From positions 930,001 to 962,000 of the forward strand of contig NC_008698.1 of NCBI RefSeq assembly GCF_000015225.1: a stretch of 32,000 nucleotides of DNA, in the 5' to 3' direction. The translations under genes were made by a program, and so were the position numbers. This DNA is from Thermofilum pendens Hrk 5. Its GTDB lineage: Archaea; Thermoproteota; Thermoprotei; Thermofilales; Thermofilaceae. This document shows positions 1 through 32,000 of this stretch, piece by piece; within the stretch, counting starts at the first letter, position 1; each line of letters begins with the position of its first letter. Below the pieces are notes generated by a model. That model was not told the DNA's origin. It ran no database searches and saw only the letters and a list, made by a program, of their open reading frames with translations.

Positions 1-1
1 A

Positions 2-1495
2 GCATTATGTAAACAAATAAATTATGACAGTATTGTAACATCTACAGAGCCTGTACAGAAATTCATCCGAGAAACATTAGCGTTTAGAGGCATTGCTATG
101 ACATGGAACTGGGTAGAGGAGTTACCTGTAGCAGACGTTCTGGGTTCATATATAAGGTCGTTAAATTCCAGTGTTGGTAGCTTATCTTATCTTGTTTCTG
201 CTGTGTATGGTAGCCCTAGCAGGGTTAAGGTTTTGCTCGACGACGCTACAACTCTGGACATGCTTGTGGGCGAGAAGTTCGACCTGATAGTCACGGATCC
301 GCCTTACGCCGACGACGTGCCGTATACGGAGCTGAGCGACTTTTACTACGTGTGGCTCAAGAGAGCTTTAAGCGATGTCTCGGGCGGGAAGCTTATTCCC
401 AGATTTCTGCCGGAAGCCTTCTTTGACGAGTTCGGAGAGGAGATAAAGACTCAGTGGGAGACCTTTGCTACGAGAGAGGTCAGCGAGAATACTGAGCGTT
501 GGAAATACTTTAAGCTGAACATTTCCTTCAGTGAACTTCTGGCTAGGGCTTTTGCTAACGTTACAAGGTTCCTTGATGAAAAGGGTCTGCTGGTAACGTA
601 CTATGTTGCTAAGAAGCCGGAGGCTTGGGTAGCCTTGATAGATGCGCTCTGGCATATCAATGGTATGAGGGTTGTAGTTGCTTACCCCGTGGTTACGGAG
701 GCTGAAGAAAATGTGGTAGCAAGGGGAAGGGCGGCAGTGATGGGAGGCTATGTTATGGGATGGCGGAGGAGGGAGGTGGAGAAGCCCTTGGATCTCTCGA
801 GTGAGAAAGAGGCTGTTGTGACTACCGTCTCAGAGCGTCTAGGTAATTACTTAAAGGCCATAGATGTGAAGGAAGGTGCTACGGCGTGGGTTTATGCTTA
901 TCTTGCGGCTCTTAGCTATTTAACTTCTTTCTACCCCGTAAAGGATGGGGGCGTGGAGCTAGATGCTGAGGGTGTTGTTAGCCATGCGATGGCGTTGTCC
1001 TTTGAAGCTATGTTGAGGAAAGCTGGTGTAAACCTGCATGACCCGGCGGCGCTGGCATACCTTGCGCTGAGAGTTGTGGAGGATGAGAAGGGTAGGGTTG
1101 ACAGCGACGTGCTTTCTCGGGTGGCGTTAGGGCTTGGGATTAGAGACGTGGAGCTCGTTAAACTGGGGCTTGTCAGGGAGGTTCGGAGCGGAGGGCCTAA
1201 GGTGGCTAAGCGTAAGGTGTTCGAGGTTATGGCGCCCAGGAACGAGACGGTCGACGAGGTTAGGCGCGTGTTGTACCCGTTGCGGGGGAAAGCTCCTGTG
1301 CTGGAGTGTTTTAGGAATCTTCAGCTCTCGGTGCTAGCGAGAACCCAGGTATCCTGTGATCAGCGGGCTAGGGAGGAGGCGAAGGAGCTTGCAAAAGCTA
1401 TTGTAAGGCTTAGCGGGATGGGTCTTATTGACGAGGAGGATCCAGATGTTAGGCTTTCTAGGGCTGTGTTGGGTTTTGAGTGGTGGGAGCAATGA
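2..1495 (+). CDS. DUF1156-type N6-adenine DNA methyltransferase, C-terminal part (5' end runs off the window)
   Basis: Track ORF 98-1495. The same frame has no stop from nt 2 to the ATG at 98 (32 open codons in AT-rich sequence), so the gene probably starts upstream of the window. Motif IV 'LIVTDPPYADDVPYTELSDFYYVWLKR' (DPPY at nt 296-307) is the signature I associate with DUF1156/COG1743 methylases. No SAM-binding motif I is visible in-window, which fits truncation. Confidence 0.75.
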   Translation, partial: ALCKQINYDSIVTSTEPVQKFIRETLAFRGIAMTWNWVEELPVADVLGSYIRSLNSSVGSLSYLVSAVYGSPSRVKVLLDDATTLDMLVGEKFDLIVTDPPYADDVPYTELSDFYYVWLKRALSDVSGGKLIPRFLPEAFFDEFGEEIKTQWETFATREVSENTERWKYFKLNISFSELLARAFANVTRFLDEKGLLVTYYVAKKPEAWVALIDALWHINGMRVVVAYPVVTEAEENVVARGRAAVMGGYVMGWRRREVEKPLDLSSEKEAVVTTVSERLGNYLKAIDVKEGATAWVYAYLAALSYLTSFYPVKDGGVELDAEGVVSHAMALSFEAMLRKAGVNLHDPAALAYLALRVVEDEKGRVDSDVLSRVALGLGIRDVELVKLGLVREVRSGGPKVAKRKVFEVMAPRNETVDEVRRVLYPLRGKAPVLECFRNLQLSVLARTQVSCDQRAREEAKELAKAIVRLSGMGLIDEEDPDVRLSRAVLGFEWWEQ

Positions 1496-4400
1496 GTCTC
1501 GTGAATTTGCTTGCTGAGGGTAAGGTTAGCCCCGCGGTAGACATCTACGAGGTGTATAAGAGCCTCTTCAAGGGGGAAAAGCCTGAGAAGATCTACGAGC
1601 CTTACTGTGACCCCCGCTTGTTCTTCCAGCTGACGTTTGTGACGGACGGGTTTAAGCAGTACCTCGGCGATTTTCTCTCGAAGCTCGCGTCCGGAGAGTC
1701 TGAAGTGTACGTTATGCCGGCTCTTCTGGGGGCGGGTAAATCGCATTTCTTGGCTTTCGTACTGCATATACTCAGACTTTACAGGGATTGCAGGGGCGCT
1801 GGGGAGTGTGTCGAGAAAGCTTTGGAGGAGCTGGGAGTGAAGCTTAAAGTTCCCTCTCTCGAGAAGGTTCCCGAGGTTTTAGTGTTCCACGGGGAGCACA
1901 ACGTTGACCTTAAGCCGTTGGACTTTTCAAGCAAGGATACTCTTAAAGCCTCCTTGAAGCCCCCCGTGGTCTTGATATTCGACGAGACACAGCACTTCGA
2001 GGCAAAGATTCGTGACTTCCCGTTGCTCATGCAGATGCTCGCAGAGGCTGTCGAGGAGCGGAGGGGGGTCTTTCTCTTCGTGTCCTTCTCCCTATTCTCC
2101 GGTGAAAGACCGGATCTTGCGGCTCCCAAATCCTTGGATGCTGTGCGCCGTGTCCACTACGTGACCGTCTCGCTGGATGTAACGCGGAACATAGTCGAAG
2201 TATTCAGGAGGTGGGCAGGGCTTAGTGGCGCGAGAAGCGTGGAGCTAGCCGGGCTCAAGGGCATTGTAACCGATGAAAGGCTCAGGGAGTTTGAGAACAG
2301 GCTTCGAGGCTCCTACCCATTCAACCCGTACCTGCTGGATGCTGTTTTACAGCTTGCAGACGAGTCCCTAGTTGAGAAGACAAGGGTTCAGCTGACTAGA
2401 GGGCTTCTGAGGATACTGGCCTCTGCCTACGTTAACAGGAGAGGCGAATTAGTGATATTCGCAGATCTACCAGAGCCAAAAGAGGTAGTTATTGCCGGCG
2501 ATGTTTTTGCCGGGCAACTGAACGTCATCTTGAGGCTCTACGAGGACGACGCTAGGAAGGTTTCTGGAAGCATAGCTGCTCTTTCCGTGCTACGCCACAT
2601 TCTCCTTGCAACCTTCTTCGCCAGGCTTCTTCCACATCGTCGAATGTATCCAACCGAGGAGGAACTTATACTCGGTAGCTACGACCCGGCGAGGGTGAAG
2701 CCTCTTGACGTTAAGATGTTCCTCGAGGATGCCGCGAGGCAGGGCTTGCATATAGAGAAAGTCAACGGTCGCTACATGTACTGGTTCATCGGAGGCATAG
2801 AAGAGAAAGTCAGGGACGCCATGTACAGGTTCGGCGATGATGACGGACTTGAAGTGGCTACGGACGAGGTCGCAAGCCTTGCCAGGGAGAGGGCAGGACC
2901 TTTCTCGAGTGTAGTAATCGCGGGCGTCGGAGGTACTAAGGCTCTCGGCAAGGTTAAAGTCGTGTCGAGTAGGGACGAGTGGGAGAAAGAGCTAAAGGAT
3001 CAGGATAAGGCTATACTCGCTATAGACCTCCTTAACTTCGGAGTACCGGTTAAGCGGAATAATCTCATCGTTGTGAGAAGATACGATGAGGGAGAACCTC
3101 CGCAGACTACCTTAGAGCTGTTAAAAAGAGTAGGCGAGGGACCCAGAACTGTAAGGGAGGCTGTCGTGGATCTCGGACGCCTAGTAAAGGGGGTAGACGA
3201 GGTCTACGCGAACCTTATTGACTACTTCCCGGAACTTCTAGAGGAGGAGATGGAGGATATTCTTCGAAGGGAGTTGGAGCAACTTATTCGAGGAAGGCTT
3301 GAAAACCTGAAAAGCCGTGCAAAAGCGTACCTTAGGGAAAGCGTGGGGCTATGGTTGCGGCGTGGCGTTGTGGGCTTTAAAGACGTAGAGAAGCGCGGCT
3401 TCGACGAGTTGGTAGGAGAGCTTGTCAAAGATAAGAGAGACAGGCTTCGCGGAGTAGTCAAGGAGATATTCACGGGCGACCTTATAAACTGGGATAGCTT
3501 CAAGAAGGTTGGAGACCTTTGGAGCCTTTTCCTAAACAATGAATCATTCCCAGCGATTCCGGCGTCCTTCGAGGAGTTCCTAGAAGCACTGAGGGAGTAC
3601 TGCAAGGGTTGTAACTGTTTGTTCGAGGAGGATGGAGAGGTTAAGTGGCTCGGCGAGAATGGATGTGTCATGCCGGAGCTCGATAAAGACGTGGGTGTAG
3701 CGCCGTTCATGTACAAGAAGAGGGTTACAGAGTGGGCTGTCGAAGGTTTCTTGAAGCAATACGGGTCCTCGGCGAAAAGAAGGGTTTACATTGTGTATAG
3801 GAAGCCTAGCGGTCCGGAGGCTAGAGCGACCCCAGAGGAACTTTTGTCGAAGCAGAATGAATGGATTTACCTTGAGGGCGGGAGGCTTGAAATCGAAGAA
3901 GTCCAGAAAGGCATCTCGGTATCCGTGGATGGCGTGGAAACGGTGAGCGTGGAGAGGCCTAGAGGCGCCACAATACTGGTCGAGGTGGAGTCTTCCTATG
4001 ATTTGAAGAGCATCGAGTACACCTTGAATGGCGTGAAGAAAGTTTTCGACGTGAAGGGGAAGAGGCACGCCTTCAACGTGAAGGTTCCAGGAGAACCGGG
4101 TAGGTATGTTCTCAAAGTCAGAGCTGTTTTCGCCGACGATACCTTCGATGAGAGAGATGTGGCCATCATAGTGAGGGGGAAGTGTAAAAGAAAGATCACT
4201 GTCTTAAGCGTGAGCGTCGGAGAGGAAATAGTCGGGCTTAAAGCTGATACGGCTCAAGACGGGGAGATTCTTTTGAGGTACTTCAGGGATAGAGGGGTCC
4301 CGTTTAAGGCTACTGTATCCACTGAGTATAGCTATGGAGACGAGGAGATGATCGTTAACGTGAGGAAAAAGGTAAATAGTCCCGACGATGCAGACAAACT

Positions 4401-4551
4401 GCTCAAGATTCTTAAGGCAATTCAAGCGTTAACGCCTAACGCAGAGGTTACATTCGAGTTTATGGAGCCGCAGAAAGTGGACGAAGATATGGAGAAGAGG
4501 TTTAGGGGCCTTAAGGTTGTCTTTAGCGTAGAGCGGGAGGAGGAATGCTGA
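1492..4551 (+). CDS. large P-loop ATPase, DUF499/BrxC-like (~1019 aa)
   Basis: Track ORF 1480-4551 (GTG). The in-frame ATG at 1492 overlaps the methylase TGA as ATGA. Walker A 'PALLGAGKSHF' (GAGKS nt 1729-1743) and Walker B-like 'VVLIFDETQHF'. Size and position next to a DUF1156-type methylase fit the DUF499 family. Assignment rests on motif and context, not an HMM. Confidence 0.7.
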   Translation: MSLVNLLAEGKVSPAVDIYEVYKSLFKGEKPEKIYEPYCDPRLFFQLTFVTDGFKQYLGDFLSKLASGESEVYVMPALLGAGKSHFLAFVLHILRLYRDCRGAGECVEKALEELGVKLKVPSLEKVPEVLVFHGEHNVDLKPLDFSSKDTLKASLKPPVVLIFDETQHFEAKIRDFPLLMQMLAEAVEERRGVFLFVSFSLFSGERPDLAAPKSLDAVRRVHYVTVSLDVTRNIVEVFRRWAGLSGARSVELAGLKGIVTDERLREFENRLRGSYPFNPYLLDAVLQLADESLVEKTRVQLTRGLLRILASAYVNRRGELVIFADLPEPKEVVIAGDVFAGQLNVILRLYEDDARKVSGSIAALSVLRHILLATFFARLLPHRRMYPTEEELILGSYDPARVKPLDVKMFLEDAARQGLHIEKVNGRYMYWFIGGIEEKVRDAMYRFGDDDGLEVATDEVASLARERAGPFSSVVIAGVGGTKALGKVKVVSSRDEWEKELKDQDKAILAIDLLNFGVPVKRNNLIVVRRYDEGEPPQTTLELLKRVGEGPRTVREAVVDLGRLVKGVDEVYANLIDYFPELLEEEMEDILRRELEQLIRGRLENLKSRAKAYLRESVGLWLRRGVVGFKDVEKRGFDELVGELVKDKRDRLRGVVKEIFTGDLINWDSFKKVGDLWSLFLNNESFPAIPASFEEFLEALREYCKGCNCLFEEDGEVKWLGENGCVMPELDKDVGVAPFMYKKRVTEWAVEGFLKQYGSSAKRRVYIVYRKPSGPEARATPEELLSKQNEWIYLEGGRLEIEEVQKGISVSVDGVETVSVERPRGATILVEVESSYDLKSIEYTLNGVKKVFDVKGKRHAFNVKVPGEPGRYVLKVRAVFADDTFDERDVAIIVRGKCKRKITVLSVSVGEEIVGLKADTAQDGEILLRYFRDRGVPFKATVSTEYSYGDEEMIVNVRKKVNSPDDADKLLKILKAIQALTPNAEVTFEFMEPQKVDEDMEKRFRGLKVVFSVEREEEC

Positions 4552-4943
4552 TCCGAGCAATTAGAGGCGGGAGAGCTGTTAGGGTAAAGTGCGCAGAAGG
4601 TAGGTTCGAAGTTGGAGTGCCTTTCGAGGAGCTCTTCAGTTTTCTTGGCAGAATTTACCCCTGGGAGCTTGAAAGGCACATCGAGGTGGGAGATGGGGTG
4701 GCTGAGTTTAGGGAACGAATACCGTTTGAGAGGGCTCTCGCATACCTTTTGGCGCGTAGGGGCCGGCTTTCGCAGAAAGATGCCGAGCTAGTCGCCGCTG
4801 GTATTAGGCAACATGAGTTGTCGGCTATTGTGGACTCCTTTCTCTATAGGATGTGGCTCTGCAGGGTAGACGGTCGTAGCTGTAAGGAAGTGGTTGACGC
4901 TTTTTCCAAGATAGTTGCCGTGTACCGCAAGGTGCTCCCGTGA
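4545..4943 (+). CDS. small hypothetical protein (132 aa) between ATPase and helicase
   Basis: ATG 4545 overlaps the upstream stop (ATGCTGA, 4545-4551) and follows GGGAGGAGGA. Its TGA (4941-4943) overlaps the helicase start. No motif recognised. It sits where I recall DUF3780-like proteins in related operons (unverified). Confidence 0.6.
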   Translation: MLIRAIRGGRAVRVKCAEGRFEVGVPFEELFSFLGRIYPWELERHIEVGDGVAEFRERIPFERALAYLLARRGRLSQKDAELVAAGIRQHELSAIVDSFLYRMWLCRVDGRSCKEVVDAFSKIVAVYRKVLP

Positions 4944-7384
4944 TGGTATCCCTGATTGAGATACTGAGGTCTGCCGGCAAGGATCTCTACAAGCACCAGC
5001 TCGACTTTGTGTCTGATGCTCTGTGGTTTGACGAGCCCCGTATTCTCTTGGCTGACGACGTAGGGCTGGGTAAAACAATCCAGGCTCTCCTCTACATTAA
5101 GGCTCTCCTCGAGCTGGGGAGGGTGAACCATGTTCTAGTAATAGTGCCTCGTGCTGTCGTGGAGCAGTGGGCATCTGAGCTGGAGATGTTCGAGATACCA
5201 TTCTACATCGTGGAGTCGCCTGACTTCCCGCTGGGACACAGGGTCTACCTAGTCACCCTGGATAGAGCTAAGGTGGACAGCTACATGGAGGCTTTGGACA
5301 AGATAAACTGGGACTTGGTAGTTGTTGATGAGGCTCACAAGCTGAGGCTAGAGACGCTCAGGTCTAAGGTGGCTATTCTGTGTAGAAGGGCGAGGGGATG
5401 TCTTTTACTCACTGCTACTCCGCATACGGGCGACGAGAGTAGCTTCAAGTTCCTGATAGGACTCGCGAACAGCTATGTTGTACGGCGTGAAAAGAAGGAT
5501 GTGGAGGAGTATGAGGGGCGCAAGATATTCCCGTCTTTGGGGTACTGGATAGTGCAAGTGAAAGCAACGAAAGAGGAGAGTGACGCGCTTCATAAAGTGC
5601 TTAAATTCCTGGAAAACGATCAGATAGAGCAGATTGTGCGCGTAGTAGTGGAGAAGAGGGCGATGTCGAGCCCAACAGCGTTTTTCAAGACACTCGGAAA
5701 GGTTGTAGGAGGGTATTGCAGCGAAGAGTTACTGGAAGAGGGGGAGCTCGATGCCTGCATTGGTAACGTTGCCGGTGTAAAGAAGCTTGAGGAGCTCGCA
5801 AAGAAATATGCTAGCGCTGCCGACAGGAAGTTGGATGCTCTCGAAAAGTTGCTGAAGGATCACCTCAAGGGGAGAAAAGTACTTGTCTTCACAGAATATG
5901 CGACTACCGCCGAGTACCTATTTGAGAAGCTTGTTGAGAAGCTTGAGGGTTGTAAGATCGTAGATAGTGGGGAGGGCTACGCAAAGGCTGACTGTAGCGA
6001 GTTTGGAGTTATGTATGTTACAGCTAAGGCTAGGGACAGGATTGACGTAAGCAGGGAAGGCGCGCTCCTAGCGTCCGCGTATCCTACAGCTGTACTTATA
6101 TCCACGGACATAATGTCCGAGGGCGTAAACCTCCAGGCTTTCGATGTTGTTGTTAACTACGAGGTTGTATGGAGCCCGACAAAGCATGTGCAAAGGATAG
6201 GTAGAATCTGGAGGTTTGGACAGAAGGCAGAGAAAATACTAGTTATCGACATGGTTCTAAAGACTACTCTCTCGCAGGACGAATACAGCAACTATTTGAC
6301 TTTGTTGGAGAAATTGTACGAGATATCTCTCGCTGCCCTACCACCCCAGAGCTACGGCGAGTTCGAGATCTATGAGGTCGACCAAGAGCTCAGGAAGATA
6401 GTGGAGATAGGGTCTTCGGCTTATCTAGGAGAGGAGGAGGTCTACGAGGCTTTAAGGTCTGGTAGGCTGGAGGACCTGCGGAGCAGGATAAAGCGGATTC
6501 TCAAAGCTAAAGAGAACATGAGGTGGAAGAGCAGGAATGAGGTGGATGAGGGTTTACGCGTAAAGCTTGGCTACCCACCGGAGAAGAAGCCGGAGCCCGG
6601 GGGAGGATACTATGTTGCCAACGTTACTTTTGAGCGTAACGGAGTGAAGCTTTACTCCGAGCGTATACTCCTAAGGTTGCCAACACCGCTGAGTAGAAGT
6701 AGGTCGGTACAGGAGGGGGTCTTCAGAGAGCTGGAAGTTCCCTGGGATGCAGTAGTAGAGGATACTGGGTCGCTCAAGGAAGACGAGAGAGAGGAGGTTA
6801 ATCGTATGGTGTGGATCGAGGTATGGCATCCACTGCAGCAGTACCTTTCAAGAAACAACCTTCCCGAAGGTGGTATTAACGTAGAAGTAAAACGTGCAAG
6901 GGTAGAGTCTATAGGGGTTGCAGAGCTAATACCCGTTACCTTGAGCTTCGAGGAGCTTGTCGAGAGAGAAGTGAGGTACAGTAGGAACAGGGAGCGCACA
7001 GAAAGGGCTGCTGCTAGATGCATCAGGAGTTTACTCGAAAATCTGGGCTATACAATTGTGGAGGAATATGCGAGTATTCCTCGACCCTTCGACATGGTGG
7101 TGAAAAAGGACGGCATTCTTTACACGGTGGAAGTCAAAGGTAAATGGGTTGGGAAGCGTGATGAACCGTTATCCTTCACTGCGAATGAGATTGACTGGGC
7201 TTCGAGGTTCCCAGATAGGCACATTGTGTGCATAGCATACGTGGACAGAGATTACTGTGAAGACGTGGAGTGCTACTACTTCAATGAATTTCAGAAGAAA
7301 TGGGTTCTGGAAACTGTGAGAGGAATAGAGTACAAGTATAACGCTAGGAAAAAAAAGGGAGCCGACAAAACCGAACCTCAATAG
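4943..7384 (+). CDS. SNF2-family helicase with C-terminal PD-(D/E)xK (DUF3883-like) nuclease domain
   Basis: Motif I 'DDVGLGKTIQAL' (GLGKT nt 5063-5077), motif II 'VVVDEAHKL' (DEAH nt 5327-5338), 'LLLTATPHTGDE', 'ISTDIMSEGVNLQ', 'VQRIGRIWRFGQ'. C-terminus: 'PFDMVVKKDGILYTVEVKGK...LSFTANEIDWA' (D nt 7091-7093, EVK nt 7130-7138). Start is ATG 4943 (TGATG overlap) or GTG 4940. Confidence 0.85.
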   Translation: MVSLIEILRSAGKDLYKHQLDFVSDALWFDEPRILLADDVGLGKTIQALLYIKALLELGRVNHVLVIVPRAVVEQWASELEMFEIPFYIVESPDFPLGHRVYLVTLDRAKVDSYMEALDKINWDLVVVDEAHKLRLETLRSKVAILCRRARGCLLLTATPHTGDESSFKFLIGLANSYVVRREKKDVEEYEGRKIFPSLGYWIVQVKATKEESDALHKVLKFLENDQIEQIVRVVVEKRAMSSPTAFFKTLGKVVGGYCSEELLEEGELDACIGNVAGVKKLEELAKKYASAADRKLDALEKLLKDHLKGRKVLVFTEYATTAEYLFEKLVEKLEGCKIVDSGEGYAKADCSEFGVMYVTAKARDRIDVSREGALLASAYPTAVLISTDIMSEGVNLQAFDVVVNYEVVWSPTKHVQRIGRIWRFGQKAEKILVIDMVLKTTLSQDEYSNYLTLLEKLYEISLAALPPQSYGEFEIYEVDQELRKIVEIGSSAYLGEEEVYEALRSGRLEDLRSRIKRILKAKENMRWKSRNEVDEGLRVKLGYPPEKKPEPGGGYYVANVTFERNGVKLYSERILLRLPTPLSRSRSVQEGVFRELEVPWDAVVEDTGSLKEDEREEVNRMVWIEVWHPLQQYLSRNNLPEGGINVEVKRARVESIGVAELIPVTLSFEELVEREVRYSRNRERTERAAARCIRSLLENLGYTIVEEYASIPRPFDMVVKKDGILYTVEVKGKWVGKRDEPLSFTANEIDWASRFPDRHIVCIAYVDRDYCEDVECYYFNEFQKKWVLETVRGIEYKYNARKKKGADKTEPQ

Positions 7385-7443
7385 CTGGGAGGAAAAGGAG
7401 AGTATCGAAGAATTCATGCTTTCTTGTCTCAATGGAGCTGACG

Positions 7444-7450
7444 TATAATA
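7444..7450 (+). promoter_or_regulatory. TATA-like box (TATAATA) upstream of M48 protease gene
   Basis: A/T box 19-25 nt upstream of the GTG at 7469, spacing compatible with a leaderless archaeal transcript. Confidence 0.3.
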
Positions 7451-7468
7451 GAACCTAATTCATTTTCG

Positions 7469-8407
7469 GTGTACTCATCGAGGGTTTTTTATGGGACTAC
7501 ACCTTGGGTAATGTTGAGCATGGAGATGCTTGTGCTCGCAACGTCTGTGATGATGGTGTTTGCGACTACCTTTGCATATTTCGCGGCGATGCATGGAGGG
7601 TTTAAGCGCCTTGAGCATGTCTTAGTGTTTCGTATCCTTATTGTGTTGGGGCTTGTTGCGGCGTTACTTGTTTTCGTGCCTCACATGGTGTGGTACTGTG
7701 CGTTGGAAGCTTCCCGTATGCCAGTTGCCGCCGCTATAATCGCTCTTGTGTACTTCTCCTCTTCTCCTCTGATGGAGATTATAAGGCTACGCCGCGCGAA
7801 GAAGTTGGAGAAGCGGTATGTTGAGATCGGAGGGCGTGGTTACGAGTACTGGGTTGTGGATTCTGATGTGCTGAACGCATGCCGAAAGGGCAGGGAGATC
7901 TGTGTCACAAGGAAGCTTGCAGAAGTGTTCGAAGTTGACGAGCTGAAAGTCGTCCTCCTTCATGAGGAGGGGCATGATGGCATATTCGATAAGGTCGTGG
8001 TTGTAGGGAGGATTATTCTCCTTTCTTCTCTAATTATTCTTATCACGGATGCTTTTATGCTGGACGCGGAGATGTTTTTCTCTTCCCTCTCTGCGTACTT
8101 ATTGGCCATTCCTGCTGCTACCCTTGCTAGCTGGGTCAACGAGCATGTAGCTGATCTTAACGCGGCAAAGATGTTCCCTCCTGAGCTAGTTGTGAGAACC
8201 TTTGTGAAGTTTTGGGCATGCGCCGTATTACGCGATTTGTGCACCAGGGAGGTTGTGAATGTGGTTGTCTTTAAGAACATTCAGGAACCTACGTTCCGAA
8301 AAGTTTTGTGGGAGGTGGCTAGATCGATGTTGGATAGTTTGAGGGGAAATCTCTCTATACACCCTCCACCGAGGTTCAGAATATACGCTGTTCTTGTACG
8401 TACATGA
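7469..8407 (+). CDS. integral-membrane zinc metalloprotease, M48 (HtpX/Ste24-like) family
   Basis: Several hydrophobic segments. 'LKVVLLHEEGHD' holds the HExxH motif (nt 7961-7975). Downstream 'NEHVADLNAAK' matches the E-x-x-A-D third-ligand motif of M48 peptidases. GTG start at 7469; alternative ATG at 7511. Confidence 0.7.
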   Translation: MYSSRVFYGTTPWVMLSMEMLVLATSVMMVFATTFAYFAAMHGGFKRLEHVLVFRILIVLGLVAALLVFVPHMVWYCALEASRMPVAAAIIALVYFSSSPLMEIIRLRRAKKLEKRYVEIGGRGYEYWVVDSDVLNACRKGREICVTRKLAEVFEVDELKVVLLHEEGHDGIFDKVVVVGRIILLSSLIILITDAFMLDAEMFFSSLSAYLLAIPAATLASWVNEHVADLNAAKMFPPELVVRTFVKFWACAVLRDLCTREVVNVVVFKNIQEPTFRKVLWEVARSMLDSLRGNLSIHPPPRFRIYAVLVRT

Positions 8408-8590
8408 AAGGTTTGAAATTTTTCTTGCAGAGAAATTACTAGACGCGGGCTTAATTTTCTAAGAACAGCGACATCGCTGAAGGAGCTCGAGTTTCAAGCT
8501 AGGCCTGCCTCGGTGCTTCCTGTTCACTCTTCTTACCCGAGGCTCGTGGCGGAGGTTGCGCAGAAGGCGAGTGTGAGGGTTTTCAGGCAG

Positions 8591-8780
8591 GGGGTTTAGC
8601 CGCTGTGTGGGGGTGGTTGTTTTGCGGCGAGGTTTTGGGCTGGAATGTGTGGAGAAGCTTTCGGCGGTGTTAGGGGGATTTTGGCTGTGGGTTGTGTGTT
8701 CGAGGATTTTGGGGCGTAGGGCTGGGTTGCGGAGGTTGTTGAATTTTTGGGTTGTTGTGGCTTGTTGGCGTGTTGTTTTC
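8591..8780. repeat. strand-asymmetric G+T-rich tract with reiterated RRTTTTGG(G/C) motifs
   Basis: Hand count over 190 nt: G~86, T~72, C~17, A~15 (~83% G+T on the + strand). 'gaggttttgggctgg' (8629-8643), 'ggattttggctgtgg' (8677-8690), 'gaggattttggggcg' (8702-8716), 'gaatttttgggttg' (8741-8754). 'gcggaggttg' recurs at 8549-8558 and 8729-8738. Lies directly upstream of the ParA-like gene. Confidence 0.6.
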
Positions 8781-8786
8781 AAAAAG

Positions 8787-8796
8787 TTTTAAGTAT
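8787..8796 (+). promoter_or_regulatory. TATA-like box (TTTTAAGTAT) upstream of ParA-like gene
   Basis: A/T box 28-37 nt upstream of ATG 8824; GAGG lies 4 nt before the ATG. Confidence 0.3.
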
Positions 8797-8823
8797 TGTT
8801 TTGAGTTTTAATTTTTGAGGCTG

Positions 8824-9723
8824 ATGAAGGCGGTTACTTTCCTCAGCGTGAAGGGTGGCGTTGGGAAGACTACGCTCGCTGTTAACACCGCGGCTATGCT
8901 TGCCGATAGAGTTGGGGGTAGCGAGAAGGTTCTCGTCGTGGACTTGGATGCCCAGGCGAGCGCCACCGTGTATATTCTTGGGCATAAAAAGCAGAGAGGC
9001 TTTGAGGAAAGCAACCACACGGTCTACGGGTTGCTGAGTGGGGGTGTAGAGGCGCGTGACTGTGTGGTTAACGTCTCTGAGCATACGGATAAGTGGAGTT
9101 CTAGGCTTTACCTTGTCCCGGGGGACTCGAGGGTCACTGAGCTTGAGAGGAGGATAGTTGCGGAGAGTGCGGCGGGGGGTTACGGTTGGCTGTATATCGT
9201 TAGAAGGGCTCTCGAGAAGCTATCCGGGGAGGGCTTCAGCTATGTTTTCATAGATCCTCCGGCTACGCTGGGTGTTCTTTCTGAGGCGGCGCTTGCGGCT
9301 TCGAGGTACTTTATACTCCCCATAGTTCCCGACGACTTTGGTCGTACGTCGTTCAGGCTCTTCGCGAGCAGCTTCTTCAGCGGAGTTGCTATGAAGATCA
9401 GGACTGAGCTGGGCACGTTGCCTCTCTGTGGAGGCATAGTCTTCAATAAAGTGAAGTCAAATACTGCTATGGAGAAAATAGCCAATAGTATAGTGGAGGA
9501 GGTGCACAAGAGTAAGTTGTACGGCAAGTACCCGATTCCTTTGTATAAGACAAGGTTACATGAATATATAGCCTATACAAAATCTCTTGAAGAGCATGTC
9601 CCGTTGTGGAATATTAAAGAAAAGAAAAAACATGAGAATGCTATAAAAGAGTTCGAAGAATACTTCGATGAGTTCTACGAGTACGTTGTAAGGGATAAAG
9701 CGGCAGCAGGCGGGCAGGTTTGA
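8824..9723 (+). CDS. ParA/MinD-family P-loop ATPase (module 1)
   Basis: Deviant Walker A 'SVKGGVGKTTLAVN' (nt 8851-8874), 'VLVVDLDAQASAT', 'YVFIDPPATLG'. Track ORF starts at TTG 8815; the in-frame ATG at 8824 is more plausible. Confidence 0.8.
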   Translation: MKAVTFLSVKGGVGKTTLAVNTAAMLADRVGGSEKVLVVDLDAQASATVYILGHKKQRGFEESNHTVYGLLSGGVEARDCVVNVSEHTDKWSSRLYLVPGDSRVTELERRIVAESAAGGYGWLYIVRRALEKLSGEGFSYVFIDPPATLGVLSEAALAASRYFILPIVPDDFGRTSFRLFASSFFSGVAMKIRTELGTLPLCGGIVFNKVKSNTAMEKIANSIVEEVHKSKLYGKYPIPLYKTRLHEYIAYTKSLEEHVPLWNIKEKKKHENAIKEFEEYFDEFYEYVVRDKAAAGGQV

Positions 9724-10163
9724 GAGATTTCGCGAATGAAGGCGAGGTTTACCGTTTTCTCAGGTGGAAGCTTAGGGAACTTTGGGGGGCGAGGGTTGAG
9801 GAGCGCTATGGCCTTGGTAGGTTGTCGCCGGACGTGGATCTTCTCGTCGTGGCTGGTGGCGGGGTTTTCGGGCTGGAGGTGAAGTACTTTCAGGATAGGC
9901 CTCTTAGGGCTTACGAGGGGCTGGGGGAGGCGCTTGCGCTTTTGCTTTACTGTTTCGATGGGGTTTACTTGGTTCACGTGTTTGATTCTTCGCTTCGCGG
10001 GGTTTACGGAGAGGTTGTGGAGAGGGCTCTTAGGCTTGTGGATTTGACGCCTTTGGGCTACGTCGTCGTGGTGGGCCGCGGCGATCCCGAGGTGTTGCGT
10101 GTGCCTCGGGGTAACCCGTTCAAGCTTAGGGGTGAGTGCGAGGCGGTGGGACAGGACGCGTAG
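9720..10163 (+). CDS. small PD-(D/E)xK-fold (Hjc-like) protein, partner of ParA-like ATPase
   Basis: TTG start overlaps the ParA stop (TTGA). 'SPDVDLLVVAGGGVFGLEVKY' gives a D...E-x-K core (EVK nt 9876-9884) after an N-terminal helix bearing Glu. Followed by 'YEGLGEALAL', shared with the 128-aa protein at 20294-20680. The fold call is inferred from motif spacing only. Confidence 0.55.
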   Translation: MRDFANEGEVYRFLRWKLRELWGARVEERYGLGRLSPDVDLLVVAGGGVFGLEVKYFQDRPLRAYEGLGEALALLLYCFDGVYLVHVFDSSLRGVYGEVVERALRLVDLTPLGYVVVVGRGDPEVLRVPRGNPFKLRGECEAVGQDA

Positions 10164-10206
10164 GCTTTTCTTCCAGGCGCTTTTCCAGGCTTTCTTCGTG
10201 CCTGGG

Positions 10207-10223
10207 GTTCTCGTGGCGAGAAC
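10207..10223. terminator. 7-bp perfect hairpin (GTTCTCG-TGG-CGAGAAC) between convergent genes
   Basis: Inverted repeat read directly from the sequence, flanked upstream by pyrimidine/T-rich runs (cttttcttcc, cttttcc, ctttcttc). Function not established. Confidence 0.25.
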
Positions 10224-10253
10224 GCTGGTACGCGTGTGGCGGCGCTTGGAGGG

Positions 10254-11264
10254 CTAGGTGTTCGTGTATACTTCTATTCCGAGTTGTTTTGCGGCTTTTA
10301 GTGCTTCTTCTTCTATGAAGGGTGTTACGAGGACTAGTCTTGGCTTTGTGCCGGTTTTCTTCTCGTATAGGCGTCCGAGCCTCCAGAGCTTTGCTATGTC
10401 TCCGCTGGAGGCGCTGGGTTTTACTTCGATGAGTACGTGTACCTTGTCTTTTATCAGTATGTCTGCTTCGACCCTGGAGGGGTATCCGAGGACTTCGCCG
10501 TCTTCGTCGTAGTAGACCCACCTGAGGACTTCGCCTGCGCCTAGTATTTCCTCGACGACTCCCCTCATGGCTTCTCTGAAAGCGGCTTCCGACTCGATGC
10601 CCCACCTGGCGCCCAGCGCTATGAGGCGTCTCTCGAAGGAGTCCATCTTTCTCGCGAGGATCCCTTGCTCCTCTCTGAGAGACTTCACTTCTTTCCACAG
10701 CTTTCCTTGCTCTTCTCTCAGCGCCTTAACCTCTTCCCATAGTTTCTCCTGTCCCTCTCTAAGAGCTTTCACTTCCTCCCACAGCTTTTCCTGGTTCTCC
10801 CTCAGAGCTTTTACCTCCTCCCACAGCTTCCTTACCTCTTCCCAGAGCTTCTCCTGTCCCTCTCTCAGTGCCTTGACCTCCTCCCAGAGCCTCTGCTGGC
10901 CTTCCCACAACTTCCCCTGGTCCTCTCTCAGCGCTCTAACCTCCTCCCATAGCTTTTCCTGGTTTTCTCTGAGAGCCTTAACTTCCTCCCACAGCCTCCT
11001 CTGATCCTCTCTCAGCGCCTTAACTTCTTCCCATAGCTTTCCCTGCCCCTCTCTGAGGGACTTCACTTCTTCCCACAGTTTTTCCTGGTTTCTCCACAGT
11101 TGCTCCTGTCCCTCCCTCAGCGCCCTTATCTCGTTCAGCGTTGCGTCCATCTTCTCGAGCAAATCCCTGAATCCCAGCAAACCGGCTAAAGCGTACCTAA
11201 GCTCCCTATCCTCCTCCAAAGCCTTAACCAACCGCTCCCACTCCCCCCTACCCAGCGCCGCCAC
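10254..11264 (-). CDS. coiled-coil repeat protein with C-terminal PD-(D/E)xK domain (DUF3782-like architecture)
   Basis: 336-aa ORF, GTG start. The middle ~160 aa are heptad-based 'LWEEVKALREGQEK' repeats. C-terminus 'RVEADILIKDKVHVLIEVKPS' has the D...E-x-K motif (EVK nt 10419-10427). This architecture recalls archaeal proteins often mis-annotated as chordopoxvirus fusion protein. Confidence 0.7.
   Translation of the reverse strand: MAALGRGEWERLVKALEEDRELRYALAGLLGFRDLLEKMDATLNEIRALREGQEQLWRNQEKLWEEVKSLREGQGKLWEEVKALREDQRRLWEEVKALRENQEKLWEEVRALREDQGKLWEGQQRLWEEVKALREGQEKLWEEVRKLWEEVKALRENQEKLWEEVKALREGQEKLWEEVKALREEQGKLWKEVKSLREEQGILARKMDSFERRLIALGARWGIESEAAFREAMRGVVEEILGAGEVLRWVYYDEDGEVLGYPSRVEADILIKDKVHVLIEVKPSASSGDIAKLWRLGRLYEKKTGTKPRLVLVTPFIEEEALKAAKQLGIEVYTNT
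10659..11132 (-). repeat. in-frame tandem 42-bp (14-aa) repeat array
   Basis: Nine full 14-aa units (LWEEVK[A/S]LRE[GDNE]Q[EGR][KR]), three 7-aa half units (LWRNQEK, LWEGQQR, LWEEVRK) and a degenerate first unit. Visible in the DNA as reiterated ctcttcccanagctt...ctctctcagngcctt. Confidence 0.85.
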
Positions 11265-11343
11265 CAGCCAAACCCGAGAAAAACTAACCGGAAGTATTTA
11301 AAATGGTTTTCTGGAAGGGGGTTGGCTCGGCGTGTTTTGGGTG

Positions 11344-11688
11344 TTAGTCGTGTTTTTCGGGCTCGATGACTACGGCTGTGCCTGTGGCTGTTACGACTAT
11401 GAAGCCTTCGAGTATTTCCGAGGTTTCGAAGTTTACTCCTATCACGGCGTTGGCGCCTAGCTTGGAGGCTTCGGCTACCATGTCCTGTAGTGCCTCGTCT
11501 CTCGCTTTCTTCAACTCCTCTATGTAAGCTTCGCCCCGCCCGCCTACGAGTGCTTCGACGCTGGCCGCGAGTCTTCCCAGCACTCCCCTCGTCCTCACTC
11601 TCATCCCGGTGACTATTCCTAGAACTTTGACTACCCTGTACCCCGGCACCGAGTGTGTAGTCGAGATTATCACGTGTTCTGCTTCCAC
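11344..11688 (-). CDS. YbjQ/UPF0145 (DUF74) family protein
   Basis: 114 aa: 'ISTTHSVPGYRVVKVLGIVTG...RGEAYIEELKKARDEALQDMVAEASKLGANAVIGVNFE' is the typical YbjQ-family pattern. Confidence 0.8.
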   Translation of the reverse strand: MEAEHVIISTTHSVPGYRVVKVLGIVTGMRVRTRGVLGRLAASVEALVGGRGEAYIEELKKARDEALQDMVAEASKLGANAVIGVNFETSEILEGFIVVTATGTAVVIEPEKHD

Positions 11689-11712
11689 GAGGACCGCTAT
11701 AAAGTCGTCGCT

Positions 11713-12048
11713 TTAGCCTACCTTGATCATCGCTTTGCCGGCCCACCTCGCTAGCTCCTCTCTGCTCGCTACGTGTATCTCTACGGGCGCGTCTACTGGG
11801 AGCGAGTACTTCTCGACTGCCCTGTCGACTATGTCCGCCGGGAGGTACTTCCTGTCCTCGTTGCCCGCCTTCTCCAGCACTACGAGGATGTCTATGTCGC
11901 TAAGCACGGTGGCCCTGCCCTCGGCGACGCTCCCGACAACGTATACCTCGGCGTCCGGCCTCAGGTCCTTAGCCGCCTTGGCGACGGCCTCGGCGTACTC
12001 GCGCCACCTCCTCAAGTGCGCGAAGTGGTACTTAACCCAGCTTGACAT
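11713..12048 (-). CDS. minimal nucleotidyltransferase (MNT), HEPN-partner type
   Basis: 'VYVVGSVAEGRATVLSDIDILVV' carries the GS...DxD pol-beta NTase motif. ATG 12048 overlaps the upstream HEPN gene by 17 nt (track start 12063). Confidence 0.8.
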   Translation of the reverse strand: MSSWVKYHFAHLRRWREYAEAVAKAAKDLRPDAEVYVVGSVAEGRATVLSDIDILVVLEKAGNEDRKYLPADIVDRAVEKYSLPVDAPVEIHVASREELARWAGKAMIKVG

Positions 12049-12448
12049 TCTCGGCGACCTCATCGAGTAGCTTGATCAAGTCTTTAACGGTGGCCGCGAG
12101 CCTTTCGACGTCCTTCGCCGAGTACTCGGCTTCGCCGTACCTGCTAGCGGTGTACGCTTCTTCGAGCAGTACGAGCTCCCTCCTCCTGCCGTCGACGAAG
12201 CCCAGGATCCTCCCCGCGGCCTCGCCGAAGCCGTAGGACTCGAGCTCCCTGGCGAGGAGCCCCAGTAGCTCCCTCACTCCGTGCCCGCGAGTCTCCCTGC
12301 CTACGAGCTCGAGTAGCGTAGCCTTCACGTAGAGCTGGGCCGCCTGCTCCAGGAAGAACGCCGCGAGATCCGCGTTCTTTGCGCTTAGGGCTTCGTCGAG
12401 GAAGTCCAGCGCTCTTCTCTTAAGCCTGGCTACGAGCTCTCCGCTCAT
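12032..12448 (-). CDS. HEPN domain protein
   Basis: 138 aa, all-helical character. 'RETRGH' fits the Rx4-6H HEPN motif. Directly upstream of and overlapping an MNT gene. TATA-like 'ttattctatagcc' (minus strand) ~25 nt upstream. Confidence 0.75.
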   Translation of the reverse strand: MSGELVARLKRRALDFLDEALSAKNADLAAFFLEQAAQLYVKATLLELVGRETRGHGVRELLGLLARELESYGFGEAAGRILGFVDGRRRELVLLEEAYTASRYGEAEYSAKDVERLAATVKDLIKLLDEVAENVKLG

Positions 12449-12564
12449 TCACTGTTAGCGGGGTGAAGGCTATAGAATAACGTTTCGCAGAGCCTCGAAG
12501 AGCTCCCAGGTGGAAGCGGCTTCTTCGGCTTCCAGGCCCACGGCGTGTTTCCGCCGGCGCCGCG

Positions 12565-13056
12565 CTACTTCTCGCGCGTTCCGAGCGCCTTCACGAATAT
12601 CGCCGGTAGGACCTCCCTGGCGAGGAGGACGGGTACTATGAACACGTTGCGCCCCTCTACGGGCTCGAAGCCGAGCCTCCTCTCGAATTCCCTCCTGGTA
12701 GCCTCCTTCCTCAACCCGTTCGAGAGCCTCCGCGGCGCGTTCGTTACTACGACCACGGTGAACGCTACGTCCCCGTACCTCGACCTGTACTCCTCTACGA
12801 GCCCCTCTAGCCTGGAGCAGAGCGCCCCGAAGTACCTTGCGGCGCCCCCGGTGTCGTGGCCTACTTCTATCTCGACGAACATCACCGCGTCTACCTTGCC
12901 CCCAGAGCTGTGCTCGATAACCACGTCTGGCCCCCTGGCCTGCCCCGGGGAGGCTTTAACGCTCCACCCGAACACCTCGGCGAGTATCTTCACGTACTCG
13001 ACCGTGAAGTCGTGCAGAGTCTCCCTCGACATACCCTGAGCCTGGAGTTCCTTCAA
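12565..13056 (-). CDS. hypothetical protein (weak restriction-endonuclease-like motif)
   Basis: 163-aa ORF with high GC3. 'GPDVVIEHSSGGKVDAVMFVEIEVGHD' loosely resembles a D...ExE/K nuclease core, but it is not diagnostic. Start is TTG 13056 or ATG 13032. Confidence 0.5.
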   Translation of the reverse strand: MKELQAQGMSRETLHDFTVEYVKILAEVFGWSVKASPGQARGPDVVIEHSSGGKVDAVMFVEIEVGHDTGGAARYFGALCSRLEGLVEEYRSRYGDVAFTVVVVTNAPRRLSNGLRKEATRREFERRLGFEPVEGRNVFIVPVLLAREVLPAIFVKALGTREK

Positions 13057-13092
13057 GGGTAAAAAGGCTTACCGTTTTCCCGGGCGCAATGC

Positions 13093-13102
13093 TTAAATAT
13101 TT
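13093..13102. promoter_or_regulatory. near-palindromic A/T box (TTAAATATTT) in divergent intergenic region
   Basis: The only A/T-rich element in the 77-bp spacer between 13056 (-) and 13134 (+). It sits 32-41 nt from ATG 13134; GGTGAG lies 6 nt upstream of that ATG. Confidence 0.35.
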
Positions 13103-13133
13103 CGTGAATTATCACGTAAATCGGTGAGACGGG

Positions 13134-13385
13134 ATGGGTTGGGGTTGGTGGGGTGGGTGGCCTGGTAGGGGTCCTTTCAGCTACCTGCCGCCTTGGCAGA
13201 GGCCCGGCTGGGTGTTCGGTAGGGGTGCTTGCTGGTGGCTGCTAGGCGGACCCTGGACGCCGTGGACATACTACCCATGGACACCTTACTACTCCGCACC
13301 ATACTACTATGCATACTACCCAACGCCCTACTACCCGGCGCCGTACGCGTACTGGCAGGCTAGGTACTGGTGGCCCTGGTGGTGA
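13134..13385 (+). CDS. Trp/Tyr/Pro/Gly-rich micro-protein (83 aa)
   Basis: ATG preceded by GGTGAG and a TATA-like box. First gene of a co-directional cluster. 16 W + 15 Y in 83 aa, with no D/E/K/H/I/N. Its coding status is not proven. Confidence 0.5.
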   Translation: MGWGWWGGWPGRGPFSYLPPWQRPGWVFGRGACWWLLGGPWTPWTYYPWTPYYSAPYYYAYYPTPYYPAPYAYWQARYWWPWW

Positions 13386-13390
13386 GCTGG

Positions 13391-13606
13391 ATGTACTGGT
13401 ACTACTACTTCCCGGGTGGCTGGTACCCGCCGTACTGGTACCCGGTGCCTTACCCTGACCCAGTGTCCCTGATGTACGCTTGGTCCTACATGTGGTCCTA
13501 CTGGCTCTCAACGATATACTACATCGAGATGTACAAGGCGATGCTGGAGGCTTGGAGGAAGATGGTCGAGGCAACGTTCAAGGCTCCCGTAGTACCCACG
13601 GGGTAG
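13391..13606 (+). CDS. Tyr/Trp/Pro-rich micro-protein with C-terminal helix (71 aa)
   Basis: ATG 13391 follows GGTGGTGA (which includes the upstream stop) by 5 nt; track start is GTG 13370. 14 Y + 7 W. Ends in an ordinary amphipathic stretch 'IEMYKAMLEAWRKMVEATFK'. Confidence 0.45.
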   Translation: MYWYYYFPGGWYPPYWYPVPYPDPVSLMYAWSYMWSYWLSTIYYIEMYKAMLEAWRKMVEATFKAPVVPTG

Positions 13607-13621
13607 CGCGGGTGGAGCTTT

Positions 13622-14056
13622 TTGGGCTACGGGTACGGTAGGCGAGGGTGGGGAGGCTTTGAGGGCGGCGCCTCCTGGGCTTCGGCGCAGATGCCGCCGC
13701 TACCCCCTCCTCCCCCTGGGACGCTAAGGGTCGCCGCGGGCACGGATACGGCGGACGGGCTCAACGCCCCCGTGTCGGCGAGGTTTGCCAGGACGCCCTT
13801 CCTGACCATTGTGGACATCGTGGACGGGAGGGCTACGAGGGTCGAGCCCATGCCTAACGCCTTCGCATCAGGCGCCGGCGGCGTCGGCGCTGCTGTCGGG
13901 CAGTGGCTCCTGAGCTCCGGTGTCAGCGTGGTCGTAGCCCCGAGCCTGGGCCCGAACATCTCGATGATCTTGGGGCAGGCGGGCGTCAGGGTCGAGGTCG
14001 TGCCTCCCGGCGTCCCCCTGGGCGAGGCGTTGAAGAGGCTGGGCCTGCTGAGGTGA
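13622..14056 (+). CDS. NifX/NifB-C-terminal-like (FeMo-cofactor-binding fold, COG1433-like) protein
   Basis: 'APVSARFARTPFLTIVDIVDG...GAGGVGAAVGQWLLSSGVSVVVAPSLGPNISMILGQAGVRV' matches the NifX-family pattern. TTG start gives a Gly/aromatic N-terminal tail 'GYGYGRRGWGGFEGG'. Alternative ATG at 13691. Confidence 0.7.
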   Translation: MGYGYGRRGWGGFEGGASWASAQMPPLPPPPPGTLRVAAGTDTADGLNAPVSARFARTPFLTIVDIVDGRATRVEPMPNAFASGAGGVGAAVGQWLLSSGVSVVVAPSLGPNISMILGQAGVRVEVVPPGVPLGEALKRLGLLR

Positions 14057-14928
14057 TTTTTTTGGAGGTAGTCGTGGCGAGCGGGAAGGGGGGTACTGGT
14101 AAGACTTTTTTCTCTTCTAACCTCGCCGTCTACCTGCGGGACAGGGGAGGCTGCGTAGCGGCGGACGCCGACGTGGAGGCGCCGGACTTCCTGCTCGCGC
14201 TCGGCGGGGCCCGGAGGGTTCTCTGGAGGGAGGAGTTCCGGGGGGTTAGGCGCCCCGTGGTGGACTACTCTGCCTGCGTCAAGTGCTGGGCGTGCGTGGA
14301 TGCCTGCCAGTTCAACGCTATCCGGAGGGGGCCGGAGGGACCCGTCGTGGACTACGATAGGTGCGAGGGCCTCGGGACGTGCGCGTTCGTCTGCCCAGCC
14401 GGGGCTATAGGCTTCGCGGAGGAGAGGGCCGGCGAGATCTACGCCGCCGAGACGGAGCACGGTGTCACCGTGGTTACCGGGGACCTCGAGCTGGGGGGAG
14501 GCGCTAGCGGTAGGCTGGTCTACGAGCTCAAGGAGAGGGCCCGCAGGCTCTCGTCCGGGGCGGCGAGGTACGTCGTCGTCGACGCGGCGCCGGGGATCGG
14601 GTGCCCCGTGGTGTCGAGCGTCGCTGGGGCCGACTTGCTGGTCGTAGTGGTGGAGCCTACTCCTCAGTCCGCGAAGGGCGCCGCGCGGCTCCTCGAAGTC
14701 GCGGGGGCTCTGCGCGTAAAGGCGGTAGCCGTTGTCAACAAGTACGACTTGAACCCGAGCTACGCGGCGAGGCTCGAAGGAGAGCTCGGCGTGGATGTCG
14801 CCGGGCGAATACCGTACGACGAGGCGGTGGCGCGCTCCTACGCCGAGATGAAGCCCCTCATAGTTGCGTACCCCTCCTCCAAGGCGGCGCGGGCGCTCCT
14901 AGACGTCTTCTCATCGCTGGGGGTGTGA
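14053..14928 (+). CDS. MinD/ParA-type P-loop ATPase with inserted ferredoxin domain (COG1149-like)
   Basis: GTG 14053 overlaps the upstream TGA (GTGA). The track ORF's earlier start (13903) would overlap the NifX-like gene out of frame. 'ASGKGGTGKTF' Walker A, 'CVKCWACVDAC' and 'CEGLGTCAFVCP' cluster motifs, 'VVVDAAPGIGCP'. Confidence 0.8.
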   Translation: MIFLEVVVASGKGGTGKTFFSSNLAVYLRDRGGCVAADADVEAPDFLLALGGARRVLWREEFRGVRRPVVDYSACVKCWACVDACQFNAIRRGPEGPVVDYDRCEGLGTCAFVCPAGAIGFAEERAGEIYAAETEHGVTVVTGDLELGGGASGRLVYELKERARRLSSGAARYVVVDAAPGIGCPVVSSVAGADLLVVVVEPTPQSAKGAARLLEVAGALRVKAVAVVNKYDLNPSYAARLEGELGVDVAGRIPYDEAVARSYAEMKPLIVAYPSSKAARALLDVFSSLGV

Positions 14929-14931
14929 ACT

Positions 14932-15810
14932 GTGGTGAAGGTAGTCGCGGTTACGGGCGGTAAGGGAGGGACGGGGAAGACGGTGGTGGCAGCCAGCCTG
15001 GCGAGGCTCCTGAGCGATGCCGGCGCGAGAACCCTCCTCGTCGACCTCGACGTGGAGAACCCCTGCTCCTACACCCTCCTGGGCGCCGAGCTCGGCTCAG
15101 CAGAGGAGGTAGCGCTTTTCAGCCCCGTGATCGTCGAGGAGAAGTGCACGTTGTGCGGAGCCTGCGCCTCCGCCTGCCCAGCTCACGCCCTCGTGTTAAT
15201 CCCGGGGAAGCGCCTCCTGTTCCTGGAGCCCCTATGCGAGTCCTGCGCCACGTGCCTCTACGCGTGCCCCGCCGGCGCGGTTGCGAGGGGGAGGAAGGTC
15301 GTCGGCTGGGTGAAGAAGGGGCGCGCGGGGGGCGTGGACCTCGTGGTGGGGGAGCTGAAGCCCGGTAGCAGGCAGCACCACGAGGTGATGGAGAGGACGC
15401 TGGACTACGCGTCGAGCACTTGGAACGGCTACGACGTAGCGGTCCTGGACCTACCGCCTGGATCCGGGAAGGGTATCCGCTCCGCGTTGAAGCGCGCCGA
15501 CCTAGCGCTCCTAGTCGCCGAGCCGACGCGGCTAAGCCTCGCCGACACTCGGAGGGTGCACAGCCTCGCCAGGGAGGCGGGCGTGAGAGAGGTCCTCGTC
15601 CTCAACAAGTACGGGCTTCCGGGCGGCGTGGACTCGGAGATAGAGGCCTTCGCAGCCAGCGAGGGGCTCGCGCTAGTGAAGGTCAGGTACGACTCGGCGC
15701 TCGCGGAGGCCTACGCGAGGGGAGAGCTCGTAGTCGGGAGCAAAGCCCCCTCGGCCGCCGACCTCGCGGAGCTGGCGAAAACGGTGGCGCAGCTCCTCGG
15801 GCTTCGGTAG
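14932..15810 (+). CDS. MinD/ParA-type P-loop ATPase with inserted 2x[4Fe-4S] ferredoxin domain (COG1149-like)
   Basis: 'VTGGKGGTGKTV' Walker A, 'CTLCGACASACP' and 'CESCATCLYACP', 'AVLDLPPGSG'. GTG start 3 nt after the upstream stop. Confidence 0.85.
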   Translation: MVKVVAVTGGKGGTGKTVVAASLARLLSDAGARTLLVDLDVENPCSYTLLGAELGSAEEVALFSPVIVEEKCTLCGACASACPAHALVLIPGKRLLFLEPLCESCATCLYACPAGAVARGRKVVGWVKKGRAGGVDLVVGELKPGSRQHHEVMERTLDYASSTWNGYDVAVLDLPPGSGKGIRSALKRADLALLVAEPTRLSLADTRRVHSLAREAGVREVLVLNKYGLPGGVDSEIEAFAASEGLALVKVRYDSALAEAYARGELVVGSKAPSAADLAELAKTVAQLLGLR

Positions 15811-15976
15811 GGTGCCCGCCTCTCTAAGTTTACGGCCTTTTAGCTCTTTAAGCGTCGGCGGTCCCTGCGGTGGGGATGCTTTCAATTCTATAGCGATGTA
15901 TCGCTGAAAGTTTCCCGTAAATATGGGGCAAATGTTTAAGAAGATTGCTAGGTATTGATTAATACGGTGATGCAAC

Positions 15977-16066
15977 GTGTCCTTCCTGAAGAAGCTCTTC
16001 AAGAAGGAGAAGAAGGAGGAGAAGAAAGAAGAAAAGAAGGAGGAGAAGCCTCAGGAGAAAAAGTGA
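15977..16066 (+). CDS. candidate 29-aa Lys/Glu-rich micro-ORF (MSFLKKLFKKEKKEEKKEEKKEEKPQEKK)
   Basis: Below the ORF-track size cut-off. GTG start 6 nt after GGTGA (15966-15970), TATA-like boxes 15-45 nt upstream, oligo-T tract right after the stop. The polypurine composition alone could generate such an ORF. Confidence 0.25.
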   Translation: MSFLKKLFKKEKKEEKKEEKKEEKPQEKK

Positions 16067-16078
16067 ACCAGTAGCAGG

Positions 16079-16096
16079 TTTTCTTTTTGCTTTTTT
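16079..16096 (+). terminator. oligo-T tract (TTTTCTTTTTGCTTTTTT)
   Basis: T4, T5 and T6 runs 13 nt after the micro-ORF stop and ahead of the next TATA-like box (TTTTAAG, 16129-16135). Archaeal termination commonly uses oligo-T. Confidence 0.3.
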
Positions 16097-16162
16097 ACGC
16101 GCGAGTAGCTTTTTCCTCTTGCGAAAGCTTTTAAGAAGAGGCTCACGGGTGGATAGTGGGAG

Positions 16163-16618
16163 ATGTTGCTGGAGGGTGTTAAGAGCAGGCTTTCCTCTCT
16201 GAGAGATCCCTGCGTAAAAGCTGTGCTCGTGTTTGGGTCTGTGGCTAGGGGTGAGCAGGGCGAGAGGAGCGACTTGGACTTGCTTGTCCTCCACGAGGGG
16301 TGCGCTATCGAAGACCCCGTCGCTAGGAGGAGGTATTTCTACGCCCTTCTGAGGGAGGCTGTGGGAGACCTCTTCGAGGATCTGACGGTGCTGGACATGG
16401 AGCTTAAGCGCTTCCTGGAGCCCGGGGAGGTTTCGCCTCTCCTCCTGAACGTGTACTGGGACGCCGTCGTGGTCTACGACGCTACGGGGCTCGTCGAGGG
16501 CTTCCTGAGGCGCGCGAGGGAGGGGATTGTGAGGAGTGGGTTGAGGAGGGTTAAGGACGGAAAGGCTTACCGCTGGATCCTCCCAAAGCCGGCGGGGGTG
16601 GTCAGGGTACTTGATTAA
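16163..16618 (+). CDS. minimal nucleotidyltransferase (MNT)
   Basis: 'AVLVFGSVARGEQGERSDLDLLVL' carries GS...DxD. TATA-like box 28-34 nt upstream of the ATG. Overlaps the downstream HEPN gene by 8 nt. Confidence 0.8.
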   Translation: MLLEGVKSRLSSLRDPCVKAVLVFGSVARGEQGERSDLDLLVLHEGCAIEDPVARRRYFYALLREAVGDLFEDLTVLDMELKRFLEPGEVSPLLLNVYWDAVVVYDATGLVEGFLRRAREGIVRSGLRRVKDGKAYRWILPKPAGVVRVLD

Positions 16619-17042
16619 CCCTGTAAGCGAGGTCAGGTATAGGTACAGGTTGGCGGTCGAGCACTTGGAGAGGGCGGAGAGGCTTTTCTCGCTCGGGGAC
16701 TGGGCAGGCGTCGTGGCGTACTCGCAGCTCGCTGTGGAGAACTTCGCTAAAGCCGTGGTAGCGGTGTTCGAGGTTCCAACGTGGAGCTACGACCCATCGA
16801 ACCAGCTGAGATCACTGCTCGACGCTGTCCCCCTGGAGGCGCGAAGGGAGGCCGAGGAGCTGGCAAACATAGCCCGGGACCTAGCCCCGGAGCACGGTAG
16901 AACTTCTTACGGGGAGCCTAGCGCGGGGCTCGTGCCCAGCGATATCTACAAGCGGGAGCACGCTGTCGAAGCGCTGGAGAAGGGGAGGAGGGCCAGGGAG
17001 CTTGCCGGAAAAGTGCTCGGCGCGATGGGCATCGCCCCTTAA
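16611..17042 (+). CDS. HEPN domain protein
   Basis: 143 aa, helical. 'RDLAPEH' fits Rx4-6H. TTG start overlaps the MNT stop. Gene order is reversed relative to the 11713-12448 pair. Confidence 0.7.
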   Translation: MINPVSEVRYRYRLAVEHLERAERLFSLGDWAGVVAYSQLAVENFAKAVVAVFEVPTWSYDPSNQLRSLLDAVPLEARREAEELANIARDLAPEHGRTSYGEPSAGLVPSDIYKREHAVEALEKGRRARELAGKVLGAMGIAP

Positions 17043-17088
17043 AGCTTCCTTGAAAAAGGTAATAAGGTCGTAATACGTTGGTGATACC

Positions 17089-18117
17089 ATGCGCCCACCG
17101 GTTTTAGCGGCGCTACTCGCGCTACTAGTTGTCTCCGCGTACGTGTCCGCGCAGACGCCTACCCCTATGACTATCAACGTCAACAGGGACCTCAAGGTTA
17201 TTGCTACATACCCGCTGGAGGTGAAGTACGGGAGCTGGGCTAGGCTCGTGCTAGACGTCACGGCCCTGAAGAACGTCACGGTGAACAAGCTCAGGGTGGT
17301 GATCGTCCTTGTCTACGAGAGCGGGGAGGCCGTGCTGGTGGACAGGGTTCTCCTCCAGGGCAAGCAGATGCCGGCCGGCTACGAGTACCAGGCAACCATC
17401 GAGTTCCAGGTGGCGGTGCCCCAGCCACCAGTCGAGCCTTTCCTCGAGCTCTACCTGGTGCTGGACTACTCGGTTAACGACACGGCGAGGTACTTCGAGT
17501 ACAAGGCCCCCATAGCCATGGCTCCCCGCGCGACTTACGGCGAGCTCTCGGCGGCCCTCGCCGAAGCGCAGAGGAAGGCCTACGAGGCGGACAGGCTGGC
17601 CGAGCAGGTTAGCCAGCTGTCGCAGAGGGTGAGGAGCCTCGAAATAGCCCTCGCGAACGAGAGCGGCAAGTGCTCGGCGCTAGGCGAGCAACTGAGGAGC
17701 GTGAGCTCCGAGTGGGGCGCGCTGAAGGAGAAGGCGGGCGCGCTGAAAGCGGAGAACGACGCTCTCAAGGCTAGGGTGTCCGAGCTGGAGTCCGAGAACG
17801 CTAGGTTGAGGAGCGAGCTTGCATCCCTGAAGGAGGAGAAGGGGAGCCTCGCCTCCAGGCTTACCAGCGTCCAGGAGAGCTACCAGTCCCTCCTAACGGA
17901 GCTGGGCTCCCTCAGGCAGAAGTACGAGTCCCTCTCCTTCGTCGCCTCCGCCCTCCAGGCGGCGCTCGTAGCCTTAGCCGCAGTCGCGGCGGTAGCCTTC
18001 CTCAAAGCCCCCAGAGTAGCGCGCGCCGTAAAGCAGCAATCGCCCACCGCGCAGCAATTGCCGCCACAGCAGGACCGGCGCGGGGAGGATTACCGGGAAG
18101 CCCCGCCGGCGCACTGA
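17089..18117 (+). CDS. secreted, C-terminally membrane-anchored coiled-coil protein
   Basis: Signal-peptide-like 'MRPPVLAALLALLVVSAYVSAQ', then ~130 aa of beta-rich sequence and ~125 aa of heptad-rich sequence (LAEQVSQLSQRVRSLE...LRQKYESL). TM helix 'FVASALQAALVALAAVAAVAFL' and a basic/Pro tail. GGTGA 6 nt upstream of the ATG. Confidence 0.65.
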   Translation: MRPPVLAALLALLVVSAYVSAQTPTPMTINVNRDLKVIATYPLEVKYGSWARLVLDVTALKNVTVNKLRVVIVLVYESGEAVLVDRVLLQGKQMPAGYEYQATIEFQVAVPQPPVEPFLELYLVLDYSVNDTARYFEYKAPIAMAPRATYGELSAALAEAQRKAYEADRLAEQVSQLSQRVRSLEIALANESGKCSALGEQLRSVSSEWGALKEKAGALKAENDALKARVSELESENARLRSELASLKEEKGSLASRLTSVQESYQSLLTELGSLRQKYESLSFVASALQAALVALAAVAAVAFLKAPRVARAVKQQSPTAQQLPPQQDRRGEDYREAPPAH

Positions 18118-18851
18118 GCCCCCGGTCTCCCGGAGCCGCGGTAGGAGCACAGGTCGCTGAGCGGGCACTCGGGGCACTTTGGCTTCCTGGTGCAGACGAG
18201 GGCTCCGAGGTCTATGAGCGCCAGGGAGATCTCCCTGGGGTTTCCGTGCCGCAGGAGCCTCTCCAGGAACGCCTCGGCCTCCTCTCGGGAGGAGGCGCCC
18301 GCCGCCCTGCCCAGCACTCTCTCGACGTTCGTGTCCACAACGGGTACCGGGGCTGAGTAGGCGAAGCAGAGGACAGCGGAGGCTATGTAGGGCCCAACGC
18401 CCTTGAGCTTGAGGAGCTCCTCCTTGCTGCGCGGCACGGAGCCGCCGTGCCTCTCCACGATCTCCCTCGCCGCCTCCCTGAGGGCGTCGGCGCGCCTCAC
18501 TAGGCCCAGCCTCGAGAAGAACTTCCTCAGCTCCTCGGGGTCCGCGTTAGCGAGGCTCTCGGGGGACGGGTACCTGGAGAAGAACTCTTCGAAGACCTTC
18601 GCGACAGTCTCCGCCCTCGTGCGCTGGAGCAGGAACTCCGTCGCGAGGATGACGTAGGGGTCCCTGGTGTGCCTCCACGGGAAGTCGCGCCCCCTCCTCC
18701 TGTACCACTCCGCTAGCCTACGGGCAACTTCCTCGAAGTACTCCTCCCCGCGGTAGCCCACGCTCGGGCACCGCGCCTCGACCTTAAAAGCCTTCCCTCG
18801 AACCCCGGGAGGAATTGAACTAAAATCCTTAAAAAGCCAAACCTTTCGCAT
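18090..18851 (-). CDS. HhH-GPD DNA glycosylase with 4Fe-4S cluster loop (MutY/Nth family)
   Basis: 'WRHTRDPYVILATEFLLQRT', 'LKLKGVGPYIASAVL', 'VDTNVERVLGR', and the cluster motif 'CTRKPKCPECPLSDLC' (Cx6Cx2Cx5C). The start may instead be GTG 18761 (see findings). Confidence 0.8.
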   Translation of the reverse strand: MRKVWLFKDFSSIPPGVRGKAFKVEARCPSVGYRGEEYFEEVARRLAEWYRRRGRDFPWRHTRDPYVILATEFLLQRTRAETVAKVFEEFFSRYPSPESLANADPEELRKFFSRLGLVRRADALREAAREIVERHGGSVPRSKEELLKLKGVGPYIASAVLCFAYSAPVPVVDTNVERVLGRAAGASSREEAEAFLERLLRHGNPREISLALIDLGALVCTRKPKCPECPLSDLCSYRGSGRPGAQCAGGASR

Positions 18852-18853
18852 CG

Positions 18854-19396
18854 ATGGGTGAACATCACATGTGGAACGTTGAGAACGCTATTAAGAGGAA
18901 TGCGAACGTGTACCACGTCTACATAGCCTGCATGATCGCGAAGTTCAGGGAGCTCGGGCTGGTGAACTACGGCGTGATAAAGGGCGCCGCGGAGGCTACC
19001 GGTAGGTGCACAGCCGACTACTTCCTGGCGCACGGGCTGAAGCCCTCGTCCGTCGAGGATGCAATCGTCGCCCTCAACGAGATCACGGGCTTCACGGACG
19101 AAGTCAAAGTCGACTACAGGGACGGCGTCCTCGAGGTGCGGATGCACAGGGATAGCTGTAGGATATGCCCGAGGATGGTGGGAGGGCTCGAGCTACCCGG
19201 CGCTGCTTGCCCGAACGTCGGCTACATAAAGGGCTTCGTCGAGGGCCTCGGGCTGGCGAAGCTGGAGGACTTCGCTAGAGAGAAGGGGGAGGAGCCCGTA
19301 ACCAAGGATGGAGAGTACTGCGTGATAAGGTACGTCGTGAAGGAGGCTAGCGCCCCCGTAAAGGAGGAGAAGGCTGTCGCCGCCCGGAGAGTCTAG
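18854..19396 (+). CDS. hypothetical protein with V4R-like Cys motif
   Basis: 180-aa ORF. 'DSCRICPRMVGGLELPGAACPNVGYIKGFVEGLG' resembles the conserved Cys/Gly region of V4R small-molecule-binding domains. Assignment is tentative. Confidence 0.5.
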   Translation: MGEHHMWNVENAIKRNANVYHVYIACMIAKFRELGLVNYGVIKGAAEATGRCTADYFLAHGLKPSSVEDAIVALNEITGFTDEVKVDYRDGVLEVRMHRDSCRICPRMVGGLELPGAACPNVGYIKGFVEGLGLAKLEDFAREKGEEPVTKDGEYCVIRYVVKEASAPVKEEKAVAARRV

Positions 19397-20307
19397 CCCT
19401 CAGCCCAGTCCGCCAGTTGCTTAAGGACCGGGGAGAGCTCGGCTTTTTCCTTCTTTTTCTTCAGCTTTCCTATTACGTCGAGCCTAGCTATGTCGGAGTG
19501 CGCTGGAACGTAGTAGTCTGCAACCCTGCCTACAAGGGTTGATAGGCTGTCTATACCCTTGAGCACCTCCTGGCTCGGCTTAGCTTTTCCCTCCTCCTTT
19601 CCCTCGGGGTTCCTGATACCCCTCTCTGCGAGCGCGGAGGCTTCCCGGGTACCTGTGTCTACCAGGTTGTAGACGGCGAGTATCTTCGAGTAGAACGCAC
19701 CGGTGCTTCCTCCAAGCCTGCCGGAGTGGTGCTGTGCGAGGTACCTTATCATCCTCAGCGTCCTCCTGAAGTCGACTATGCTTGGTCGTAGCACGACGGC
19801 GTACTTGTCGGAGGAGTAGAGGCTCAGCACAGTGTACCGCTCGTCGAAGAACGGGGCGCTGTCTACCACTACGTAGCGGAAGGAGGAGTAGACGCCTAGC
19901 TCTTCGAGGAGCCTCCGGAAGCTTTCCCCGGGGTTCCCGGGGCGCCACAGCTCCTCCACGACGCGCGGGAAGCTCTCGCCGGGTACGAGTACCTTGAAGT
20001 AGGAGTCCTTGAACGACGCCTCCCAGATGTACCTCTCGGGCTCGACCCTTCTACCCCTTTCGAAGAGGTCTTCGTAGGCGGCGCTCAGAGTCTTCCCCTC
20101 GTCCTCGGCCTTCGCGTAGTTTTCGTCGCCTAGCAGTAGGAGACTCAGCCCAGCGGTGGGGTCTAGGTCTACGAGTAGAATCTCCCTGGCGGGCACCCCC
20201 TTGACGTGCTGGAGGTACGCCGCGAAGAGCACTGAGAGCGTTGTCTTGCCGACTCCGCCGGAAGCCGATATGAATGCGAGCGTCCTCGACTGTTTAGCCG
20301 TACTCAT
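19393..20307 (-). CDS. ParA/MinD-family P-loop ATPase (module 2)
   Basis: 'AFISASGGVGKTTLSV' Walker A, 'ILLVDLDPTAGLS', 'YVVVDSAPFF'. ATG 20307 follows GAGGGGTGGA (track start GTG 20319). Overlaps the upstream 128-aa gene by 14 nt. Confidence 0.8.
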   Translation of the reverse strand: MSTAKQSRTLAFISASGGVGKTTLSVLFAAYLQHVKGVPAREILLVDLDPTAGLSLLLLGDENYAKAEDEGKTLSAAYEDLFERGRRVEPERYIWEASFKDSYFKVLVPGESFPRVVEELWRPGNPGESFRRLLEELGVYSSFRYVVVDSAPFFDERYTVLSLYSSDKYAVVLRPSIVDFRRTLRMIRYLAQHHSGRLGGSTGAFYSKILAVYNLVDTGTREASALAERGIRNPEGKEEGKAKPSQEVLKGIDSLSTLVGRVADYYVPAHSDIARLDVIGKLKKKKEKAELSPVLKQLADWAEG

Positions 20308-20680
20308 AGAGCGGTCCACCCCTCACGTACACTGCCACCTTGACGCCCGCAGCCGCGCCCATCTTCTTCAGGTTCTCCAGGTAGAGCGGGTCGGCGCTCC
20401 AGACGACGTGTAGTAGCAGGGGCTTCTCGACCCCGCCGATCACCTTCAAGGCTAGCGCCTGCCCGAAGCCTTCATAGAACCTCTTTGGGTAAAGCTTCAC
20501 CTCGGCGGCTTCCAGCCCGTCGTACAGGTCGGCTTCCACCCCGTTCAGCACCGCCTCGGACTCTGCGCCGAGGTAGGATGCGAGCACCCTGCAGAAAGAC
20601 TTCTCTCCCTCCACTCTCTTTAACAATTCTTCAAGAAAGCCGCTCTCGGCGGCATCTCTTATTTTTTCGAGGAGCGGCAT
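20294..20680 (-). CDS. small PD-(D/E)xK-like protein, paralog of 9720-10163
   Basis: This is the 3' 387 nt of track ORF 20294-21670; the remainder is antisense to surE. It starts at the internal ATG (cat at 20678-20680). 'VEADLYDGLEAAEVKLY' (EVK nt 20495-20503) and 'YEGFGQALAL' (nt 20447-20476) align with 'PDVDLL...GLEVKYF...YEGLGEALAL' of the 147-aa protein. Confidence 0.6.
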   Translation of the reverse strand: MPLLEKIRDAAESGFLEELLKRVEGEKSFCRVLASYLGAESEAVLNGVEADLYDGLEAAEVKLYPKRFYEGFGQALALKVIGGVEKPLLLHVVWSADPLYLENLKKMGAAAGVKVAVYVRGGPLYEYG

Positions 20681-20773
20681 GACCCTCGAAATAAAATCGA
20701 AAACAAAGATATACGTTTTACCGGGGCAACCGTCTGGAAAAGGTTTTTCTACCGAACCGGTGTTTTCACGCGT

Positions 20774-21556
20774 ATGAAGATCCTCGTAACGAACGACGAT
20801 GGGCCGTTTTCGCCCGGACTCGCGATACTCAGGGAGGCTGTGAGGGGCCTCGGAGAGGCGACGGTGGTTGTCCCCGAGACTCCCAAGTCTGCGACGGGGC
20901 TCGGGTTGACGCTTCACAAGCCGCTCAGGGTGAACAGGCTCTCGCTGGACGGGGAGCCTGTGTACCTCGTCTCCGGCACTCCGAGCGACGTTATCTACAT
21001 AGCGATGAACGTTATCTCCGGGAAGCCCGACCTCGTCGTGTCGGGGGTGAACATAGGGGACAACCTGAGCGTCCAGGTTATACTCACCTCGGGAACTCTC
21101 GGCGCAGTCCTCCAAGCGTCGATCGAGGGAGTCCCCGGGATAGCTTTCAGCGCCGCTGTCGACACGCCCGAGGAGCTGGAGGAGGGCGAGTACAGGAACT
21201 TCGTGCTCAGGTCTACGAAGGCGATAGTCAGGGCGGTGGTCGGCGAGGGCTTCCCGAAGGGGGTGGACGCGCTCAACGTGAACTTCCCCTCGGTCATAGC
21301 CAGCGACGTCGTCGTTGTGAGGCCCGCCCTGAAGAGGTTCTCCACGGCGGTTGTGAGGAGGAAGGACCCGCAGGGCCGCCCGTACTACTGGCTCTACGGG
21401 CACCCGGTCGAGGCGGAGGAGGGTAGCGACGTCCACGCCGTGCTGGAGGAGGGGAAGATAGCGATAACCCCGCTCAGCCTGTCCGGGATGCTCTCCTACA
21501 GCCCGGAGGCCCTCTCGGGGATCGTCAAGAAGGTGAAGGAGGAGCTCTCCAGGTGA
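20774..21556 (+). CDS. surE: 5'/3'-nucleotidase SurE
   Basis: 'MKILVTNDDGPFSPGL', 'DLVVSGVNIGDNL', 'SGTLGAV', full-length 260 aa. Confidence 0.9.
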   Translation: MKILVTNDDGPFSPGLAILREAVRGLGEATVVVPETPKSATGLGLTLHKPLRVNRLSLDGEPVYLVSGTPSDVIYIAMNVISGKPDLVVSGVNIGDNLSVQVILTSGTLGAVLQASIEGVPGIAFSAAVDTPEELEEGEYRNFVLRSTKAIVRAVVGEGFPKGVDALNVNFPSVIASDVVVVRPALKRFSTAVVRRKDPQGRPYYWLYGHPVEAEEGSDVHAVLEEGKIAITPLSLSGMLSYSPEALSGIVKKVKEELSR

Positions 21557-21560
21557 GCGC

Positions 21561-22109
21561 TTGGCGGCGAAGAACTTCCTGCTCACGGGGAGGCCGGGGA
21601 TCGGGAAGACTACCTGCGTCGTCAAGACGGCGGAGCTCCTGGTCTCCAGGGGCGTGAAGGTCGGCGGCATGGTGACTCACGAGGTCCGCGAGGGGGGCTC
21701 GAGGGTAGGCTTCAAGGTTCGGGACCTCCTCACGGGCAGGGAGGGCTTTCTCGCCAAGGTCGGCGCCGGCGCGGGGCCCCGGGTGGGCAAATACGTGGTG
21801 CACGTCGAGGAGCTGGAGGCGGTGGGAGTCGGCGCGATTCTGAGGGCGGTCTCCGAGGCTCAGGTCGTAGTCATCGACGAGATAGGCCCCATGGAGCTCT
21901 ACAGCCCCAGTTTCCTGCCCGCCGTGCTGAAAGCCCTCGACTCCGATAAGCCGGTGCTCGCGACTATCCACGAGAGGGAGTCCTCCTCGGGGAGGCTCAG
22001 GGGTATACTGGAGAGGGGCGACGTGAAGCTCTACACGGTCACGCTCCAGAACAGGGACCTCCTGCCGCCTCAGCTGGCCCGCGAGATAGCCTCCCTCGTG
22101 GCGCGCTAG
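21561..22109 (+). CDS. THEP1-type nucleoside triphosphatase (COG1618)
   Basis: 'LLTGRPGIGKTTCV' Walker A, 'VVVIDEIGPMEL' Walker B, ~180 aa. TTG start 5 nt after AGGTGA. Confidence 0.8.
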   Translation: MAAKNFLLTGRPGIGKTTCVVKTAELLVSRGVKVGGMVTHEVREGGSRVGFKVRDLLTGREGFLAKVGAGAGPRVGKYVVHVEELEAVGVGAILRAVSEAQVVVIDEIGPMELYSPSFLPAVLKALDSDKPVLATIHERESSSGRLRGILERGDVKLYTVTLQNRDLLPPQLAREIASLVAR

Positions 22110-23239
22110 AACACCCTCTCGTAGATGTCCCGCACTATCTCCTCCGTCACCTCGAAGGGGGCGTTCGAGAGGTTCCTCTTGTACTTCAACCCCTCCCGGA
22201 CGTAGTCGTCCAGCTCCTCCCTCCGAACCCCGAGCCCGCTCAGCGACGTCGGGGCTCCCACCTCCCTGCATAGCTCCTTGAAGAGCCCCCTCAGCCCTCC
22301 GACCCCCGTGGCCCCCACGTGCTCGGCGAACAGCCTGGCTCTCTCCGGCGCGTACTTCTCGTAGTACTCAAGGGCCCCCAGGAGGGGCACGGTGTTCGCG
22401 AAGCCGTGGGGTAGGTTTAGCCTCGTTGTGAGGGGGTATCCGAGCCCGTGCCCTATGTTGGTACCGGTGTAGTTGATAGCGTAGCCTGCCAGCATGCTCG
22501 CGTACAGCATCCACTCCCTGCAGTCCAGGAAGCCCTCCACGGCGCAGGGTAGCTTGCGGAACGCTATCCTGGAAGCCTCCAGCGCGAACATGTCGGTGAA
22601 GGGTGTCGCCCTGGAGCTGAAGAACGCCTCGATGGCGTGGGAGAGCGCGTCCAGCCCCGTGCTGGCCGACTGGTCGCTCGGTAGGTGCTTCAGCACGAGG
22701 GGGTCGAGGACGGCGAGCGTCGGTAGGAGCCCGCTCCCGGAGACGGCGACCTTCATGCCCGTCTCCCTGTCGACGAGGACGGAGTACTTCGTCACCTCGC
22801 TCCCGGTTCCGTGGGTTGTGGGCACGGCTACGAGCGGCCTGAGTTTCTCCTCGACGTTGCGGGGCCACAGGTAGTCCTTAGCGCTGCCCCCGAGGCTGTA
22901 CACAACGTTAGCCGCCTTAGCGACGTCTATCACGCTTCCCCCGCCGAACGCTACGAAGAAGTCTACGCCCGCCTTCCGCGCCGCCTCGGCGCACCTGTCT
23001 GCAGTCTCGATGGTGGGGTTCGGCTCCACCTCCGAGAAGAAGTAGACCTCGACGCCCGCGGACTCGAGCTGGCTCTTTATGAGGGAGTCGTAGCCGTACT
23101 TCTTGGCGAACTGCCGGCCCGTGACTACGAGGGCTTTCCCGCCGAGCCCCTTCACGAGCTCGCCCAGCCTGTTGAGGGAGCCTCTCTCGAAAACAACGGT
23201 CGTCGGGTGCTTATGGGTGAACCTTAACCCTGCGGACAC
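22106..23239 (-). CDS. iron-containing (group III) alcohol dehydrogenase family protein
   Basis: 'FFVAFGGGSVIDVAKA', 'VAVPTTHGTGSE', 'LDALSHAIEA', 'GHGLGYPL'. GTG start. Confidence 0.85.
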   Translation of the reverse strand: MSAGLRFTHKHPTTVVFERGSLNRLGELVKGLGGKALVVTGRQFAKKYGYDSLIKSQLESAGVEVYFFSEVEPNPTIETADRCAEAARKAGVDFFVAFGGGSVIDVAKAANVVYSLGGSAKDYLWPRNVEEKLRPLVAVPTTHGTGSEVTKYSVLVDRETGMKVAVSGSGLLPTLAVLDPLVLKHLPSDQSASTGLDALSHAIEAFFSSRATPFTDMFALEASRIAFRKLPCAVEGFLDCREWMLYASMLAGYAINYTGTNIGHGLGYPLTTRLNLPHGFANTVPLLGALEYYEKYAPERARLFAEHVGATGVGGLRGLFKELCREVGAPTSLSGLGVRREELDDYVREGLKYKRNLSNAPFEVTEEIVRDIYERVF

Positions 23240-23278
23240 GCGGGTAGAAACAATGCCCGGGCTTATTTGCCTTACCCC

Positions 23279-23992
23279 TTATCTTTTCGCCAGGATCCTC
23301 AGGACGGGTATCTCCCTCAGATCCTCCTCGCGTAGGCGCTCCCAGAGTATACCCGGGGGCCTGGGGTACGCGCGTGCAGTCTTGAAGTGGGTGGTGGGCG
23401 TGAAGACGTAGTCCACCGGGACGTCGTGAACGTCCATCGGGACCTTCTCCACTACTTGGAGGTCATGAACCGTGGTGACGATCGGCGTCTCGTCGCTGAG
23501 CGCGTTTAGGGTTCTGAGTATGGCGTACTCGAGGTCGGAGAAGCCCCCGCCCTTCCCAACCCTGCCCCCAACCCTGTCCACAGCGACGCTTCCCGCGACC
23601 TTGAGGTCTACCCTCGGGAGGCTGTCCAGCACCTTCTCGCCGTAGGCGAAGGCGCCCCTAATCGTGCTCGCATACCTGTACTCCTCCTCCGGCACCCTGC
23701 CGGGGTCGAGTATCAGGAAGCCCTCCCGTAGCCGCGGGGAAGCCATGATCAGGGTCTTACCGTGCCGGAGCACGGCTTCGCGCACGTACCTCTGGGGCGA
23801 GTCGGGGTTGCAGAACACCACCCTCGCCTTCCTGAACACCTCGCTCTCCACGAGCCTCCTAGCCGCGGCGTCCGCCCCGCGGAAGTTCGGTATCCTGCCC
23901 CTCACGGGGAAGGGCGGGAGCGCGGCCCCGCTCCTCACGAGCCTCTCCCAGACCTCCTCCCGTATCCTCATCTTCTCCTCGCGCGGGTCCAC
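23279..23992 (-). CDS. 5-formyltetrahydrofolate cyclo-ligase family protein
   Basis: 'FPVRGRIPNFRGADAAARRL' and the overall ~235-aa layout match archaeal COG0212-type proteins as I recall them. GTG 23992 follows GGAGGTG by 7 nt and the upstream stop by 4 nt. Confidence 0.6.
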   Translation of the reverse strand: MDPREEKMRIREEVWERLVRSGAALPPFPVRGRIPNFRGADAAARRLVESEVFRKARVVFCNPDSPQRYVREAVLRHGKTLIMASPRLREGFLILDPGRVPEEEYRYASTIRGAFAYGEKVLDSLPRVDLKVAGSVAVDRVGGRVGKGGGFSDLEYAILRTLNALSDETPIVTTVHDLQVVEKVPMDVHDVPVDYVFTPTTHFKTARAYPRPPGILWERLREEDLREIPVLRILAKR

Positions 23993-23996
23993 GCGT

Positions 23997-24842
23997 TCAC
24001 ACCTCCGCGGCTAGCACCAGGGGCTCCTCCAGCCTCTCCTCCCTACCCCCGGCGCCAACCCCGGCTACCTCCGCCTTCACGCGCCCGCGCTCAGCGGTTA
24101 GCTTTACCTCGGATACGTAGACGAAGGTCTTCTCGACCCTCGATACTAGCCCCTCGAAGTCCGGCTCCCCGAGCCCGAGCACCCGGAATACCTGCTTGTA
24201 GGCCGAGAGGAGGAGCTGGTAGAGGTCGCCCTTCCCCACGCCGAGGAACCTGCCCCTCCTGAGCCTCCCGTAGACCTCCGCCGCCTCCTCGAAGCCCCTC
24301 CTGCGCAGGGCCTCCGCGACCTCGGAGTCCGAGAAGCAGAGCTCGCCGTCCCGGGCGGAGACGCACCTAGCGGCGCTGCGCAACCCCCTGTAAGCGTAGT
24401 TGAGCGCGTAGTGGAAGCGCCCGGCGAAGTAGTTCTCCAGGGAGAGCCCCACGCAGGCGAGCGCGTGCCTCTCGAGGAACTCTCGCGTCCGGCTCGTCAC
24501 GGGCGGCGAGAAGTTCAGTGCCTCGTAGAGCGAGGTGTCCGCGTAGAGGATCTTCCCGCCCCTCAGGATCTCGTGGGCCAGGAACTCCCCGTTGCTCGCG
24601 AGTTGCTTGAGCTCCTCCACCGAGAGCACGACGACTGAGAAGTCGGTGCCGAGAGCCTCCGCTATCGCCACTCTCTCCTCGGGCGGGACCTTCCCGTTCG
24701 TTATCACTGCCACGTTTATGTCGCTTAGCGGCGTGAAGTCCTCCCTCCTCGCGGCGGAGCCGAAGAGCACTACACCGGCGAGCCTGTCCCCGAGCATTGA
24801 GAGTAGCGCGGACTGAATGGACTCCACGATACCTATTACCAC
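23997..24842 (-). CDS. fused MNT-HEPN protein with extra C-terminal segment
   Basis: N-terminus 'GVVLFGSAARREDFTPLSDINVAVI' is the NTase motif, but DxN replaces DxD. The middle helical region 'YALNYAYRGLRSAARCV' is HEPN-like. About 60 extra C-terminal residues. Confidence 0.7.
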   Translation of the reverse strand: MVIGIVESIQSALLSMLGDRLAGVVLFGSAARREDFTPLSDINVAVITNGKVPPEERVAIAEALGTDFSVVVLSVEELKQLASNGEFLAHEILRGGKILYADTSLYEALNFSPPVTSRTREFLERHALACVGLSLENYFAGRFHYALNYAYRGLRSAARCVSARDGELCFSDSEVAEALRRRGFEEAAEVYGRLRRGRFLGVGKGDLYQLLLSAYKQVFRVLGLGEPDFEGLVSRVEKTFVYVSEVKLTAERGRVKAEVAGVGAGGREERLEEPLVLAAEV

Positions 24843-24942
24843 GCCCCCTTATATCAAGGTGCCGCGGACGAGGAGCCTTCGCGATGCCTTTAAGAGGCCG
24901 GGTACCGGTAGGCTCTGCGTGCAGAGCGGTGGACGCGGAGTC

Positions 24943-25362
24943 GTGGAGGACTGCGTGTTCTGCAGGATAGTGAGGGGGCAGCTCGACGCGCACTTCGTCT
25001 ACGTGGGAGGCAGGGTCGTCGTGTTCCTGGACAAGTACCCGGTGACTAGGGGCCATGCTCTCGTCGTCCCGAAGGACCACTACAGGGACGTCTTCGACGC
25101 CCCTGGCGACGTCCTCTCGGAGATGGTGTTCGTCGCGAAGGTTGTCGCGCTGGCGCAGAGGGAAGCCCTAGGGGCGAGGGGCGTTAGGCTGGTGATGAAC
25201 AGCGGGAGGGAGGCGGGCCAGGAGATATTCCACGCGCACATGCACGTCATACCCTACGGCACCGAGAGGATGGATAGGCGCCCGCTGACCCGCGCCGAGG
25301 GCGAGGCTGTCGCGGAAGCATTGAGGAAAGCCCTGGAACGCTTACTCGGGGCTTCTCGATAA
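24943..25362 (+). CDS. HIT-family nucleotide hydrolase
   Basis: 'CVFCRIVRG...DKYPVTRGHALVVPK...HAHMHVIPY' (histidine triad). I prefer GTG 24943 over track start 24817, whose first 42 codons overlap the divergent MNT-HEPN start region. Confidence 0.85.
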   Translation: MEDCVFCRIVRGQLDAHFVYVGGRVVVFLDKYPVTRGHALVVPKDHYRDVFDAPGDVLSEMVFVAKVVALAQREALGARGVRLVMNSGREAGQEIFHAHMHVIPYGTERMDRRPLTRAEGEAVAEALRKALERLLGASR

Positions 25363-25372
25363 ATGCACAGCC

Positions 25373-25380
25373 TTTATATA
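25373..25380 (+). promoter_or_regulatory. TATA-like box (TTTATATA) upstream of ATP-cone gene
   Basis: 29-36 nt upstream of ATG 25409, inside a 46-bp intergenic spacer. Confidence 0.35.
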
Positions 25381-25408
25381 GGTCGGTGCTGAAAATAATT
25401 GAAGGCTT

Positions 25409-25972
25409 ATGCCTAAGAAGGTTGTGAAAAGGTCGGGGAAAGTCGAGGAGTTCGACAGGGAGAAGCTCGTGCGCTCTATGGTGAACGCGGGGGCTCCGGA
25501 GGAGGTCGCGGTCGAGATCGCGAAGGAGGTTGAGTCGAAGGTACGGGACGGCGCCACGACGGACGAGATTAGGCGGTATGTGCTCGCGAGGCTGAAGGTG
25601 CTCGCGCCGCAGGCGTACGAGGCTTGGACGTTCTACGACAGGGTTGCGAAGGGGAGGATAACGTTCGAGGATGGCAAGTACGTGGTCGTGTCGAAGGGGC
25701 ACCTCTACCTGGGGCGCGAGGTCAAGGACGTGGGTCCGAAGGGTCTATCCTCCTCGGAGGAGGTCGAGGGGATACTCAAGGAGCTTGAGGAGGACCTGGA
25801 GTACGGGGTCTCCAAGGCCACTATAAACGCGAGGCTCTACGCCCTCTTCATGGGGGTCTTGAAGAGCAAGGCTATGCCCGTCGAGGAGAAGGAGAAGTCC
25901 ATCAAGCTGATAAACTCCTTCAGGGAGAAGCTGGGCTGGAAGCCCTACGAGCTGAAGAAGCCCCTCGCGTAG
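25409..25972 (+). CDS. ATP-cone domain protein
   Basis: N-terminus 'VVKRSGKVEEFDREKLVRSMVNAG...ATTDEIRRYV' matches the ATP-cone pattern. No zinc ribbon is present, so it is not NrdR-like. Confidence 0.7.
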   Translation: MPKKVVKRSGKVEEFDREKLVRSMVNAGAPEEVAVEIAKEVESKVRDGATTDEIRRYVLARLKVLAPQAYEAWTFYDRVAKGRITFEDGKYVVVSKGHLYLGREVKDVGPKGLSSSEEVEGILKELEEDLEYGVSKATINARLYALFMGVLKSKAMPVEEKEKSIKLINSFREKLGWKPYELKKPLA

Positions 25973-25987
25973 CGCGCAACGGTCGGG

Positions 25988-26893
25988 CTACCCCGGGCGC
26001 GCCTCCCCAGCATGGGCGCCGCGTCCACGAGCAAGGTGTGTGCCGTCGCAGCTAACCCCCCTGTCTATCAAGTCGTAGAAGCCCTCCCGGCACACGGCGA
26101 ACGTAGCCCCGAGCCCGTGGGCTATCTCCCTGACCGTGGAGAGGACCCTGTACCTGTAGCTCTTCTCGGCGTACACGTAGCCGTGTAGCCTGTCGCCGCC
26201 CTCGAAGTACAGCTTCCTCAGGCGCGGCTCCAGCTCCGGGAAAGCTTTGAGGAGGCGGGCCAGGTTGTCCGGCTTAACCTTGTACGTCGAGGAAACTACG
26301 TGCCTAGCCCCGGCGCCCACGGCCGCCTCTACCACTTCCCTCACGGAGTCCTCTGAGTCGTTGAGCCCGGGTATCAGCGGGTCCAGGCGTAGCACCACGG
26401 GTACGCCGGCCTCGGAAAGCCTCTCCACGGCTTTCACCCTCCTACTCGGCGGGGGAGCCCCCGGCTCAAGCCTCTTCGCGACCTCGTTGTCCATGGTGGT
26501 TATAGTCACTGAGACCACGCTCTGCCCCCTCGCCAGCAGGTCGGCGTCCCTCGCTACGAGGTCGGACTTCGTGACTACCTCTACGACGTACCGCCCGACC
26601 GCGAGCTCCAGGAACCTCCGCGTATACCCGTACTTCGACTCCAGGGGCTGGTAGGGGTCGCTGCTGCTGGAGATGTTCACTATGGAGCCCTCGGGTATCC
26701 TCCTGAGGTCCCCGTAGACTACCTTGAGGAAGTCTTTCTTGGGCCTCGGGTTGAAGAAGTCCCTGATGTAGCTGGAAGCGTAGCAGTAGAGGCACCCGTG
26801 GCTACACCCGGTGTAGGGGTTCACGGTGTACTTGAAGGGGCACGTGCAGAGGCTCGTAGACCTCCACGGGTCGAAGGGCCTCACGTATGCCAT
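25988..26893 (-). CDS. radical SAM protein (SplB/COG1533-like)
   Basis: 'NPYTGCSHGCLYCYA' carries the Cx3Cx2C motif near the N-terminus. ~300 aa, with a TIM-barrel-like alternation of strands and helices. Confidence 0.8.
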   Translation of the reverse strand: MAYVRPFDPWRSTSLCTCPFKYTVNPYTGCSHGCLYCYASSYIRDFFNPRPKKDFLKVVYGDLRRIPEGSIVNISSSSDPYQPLESKYGYTRRFLELAVGRYVVEVVTKSDLVARDADLLARGQSVVSVTITTMDNEVAKRLEPGAPPPSRRVKAVERLSEAGVPVVLRLDPLIPGLNDSEDSVREVVEAAVGAGARHVVSSTYKVKPDNLARLLKAFPELEPRLRKLYFEGGDRLHGYVYAEKSYRYRVLSTVREIAHGLGATFAVCREGFYDLIDRGVSCDGTHLARGRGAHAGEARPG

Positions 26894-26960
26894 TCGATTC
26901 CACCGTCATCTACTTGAATAGGTTTTTAAGCATCTCTGCGCGATTCTTCCAGGTGCGCTG

Positions 26961-27149
26961 ATGGGCGAGGAGGAGAGGCGGGAAGAGGATACCGCGTCGC
27001 CGTTCGCGAGGCTGGAGTACGAGGAGTGGTTGAGGCACCAGAACCCGCACCTGGGCGTCGAAAAGAGCGGCGTCGTCGTAAAGCTACTGTTGTTGCTGGC
27101 GGGCGTGGGCGCCCTGCTGTTAGTTCTCTACCTCGTCTTCTTCATTTAA
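26961..27149 (+). CDS. small C-terminally membrane-anchored protein (62 aa)
   Basis: Acidic N-terminus followed by TM 'VVKLLLLLAGVGALLLVLYLVFFI'. AGGTG 5 nt upstream of the ATG and a TATA-like TTTTTAAG at 26923-26930. Confidence 0.4.
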   Translation: MGEEERREEDTASPFARLEYEEWLRHQNPHLGVEKSGVVVKLLLLLAGVGALLLVLYLVFFI

Positions 27150-27203
27150 ACTTTTACGGAAACGCTTTAATGGGGTTTTAGTCGGCTTCTCCCCCGACAC
27201 GGT

Positions 27204-28217
27204 ATGCCGAAAGTGAGGATAGGGGTAGCCGGGCTCGGGAGGATCGGGAGGGTTCACGCGGAGATAATTCTAACACGCCTTGAAAACGCGGAGCTCGTCG
27301 CCGTCGCGGACGTCGTTGAGAGCCTTGCGCGGTCAGTGGGCGAGAAGTACAGGGTTAAGTGGTACACGAATTTCGACGCAATGCTCAAGGACCCCGAGGT
27401 CGACGCTGTCTTCATCACTACTCCCACCAACCTGCACAAGGAGATGATCGTCAAGGCGGCGGAGGCGGGGAAGCACGTGTTCACCGAGAAGCCCATCACG
27501 GTGACGGTCGAGGAGGCGAGGGAGGCGGTCAGGGCGGCGGAGAAGGCAGGGGTGAAGCTCATGGTTGGCTACATGCGGCGATTCGACGACGCGTACAGCG
27601 CGGCTAAGGCGAGGATAGCTAGGGGCGAGATCGGGGAGCCACTGGTATTCATAAACATCGCGAGGGATCCGGGCCCGCCGCCGGGGTGGGCGCAGGACCC
27701 GAGGCTGAGCGGAGGGATATTCCTGGACATGCTCAGCCACGACTTCGACATGGCGAGGTTCCTGGTCGGGAGGGAGGTCAAGGAGGTCTACGTGAAGGGG
27801 GAGGCGGCTCTCTACGACGAGATCAGGCAGAAGGGCGACCTCGACCTCGTCACGATAAGCTTCACGTTCGAGGGGAAGGGCTACGGCCTCATACACGGGA
27901 GCCGTAAGAGCGTGTTCGGCTACGACCTGCGGACGGAGGTGCTCGGCACGGAGGGGACAGTGTACGTAGGGTCCCAGGTCGACCCGAACCTGGCTGTGGG
28001 GACGAAGCAGGGGCTGAGCTACAGGGGAGTTCAGTGGTTCTGGTCTAGGTTCTACGACGCGTACGTCAGGGAGGACGAGGCCTTCGTCAGCTCTATACTG
28101 AAGGACGAGGAGCCCCCGATAACCGGCGTGGACGGGCTTAGGGTCGTCGAGATCGCGGAGGCCTGCTGGAAGAGCTGGAGGGAGGGCAGGCCCGTAACGG
28201 TCGAGCGCTCCGCGTAG
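27204..28217 (+). CDS. Gfo/Idh/MocA-family NAD(P)-dependent oxidoreductase
   Basis: 'VRIGVAGLGRIGRVHAE' Rossmann motif, 'HVFTEKPI' EKP motif, ~337 aa. TATA-like box at 27164-27173. Confidence 0.85.
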   Translation: MPKVRIGVAGLGRIGRVHAEIILTRLENAELVAVADVVESLARSVGEKYRVKWYTNFDAMLKDPEVDAVFITTPTNLHKEMIVKAAEAGKHVFTEKPITVTVEEAREAVRAAEKAGVKLMVGYMRRFDDAYSAAKARIARGEIGEPLVFINIARDPGPPPGWAQDPRLSGGIFLDMLSHDFDMARFLVGREVKEVYVKGEAALYDEIRQKGDLDLVTISFTFEGKGYGLIHGSRKSVFGYDLRTEVLGTEGTVYVGSQVDPNLAVGTKQGLSYRGVQWFWSRFYDAYVREDEAFVSSILKDEEPPITGVDGLRVVEIAEACWKSWREGRPVTVERSA

Positions 28218-28259
28218 CGCGCAAGCGTGCACGAAGCGCGATATTTTTTCTCGCGCTAC
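28214..28259. terminator. GC-rich dyad plus T6 run between convergent genes
   Basis: 8-bp inverted repeat GTAGCGCG (28214-28221) / CGCGCTAC (28252-28259) embeds both stop codons. Inner CGCGC/GCGCG stem and CGTGCACG palindrome. T6 at 28244-28249 on the + strand. Confidence 0.25.
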
Positions 28260-31096
28260 TCTTCCCAGTATTTCCTCGTCCTCGTGTAGTTAGCCTCGGC
28301 TACGAGGATGTTCCTCGCAAGGGTCTCCGGGTCCGTCCCCTTCGAAAGGATGCTCTTGGCTGTGGTAGGCCCTATCCCGTGGCCGGCTAGCACGAAGACC
28401 GCTGGGTAGCCGTAGGAGAGTACCAGCGAGGCGGACTGCCTGACTTTCTCCACGAACTTCTTCTCCTCGGGGGAGAGCTTCCCACCCTTCCGCCACTTCT
28501 CCAGCACCGGGAGCTTTTCCTCCTCGTACGGCCTAAGCACCGCTAAGGCCCTCGAGCCGCACTTGGGGCAGGAGGGGTACGCCTTCGCCTCCACCACCCT
28601 CATCGTGGCGTGCCAGTTGCCGCAGTGGACGCAGTAGAGTAGCACGTGGGTGTTCTCAATCCTCTTCACGACCGCGCTGACCATGCTGGAAACGGGGAGC
28701 TCGGAGGCCAGCGCGCCGGCCTTTACGACGGGCTTCTCGAATATAAGCTGGGCCAGCGGGCTCAGCTCGGGGAGCCTCTTGAACACGAGGGGTCTCCTGC
28801 CCTCCGAGACCTCCCTGACGAACTCCTCGACAGCCTCCAGGTCGAAGTACTCGAAGAGGCAGGTCCTCAACGCCTCCCTGTCCAGGGGTGTTCCCCTCAT
28901 CCTCTTCCTCAGGCTTGACATCAGCCCCGGCTCCGGCTTAGACTTCTTCACGTCGACTACCCCCATCTTGGAGGCTACGTGCGAAAACGCTAGCGCGTAC
29001 GAGTTGCTCTCTCTGACCACCTCCTCTAGGTTCCTGAGCGACCACTCGAGCCCGCTCCTCAGGCTCTCCAGCACCCTCTGGTCCGGTACCTCGTACTCGG
29101 TGACCACTAGGACCCTGTAGGGGTCTGCGAAGTACCTCGCTGAGGACCCCGTGTACCCCCGCACAGCGTGTGCGAGTAGGAGCGCGAGCAGGTTGTTGCC
29201 CTTCGTGCCCAGGTAGGAGTGCAGGGTTATAGCTGTCTTGCCCTTGTAGCTGGCGACCTCCGCGACGGCGTTGCGGTCGCTGGGCACTACGCCCAGTAGC
29301 CTCTTCTCCTCCTCGATTATCCTTACGAGCTTCTCGAAGGCTTTCTCGGGTATCGCGTACTCCTTCCTCAGCTTCTCGAGCTCCTCGGGGTTGCCGAGGC
29401 TTTCCCCGATCCTCCTGTAGAGGGAGCCCACCTCCCTCGCTACCTTCGCGTCCACGGGTAGGGTCATGCCGGTCCAGATGGGCGGCTCCCCGAACTCCTC
29501 CACGTTCTCGACTACGTAGACCTTGTTGGCATCCACGTCTACCTCCTCCACCGTCCAGGCTTTCCCGCCGAGTATTATCACCCTGCCCTTGTCGACCAGG
29601 GACGCGAACGCGTAGTCCAGCGCGCCTATAGTCCTCCTAGACGCCATGTCGACGACGTCGAAGGATAGGGTCTCCGGGATCATGGAGGCGGAGCCGTAGT
29701 AGTAGGAGATAGTCCTCCTCCCCATCTTGACGCGCTCTCCGTCGAACCTAACGACGCCTAGGGAGTCGAGGAACTCGAGGAGTTGCTTCAGCTCGCCCAG
29801 GCTAAGGTCGCGGAACGGGGCGGAGCGCGTGACGACCTCGTGGACCGTGTACACGTCTAGGTCCCGGTACTCGAGCACGAGGCCCGCCACCTGGTGCGAG
29901 AGCACGTCGAGAGGCTTCTCGTGGAACCCCTGCTTCTCGAGCGCCCTCAGGTACACTCTGCGCGCGAGGACCGCGGACTCGACTGCGTCCTCCAGGTACA
30001 GCGGGACTATGACCCCGCGGGAGACCTCCGAGAGGCTGTGCCCAGCCCTGCCCACCCTTTGCGCCAGCTTTATTGCCTGCCTGGGCGACCCGAACTGCAC
30101 TACGAGCCTCGCGTACCCTATGTCCACGCCGAGCTCTAGGCTCGACGTAGCGACGATCGCGTCTACCCTGCCGCTCTTGAAGAGCCGCTCAGCCTCCTCC
30201 CTCTCCTGGCGGGAGAGGCTCCCGTGGTGCACCCTCACGTTCAAGCCGTAGTCGCGGGCGAGAACCCTCCCGATGAACTCCGCTGTGTCGCGCGTATTGG
30301 TGAACACTATCACGCCGCCGCCCCTGCACAGCTCGGCGACGCGCTTAACCCTCCCGGCGAGATCTCCCTCCTCGTCGATGTCCTCTACTACCAGCTCGTA
30401 GGCTTTACGCTCGAACCACTCGACGACTGTCCCCACCCTCCCGCCTGAGAGTAGCCTGAGCGCCGCCTCAGGGTCCCTCAGCGTAGCCGAGAGCCCGACG
30501 ACGCGGAGCCCCGGCGAGATAAGCCTAAGCCTCTCGAGCGCCAGCGATAGCTGCGCCCCCCTCTTGTCGTCGAGTAGCTCGTGCACCTCGTCCACTACGA
30601 CCCACCGGGTATTCTTCAAGTGCTCCCTGTACCTCCCGTCCACCAGCAGGAACTGCGTAGTCTCCGGCGTGGTGATGAGCATGTGCGGAGGAGACTCGGC
30701 TATCCTCCTGCGAACCCTCTGCGGCGTATCCCCGTGCCTCACTTCCGCCTCGAAGCCCAGGGCGCGAAAAAGCTCCACCATCCTGTCGTATATGTCCCTG
30801 TTGAGAGCACGTAGAGGCGTGACGTAGAGCGCGTATATGGGCTTCCCACCCTTCTCGACGAGATCCCGGAGAACGGGCAGAACCGCCGCCTCCGTTTTCC
30901 CGGCACCCGTGGGGGCGGAGATGAGCATGTTGGGGTACACTCTGGAGAGCTCTAGCGACTTCACCTGCACGTAGTTCAGCTCCCTGTACCCAAACCTGGA
31001 GAGAGCCTCGAGGATCCTTCCGGGTAGTAGGTCCCCGAGCTCCTCCAACCTACGGGAGCCTCCCCGATCCCTCCCCTTGACAACTTCGCCAAGCAT
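28256..31096 (-). CDS. lhr: Lhr-type large DEAH-box helicase with C-terminal Zn-ribbon
   Basis: 'SAPTGAGKTEAA', 'VVVDEVHELL', 'LSATL', 'VATSSLELGVDIG', 'QRVGRAGH'. Long C-terminal DEAD-associated region with 'CVHCGN...CPKCGS'. Confidence 0.85.
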   Translation of the reverse strand: MLGEVVKGRDRGGSRRLEELGDLLPGRILEALSRFGYRELNYVQVKSLELSRVYPNMLISAPTGAGKTEAAVLPVLRDLVEKGGKPIYALYVTPLRALNRDIYDRMVELFRALGFEAEVRHGDTPQRVRRRIAESPPHMLITTPETTQFLLVDGRYREHLKNTRWVVVDEVHELLDDKRGAQLSLALERLRLISPGLRVVGLSATLRDPEAALRLLSGGRVGTVVEWFERKAYELVVEDIDEEGDLAGRVKRVAELCRGGGVIVFTNTRDTAEFIGRVLARDYGLNVRVHHGSLSRQEREEAERLFKSGRVDAIVATSSLELGVDIGYARLVVQFGSPRQAIKLAQRVGRAGHSLSEVSRGVIVPLYLEDAVESAVLARRVYLRALEKQGFHEKPLDVLSHQVAGLVLEYRDLDVYTVHEVVTRSAPFRDLSLGELKQLLEFLDSLGVVRFDGERVKMGRRTISYYYGSASMIPETLSFDVVDMASRRTIGALDYAFASLVDKGRVIILGGKAWTVEEVDVDANKVYVVENVEEFGEPPIWTGMTLPVDAKVAREVGSLYRRIGESLGNPEELEKLRKEYAIPEKAFEKLVRIIEEEKRLLGVVPSDRNAVAEVASYKGKTAITLHSYLGTKGNNLLALLLAHAVRGYTGSSARYFADPYRVLVVTEYEVPDQRVLESLRSGLEWSLRNLEEVVRESNSYALAFSHVASKMGVVDVKKSKPEPGLMSSLRKRMRGTPLDREALRTCLFEYFDLEAVEEFVREVSEGRRPLVFKRLPELSPLAQLIFEKPVVKAGALASELPVSSMVSAVVKRIENTHVLLYCVHCGNWHATMRVVEAKAYPSCPKCGSRALAVLRPYEEEKLPVLEKWRKGGKLSPEEKKFVEKVRQSASLVLSYGYPAVFVLAGHGIGPTTAKSILSKGTDPETLARNILVAEANYTRTRKYWEE

Positions 31097-31147
31097 CGAA
31101 CTCCCTTCTCCTTTCGCATGAACGCTAAAAAGGCTTTCAGCGCGCGT

Positions 31148-31163
31148 GTAGCTTGCAAGCTAC
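31148..31163. promoter_or_regulatory. perfect 16-bp palindrome GTAGCTTGCAAGCTAC in divergent promoter region
   Basis: Read directly from the sequence. A second 10-bp palindrome, TTGCGCGCAA (31192-31201), abuts the TATA-like TTTAATA (31203-31209) of the downstream + gene. Confidence 0.4.
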
Positions 31164-31235
31164 CATGCAAGGCGCCCGCCCCCCTTTTGCGTTGCGCGCA
31201 AGTTTAATACCTTGAGCAGTGTAGTTTTAGCGTCG

Positions 31236-32000
31236 ATGGACGAGATAGAGGAGTACGCTAGGAGGCTTGGAGGGCTGATACGCGAGAAGGGTAGGCTAAC
31301 GGTAGACGAGATACTAGACTGGGGGCAGAGGGAGGGGCTCAACTCTCTCACTTTGTACATGGTCGTGGAGAGCCTCCTGGAGGACGCCTCCTTCAAGCCG
31401 AGCGGGGAAAGGAGGGTAATAGACTCCTACTTAAACCTGGAGCTCCCGGAGAAGGTTGAATACGTAGCCGCGAAGGCTGAGGAGAAAGCCGGGGAGGTCC
31501 CCGCGAAGGCTCCTCCGCGCCCCAGGGAGGAGAAGGGGAGGAAGCCCAAAAAGCAACCTCCACGCGTGAAGCCGTCGAGGGAGCGCTCCCTCCTGGAGTT
31601 CTTCGGGGAAGAGCGGGAGGAGCCCTCTCGGGAGGAGCCGGTCGAGCGGGGAGAAGAGGGCGGCGAGGAGCCTGAACGAAGGGAGGAGCCTGCCCCTGAA
31701 CCCGCGGCGGAGCCCCGGGCGAGCGTCGGGGTTCAAGAGGTAGACTGTAGCGAGGTCTCGGACCTGCTGGGGAACGAGGCTTACGAGAGGGCTTTAAGGT
31801 ACCTTTGCACGTACTGGAGCATCGGGCTCTTAAGGCTGATGGACGACCTGATTAGGATGGGGGTCAAGGAGCCGAGGAAGTTCCTGGCGGAGCTGGCGAA
31901 GAGGGGTCTCATAGAGGTGACGGAGCTGGAGGTCGTCAACGCGAAGGAGAAGCTCCTCAAGCTTTCCGAGTGCTTCGGCAAGGATAGAAGCACGCTTGTC
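31236..32000 (+). CDS. hypothetical protein, 3' end off-window (two helical ends joined by a charged Pro/Glu/Arg linker)
   Basis: Absent from the ORF track because it has no stop in-window. I translated 255 consecutive sense codons from ATG 31236 to nt 32000. TATA-like box 27-33 nt upstream. Three minus-strand track ORFs in this region look like its antisense shadows. Confidence 0.6.
   Translation, partial: MDEIEEYARRLGGLIREKGRLTVDEILDWGQREGLNSLTLYMVVESLLEDASFKPSGERRVIDSYLNLELPEKVEYVAAKAEEKAGEVPAKAPPRPREEKGRKPKKQPPRVKPSRERSLLEFFGEEREEPSREEPVERGEEGGEEPERREEPAPEPAAEPRASVGVQEVDCSEVSDLLGNEAYERALRYLCTYWSIGLLRLMDDLIRMGVKEPRKFLAELAKRGLIEVTELEVVNAKEKLLKLSECFGKDRSTLV

Follow-up and report, generated by a model that had tools for sequence, protein, structure and literature searches.

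Positions 1 to 7384 of the window, as we call the whole 32,000-nucleotide stretch of DNA from the hot-spring archaeon Thermofilum pendens Hrk 5 analysed here (NC_008698.1:930001-962000), carry four genes that probably constitute one operon and represent a Thermoproteota lineage of Hma / Type-1 DUF499-centred BREX-related (BR) systems, an R-M-like module. The kind of system is already described, and the cassette is a divergent member of it; what sets its Thermoproteota clade apart is a trimmed, TUDOR-less helicase and, in a subclade, an extra small gene.

The four ORFs lie on the + strand: the methylase ORF (2..1495, its 5′ end cut by the window start), the ATPase ORF (1492..4551, ATG start, alternative GTG at 1480), the small-gene ORF (4545..4943, 132 aa) and the helicase-nuclease ORF (4943..7384, ATG start, alternative GTG at 4940). 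They overlap at each junction, by the strings ATGA (1492-1495), ATGCTGA (4545-4551) and TGATG (4941-4945), exactly as the preliminary description had reported when we reread them. Junctions also overlap in orthologous loci (4, 1 and 16 nt in L003, 7 and 4 nt in L005, 1 and 16 nt in L012). Start/stop overlaps are however common among co-directional genes of this genome, for instance at 9720-9723 and 16611-16618 in the window. This means that the overlaps support a single operon and possible translational coupling, but not the equal stoichiometry of the four products that had been deduced from them. On the 3′ side, the operon is followed by an intergenic gap of 135 nt (7385..7519, + strand) with oligo-T runs at 7463-7466 and 7485-7490, which may be read as a candidate archaeal transcription stop, and the next gene starts at 7520. 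An M48-like membrane protease encoded downstream is not kept beside the cassette in other genomes.

The first ORF (1..1495, + strand) encodes the C-terminal half (residues 505-1001 of 1001) of a DUF1156-type N6-adenine methyltransferase, assigned by homology and with predicted activity. Upstream sequence had been called for to complete the gene, and the full 1001-aa form was obtained from L001, a contig that matches the window at 100% identity over 5884 nt. In the full protein, DUF1156 (PF06634) was found at residues 14-61 (40.6 bits, cut-off 24), motif I DPFAGFG at residue 103 and the catalytic motif IV DPPY at residue 603 (nt 296-307, + strand). In PADLOC the protein matches MTase_II (PDLC03352, 1.4e-62) and HmaB (1.8e-19), while the NCBIfam model DUF1156_antiphage gives 1.2e-17, under its cut-off. 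The initial assignment to DUF1156 methylases is thus borne out by the Pfam and HmaB matches. Between motif I and DPPY lies a target-recognition insert of roughly 470 aa, with a CPVC...CLYC Zn-ribbon at 226-324.

The second ORF (1492..4551, + strand) encodes a DUF499/BrxC-like AAA+ ATPase of 1019 aa, with a Walker A motif GAGKS at nt 1729-1743, whose lysine is K83, and a Walker B motif IFDE at nt 1975-1986 (both + strand). The Pfam DUF499 match is above cut-off (5.4e-6, 24.9 bits, cut-off 23). The PADLOC HmaC match is weak (1.2e-6) and spans no more than about 60 residues; in NCBIfam, DUF499_antiphage gives 20 bits against a cut-off of 1200. In hhalign, the ATPase profile A3 matched a Thermus HEPN-DUF499 protein, of Type 1, with 96.4% probability (E 1.2e-9, 466 columns), and a Type-2 protein with 71.6%. 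The AF2 model (pLDDT 86.4) has as its best PDB match in Foldseek the BrxC protein 9zll_D (E 1.4e-6), followed by ORC/Cdc6. The DUF499-like assignment made at first sight therefore holds by Pfam, hhalign and Foldseek alike. Conservation along the protein is highest at the N-terminus and lowest at the C-terminus.

The last ORF (4943..7384, + strand) encodes an 813-aa SNF2 helicase with a C-terminal PD-(D/E)XK (NOV_C) nuclease, as recognised by Pfam, PADLOC and hhalign. On the + strand we read motif I GLGKT at 5063-5077, DEAH at 5327-5338, TATP at 5411-5422 and motif VI QRIGRIWRFGQ at 6191-6223, then, in the nuclease, PFDM (D717) at nt 7085-7096 and VEVKG (E730/K732) at nt 7127-7141. The motif I lysine is K44, and the predicted nuclease residues are E687, D717, E730 and K732. 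These four residues and all the helicase motifs are invariant in 7 orthologues, and the nuclease active site is, by its residues, intact. Matches were found to the Pfam models SNF2-rel_dom (7.6e-18), Helicase_C (1.3e-16) and, on the C-terminus, NOV_C (=DUF3883; 8.8e-5, 22.9 bits, cut-off 22.1), to PADLOC HmaA (1.6e-45) and, in hhalign, to a Thermus helicase from an Hma-type locus (100% probability, E 9.8e-44). The protein is thus the SNF2 helicase-nuclease that it had been taken for, and all motifs named at the outset in the three large proteins (DPPY, GAGKS, DE, the SNF2 set and the nuclease core) were located. An N-terminal TUDOR domain is absent, as residue 18 is paired with residue 105 of the Thermus protein in the alignment: just 17 residues precede the helicase core, 7/7 clade members begin at the same point, and clade lengths are about 805-838 aa.

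The label Hma, which the preliminary description had given, is the correct one: it was introduced in 2021 (Payne et al.) for an operon of helicase, methylase and ATPase genes, counted 1638 times across 26 phyla (PMC8565338). The statement that no characterisation was known has not stood, since an experimental test of HmaA appeared in 2024 (PMC11232893), and a survey by Rakesh & Krishnan in 2026 took in archaea as well. These authors found such systems in 3592 taxa, of which 408 are archaeal, listed 203 archaeal taxa for Type-1 BR, and proposed an R-M-like model for that type (PMC12839542). The Thermofilum cassette shares with Hma/Type-1 BR a DUF1156 N6-methyltransferase with an internal recognition insert, a DUF499/BrxC-like AAA+ ATPase with a terminal RRM-like domain, a SNF2 helicase with a C-terminal PD-(D/E)XK (NOV_C) nuclease of apparently active type, the lack of PglZ and a patchy distribution. 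It differs in that the helicase, shorter by about 300 aa, is without the N-terminal TUDOR described for Type-1 and Type-3 BR helicases, the ATPase has no HEPN fusion, and an extra, unannotated 132-aa gene stands between the ATPase and helicase genes of the three-gene core, so that four overlapping genes run from methylase through ATPase and small gene to helicase. In sequence, the cassette has low similarity to the bacterial Hma models (E about 1e-6 for the ATPase), and its proteins missed all NCBIfam equivalog cut-offs, so that automated tools might not call the locus.

Other known systems resemble the cassette in part. Type-2 BR consists of DUF499, DUF3780, DUF1156 and a PLD/HKD-helicase (NCBIfam 'anti-phage-associated' NF042962-4). 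Like the present cassette, it has, immediately after the DUF499 ATPase gene, a gene for a small, standalone alpha+beta protein (seen in the Deinococcus plasmid locus L016), a helicase without TUDOR, and a beta-sandwich before the C-terminal RRM of the ATPase. In contrast, its nuclease is an N-terminal HKD/PLD, and here it is a C-terminal PD-(D/E)XK: Pfam found no PLD domain in the Thermofilum helicase, and PADLOC PLD_Helicase and NCBIfam phospholipD_antiphage match its core alone (residues 226-462). The standalone DUF3780 protein of Type-2 BR was not found in the locus. With Type 3 BREX (BrxC, PglXI, BrxHII, PglZ, BrxA, BrxF), the cassette has in common the BrxC-like fold of the ATPase (Foldseek 9zll_D), a weak match of the methylase to PglXI (PADLOC, E 0.0028) and matches of the helicase to the BrxHI/BrxHII models (PADLOC, 4.1e-41), but its helicase carries a dedicated fused nuclease, and PglZ, BrxA and BrxB/BrxF were not found among the called genes of the window and upstream flank. 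Type I and type III R-M were rejected, as the locus has no HsdS/HsdM and has an extra 1019-aa AAA+ ATPase, which a plain Mod-Res pair lacks; the best type I match of the helicase, to EcoAI R, is 27.8 bits against a cut-off of 550 (NCBIfam). The view that the locus is neither BREX nor type I/III R-M agrees with these searches, no PglZ, HsdS or separate restriction enzyme being found in the window and 5 kb upstream. DISARM, finally, consists of a DrmD SNF2 helicase, a DrmMI methylase and DrmA/B/C, and DrmD is the best single score of the helicase (PADLOC 8.8e-49, NCBIfam 1.6e-51). The NCBIfam score of 175.7 bits is however far under the 610-bit cut-off, DrmA, DrmB (DUF1998) and DrmC were not found in the domain annotations of the called locus genes, and DrmD has no fused NOV_C nuclease (PMC11232893). 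DISARM was rejected on these grounds: the likeness is confined to the helicase core.

We considered whether the operon could be a housekeeping module for chromatin remodelling, repair or DNA methylation, with no role in defence. SNF2 ATPases and ORC/Cdc6-like AAA+ proteins do have housekeeping roles as well, and among solved structures the helicase is closest to RapA and eukaryotic remodellers. The distribution is nevertheless unlike that of a housekeeping module. Among the 55 protein clusters of the ATPase family, all those named to an organism are from Thermoproteota (Thermofilum, Pyrobaculum oguniense TE7, Pyrobaculum sp. 3827-6, Vulcanisaeta thermophila, and Acidilobus and Pyrobaculum MAGs), the remainder being metagenome sequences; the cassette is present in few named genomes scattered over the phylum, and the genes flanking it differ in every genome examined. 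Patchiness and lack of synteny, proposed earlier as a check, are therefore what we found. The GC content of the cassette (about 0.48-0.54) is lower than that of neighbouring DNA (0.60-0.68 at window positions 12-32 kb), the nuclease fused to the helicase has an intact active site, and a bacterial homologue defends against phage (PMC11232893). Taken against these points, a housekeeping function appears extremely improbable. Genes of toxin-antitoxin and defence type are also found in the neighbourhood: PIN, DUF6036, MNT-HEPN (two pairs), PDDEXK_10 (a match to the C3a181 model), and a ParA-like gene ahead of a small one that carries a D...EVK motif.

If the operon is an Hma-type module, its working can be proposed in four steps. 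The DUF1156 methyltransferase would methylate a specific site in host DNA, leaving an m6A mark. The DUF499/BrxC-like ATPase, judging from its fold and the published model, would assemble or license a complex on DNA, and its variable C-terminal beta-sandwich and RRM-like domains may help to recognise invaders. The SNF2 motor would then translocate, and the fused PD-(D/E)XK nuclease would nick or cut unmodified foreign DNA. The small protein might serve the ATPase, in the position held by DUF3780 in Type-2 BR, a suggestion made with low confidence. An effector role has been established by experiment for the bacterial homologue HmaA only: alone, it protects E. coli from T4, with a requirement for motif VI and the NOV_C nickase, and the phenotype is abortive-infection-like (PMC11232893). 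Discrimination between self and non-self by methylation is something that we infer, as it is for the whole family, because HmaB overexpression left T4 sensitivity unchanged and HmaA acted alone.

These same data lend themselves to another explanation, in which the helicase-nuclease alone is an abortive-infection or nicking effector that responds to a feature of infection and not to absent methylation, with the methylase and ATPase being regulatory or dispensable. Halomonas HmaA by itself reduced T4 about 100-fold, overexpressed HmaB was without effect on T4 infectivity, and hmaB or hmaC is absent from about 15-20% of hmaA loci (PMC11232893). Against it, the methylase, ATPase and helicase genes are found together, co-oriented and overlapping in every complete locus seen, with the sole exception of L011, where the helicase gene is inverted, and all catalytic motifs of the three proteins are conserved. 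Since a nuclease effector is kept together with a methylase bearing a large recognition insert, self-protection is the simplest explanation, and we regard an effector acting on its own as distinctly unlikely.

The third gene (4545..4943, + strand), overlapping the ATPase stop and the helicase start, encodes a 132-aa alpha+beta protein of an unannotated and very small family. NCBI calls it shorter (108 aa), but the start at 4545 is better supported, because orthologues conserve the initial 24 residues, among which M1, L2, R4, G8, V12, V14, E18, G19 and F21-G24 are invariant. The family amounts to only 5 clusters among 5.8 billion proteins, and a profile search of 1.84 billion representatives returned 18 hits. 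Pfam gave nothing under E 0.08 (limit E<=10), PADLOC gave just two single-member Cas8b matches (E 0.0032 and E 0.0095), which we attribute to chance, and the window protein has no PHROG match, one family member having a weak one (E 0.0033). The AF2 model (pLDDT 78.9, pTM 0.78) matched nothing in PDB and BFVD at E<=0.001 in Foldseek. DUF3780, for which an HMM check had been suggested, was rejected by every sequence test (no Pfam match under E 0.08, and a probability of 0.1% in hhalign). The protein is not detectably a split-off helicase domain either, and that candidate was also rejected.

A gene of 124-151 aa is present at the same position in L003-L007, L012, L047 and L011, and wherever a cassette carries it, the gene's start and the ATPase stop overlap. 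That the overlap is kept even in L011, despite the inverted helicase gene, points to co-production with the ATPase; of its two neighbours, the ATPase gene is the one to which the small gene is more closely tied. Most likely, although our confidence is low, the small gene encodes an accessory subunit specific to the lineage, which partners the ATPase as an adaptor, reader or regulator. It is possible, but rather unlikely, that the gene is instead a regulator of mobile-element origin, for example of controller type and timing effector expression, or a selfish insert, and encodes no subunit. In type II R-M systems, the C-protein gene is placed just upstream of the nuclease gene, an arrangement like that seen here; the sister cassettes L009 and L010, of Vulcanisaeta and Acidilobus type, are three-gene loci entirely without the small gene, and divergent homologues sit outside any cassette, in virus- or mobile-element-like contigs. 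One of them (P0066) is on a virus-like contig that also encodes an integrase and proteins with PHROG matches, another (P0071) adjoins a dUTPase, a ribonucleotide reductase and a DUF5906-type primase-helicase-like gene. On the other hand, Foldseek and Pfam recognised no HTH or other DNA-binding fold in the protein, and the start of the gene overlaps the ATPase stop in all carrier cassettes.

A bolder form of the accessory-subunit reading, which we advance as a long shot, is that the small protein founds a new family of accessory subunits for DUF499-type defence ATPases, shared by host cassettes and archaeal viruses or mobile elements. The cassette protein would then be a reader or adaptor replacing the missing TUDOR, an analogue of DUF3780 of unrelated sequence, and the virus-borne homologues (P0066 and P0071 types) would be decoys or inhibitors titrating the ATPase. 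If true, such decoys would represent an archaeal anti-defence strategy against BREX-related systems.

Four open reading frames lie on the + strand between nt 1 and 7384, as the preliminary description had placed them, and the strings it gave for the three junctions are exact: ATGA at 1492-1495 between the methylase and ATPase genes, ATGCTGA at 4545-4551 between the ATPase gene and that of a 132-aa protein, and TGATG at 4941-4945 between the latter and the helicase-nuclease gene. All of its motifs were also located, on the + strand, by reading the window sequence: DPPY in the methylase (nt 296-307), GAGKS and IFDE in the ATPase (1729-1743 and 1975-1986), GLGKT, DEAH, TATP and QRIGRIWRFGQ in the helicase, and PFDM and VEVKG in the nuclease. 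The overlapping junctions were found again in orthologous loci. They had been taken to mean that the four products are probably made in equal amounts. Other gene pairs of the same window often overlap too, so what the overlaps support is an operon, possibly with translational coupling, rather than a fixed stoichiometry.

The methylase ORF is truncated by the start of the window. An exact-protein look-up of the 132-aa product led to a 7.7-kb contig (L001) that is 100% identical over 5884 nt, and a nearly identical NCBI product (P0001) is encoded on the T. pendens GCA_054696865.1 chromosome, CM138769.1. The matching contigs supplied the full methylase, a protein of 1001 aa, and in them gene callers start the ATPase at ATG 1492 and the helicase at ATG 4943. 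The 108-aa product that NCBI calls for the small gene probably lacks part of its N-terminus, because the 24 N-terminal residues gained from a start at 4545 are conserved in orthologues.

Past the operon, after a gap of 135 nt, begins a gene for a multi-TM M48-type zinc metalloprotease (7520..8407, + strand) with the HExxH signature in the form HEEGH. It was considered as a fifth component and rejected on account of this gap, of its being a multi-TM protease and of its lack of conservation next to cassettes elsewhere; for this last reason it is probably unrelated. An M48 family metallopeptidase gene is also found near the Hma-type (helicase-methylase-ATPase) locus of a Thermus plasmid (L014).

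The methylase fragment present in the window had no Pfam match. Against PADLOC it matched MTase_II PDLC03352 (1.4e-62) and HmaB (1.8e-19), and against NCBIfam it matched DUF1156_antiphage at 1.2e-17, below the cut-off. The full-length protein has a DUF1156 domain at residues 14-61 (40.6 bits, for a cut-off of 24), AdoMet motif I (DPFAGFG) at residue 103, a CPVC...CLYC Zn-ribbon at residues 226-324 and DPPY at residue 603. It thus resembles the methylases of DUF499-centred BREX-related (BR) systems and of Type-3 BREX, in which a long insert has been described as separating motif I from motif IV (PMC12839542). The orthologous methylase of Pyrobaculum oguniense TE7 (L012:6773-9749) is called as a protein of 894 aa and an overlapping ORF of 111 aa, which suggests a frameshift in that copy, due either to pseudogene formation or to a sequencing error.

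For the ATPase, sequence evidence is weak: it scored 24.9 bits against Pfam DUF499, where the cut-off is 23, its PADLOC match to HmaC (1.2e-6) covers about 60 residues, and no sequence relative was found in the PDB. Since current models match it only weakly, annotation pipelines may miss such loci. A profile built from 25 ATPase sequences aligned with the HEPN-DUF499 protein of a Thermus plasmid over 466 columns (96.4% probability, E 1.2e-9), and with a Deinococcus Type-2 DUF499 protein at 71.6% probability. The AlphaFold model (pLDDT 86.4) had as its best PDB match the Acinetobacter BrxC 9zll_D (E 1.4e-6), followed by ORC/Cdc6. The DUF499 assignment proposed from the motifs is therefore borne out by the Pfam score, the Thermus profile match and the structural match to BrxC. 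Conservation is 0.76 at the N-terminus and declines along the protein, down to about 0.52-0.56 near the C-terminal end.

The helicase-nuclease matched SNF2-rel_dom, Helicase_C and NOV_C in Pfam, NOV_C (DUF3883, a PD-(D/E)XK nuclease domain) barely over its cut-off, and DrmD (8.8e-49) and HmaA (1.6e-45) in PADLOC; hhalign paired it with the helicase of the Thermus Hma-type locus at 100% probability. Across 7 orthologues there is no variation in any of the helicase motifs or in nuclease residues E687, D717, E730 and K732. A search for this helicase in phages returned generic SNF2 helicases only. The protein is 813 aa long, its clade relatives 804-838 aa; the longer counterparts are the Thermus helicase, of 1122 aa, and the HmaA model, of 1176 positions. 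Residue 18 of the window helicase aligns to residue 105 of the Thermus protein. Helicases of Type-1 BR systems are described with an N-terminal TUDOR domain, whereas the window protein leaves no room for one, a point of relevance to the question of how small an effector can be.

The name Hma, used in the preliminary description, is correct: it was given to the helicase-methylase-ATPase operon by Payne et al. in 2021, with 1638 instances in 26 phyla (PMC8565338). The statement that no characterisation was known is out of date. In 2024, Halomonas HmaA alone was found to lower T4 about 100-fold in E. coli, a protection that depends on motif VI of the helicase and on NOV_C acting as a nickase; overexpressing HmaB made no detectable difference (PMC11232893). 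Rakesh and Krishnan (2026) renamed such loci DUF499-centred BR systems, recognised three types in 3592 taxa, 408 of them archaeal, and proposed an R-M-like model for them (PMC12839542). The locus thus opens no new category, the type of system being already named, catalogued and partly tested. The ORFs, junctions, motifs and family matches support its reading as an R-M/BREX-related defence operon, and it probably represents a compact version of Hma/Type-1 BR from Thermoproteota. It differs from these systems by its TUDOR-less effector and by an uncharacterised fourth gene, that of the 132-aa protein.

Dependence on modification, within the R-M-like model, is held less firmly than the assignment to this system. 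The methylase would mark self DNA, the BrxC-like ATPase would assemble or license the complex and add to recognition, and the SNF2 motor would nick or cut unmarked DNA through the PD-(D/E)XK nuclease fused to it; the small protein might, tentatively, be an accessory associated with the ATPase. The main rival is a helicase-nuclease that works alone, as an abortive-infection-type effector, as suggested by the single bacterial experiment in which HmaA acted without its partners.

The small protein is rare. Its family comprises 5 clusters among 5.8 billion proteins, and a profile search of 1.84 billion representatives gave 18 hits. The significant matches are standalone proteins of 108-174 aa and one tandem duplicate (P0069), and three long proteins match the profile shortly, weakly and partially (E 1e-6 to 2e-4). 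In P0069, of 398 aa, the duplicated domain follows a low-complexity N-terminal extension rich in Lys, Ala and Glu. That the small ORF is the TUDOR domain detached from the N-terminus of the helicase is excluded by the standalone and tandem nature of these matches; the profile matched the N-terminus of no long helicase, and sister cassettes that have neither the small gene nor the TUDOR domain also speak against a split gene. No Pfam family matched below E 0.08, the only PADLOC matches were two single-member ones judged to be chance, and the window protein had no PHROG match. DUF3780, one of the families that the preliminary description had listed for comparison, does not match either (0.1% probability by hhalign against a genuine DUF3780 protein). 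The structural model (pLDDT 78.9, pTM 0.78) has five short strands and five to six helices, and Foldseek found nothing at E<=0.001 in the PDB or BFVD.

In a distant locus (L011), where the helicase gene is inverted, the small gene still overlaps the ATPase stop, so that its link to the ATPase is closer than its link to the helicase. Two divergent but significant homologues lie outside any cassette, on contigs with no Hma/BR genes. The first, P0066 (E 1.4e-20; L045:6344-6775 and L046:8001-8432), is surrounded by many small unannotated ORFs and a Dam-like methylase, and L045 also holds a tyrosine integrase fragment and two proteins matching PHROG families; a search of IMG/VR with P0066 gave nothing. 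The second, P0071 (E 1.8e-10; L048:7985-8446 and L049:7302-7763), lies between genes for a dCTP deaminase/dUTPase and for a ribonucleotide reductase, not far from those for a ribbon-helix-helix regulator and for a DUF5906-type primase-helicase-like protein. Judging from these gene contexts, the family is common to defence cassettes and to virus- or element-like DNA. The cassette protein could be a recruited regulator, or the viral copies could be decoys.

The ATPase family forms 55 clusters; every cluster with an organism name is from Thermoproteota, the others being metagenomic, and a second profile search for ATPase homologues did not extend the reach of the first. The order methylase-ATPase-small gene-helicase was found in Thermofilum, Pyrobaculum and Thermoproteus loci and in related metagenome contigs. 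Vulcanisaeta thermophila and an Acidilobus-like contig have methylase-ATPase-helicase, with the small gene absent within 10 kb. Universal synteny, which the preliminary description had associated with a housekeeping function, was not observed: the flanks are different in every genome, and of the numerous Pyrobaculum genomes that have been sequenced, few are among the matches. GC content is 0.48-0.54 in the cassette versus 0.60-0.68 further along the window, and around it in T. pendens are toxin-antitoxin and defence-type genes: PIN and DUF6036 genes, MNT-HEPN genes in two pairs, one for a PDDEXK_10 protein that fits the C3a181 model, and a ParA-like gene with, after it, a small gene whose product has a D...EVK motif. 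On these grounds the cassette behaves as expected of a mobile defence module, and a housekeeping role is very unlikely.

Searches for a carrier gave no match, whether in IMG/VR with the ATPase profile or in PLSDB by blastn with the region downstream of the cassette, and an exact-protein look-up of one cassette-flanking gene returned the same assembly only. A FeoB gene lies 3.3 kb upstream of the cassette (FeoB C-terminus, L008:1-618). Its best match among GTDB species representatives, from Ca. Terraquivivens, shows 70% identity, and the matches include no Thermofilum locus; the region specific to this strain may thus reach far past the cassette, or the species of this assembly may lack a representative. 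Past the cassette in P. oguniense TE7 (L012) and in two other loci (L003, L004) is a 1036-aa DEAD/Helicase_C protein.

In the window itself, the ParA/MinD-like ATPase (8815..9723, + strand; AAA_31 2.3e-24, weak PADLOC match to PDC-M28B) overlaps by 4 nt the gene of a 147-aa protein without Pfam match (9720..10163, + strand), whose D...EVK motif (DVDLLVV...GLEVKY) is suggestive of a PD-(D/E)XK nuclease. The two genes may form a module of their own within the low-GC stretch that holds the cassette. The PDDEXK_10 protein (336 aa; 10254..11264, - strand) matches PADLOC C3a181, listed as 'Diadenylate cyclase', at 6.6e-38, and has a DUF3782 coiled-coil region made of a degenerate 42-nt (14-aa) tandem repeat in about 10 copies (10661..11087). 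Further on, two overlapping gene pairs, each encoding a minimal nucleotidyltransferase (NTP_transf_2) and a HEPN protein (11713..12448, - strand, and 16163..17042, + strand), flank housekeeping-looking Fe-S/MinD-like genes. Such pairs are toxin-antitoxin-type modules common in thermophilic archaea.

The cassette puts on record a compact version of the Hma/BR system in Thermoproteota, and a thermostable four-protein version might suit structural work. The role of the small protein, whose gene is placed between those of the ATPase and the effector, would help explain how ATPases of the DUF499/BrxC type are coupled to their effectors, a question that concerns BREX-like systems in general.

Follow-up and report, generated by a model that had tools for sequence, protein, structure and literature searches.

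Two overlapping genes on the forward strand of the analysed window, a stretch of 32,000 nucleotides from Thermofilum pendens Hrk 5 (NC_008698.1, positions 930,001 to 962,000), encode a ParA/Soj-type ATPase of 299 aa (ParA1, 8824-9723) and an acidic protein (pI 5.3) of 147 aa with a predicted PD-(D/E)xK fold (small1, 9720-10163). ParA1 begins with the ATG at 8824 and ends with the TGA at 9721-9723; the frame is also open from an alternative start, the TTG at 8815, yet the length of 299 aa given in the database fits the start at 8824. The N-terminus of ParA1, MKAVTFLSVKGGVGKTT, holds the deviant Walker A motif KGGVGKTT pointed out in the original prediction, including the signature lysine, while Walker A' reads DLDAQ and Walker B FIDPPA. 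All three motifs are invariant across 21 members of the ParA1 clade, as are, in 21 of 21, K10, GGVGKTT, D40/D42 and D144. By these motifs, and by matches to Pfam AAA_31 (E 2e-24, 86.8 bits against a gathering cut-off of 27) and CbiA (E 9e-13, 48.7 bits against 25.4), ParA1 is assigned to the ParA/MinD deviant-Walker-A superfamily, and together with the match to the ParA-like PHROG (E 4e-35) its sequence predicts a catalytically complete Soj/ParA-type ATPase. The nearest solved structures are PF-32, Soj, McdA and pNOB8 ParA, the match to the last of these being confined to the N-terminus (E 3.5e-7), and the PDB matches at E <= 1e-5 include no SegA chain. On NF041546, the NCBIfam equivalog for ParA partition ATPases, ParA1 scores 61.3 bits, below the curated cut-off of 180, and the ParA1 clade is set apart from ordinary ParAs by E values that fall from 1e-70 to 1e-15. 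Since ParA1 is basic (predicted pI 8.3), it probably binds DNA non-specifically as an ATP dimer. The region upstream of ParA1 (8408-8823) is non-coding and may serve as a promoter; it contains TATA-like A/T boxes at approximately 8787-8816 and a C-poor tract at 8600-8790 that is 81% G+T.

The start codon of small1, the TTG at 9720, overlaps the stop codon of ParA1 in the TTGA junction (gTTTGAg) that had been read as the beginning of an overlapping 147-aa frame. This start is supported because the homologues of small1 begin at the equivalent position, with ATG, GTG or TTG, and share an N-terminal xDFxxExE motif. The homologues are 33-54% identical and retain the catalytic residues, and the ratio dN/dS is 0.20 for the small gene and 0.15 for the ATPase gene (L004 vs L019), indicating purifying selection on both, so that the coding conservation expected of the small frame is indeed seen. 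The elements from which a nuclease fold had been proposed are all present, namely PDVDLLVV, GLEVKY and a helix glutamate, which is E7; the nearby E9 is invariant among the closest homologues only. AlphaFold2 modelled small1 with a pLDDT of 86 and a pTM of 0.83 in the order α-β-β-β-α-β (H7-22, E25-27, E41-45, E48-57, H68-74, E81-88), and PD-(D/E)xK nucleases make up nearly all of the top Foldseek matches in PDB and BFVD, with best E values of 9e-4 in PDB and 5.5e-6 in BFVD, the latter at a TM-score of 0.61. E7, D40, E53 and K55 agree in position with the predicted secondary-structure elements and are invariant in 14 sequences, small1 and its 13 closest relatives, and conservation of D40, E53 and K55 stays at 90% or above in 38 distant members of the family. 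Of the catalytic residues originally named, E53 and K55 were borne out, whereas D38 gives way to D40, which is better conserved across the wider family. At the level of the model, the core fold and the E-D-ExK catalytic motif confirm that small1 is a PD-(D/E)xK protein, with a fold that is neither HTH nor RHH; its metal-binding site appears complete, and the protein may be an active nuclease.

Within this superfamily small1 stands apart in sequence. No significant sequence match was obtained in Pfam, NCBIfam, PADLOC, PHROGs or PDB, sub-threshold NERD and Hjc scores being the only signals, and the protein defines a family that is not covered by the first four of these, the profile libraries. 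For the NERD domain (PF08378) small1 reaches 13.7 bits (E 0.09) and its homologue P0011 17.1 bits, both below the gathering threshold of 22.1. The proposed resemblance to Hjc-type resolvases holds for the general nuclease fold, but the specific likeness is weak: small1 has no match to Hjc (PF01870) at E <= 0.1, its homologue P0008 reaches 19.6 bits where the cut-off is 21.1, and the TM-scores of small1 to Archaeoglobus fulgidus Hjc are 0.35-0.43, with an rmsd of 8-13 Å. An identity of small1 as Hjc was rejected on both score and TM-score. MmcB-like proteins, XisH, Hjc and the C-terminal domain of NucS have in common with small1 the α-β-β-β-α-β fold and an E...D...ExK arrangement, with TM-scores of 0.61 for MmcB-like (BFVD), 0.50 for XisH and 0.48 for NucS; however, none is matched significantly in sequence, and small1 has its own family signature, PDIDLL...EVKYF...YEG(L/I)(D/G)EALALL...H.FD...PIGY...NP(L/F).

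The gene pair was found in all 11 related loci that could be read (L001-L004, L006, L012-L014 and L017-L019; L005, which has the small gene, is not counted here), among them two complete genomes and several MAGs of Thermofilales/Thermofilaceae. Ten of these loci lie outside the present genome and cover two genera and several MAGs, in line with the expectation that the pairing would be conserved elsewhere. The ATPase and partner genes overlap from start to stop by 4-35 nt in eight of the nine loci examined, and the pairwise identities of the two proteins correlate (r = 0.89). The flanking genes differ between loci. The GC content of the pair tracks that of the host (0.45-0.60) and its inheritance looks vertical; occurring in a single archaeal family, the Thermofilaceae, the two genes make up an autonomous operon that is inherited jointly. 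The two products differ in charge, the ParA1 proteins having a pI of 8.3-9.2 and the partners one of 5.3-8.0. A wider family of about 200 aa was considered as a further partner of ParA, but in L007-L011 it is not paired in this way and its contexts vary; one member carries an excisionase-type HTH as a fusion. The diversity of the broad family alignments A2 and A3 made them unsuitable for pattern scans. A 299-aa gene upstream of the solo homologue P0203 was suspected to be a hidden ParA, which testing ruled out. As the original prediction had anticipated, a literature search found no published description of a ParA ATPase paired with a PD-(D/E)xK partner.

A second, diverged pair lies on the reverse strand of the window, consisting of small2 (20294-20680, 128 aa) and ParA2 (19393-20307, 304 aa), both recovered at these lengths by independent gene calls. 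The gene order is reversed relative to the first pair, with small2 upstream of ParA2 and an overlap of 14 nt. That small2 is a paralogue of small1 is indicated by hhalign against the family profile A2 (probability 87.6%, E 3.5e-6) and by blastp against small1 (E 2e-4); its motifs are EAD, AAEVKLY and RFYEGFGQALAL. The AlphaFold2 model of small2 made with the family alignment has a pLDDT of 45 and is unusable. A 458-aa ORF at 20294-21670 (reverse strand) proved to be an artefact, its last 128 codons being a gene and the rest antisense to surE. ParA2 is matched by Pfam AAA_31 and CbiA, but its Walker A motif, SASGGVGKTT, has a serine in place of the signature lysine and departs from the deviant Walker A pattern KGGxxGK[ST]. 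The locus L020 contains homologues of both ParA2 (35% identity, E 1e-47, with the same SASGGVGKT) and small2, and the second pair is thereby conserved outside the window; a metagenome scan with ParA2 as the sole query returned nothing. In the small protein of L020 a glutamate replaces the lysine of ExK, which suggests from the sequence that catalysis is dispensable at least in that branch. The second pair is situated among housekeeping genes and adjoins a gene for an EndoIII-type glycosylase.

The surroundings of the first pair were searched for centromeres, mobile elements and defence systems. Repeat and k-mer scans of the window revealed no iterated centromere-like repeats up- or downstream of the operon, and near the operon in seven other loci (eight loci in all) no k-mers were shared or repeated at least three times, the search having covered k-mers around the operon as well as direct and inverted repeats. 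Copies of the small protein and the wider family of about 200 aa were not detected on plasmids or phages by tblastn, nor on viral contigs by pattern scan, and ParA1 matched plasmid ParAs only at less than 32% identity. In PADLOC 2.0, no model was matched by the small protein or its relatives, and ParA1 gave only a local Walker A match to PDC-M28B (E 7e-7, 40 residues); the two components do not match one PADLOC model and the pair is not one of the known or candidate defence systems defined there. In the window, the pair lies on the margin of a low-GC island that includes an Hma-like methylase/ATPase/helicase system, in T. adornatum a CRISPR array of about 40 repeats begins 500 bp downstream of it, and toxin-antitoxin modules or cas genes occur within 8 kb in L013, L017, L019 and L006, while its neighbours in L018 and L017 are mostly metabolic. 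Because these genomes abound in toxin-antitoxin and CRISPR loci, this neighbourhood signal is weak, and it is also post hoc.

ParA-family ATPases are standard positioning switches of prokaryotes, and the partners known for them are adaptors that bind DNA or cargo (ParB, RHH proteins, SegB, McdB, MinE and others). In type Ib par loci the ATPase gene comes first and is followed by a small coupled partner. Type Ib loci such as ParF-ParG of TP228 and delta-omega of pSM19035 resemble the Thermofilaceae pair in being autonomous cassettes of a small Soj-like deviant-Walker-A ATPase and a short coupled partner, but there the partner is an RHH protein, whereas small1 has the PD-(D/E)xK fold with intact catalytic residues and no basic N-terminal tail, and neither centromere repeats nor plasmid copies were found for ParA1-small1. 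Likewise, of the hallmarks of type I ParABS-like systems, the HTH or RHH partner and the iterated centromere repeats by the operon are both missing here. SegAB of Sulfolobus and ParA-ParB-AspA of pNOB8 are similar in that an archaeal ParA-family ATPase has a lineage-specific partner downstream. SegB has the RHH fold and an N-terminal tail that stimulates the ATPase (PMC8682754). Since SegAB combines a SegA-type ATPase with an RHH SegB and the modelled partner is not RHH, the pair is not placed in this group. Defence pairs of ATPase and nuclease are represented by Septu PtuAB, Gabija GajAB and PARIS AriAB, with ABC/SMC-like or OLD-type ATPases. These share with the present pair the logic of an NTPase combined with a small nuclease and the variable neighbourhoods with defence genes; they differ in that their ATPases are not of the ParA/MinD type, and the Thermofilaceae pair has no PADLOC match, looks vertically inherited and is restricted to one family. 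VirC1 of Agrobacterium, a ParA-like protein, works with the VirD relaxosome; its direct partner is the RHH protein VirC2 and the nuclease is an HUH relaxase. VirC1 is thus comparable as a ParA-family ATPase that serves a DNA-cutting machine rather than segregation, although the nuclease is not PD-(D/E)xK and there is no two-gene cassette.

How the pair functions may be approached by weighing several explanations. That the adjacency is meaningless, the genes being unrelated and overlapping by chance or the small ORF being no real gene, is effectively refuted by the co-divergence and the dN/dS of the small gene, and the recurrence in 11 loci that differ in their flanking genes, the confident model of small1 and the second paralogous pair make it a negligible prospect. 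A housekeeping function in repair or recombination, with small1 as a structure-specific nuclease akin to Hjc, MmcB or NucS that is recruited to the nucleoid or regulated by a ParA-type ATPase, would agree with the conserved catalytic residues, the apparently vertical inheritance, the glycosylase gene next to the second pair and the best structural matches, among them MmcB-like repair proteins (TM 0.61), Hjc, NucS/EndoMS and SfsA. Nevertheless, we consider it improbable: the Pfam scores indicate neither Hjc nor NERD, the TM-scores to Hjc are low, core repair factors usually have a broader distribution than one family, the first pair is not linked to repair genes and no ParA-coupled repair nuclease was found in the literature search. 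A ParA-driven partition or positioning system, in which an adaptor of nuclease fold attaches to a cargo or to a site on the chromosome and stimulates ATPase activity as the Thermofilaceae counterpart of ParB, ParG or SegB, has more in its favour. ParA1 is a complete Soj-like ParA nearest to partition ATPases, the layout is that of a translationally coupled type Ib par operon, and the single, lineage-wide, co-diverging and host-GC-tracking pair suggests vertical housekeeping; the location of the second pair amid housekeeping genes and the lost ExK lysine in L020 are also consistent with a non-catalytic adaptor. However, the invariant catalytic tetrad of the first-pair partners would be needless for an adaptor that only binds, the partners are acidic to neutral and lack the basic flexible N-terminal tail of ParG and SegB, their N-terminal DFxxExE running directly into helix 1, and there are no iterated or conserved repeats near the operon in eight loci, no copies on the plasmids, phages and viral contigs searched and no conserved flanking genes, so that partition is in our view rather doubtful, though a serious contender.

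The reading we prefer, tentatively and at a little under an even chance, is an ATP-gated nuclease module that is tethered by ParA and has a role in genome conflict or maintenance. ParA1 and small1 would form a complex in which the ParA1 dimer supplies the contact to DNA and the ATP switch, while the small1 subunit would carry out Mg-dependent DNA cleavage, yielding an ATP-gated, nucleoid-tethered nuclease. Coupling of the two proteins is suggested by the gene overlap, the recurrence in 11 loci, the correlation of identities, the dN/dS values and the second pair in the window and L020; that both would be active enzymes is suggested by the invariant ATPase motifs and by E7, D40, E53 and K55, and the division of labour by the basic ATPases and the less basic partners. 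Since shared repeats and mobile-element copies were not found in the searches and the partner is neither HTH nor RHH, classical partition is disfavoured, and a role in genome conflict or maintenance, as defence against or addiction to foreign DNA, would be likelier than centromere-based partition; the variable, defence-rich surroundings favour the conflict role. On the other hand, vertical inheritance, presence in both complete relative genomes and host-tracking GC are unusual for defence and fit housekeeping, and the lack of a PADLOC model match, the lost ExK lysine in L020 and the metabolic neighbours in L018 and L017 speak against this reading. The biological role may be that of a partition adaptor or of a conflict module.

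What is confirmed is that a ParA-type ATPase and a small protein of restriction-enzyme-like nuclease fold, in place of the normal centromere-binding partner, make up a conserved unit of two genes. Routine genetic tools for the hyperthermophilic Thermofilaceae are, to our knowledge, lacking. It is possible, and we put it forward with reserve, that active PD-(D/E)xK nucleases form an unrecognised class of ParA/Soj partners and that an ATP- and nucleoid-gated DNA-cleavage machine has split into the first and second pairs in Thermofilaceae, either as a novel system of archaeal immunity or addiction that uses the ParA switch, or as a form of chromosome maintenance that cuts DNA during segregation. 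If the partner is an active nuclease, control by the ParA switch would extend from nucleoid positioning to DNA cutting. Should the role be defence, the poorly known immune repertoire of archaea would gain a type based on ParA, and a role in segregation would give a first handle on chromosome partition in Thermofilaceae.

The small gene of the first pair (small1; 9720-10163, + strand; 147 aa), whose TTG start codon overlaps the stop codon of the ATPase gene (gTTTGAg), encodes a PD-(D/E)xK protein with a complete active site, as is firmly supported by model and alignment. The motifs PDVDLLVV and GLEVKY are both present as originally described, and the short ORF is under coding constraint (dN/dS 0.20 between the related loci L004 and L019). 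Against four profile libraries (Pfam, NCBIfam, PADLOC and PHROGs) and the PDB sequences, small1 gave only a sub-threshold match to NERD. A word-indexed search turned up six clusters of homologues (42-54% identity). Among 1.84 billion cluster representatives, searched exhaustively by HMM, 134 proteins scored at E ≤ 1e-3; roughly ten of those are close relatives of 140-160 aa each. AlphaFold2, run on a seven-sequence alignment, gave a model (pLDDT 86, pTM 0.83) with helices at residues 7-22, 68-74 and 96-107 and strands at 25-27, 41-45, 48-57, 81-88, 113-118 and 124-127. Its restriction-endonuclease-like core bears out the proposed fold, and the Foldseek matches are almost all PD-(D/E)xK proteins, nearly exclusively so in the PDB (SfsA, Archaeoglobus fulgidus Hjc, XisH, PaqCI, McrC and NucS/EndoMS; TM-scores 0.37-0.52). 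Of the Hjc-type likeness in the original prediction, the nuclease fold stands, while the specific resemblance is weak: TM-scores to Hjc are 0.35-0.43, small1 does not match the Pfam Hjc model, and its homologue P0008, at 19.6 bits, falls short of the 21.1-bit cut-off. In the model E7 opens helix 1, D40 directly precedes strand 2 and E53-x-K55 lies within strand 3, so that the catalytic residues are well placed, at the positions that the fold requires. All four are invariant across the 14 closest sequences; in the wider family, represented by an alignment of 38 sequences, conservation of D40, E53 and K55 is still at least 90%.

The ATPase, ParA1 (8824-9723, + strand; 299 aa, N-terminus MKAVTFLSVKGGVGKTT), is firmly supported as a complete Soj-like ParA. 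In Pfam it passes the AAA_31 and CbiA cut-offs by a wide margin, and in PHROGs it hits "ParA-like partition protein" (4e-35). Its nearest solved structures are Borrelia PF-32, Soj, McdA and pNOB8 ParA; in the NCBIfam ParA equivalog it falls far under the cut-off (61 vs 180 bits). Homologues with 42-61% identity (E 1e-112 to 1e-70) group into a tight clade, beneath which lies a cliff, ordinary ParAs reaching only about 1e-15. Named members come from Thermofilum adornatum, Infirmifilum and Thermofilum MAGs, and related loci carry the label Thermofilales or Thermofilaceae. In 21 clade members the signature lysine, the key residues of Walker A, A' and B, and several clade-specific residues (W91, W122, C202, H258, F284 and Y287) do not vary. 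The window holds four ParA/MinD-superfamily genes in total, two of which are tandem ATPases with inserted 4Fe-4S ferredoxin domains (13903-15810, + strand), unrelated to the PD-(D/E)xK pairs.

The predicted coupling extends beyond this genome: a small PD-(D/E)xK gene lies directly downstream of the ATPase in all readable related loci, including those in CP007493 (1.75 Mb) and CP009961 (1.61 Mb). The genes overlap by 4 nt (ATGA, GTGA or TTGA), by 8 nt or, in L017, by 35 nt; in L018 they are 11 nt apart. Across nine loci the pairwise identities of the ATPase track those of its partner (r = 0.89), the dN/dS of the ATPase is 0.15 (L004 vs L019), and the flanking genes vary by genome (GH53, GH1, CbiMNQO, sulfur-carrier genes, TA modules). 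A co-inherited two-gene module is firmly supported, and adjacency by chance is effectively excluded. Equally firm is the existence of a paralogous second module, consisting of a ParA-like gene (ParA2; 19393-20307, - strand; 304 aa) and, directly upstream with a 14-nt overlap, small2 (20294-20680, - strand; 128 aa), in an order inverted relative to the first pair. Small2 carries the family motif AAEVKLYPKRFYEGFGQALAL...LLLHV and matches the small-protein family by profile-profile comparison (probability 87.6%, E 3.5e-6) and small1 by blastp (E 2e-4); its AlphaFold2 model was unusable (pLDDT 45). A 458-aa ORF (20294-21670, - strand) was rejected as a gene, being largely a high-GC artefact of which only the last 128 codons, small2, are real; its first ~330 codons run antisense to surE (20774-21556, + strand). 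The same pair of 128 + 304 aa, flanked by surE and an MJ0207-family gene, appears in independent gene calls on other assemblies, and the metagenomic contig L020 shares the arrangement (small protein 34% identity; ATPase 35%, E 1e-47). Such a second, anciently diverged association of both families argues strongly and independently for a functional linkage. The Walker A of the pair-2 ATPase reads SASGGVGKT and lacks the signature lysine, and the ExK lysine of the small protein is a glutamate in L020, hinting that catalysis may be dispensable in some branches.

The wider family of small1 consists mostly of ~200-aa proteins with the signature QPDIDLL...EVKYF...YYEG(I/L)(D/G)EALALL...G.D...L.H.FD...PIGY...NP(L/F), all annotated as hypothetical and nearly all from metagenomes, one labelled Freyarchaeota. 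Searched against Pfam, NCBIfam, PADLOC and PHROGs, members matched no model for the family, which none of these profile libraries covers. The ~200-aa members are not linked to ParA: in L007-L011 they have varied neighbours, such as cas1, a weak PLD-like gene and a gene of unknown type. P0169, one of the members, carries an N-terminal excisionase/MerR-type HTH_17 fusion (Pfam, 1.4e-16), a hint that this branch is targeted to specific DNA sites.

Pair 1 lies at the right edge of the low-GC part of the window (48-54% in 1-10000 vs 60-68% in 12000-32000). This island carries an Hma-like defence system within 1-8407 (+ strand): a DUF1156-type methylase fragment (98-1495), a DUF499 ATPase (1480-4551), a 132-aa gene (4545-4943) and an SNF2 helicase with a C-terminal NOV_C/PDDEXK domain of the PD-(D/E)xK type (4940-7384), followed by an M48-like membrane peptidase (7469-8407). 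The methylase matches just the C-terminal half of its models; its gene may be split, or the end of the window may cut it off. Just upstream of parA1, 8600-8790 is 81% G+T (A 19, C 17, G 82, T 73) and includes the window's most C-depleted 150-nt stretch; composition-driven ORFs occur on both strands (61 aa, +; 107 aa, -), and other loci show no conserved counterpart of the tract upstream of parA. Convergent with small1 is a gene (10254-11264, - strand) for a coiled-coil protein with DUF3782 and a C-terminal PDDEXK_10 domain, in which ~10 degenerate 21/42-nt tandem repeats (10626-11163) encode LWEEVKALRExQEK heptads and which strongly matches the PADLOC candidate C3a181 (6.6e-38). A YbjQ-family gene (11344-11688, - strand) and two nucleotidyltransferase (MNT) + HEPN toxin-antitoxin-type pairs (11713-12448, -; 16163-17042, +) follow, and the high-GC part holds ordinary repair genes for an EndoIII/HhH-GPD glycosylase (18090-18851, -) and an Lhr-type large helicase (28256-31096, -).

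In T. adornatum (L012, CP007493) the pair is flanked by an intron-containing tRNA gene (7681-7793; found in ARAGORN's intron mode only), 200 bp upstream, and by a CRISPR array of ~40 repeats (CCTTCAATTCTTTCTGAGTTGCATC; 9860-12470) beginning 500 bp downstream. TA modules, cas1 or csx1 occur within 8 kb in L013, L017, L019 and L006. Across the family, cas1 or csx1 (CARF-HEPN) genes at L010/L011 4564-5931, L013 16550-16918, L019 1-689 and L020 2280-3542 lie beside or within 8 kb of members, among them a solo protein of ~200 aa and the homologue of pair 2; the family may be loosely tied to CRISPR/defence islands, a pattern seen post hoc. Neighbours are metabolic in L018 and much of L017, and the GC of pair 1 tracks the host (0.45-0.60). 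Because defence elements abound in these genomes, the neighbourhood is taken only as a hint.

The original prediction left a partition adaptor and an ATPase-nuclease conflict module side by side. Our best reading of pair 1, a tentative one, is a nuclease gated by ATP. The ATPases have basic pI values (8.3-9.2), those of the partners (5.3-8.0) range from acidic to neutral, and a basic ParA1 dimer would provide DNA contact and the switch, with cleavage by the acidic small subunit. A partition or positioning system is less likely yet a serious rival; in its favour are an operon layout like that of type Ib loci, the degeneracy of pair 2, and inheritance that looks vertical and spans the lineage. 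No centromere-like repeats were found around pair 1 in the window or in seven other related loci, and the small protein was not found in plasmid, phage and viral collections. Whereas ParG and SegB have a basic, flexible N-terminal tail (SegB: PMC8682754), the partner has none, its N-terminus (DFxxExE) passing straight into helix 1 in the AlphaFold2 model. It is improbable that the pair is a repair or recombination factor; in favour of that reading, the top BFVD match of small1 is an MmcB-like repair protein (E 5.5e-6, TM 0.61), with nucleases, Mrr and Holliday junction resolvases ranked lower. For the pair, a role in conflict or maintenance seems likelier than centromere-based partition. A literature search found no description of a ParA + PD-(D/E)xK pairing, and a 2022 review of the ParA family nowhere mentions nucleases. 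Pair 1 shares the two-gene layout of known ParA modules, but its partner belongs to a new class; the module is confined to the Thermofilaceae.

Follow-up and report, generated by a model that had tools for sequence, protein, structure and literature searches.

Two putative hyper-aromatic microproteins, conserved as a pair in archaea, head a NifX-like/MinD-ferredoxin operon of Thermofilum pendens

Two small consecutive ORFs lie upstream of a NifX-like gene in the 32,000-nucleotide stretch of Thermofilum pendens Hrk 5 analysed here (NC_008698.1, positions 930,001 to 962,000; hereafter “the window”). Judging from sequence comparison, ORF1 and ORF2, whose products we call proteins A and B, are real genes that form a conserved archaeal pair at the head of an operon. 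We take them to be genes because the core of protein A is invariant across phyla, B-type genes always follow A-type genes, variation is concentrated at third codon positions, and the reading frame of one gene relative to the other varies from locus to locus. As for their function, the balance tips slightly towards A and B being separately translated, translationally coupled microproteins that may serve as accessory or scaffold subunits of a system for the storage or assembly of iron sulfide.

ORF1 (protein A; 13134-13385, + strand) starts with ATG and encodes 83 aa, in which a DUF5320-type core is followed by a hyper-aromatic tail. The initial annotation had drawn attention to the extreme Trp and Tyr content of ORF1 and ORF2, and counting bears this out: ORF1 contains 16 W, 15 Y, 15 P, 11 G and one Cys, with no D, E, H, I, K or N, and thus no acidic residue, for a pI of 9.3; ORF2 contains 14 Y, 9 P and 7 W. 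When every stop-to-stop segment of 60 aa or more is taken from the six frames of the whole window (233 in total) and ranked by its W+Y fraction, ORF1 (0.365) and ORF2 (0.275) come out on top, the next highest value being 0.106 and the median 0.031; such compositions are far beyond chance expectation. The aromatic tails are not DNA tandem repeats; the sole tandem array, at 13131-13160, consists of 3.2 copies of a 9-bp unit. The start signals that had been read from the sequence also hold up: a TATA-like box of archaeal type, TTAAATA (13093-13099, + strand), would be the operon promoter, a Shine-Dalgarno-like GGTGAG (13123-13128, + strand) would serve ORF1, with GGTGA-type motifs at the equivalent position in most related loci, and GGTGGTGA, the putative start signal of ORF2, overlaps the ORF1 stop codon 5 nt before the ATG at 13391.

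The exact ORF1 sequence was not found in a collection of 15 billion proteins, and gene finders have apparently never annotated it; ORF1 has no Pfam or NCBIfam match, and the profile of its family has none in the PDB. Database searches returned 246 relatives, together with 231 genome stretches that encode one, and on this comparative evidence ORF1 belongs to a large archaeal family. Its members share an almost invariant 27-residue core, WPGRGPFSYLPPWQRPGW-FGRGACWW, which in ORF1 covers residues 9-35 (WPGRGPFSYLPPWQRPGWVFGRGACWW; 13158-13238, + strand); in an alignment of 23 sequences from several archaeal phyla, 23 of its positions are invariant. Differences within the core amount to 0.081, 0.044 and 0.481 at codon positions 1, 2 and 3, respectively, and every synonymous codon is in use at the invariant Pro and Gly positions. 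The protein starts with a Gly/Trp-rich stretch; the core itself is made of Arg, Gly, Pro and Trp and carries the single Cys present among ORF1, ORF2 and ORF3; the Trp/Tyr/Pro tail (residues 36-83; 13239-13382, + strand) ends in PWW, the WW terminus being a recurrent, conserved end of the family in the alignment. AlphaFold2 gives ORF1 a pLDDT of 49 (below 50 in the tail) and no confident fold, so that the protein is predicted to be disordered. Gene finders miss, in this module, an archaeal microprotein that ranks among its most conserved.

ORF2 (protein B; 13391-13606, + strand) encodes 71 aa from an ATG located 5 nt past the ORF1 stop codon, in the +2 frame relative to ORF1; alternative GTG starts are available at 13370 and 13379. 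It has no Pfam, NCBIfam or PDB match, and its family profile likewise has none in the PDB; a word-indexed protein search with ORF2 found ORF2 alone, and a search for contigs encoding a 75-aa version returned none. Its relatives surfaced through tblastn, HMM searches of syntenic loci and a full phmmer scan, which yielded 15 representatives among 1.84 billion proteins; the iterated HMM of the family stopped growing at 41 members. By these searches, ORF2 founds a separate, new and unannotated family of proteins with an aromatic (Y/P/W) head followed by what is predicted to be a single long helix. We defined an A-B pair by two genes: an A-type gene, recognized by the invariant core and an aromatic tail, and, no more than about 30 nt further along the same strand, a B-type gene, recognized by its aromatic head, its DP motif and a helix with YYxE...WRK..E. 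The pair of the window fits this definition; an ORF2 homologue was found directly 3' of an ORF1-type gene at 14 loci by tblastn, and pairs were found at 40 of 80 related loci by HMM. B-type genes were seen solely in this position, always as a separate cistron that begins with its own Met, after a gap whose median is 16 nt; depending on the locus, B is in frame 0, 1 or 2 relative to A, and a stop codon separates the two genes even where they are in-frame.

The check by tblastn for frame-specific conservation, proposed in the initial annotation, came out positive for both + frames: in ORF2 as well, third-position differences dominate (0.248, 0.226 and 0.541 at codon positions 1, 2 and 3). The AlphaFold2 model of protein B has a mean pLDDT of 77, rising to 94-96 within a predicted single alpha-helix of residues 24-64 (13460-13582, + strand), whose N-terminal end carries the DP motif (residues 23-24). 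The first half of this helix is uncharged and aromatic, while the second half is amphipathic and holds the conserved YYxE...WRK..E; D23, P24, Y43, Y44, W55 and E60 are invariant in the family.

One could see in ORF1 and ORF2 a single gene broken by a frameshift, be it a sequencing error, a pseudogene or a case of programmed frameshifting, as the +2 frame of ORF2, its start 5 nt past the ORF1 stop and the aromatic character of both halves would suggest. Against this stand the 40 other loci with the same two-cistron arrangement, in frames 0, 1 and 2 and with a stop in between, the conserved WW end of ORF1, and the own Met and median 16-nt spacer of the ORF2 homologues; a fused protein was not found among the database matches, and the idea that relatives might encode ORF1 and ORF2 as one protein thus had to be abandoned. 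We consider the frameshift refuted by these comparative data, with a negligible residual probability. A similarly negligible chance is left to both ORFs being compositional artefacts, with the real feature being either the non-coding leader of the NifX operon or the antisense ORF at 13242-13574 (− strand). That ORF1 is never called by gene finders and that the antisense frame is open for 110 aa speak for it; however, selection is frame-specific on the + strand, where the purifying-selection signal at ORF1 and ORF2 falls, the antisense frame is broken in most related loci, with its longest open stretch falling well short of the full region, neither a tRNA nor an Rfam feature was found in the window, and the 27-residue core is invariant across archaeal phyla. 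Conservation refutes this reading too. The exact antisense sequence was not found in the protein collection either; this ORF, as already suspected, is not a gene, and sense-strand codon bias keeps its frame open.

DUF5320 (PF17253) groups small proteins that begin with a Gly/Arg-rich segment containing Cys and end in a coiled coil. Neither ORF1 nor ORF2 matches PF17253 at E <= 1, and the aromatic-tail relatives P0001 and P0015 likewise have no match. The connection runs through coiled-coil-type archaeal proteins that share the ORF1 core: these pass PF17253 with 30.7-36.3 bits, the Pfam gathering threshold being 27 bits, with matches reaching positions 18-22, and the ORF1-family core aligns with them in hhalign with a probability of 99.9% (E = 1e-33). 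ORF1 has the N-terminal Gly/Arg/Pro motif with the conserved Cys; neither ORF1 nor ORF2 has the C-terminal coiled coil (profile positions ~57-99). Protein A corresponds to the N-terminal half of a DUF5320-type protein, with which it has in common the 27-residue core, the NifX-like/MinD-Fer4 genomic company and the upstream operator, and from which it differs by a 48-residue W/Y/P tail in place of the linker and coiled coil. The other half appears to be supplied, in most relatives, by a third small gene family, B', which matches PF17253 positions ~57-99 with up to 63 bits and the tails of coiled-coil-type proteins with an hhalign probability of 98.4%, although such coiled-coil alignments may be inflated by composition. 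Genes of the B' family coexist with ORF2-type genes in 32 of 40 loci. B' was not found within the 32-kb window, and this genome may therefore run a reduced or partly decayed version of the module.

The initial annotation had raised the possibility that ORF1 and ORF2 together are a split DUF5320-type partner and suggested an HMM comparison with that family. The part concerning ORF1 stands, through its core, and split forms do exist; the comparison gave no direct PF17253 match, but it aligned the ORF1 core with proteins that pass the profile. The part concerning ORF2 does not stand: its hhalign probabilities against the coiled-coil tails and B' are 1.6% and 2.7%, B' is the missing half, and the ORF2 family is without counterpart in DUF5320. 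Fused forms were also encountered, namely B'-NifX fusions (L010, L042, L051, L056), in which a GYGYGRRGWGG-like segment bridges the B' and NifX domains, and NifX-DUF5320 fusions (PF17253 + PF02579; P0171-P0174, P0178). DUF5320 thereby gains a dissected architecture (core, linker, coiled coil), and its natural split and fused forms point to the parts expected to interact. In the aromatic segments of A and B, composition is kept while sequence and length are poorly conserved; the median aromatic fraction is 0.44-0.54 in the tails of split-type relatives versus 0.15-0.17 in the linkers of single-gene coiled-coil proteins, a comparison by which high aromaticity goes with the split architecture.

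Downstream of the pair, ORF3 (13622-14056, + strand) is NifX-like (PF02579, Pfam E-value 1.1e-13), with PDB relatives MTH1175 (1eo1, E = 1.9e-10), 1rdu and the orange protein ORP (2wfb, E = 4.4e-4). Its pI is 10.2 and it contains no Cys; it starts with a GYGYGRRGWGG segment followed by a PPLPPPPPG extension; the N-terminal extension is kept in some relatives (tblastn matches start at query residue 1-9), and 144-aa and 121-aa versions of ORF3 are both present in databases. ORF4 (14053-14928, + strand), whose GTG start overlaps the ORF3 stop (GTGA), encodes an ATPase of the Orp3/Orp4 and SipB type, namely a MinD/ParA-type P-loop enzyme into which a 2x[4Fe-4S] ferredoxin domain is inserted (Pfam CbiA, Fer4, ParA); ORF5 (14932-15810, + strand), the last gene of the operon, is a second MinD-ferredoxin paralogue according to its Pfam matches. 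The genes of the window operon overlap or are separated by 0-15 nt, in keeping with the tight co-directional packing described at the outset, and the NifX-MinD-MinD order recurs at related loci. NifX-like genes occur in 41 of the 80 loci and MinD-Fer4 genes in 24, which, together with the NifX-DUF5320 fusions, confirms the statement of the initial annotation that DUF5320-type proteins accompany such genes; FeoB, FeoA and DtxR-type repressors are further recurrent neighbours.

Next to the TATA-like box lies a palindromic operator-like site, CGTGAATTATCACG (13103-13116), which occurs once in the window versus 0.04 expected. It is a degenerate, still symmetric copy, with 5 of 12 consensus positions changed, of TGTGC-N4-GCACA, a palindrome found beside the TATA box both at ORF1-type genes and at the IssA genes of Thermococcales; related loci and Thermococcales IssA promoters have the layout TATA, palindrome, SD and ATG in common. 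In 59 of 77 loci, a GTG-N6-CAC motif lies no more than 200 nt upstream of the ORF1-type gene, and its density there is 4.29 per kb versus 0.15 per kb elsewhere (29-fold). The operator-like element is also present 5' of separate NifX genes and 5' of IssA/SipA homologues in T. cleftensis, T. guaymasensis and Pa. pacificus; in the latter, the homologue concerned, PAP_06520, is strongly induced by elemental sulfur (PMC6981617). An operator common to IssA/SipA promoters would offer a handle on the regulator of the iron-dependent sulfide response of Pyrococcus. The literature searched yielded nothing pertinent to the operator, the core peptide or DUF5320.

The closest functional parallel is with IssA/SipA of Pyrococcus furiosus, known for thioferrate iron-sulfur storage. 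IssA combines a NifX-like domain with a disordered tail that is cationic, aromatic and Gly-rich, carries the single Cys of the protein and has been proposed to wrap thioferrate (PMC5524996). The present genes have similar ingredients, including the only Cys in such a segment, as well as MinD-type ATPase neighbours and, in Thermococcales IssA homologues, the same TATA plus palindrome promoter layout. Here, however, the chemistry that resembles the IssA tail is distributed over separate proteins, in ORF1 and at the N-terminus of ORF3. One has to keep in mind that ORF1 and IssA tails show no homology (hhalign 1.6%), their likeness being compositional. ORF3 has the NifX-like globular domain of the IssA clade (IPR003731/PF02579), but its Gly/Arg/aromatic segment is N-terminal, unlike the C-terminal tail of IssA; the tail features given for the clade by Vaccaro et al. 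(2017), namely a C-terminal tail of pI 9 or more that has fewer than 5 Cys and in which Gly makes up 20% or more of the last 40 residues, do not describe ORF3, which ends with the NifX domain and has ~15% Gly in its last 40 residues. In all four Thermococci loci with A-type genes, the IssA-like protein is without a Gly/Arg tail, and three Thermococcales genomes with a Gly/Arg-tailed IssA have no A-type gene nearby. The tail at those four loci is Cys-rich instead, as it is in P0140, the IssA-like protein of the T. aggregans group. SipB was considered as an A-type protein and dropped, its annotation being that of an ATPase C-terminus (PMC4463584).

The ORP complex of Desulfovibrio (Orp8 + Orp3/Orp4; PMC6345978) is similar in that a NifX-like single-domain protein sits beside a pair of MinD-type ATPase paralogues that have two 4Fe-4S motifs apiece: ORF3, through its 2wfb match, corresponds to Orp8, and ORF4 and ORF5 (CbiA/ParA + Fer4) correspond to the Orp3/Orp4-type ATPases. 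The system described here is archaeal; instead of sigma-54 and OrpR, it has an archaeal TATA box with a different palindrome, a homologue of MrpORP (Orp9) is absent from the operon, with NCBIfam MrpORP matches weak, partial and far below cut-off, and the ORP papers examined describe nothing equivalent to the small partners A and B. Orp5/Dde_3197 was also tried as a link to DUF5320 and dropped; its best reported similarity is 41.3%, to a NifX-type (FeMo-cofactor biosynthesis) protein.

We therefore picture A, B and B' as possible accessory or scaffold subunits of the adjacent NifX-like and MinD-ferredoxin machinery, which is of the same type as IssA/SipA-SipB and ORP. The core of A, which is cationic and aromatic and carries the Cys, would do in trans what the IssA tail is proposed to do in cis, contacting and organizing anionic iron-sulfide species on the NifX-like domain; oligomerization of the assembly could fall to the helices of B and B'; a non-covalent glue, made of the hyper-aromatic tail of A together with the aromatic heads of its two partners, would have replaced the covalent linker after the split; and a factor binding TGTGC-N4-GCACA by the TATA box, the element common to IssA/SipA promoters, probably controls expression. 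Two or three unrecognized small subunits would thus be added to NifX-like/MinD-ferredoxin systems (IssA, ORP), which are widespread in anaerobes, and hyper-aromatic segments as a non-covalent glue at about 90 °C make a testable idea. Several findings count against this scheme. NifX or MinD genes lie within 5 kb in just about half of the related loci; the ORP complex of Desulfovibrio has been linked to cell division rather than storage (PMC6345978); the A/IssA-tail likeness is compositional; ORF3 falls outside the tail definition; B' was not found in the window; and the operator copy of the window is degenerate. A bolder version, which we hold to be doubtful, would make A, B and B' the matrix proteins of a split, multi-subunit, archaeal thioferrate-like storage particle, a protein-mineral condensate in which heat-stable Trp/Tyr/Pro/Arg segments join the subunits and template an anionic inorganic polymer on the NifX-like domain, with a widely conserved regulator, responsive to iron and sulfide, at TGTGC-N4-GCACA co-switching the set with IssA.

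Other roles can be imagined for A and B, starting with an association with the membrane or envelope: the first half of the B helix would lie in or on the membrane, and interfacial Trp/Tyr anchors would hold the NifX-like protein and the MinD ATPases at the membrane or at a cell pole. Trp and Tyr do prefer membrane interfaces, residues 24-44 of B are uncharged and abound in W, Y, L, M and I, in Thermococcus IssA is followed by a small MPRGMGRGYGR protein that has two hydrophobic helices, and MrpORP localizes to a cell pole in Desulfovibrio (PMC6345978). The maximal 19-residue Kyte-Doolittle mean is, nevertheless, 0.53 for ORF2 and below 1.6 in all 20 B-family members, so that the helix is not a classical transmembrane one; A and B both lack a signal peptide, the related B' partners are soluble coiled coils of the ordinary kind, and IssA particles are cytoplasmic (PMC5524996). 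We regard a membrane role as unlikely. Rather improbable, in turn, is that A and B serve a regulator as small anti-repressors or sensors whose invariant Cys reports sulfide or Fe-S status: the one Cys, invariant like the cationic motif around it, the tight linkage to a conserved operator and a first-gene position suited to autoregulatory logic would agree with it, but no DNA-binding or known sensor fold was found, and the fusion partners of B' and DUF5320 segments are NifX domains rather than regulators. Very little credit goes to the dense Trp/Tyr arrays being a hole-hopping, electron-transfer wire from the ferredoxin domains to a partner, despite the extreme aromatic density and the 4Fe-4S ferredoxin domains in the neighbours. 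The aromatic segments are poorly conserved and predicted to be disordered, and single-gene relatives do without such density, so that the aromatics would be tied to the split architecture rather than to a core function; electron transfer through aromatic stacks, as put forward in the initial annotation, gained nothing in its favour, with ORF1 predicted to be disordered.

The aromatic segments also call to mind the FUS-type Tyr/Arg/Gly low-complexity “sticker” domains of eukaryotic RNA-binding proteins, with which they share an aromatic and Arg/Gly/Pro composition, predicted disorder and the conservation of composition rather than sequence. This is an analogy only and does not imply condensation; unlike those domains, A and B are prokaryotic and hyperthermophilic, 70-85 aa long, and joined to an invariant core and to a helix.

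ORF1, which encodes protein A (13134-13385, + strand; 83 aa), has 16 W, 15 Y, 15 P, 11 G and a single Cys among its residues and lacks D, E, H, I, K and N entirely; in ORF2, encoding protein B (13391-13606, + strand, from its ATG; 71 aa), Y occurs 14 times, P 9 times and W 7 times. The initial annotation had singled out both as hyper-aromatic, and its positions and residue counts hold. Six-frame translation of the whole window gives 233 open segments of 60 aa or more; the two are outliers among them, with W+Y fractions of 0.365 (ORF1) and 0.275 (ORF2), the next value being 0.106 and the median 0.031; a repeat check showed that DNA tandem repeats do not make up their aromatic stretches. The expression signals were also found as described: a TATA-like TTAAATA (13093-13099, +) upstream of ORF1, GGTGAG as SD ahead of it (13123-13128, +), and, for ORF2, GGTGGTGA (+), which overlaps the ORF1 stop 5 nt ahead of ATG 13391.

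A protein search returned 246 ORF1 relatives, which are 65-132 aa long and for the most part unnamed or “hypothetical”; a pattern scan that covered a single genome for each species gave 231 stretches encoding one. Relatives occur in Thermoproteota (Thermofilaceae, Desulfurococcales), Bathyarchaeia, Methanomethylicota, Hadarchaeota, Thermoplasmata, Thermococci, and Methanocellales. The family core, WPGRGPFSYLPPWQRPGW-FGRG(A/S)CWW, has 23 invariant positions in an alignment of 23 sequences. Over 80 related loci, its 21 codons show 0.081, 0.044, and 0.481 differences per site at codon positions 1, 2, and 3, a pattern that indicates strong purifying selection in the ORF1 frame, and all four synonymous codons are in use for its invariant Pro and Gly; frame-specific conservation, which had been proposed as a check on both ORFs, is seen for ORF1, and ORF2 homologues are kept downstream. 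The exact ORF1 sequence was not found in a 15-billion-protein collection that does hold ORF2 and ORF3 of the same genome; ORF1 is a real gene, apparently never called by gene finders. The antisense 110-aa ORF, already doubted in the initial annotation, deserves that doubt, being broken in most relatives and not found in the same collection. One Bathyarchaeota gene of the ORF1 type (L078, ~5001-5099) has an in-frame TAG within the invariant core (...RPGWL*GRGACWWL), which could mean that the gene is a pseudogene, that the codon is recoded, or that the sequence is in error.

ORF2 is a real gene and the founder of a new family. A word-indexed protein search matched nothing except ORF2 itself; searching all 1.84 billion representatives with phmmer yielded 15 matches of ~60-75 aa. 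The nearest B homologues are in Thermofilaceae and related Thermoproteota. In the 80 syntenic loci, tblastn placed an ORF2 homologue directly 3' of the ORF1-type gene in 14, and an HMM found one in 40 as well as in the window, always co-directional with A and directly following it, with no matches anywhere else in these loci. Its members start with a Y/P-rich head (M-x-YPYY...), followed by an invariant DP motif and a segment with conserved YYxE...WRK..E, where differences at codon positions 1, 2, and 3 are 0.248, 0.226, and 0.541. AlphaFold2 predicts a disordered head and one helix (residues 24-64, pLDDT 94-96 at its centre) for ORF2, and disorder (pLDDT 49) for ORF1; hydropathy lies far under transmembrane values in 20 of 20 B members. 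Profile and sequence searches gave no Pfam, NCBIfam, or PDB relative for either the ORF1 or the ORF2 family. A and B are shown to be a conserved pair of real microprotein genes, and on this sequence evidence both are almost certainly translated.

Whether relatives encode ORF1 and ORF2 as one protein had been raised. A single frameshifted gene is rejected: the relative frame of A and B varies among loci (0, 1, or 2), and where the two are in frame, a stop codon still lies between them. ORF1 ends at the recurrent WW terminus of the A family, B-type genes start at their own Met, and the median gap between A and B is 16 nt. The B database entries P0131, P0135, and P0124 are over-extended calls that read through A out of frame.

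The initial annotation had also suggested a split version of a DUF5320-type partner (PF17253), an idea that stands for A and fails for ORF2. After the core, ORF1-type proteins have either a coiled coil joined by a short Y/P linker or, as in ORF1, an aromatic tail without Pfam match. Coiled-coil-type members exceed the PF17253 threshold (30.7-36.3 bits), and the cores of the two types are homologous (hhalign 99.9%, E = 1e-33), so profile comparison shows A to be homologous to the N-terminal half of DUF5320; it very probably descended from a DUF5320-type ancestor. In aromatic-tail loci without a B gene, the next gene is B', a different small protein whose head is rich in R/W and whose P/Q linker leads to a coiled coil (...PEEELEMLEDYKKALEE...VEERIKELK). 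Examples of B' genes are L049 5426-5806, L021 2258-2593, and L011 5187-5471, and on the minus strand L027 4818-4477 and L052 1474-935. B' pairs with coiled-coil-type A proteins along their tails (hhalign 98.4%) and matches PF17253 profile positions ~57-99 (63, 35, and 33 bits for three members, 21-24 bits for others), bearing in mind that composition can inflate coiled-coil and low-complexity alignments; in four loci (L010, L042, L051, and L056), it is fused to the NifX-like protein via GYGWGRGRG and poly-Pro segments. The C-terminal half of DUF5320 is thereby shown to lie on a separate gene, B', and DUF5320 therefore occurs either as one gene or as A + B'. ORF2 is no replacement of B': of the 40 B-type loci, 32 have a B' gene too by the B' HMM, placed after B (19 loci), upstream in divergent orientation (8), or upstream on the same strand (5), and no homology is detectable between B and B' or the coiled coil (hhalign 1.6% and 2.7%). 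B is thus an additional, lineage-restricted third component, shown to form a new third family. Most related loci contain B'; the proportions of the architectures are biased, because the 80 loci were chosen by likeness to ORF1. Hyper-aromaticity accompanies the split architecture: the median aromatic fraction is 0.44-0.54 in A tails of split forms and 0.15-0.17 in linkers of single-gene forms, and for B heads it is 0.49.

Downstream of the pair lie ORF3 (13622-14056), a NifX-like gene (PF02579; PDB relatives MTH1175, 1rdu, and the orange protein ORP 2wfb), and two MinD-ferredoxin genes, ORF4 (14053-14928), whose GTG start overlaps the ORF3 stop, and ORF5 (14932-15810). Two database records start ORF3 differently (144 aa vs 121 aa); conservation of the segment among relatives supports the longer version, whose N-terminus has a GYGYGRRGWGG segment and a PPLPPPPPG extension, as do the B'-NifX fusions. 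ORF3-ORF5 are the same gene set as in the Desulfovibrio ORP complex (Orp8, Orp3, Orp4; PMC6345978) and match the sulfur-induced SipA/IssA + SipB pair of Thermococcales (PMC5524996, PMC4463584). A NifX-like gene is present in 41 of the 80 loci (same strand in 34) and MinD-Fer4 genes in 24; other repeat neighbours encode a metallo-beta-lactamase-fold protein (18), FeoB (8), radical SAM (8), a DtxR-type repressor (7), and FeoA (7). With the NifX-DUF5320 fusion proteins P0171-P0174 and P0178, the small-protein genes are shown to be genomically linked to NifX-like/MinD-Fer4 genes and, in some cases, fused to them. In two Methanomethylicota loci (L024, L070), an Mrp/NBP35-like Fe-S carrier ATPase, not B or B', is directly 3' of the ORF1-type gene.

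When the upstream regions of A-type genes are aligned, a conserved palindrome, TGTGC-N4-GCACA, emerges (consensus ATTTTGTGCAATAGCACAAAAT) that abuts or overlaps the TATA box. In 59 of 77 loci, and with every gene architecture, GTG-N6-CAC lies no more than 200 nt upstream of A, at 4.29/kb against 0.15/kb in the rest of the loci; the strict form TTGTGC-N4-GCACAA (at most one mismatch) has 44 copies upstream of A and 12 elsewhere, several of which precede separate NifX-like or MinD genes. The window copy, CGTGAATTATCACG (13103-13116, between TATA box and SD), is degenerate, still symmetric, and unique in the window (expected 0.04). The same element stands just after the TATA box of IssA/SipA homologues in T. 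cleftensis and T. guaymasensis (TGTGCATATGCACA in both; L082 3967-3980, L083 3961-3974) and in Pa. pacificus (TGTGCATATGCTCA; L081 ~3961-3976), showing a putative operator common to A-type and IssA genes, a link based on three Thermococcales promoters and the loci in hand. Since sipA is induced by sulfide only if iron is sufficient (PMC5524996), the shared operator suggests that A-type genes answer the same signal; a literature search found no regulator of it.

P. furiosus IssA consists of a NifX-like domain and a disordered C-terminal tail, which is cationic, aromatic, and Gly-rich, bears its sole Cys, and is proposed to wrap anionic thioferrate (PMC5524996). Tails of Thermococcales homologues, among them PAP_06520, the sulfur-induced SipA of Pa. 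pacificus, read ...GWGRGRGWGRGGRGWGARLGYCPWTG-P-RR....GWW. ORF1 matches this chemistry, with a pI of 9.3, no acidic residues, WW at its end, and the sole Cys among ORF1, ORF2, and ORF3; no homology with IssA tails is detectable (hhalign 1.6%), so the likeness is one of analogy. In all four Thermococci loci bearing A-type genes, the neighbouring IssA-like protein carries another kind of tail, not of the Gly/Arg type, and the A core was not found near Gly/Arg-tailed IssA in three Thermococcales genomes; this complementarity agrees with a tail provided “in trans”, in a sample too small for proof. Two loci labelled as Thermococci have two tandem ORF1-type genes (L064, 4971-5192 and 5243-5431; L046, 3965-4126 and 4285-4395) after an IssA-like gene whose product has a Cys-rich tail (HKDCIHYKNGKCEFWN...PACPFF...WRWW) and no Gly/Arg tail. 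The gene after the Gly/Arg-tailed homologue in T. cleftensis and T. guaymasensis (L082 4647-4880, L083 4665-4901) encodes a 77-78 aa protein with a DUF5320-like MPRGMGRGYGR start and two hydrophobic helices.

A and B are probably subunits of the NifX/MinD-Fer4 system. The small proteins would bind one another and the NifX-like protein, and the aromatic segments might serve as association surface in place of the lost covalent linker, a glue that we propose tentatively. The cationic, Cys-bearing core of A would handle anionic iron-sulfide species; we give a role in iron-sulfide storage or assembly even chances. A sulfur-respiring hyperthermophile is a setting where such handling would be needed.

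Elsewhere in the window, 98-9723 (+) has a GC content of 0.48-0.54 (~0.62 in the remainder), strong GC skew, and Hma-like defence genes. One, HmaB-like and truncated at the window start, is a fragment of a DUF1156-type DNA methylase; the others are an HmaC-like DUF499 AAA+ ATPase and an HmaA/DrmD-like SNF2 helicase. Next come genes for an M48 peptidase and a ParA-like ATPase. Divergent from ORF1 is a 163-aa gene (12565-13056, −) without Pfam or PADLOC match, opposite an ORF of equal length (12545-13039). No B' gene is detectable within the 32-kb window with the B' HMM. An overlapping HEPN protein and minimal nucleotidyltransferase pair (11713-12448, −) lies just upstream of the operon and a further nucleotidyltransferase gene (16163-16618, +) just downstream; relatives have B' at this flank, so it may have been displaced here by an insertion or a rearrangement.
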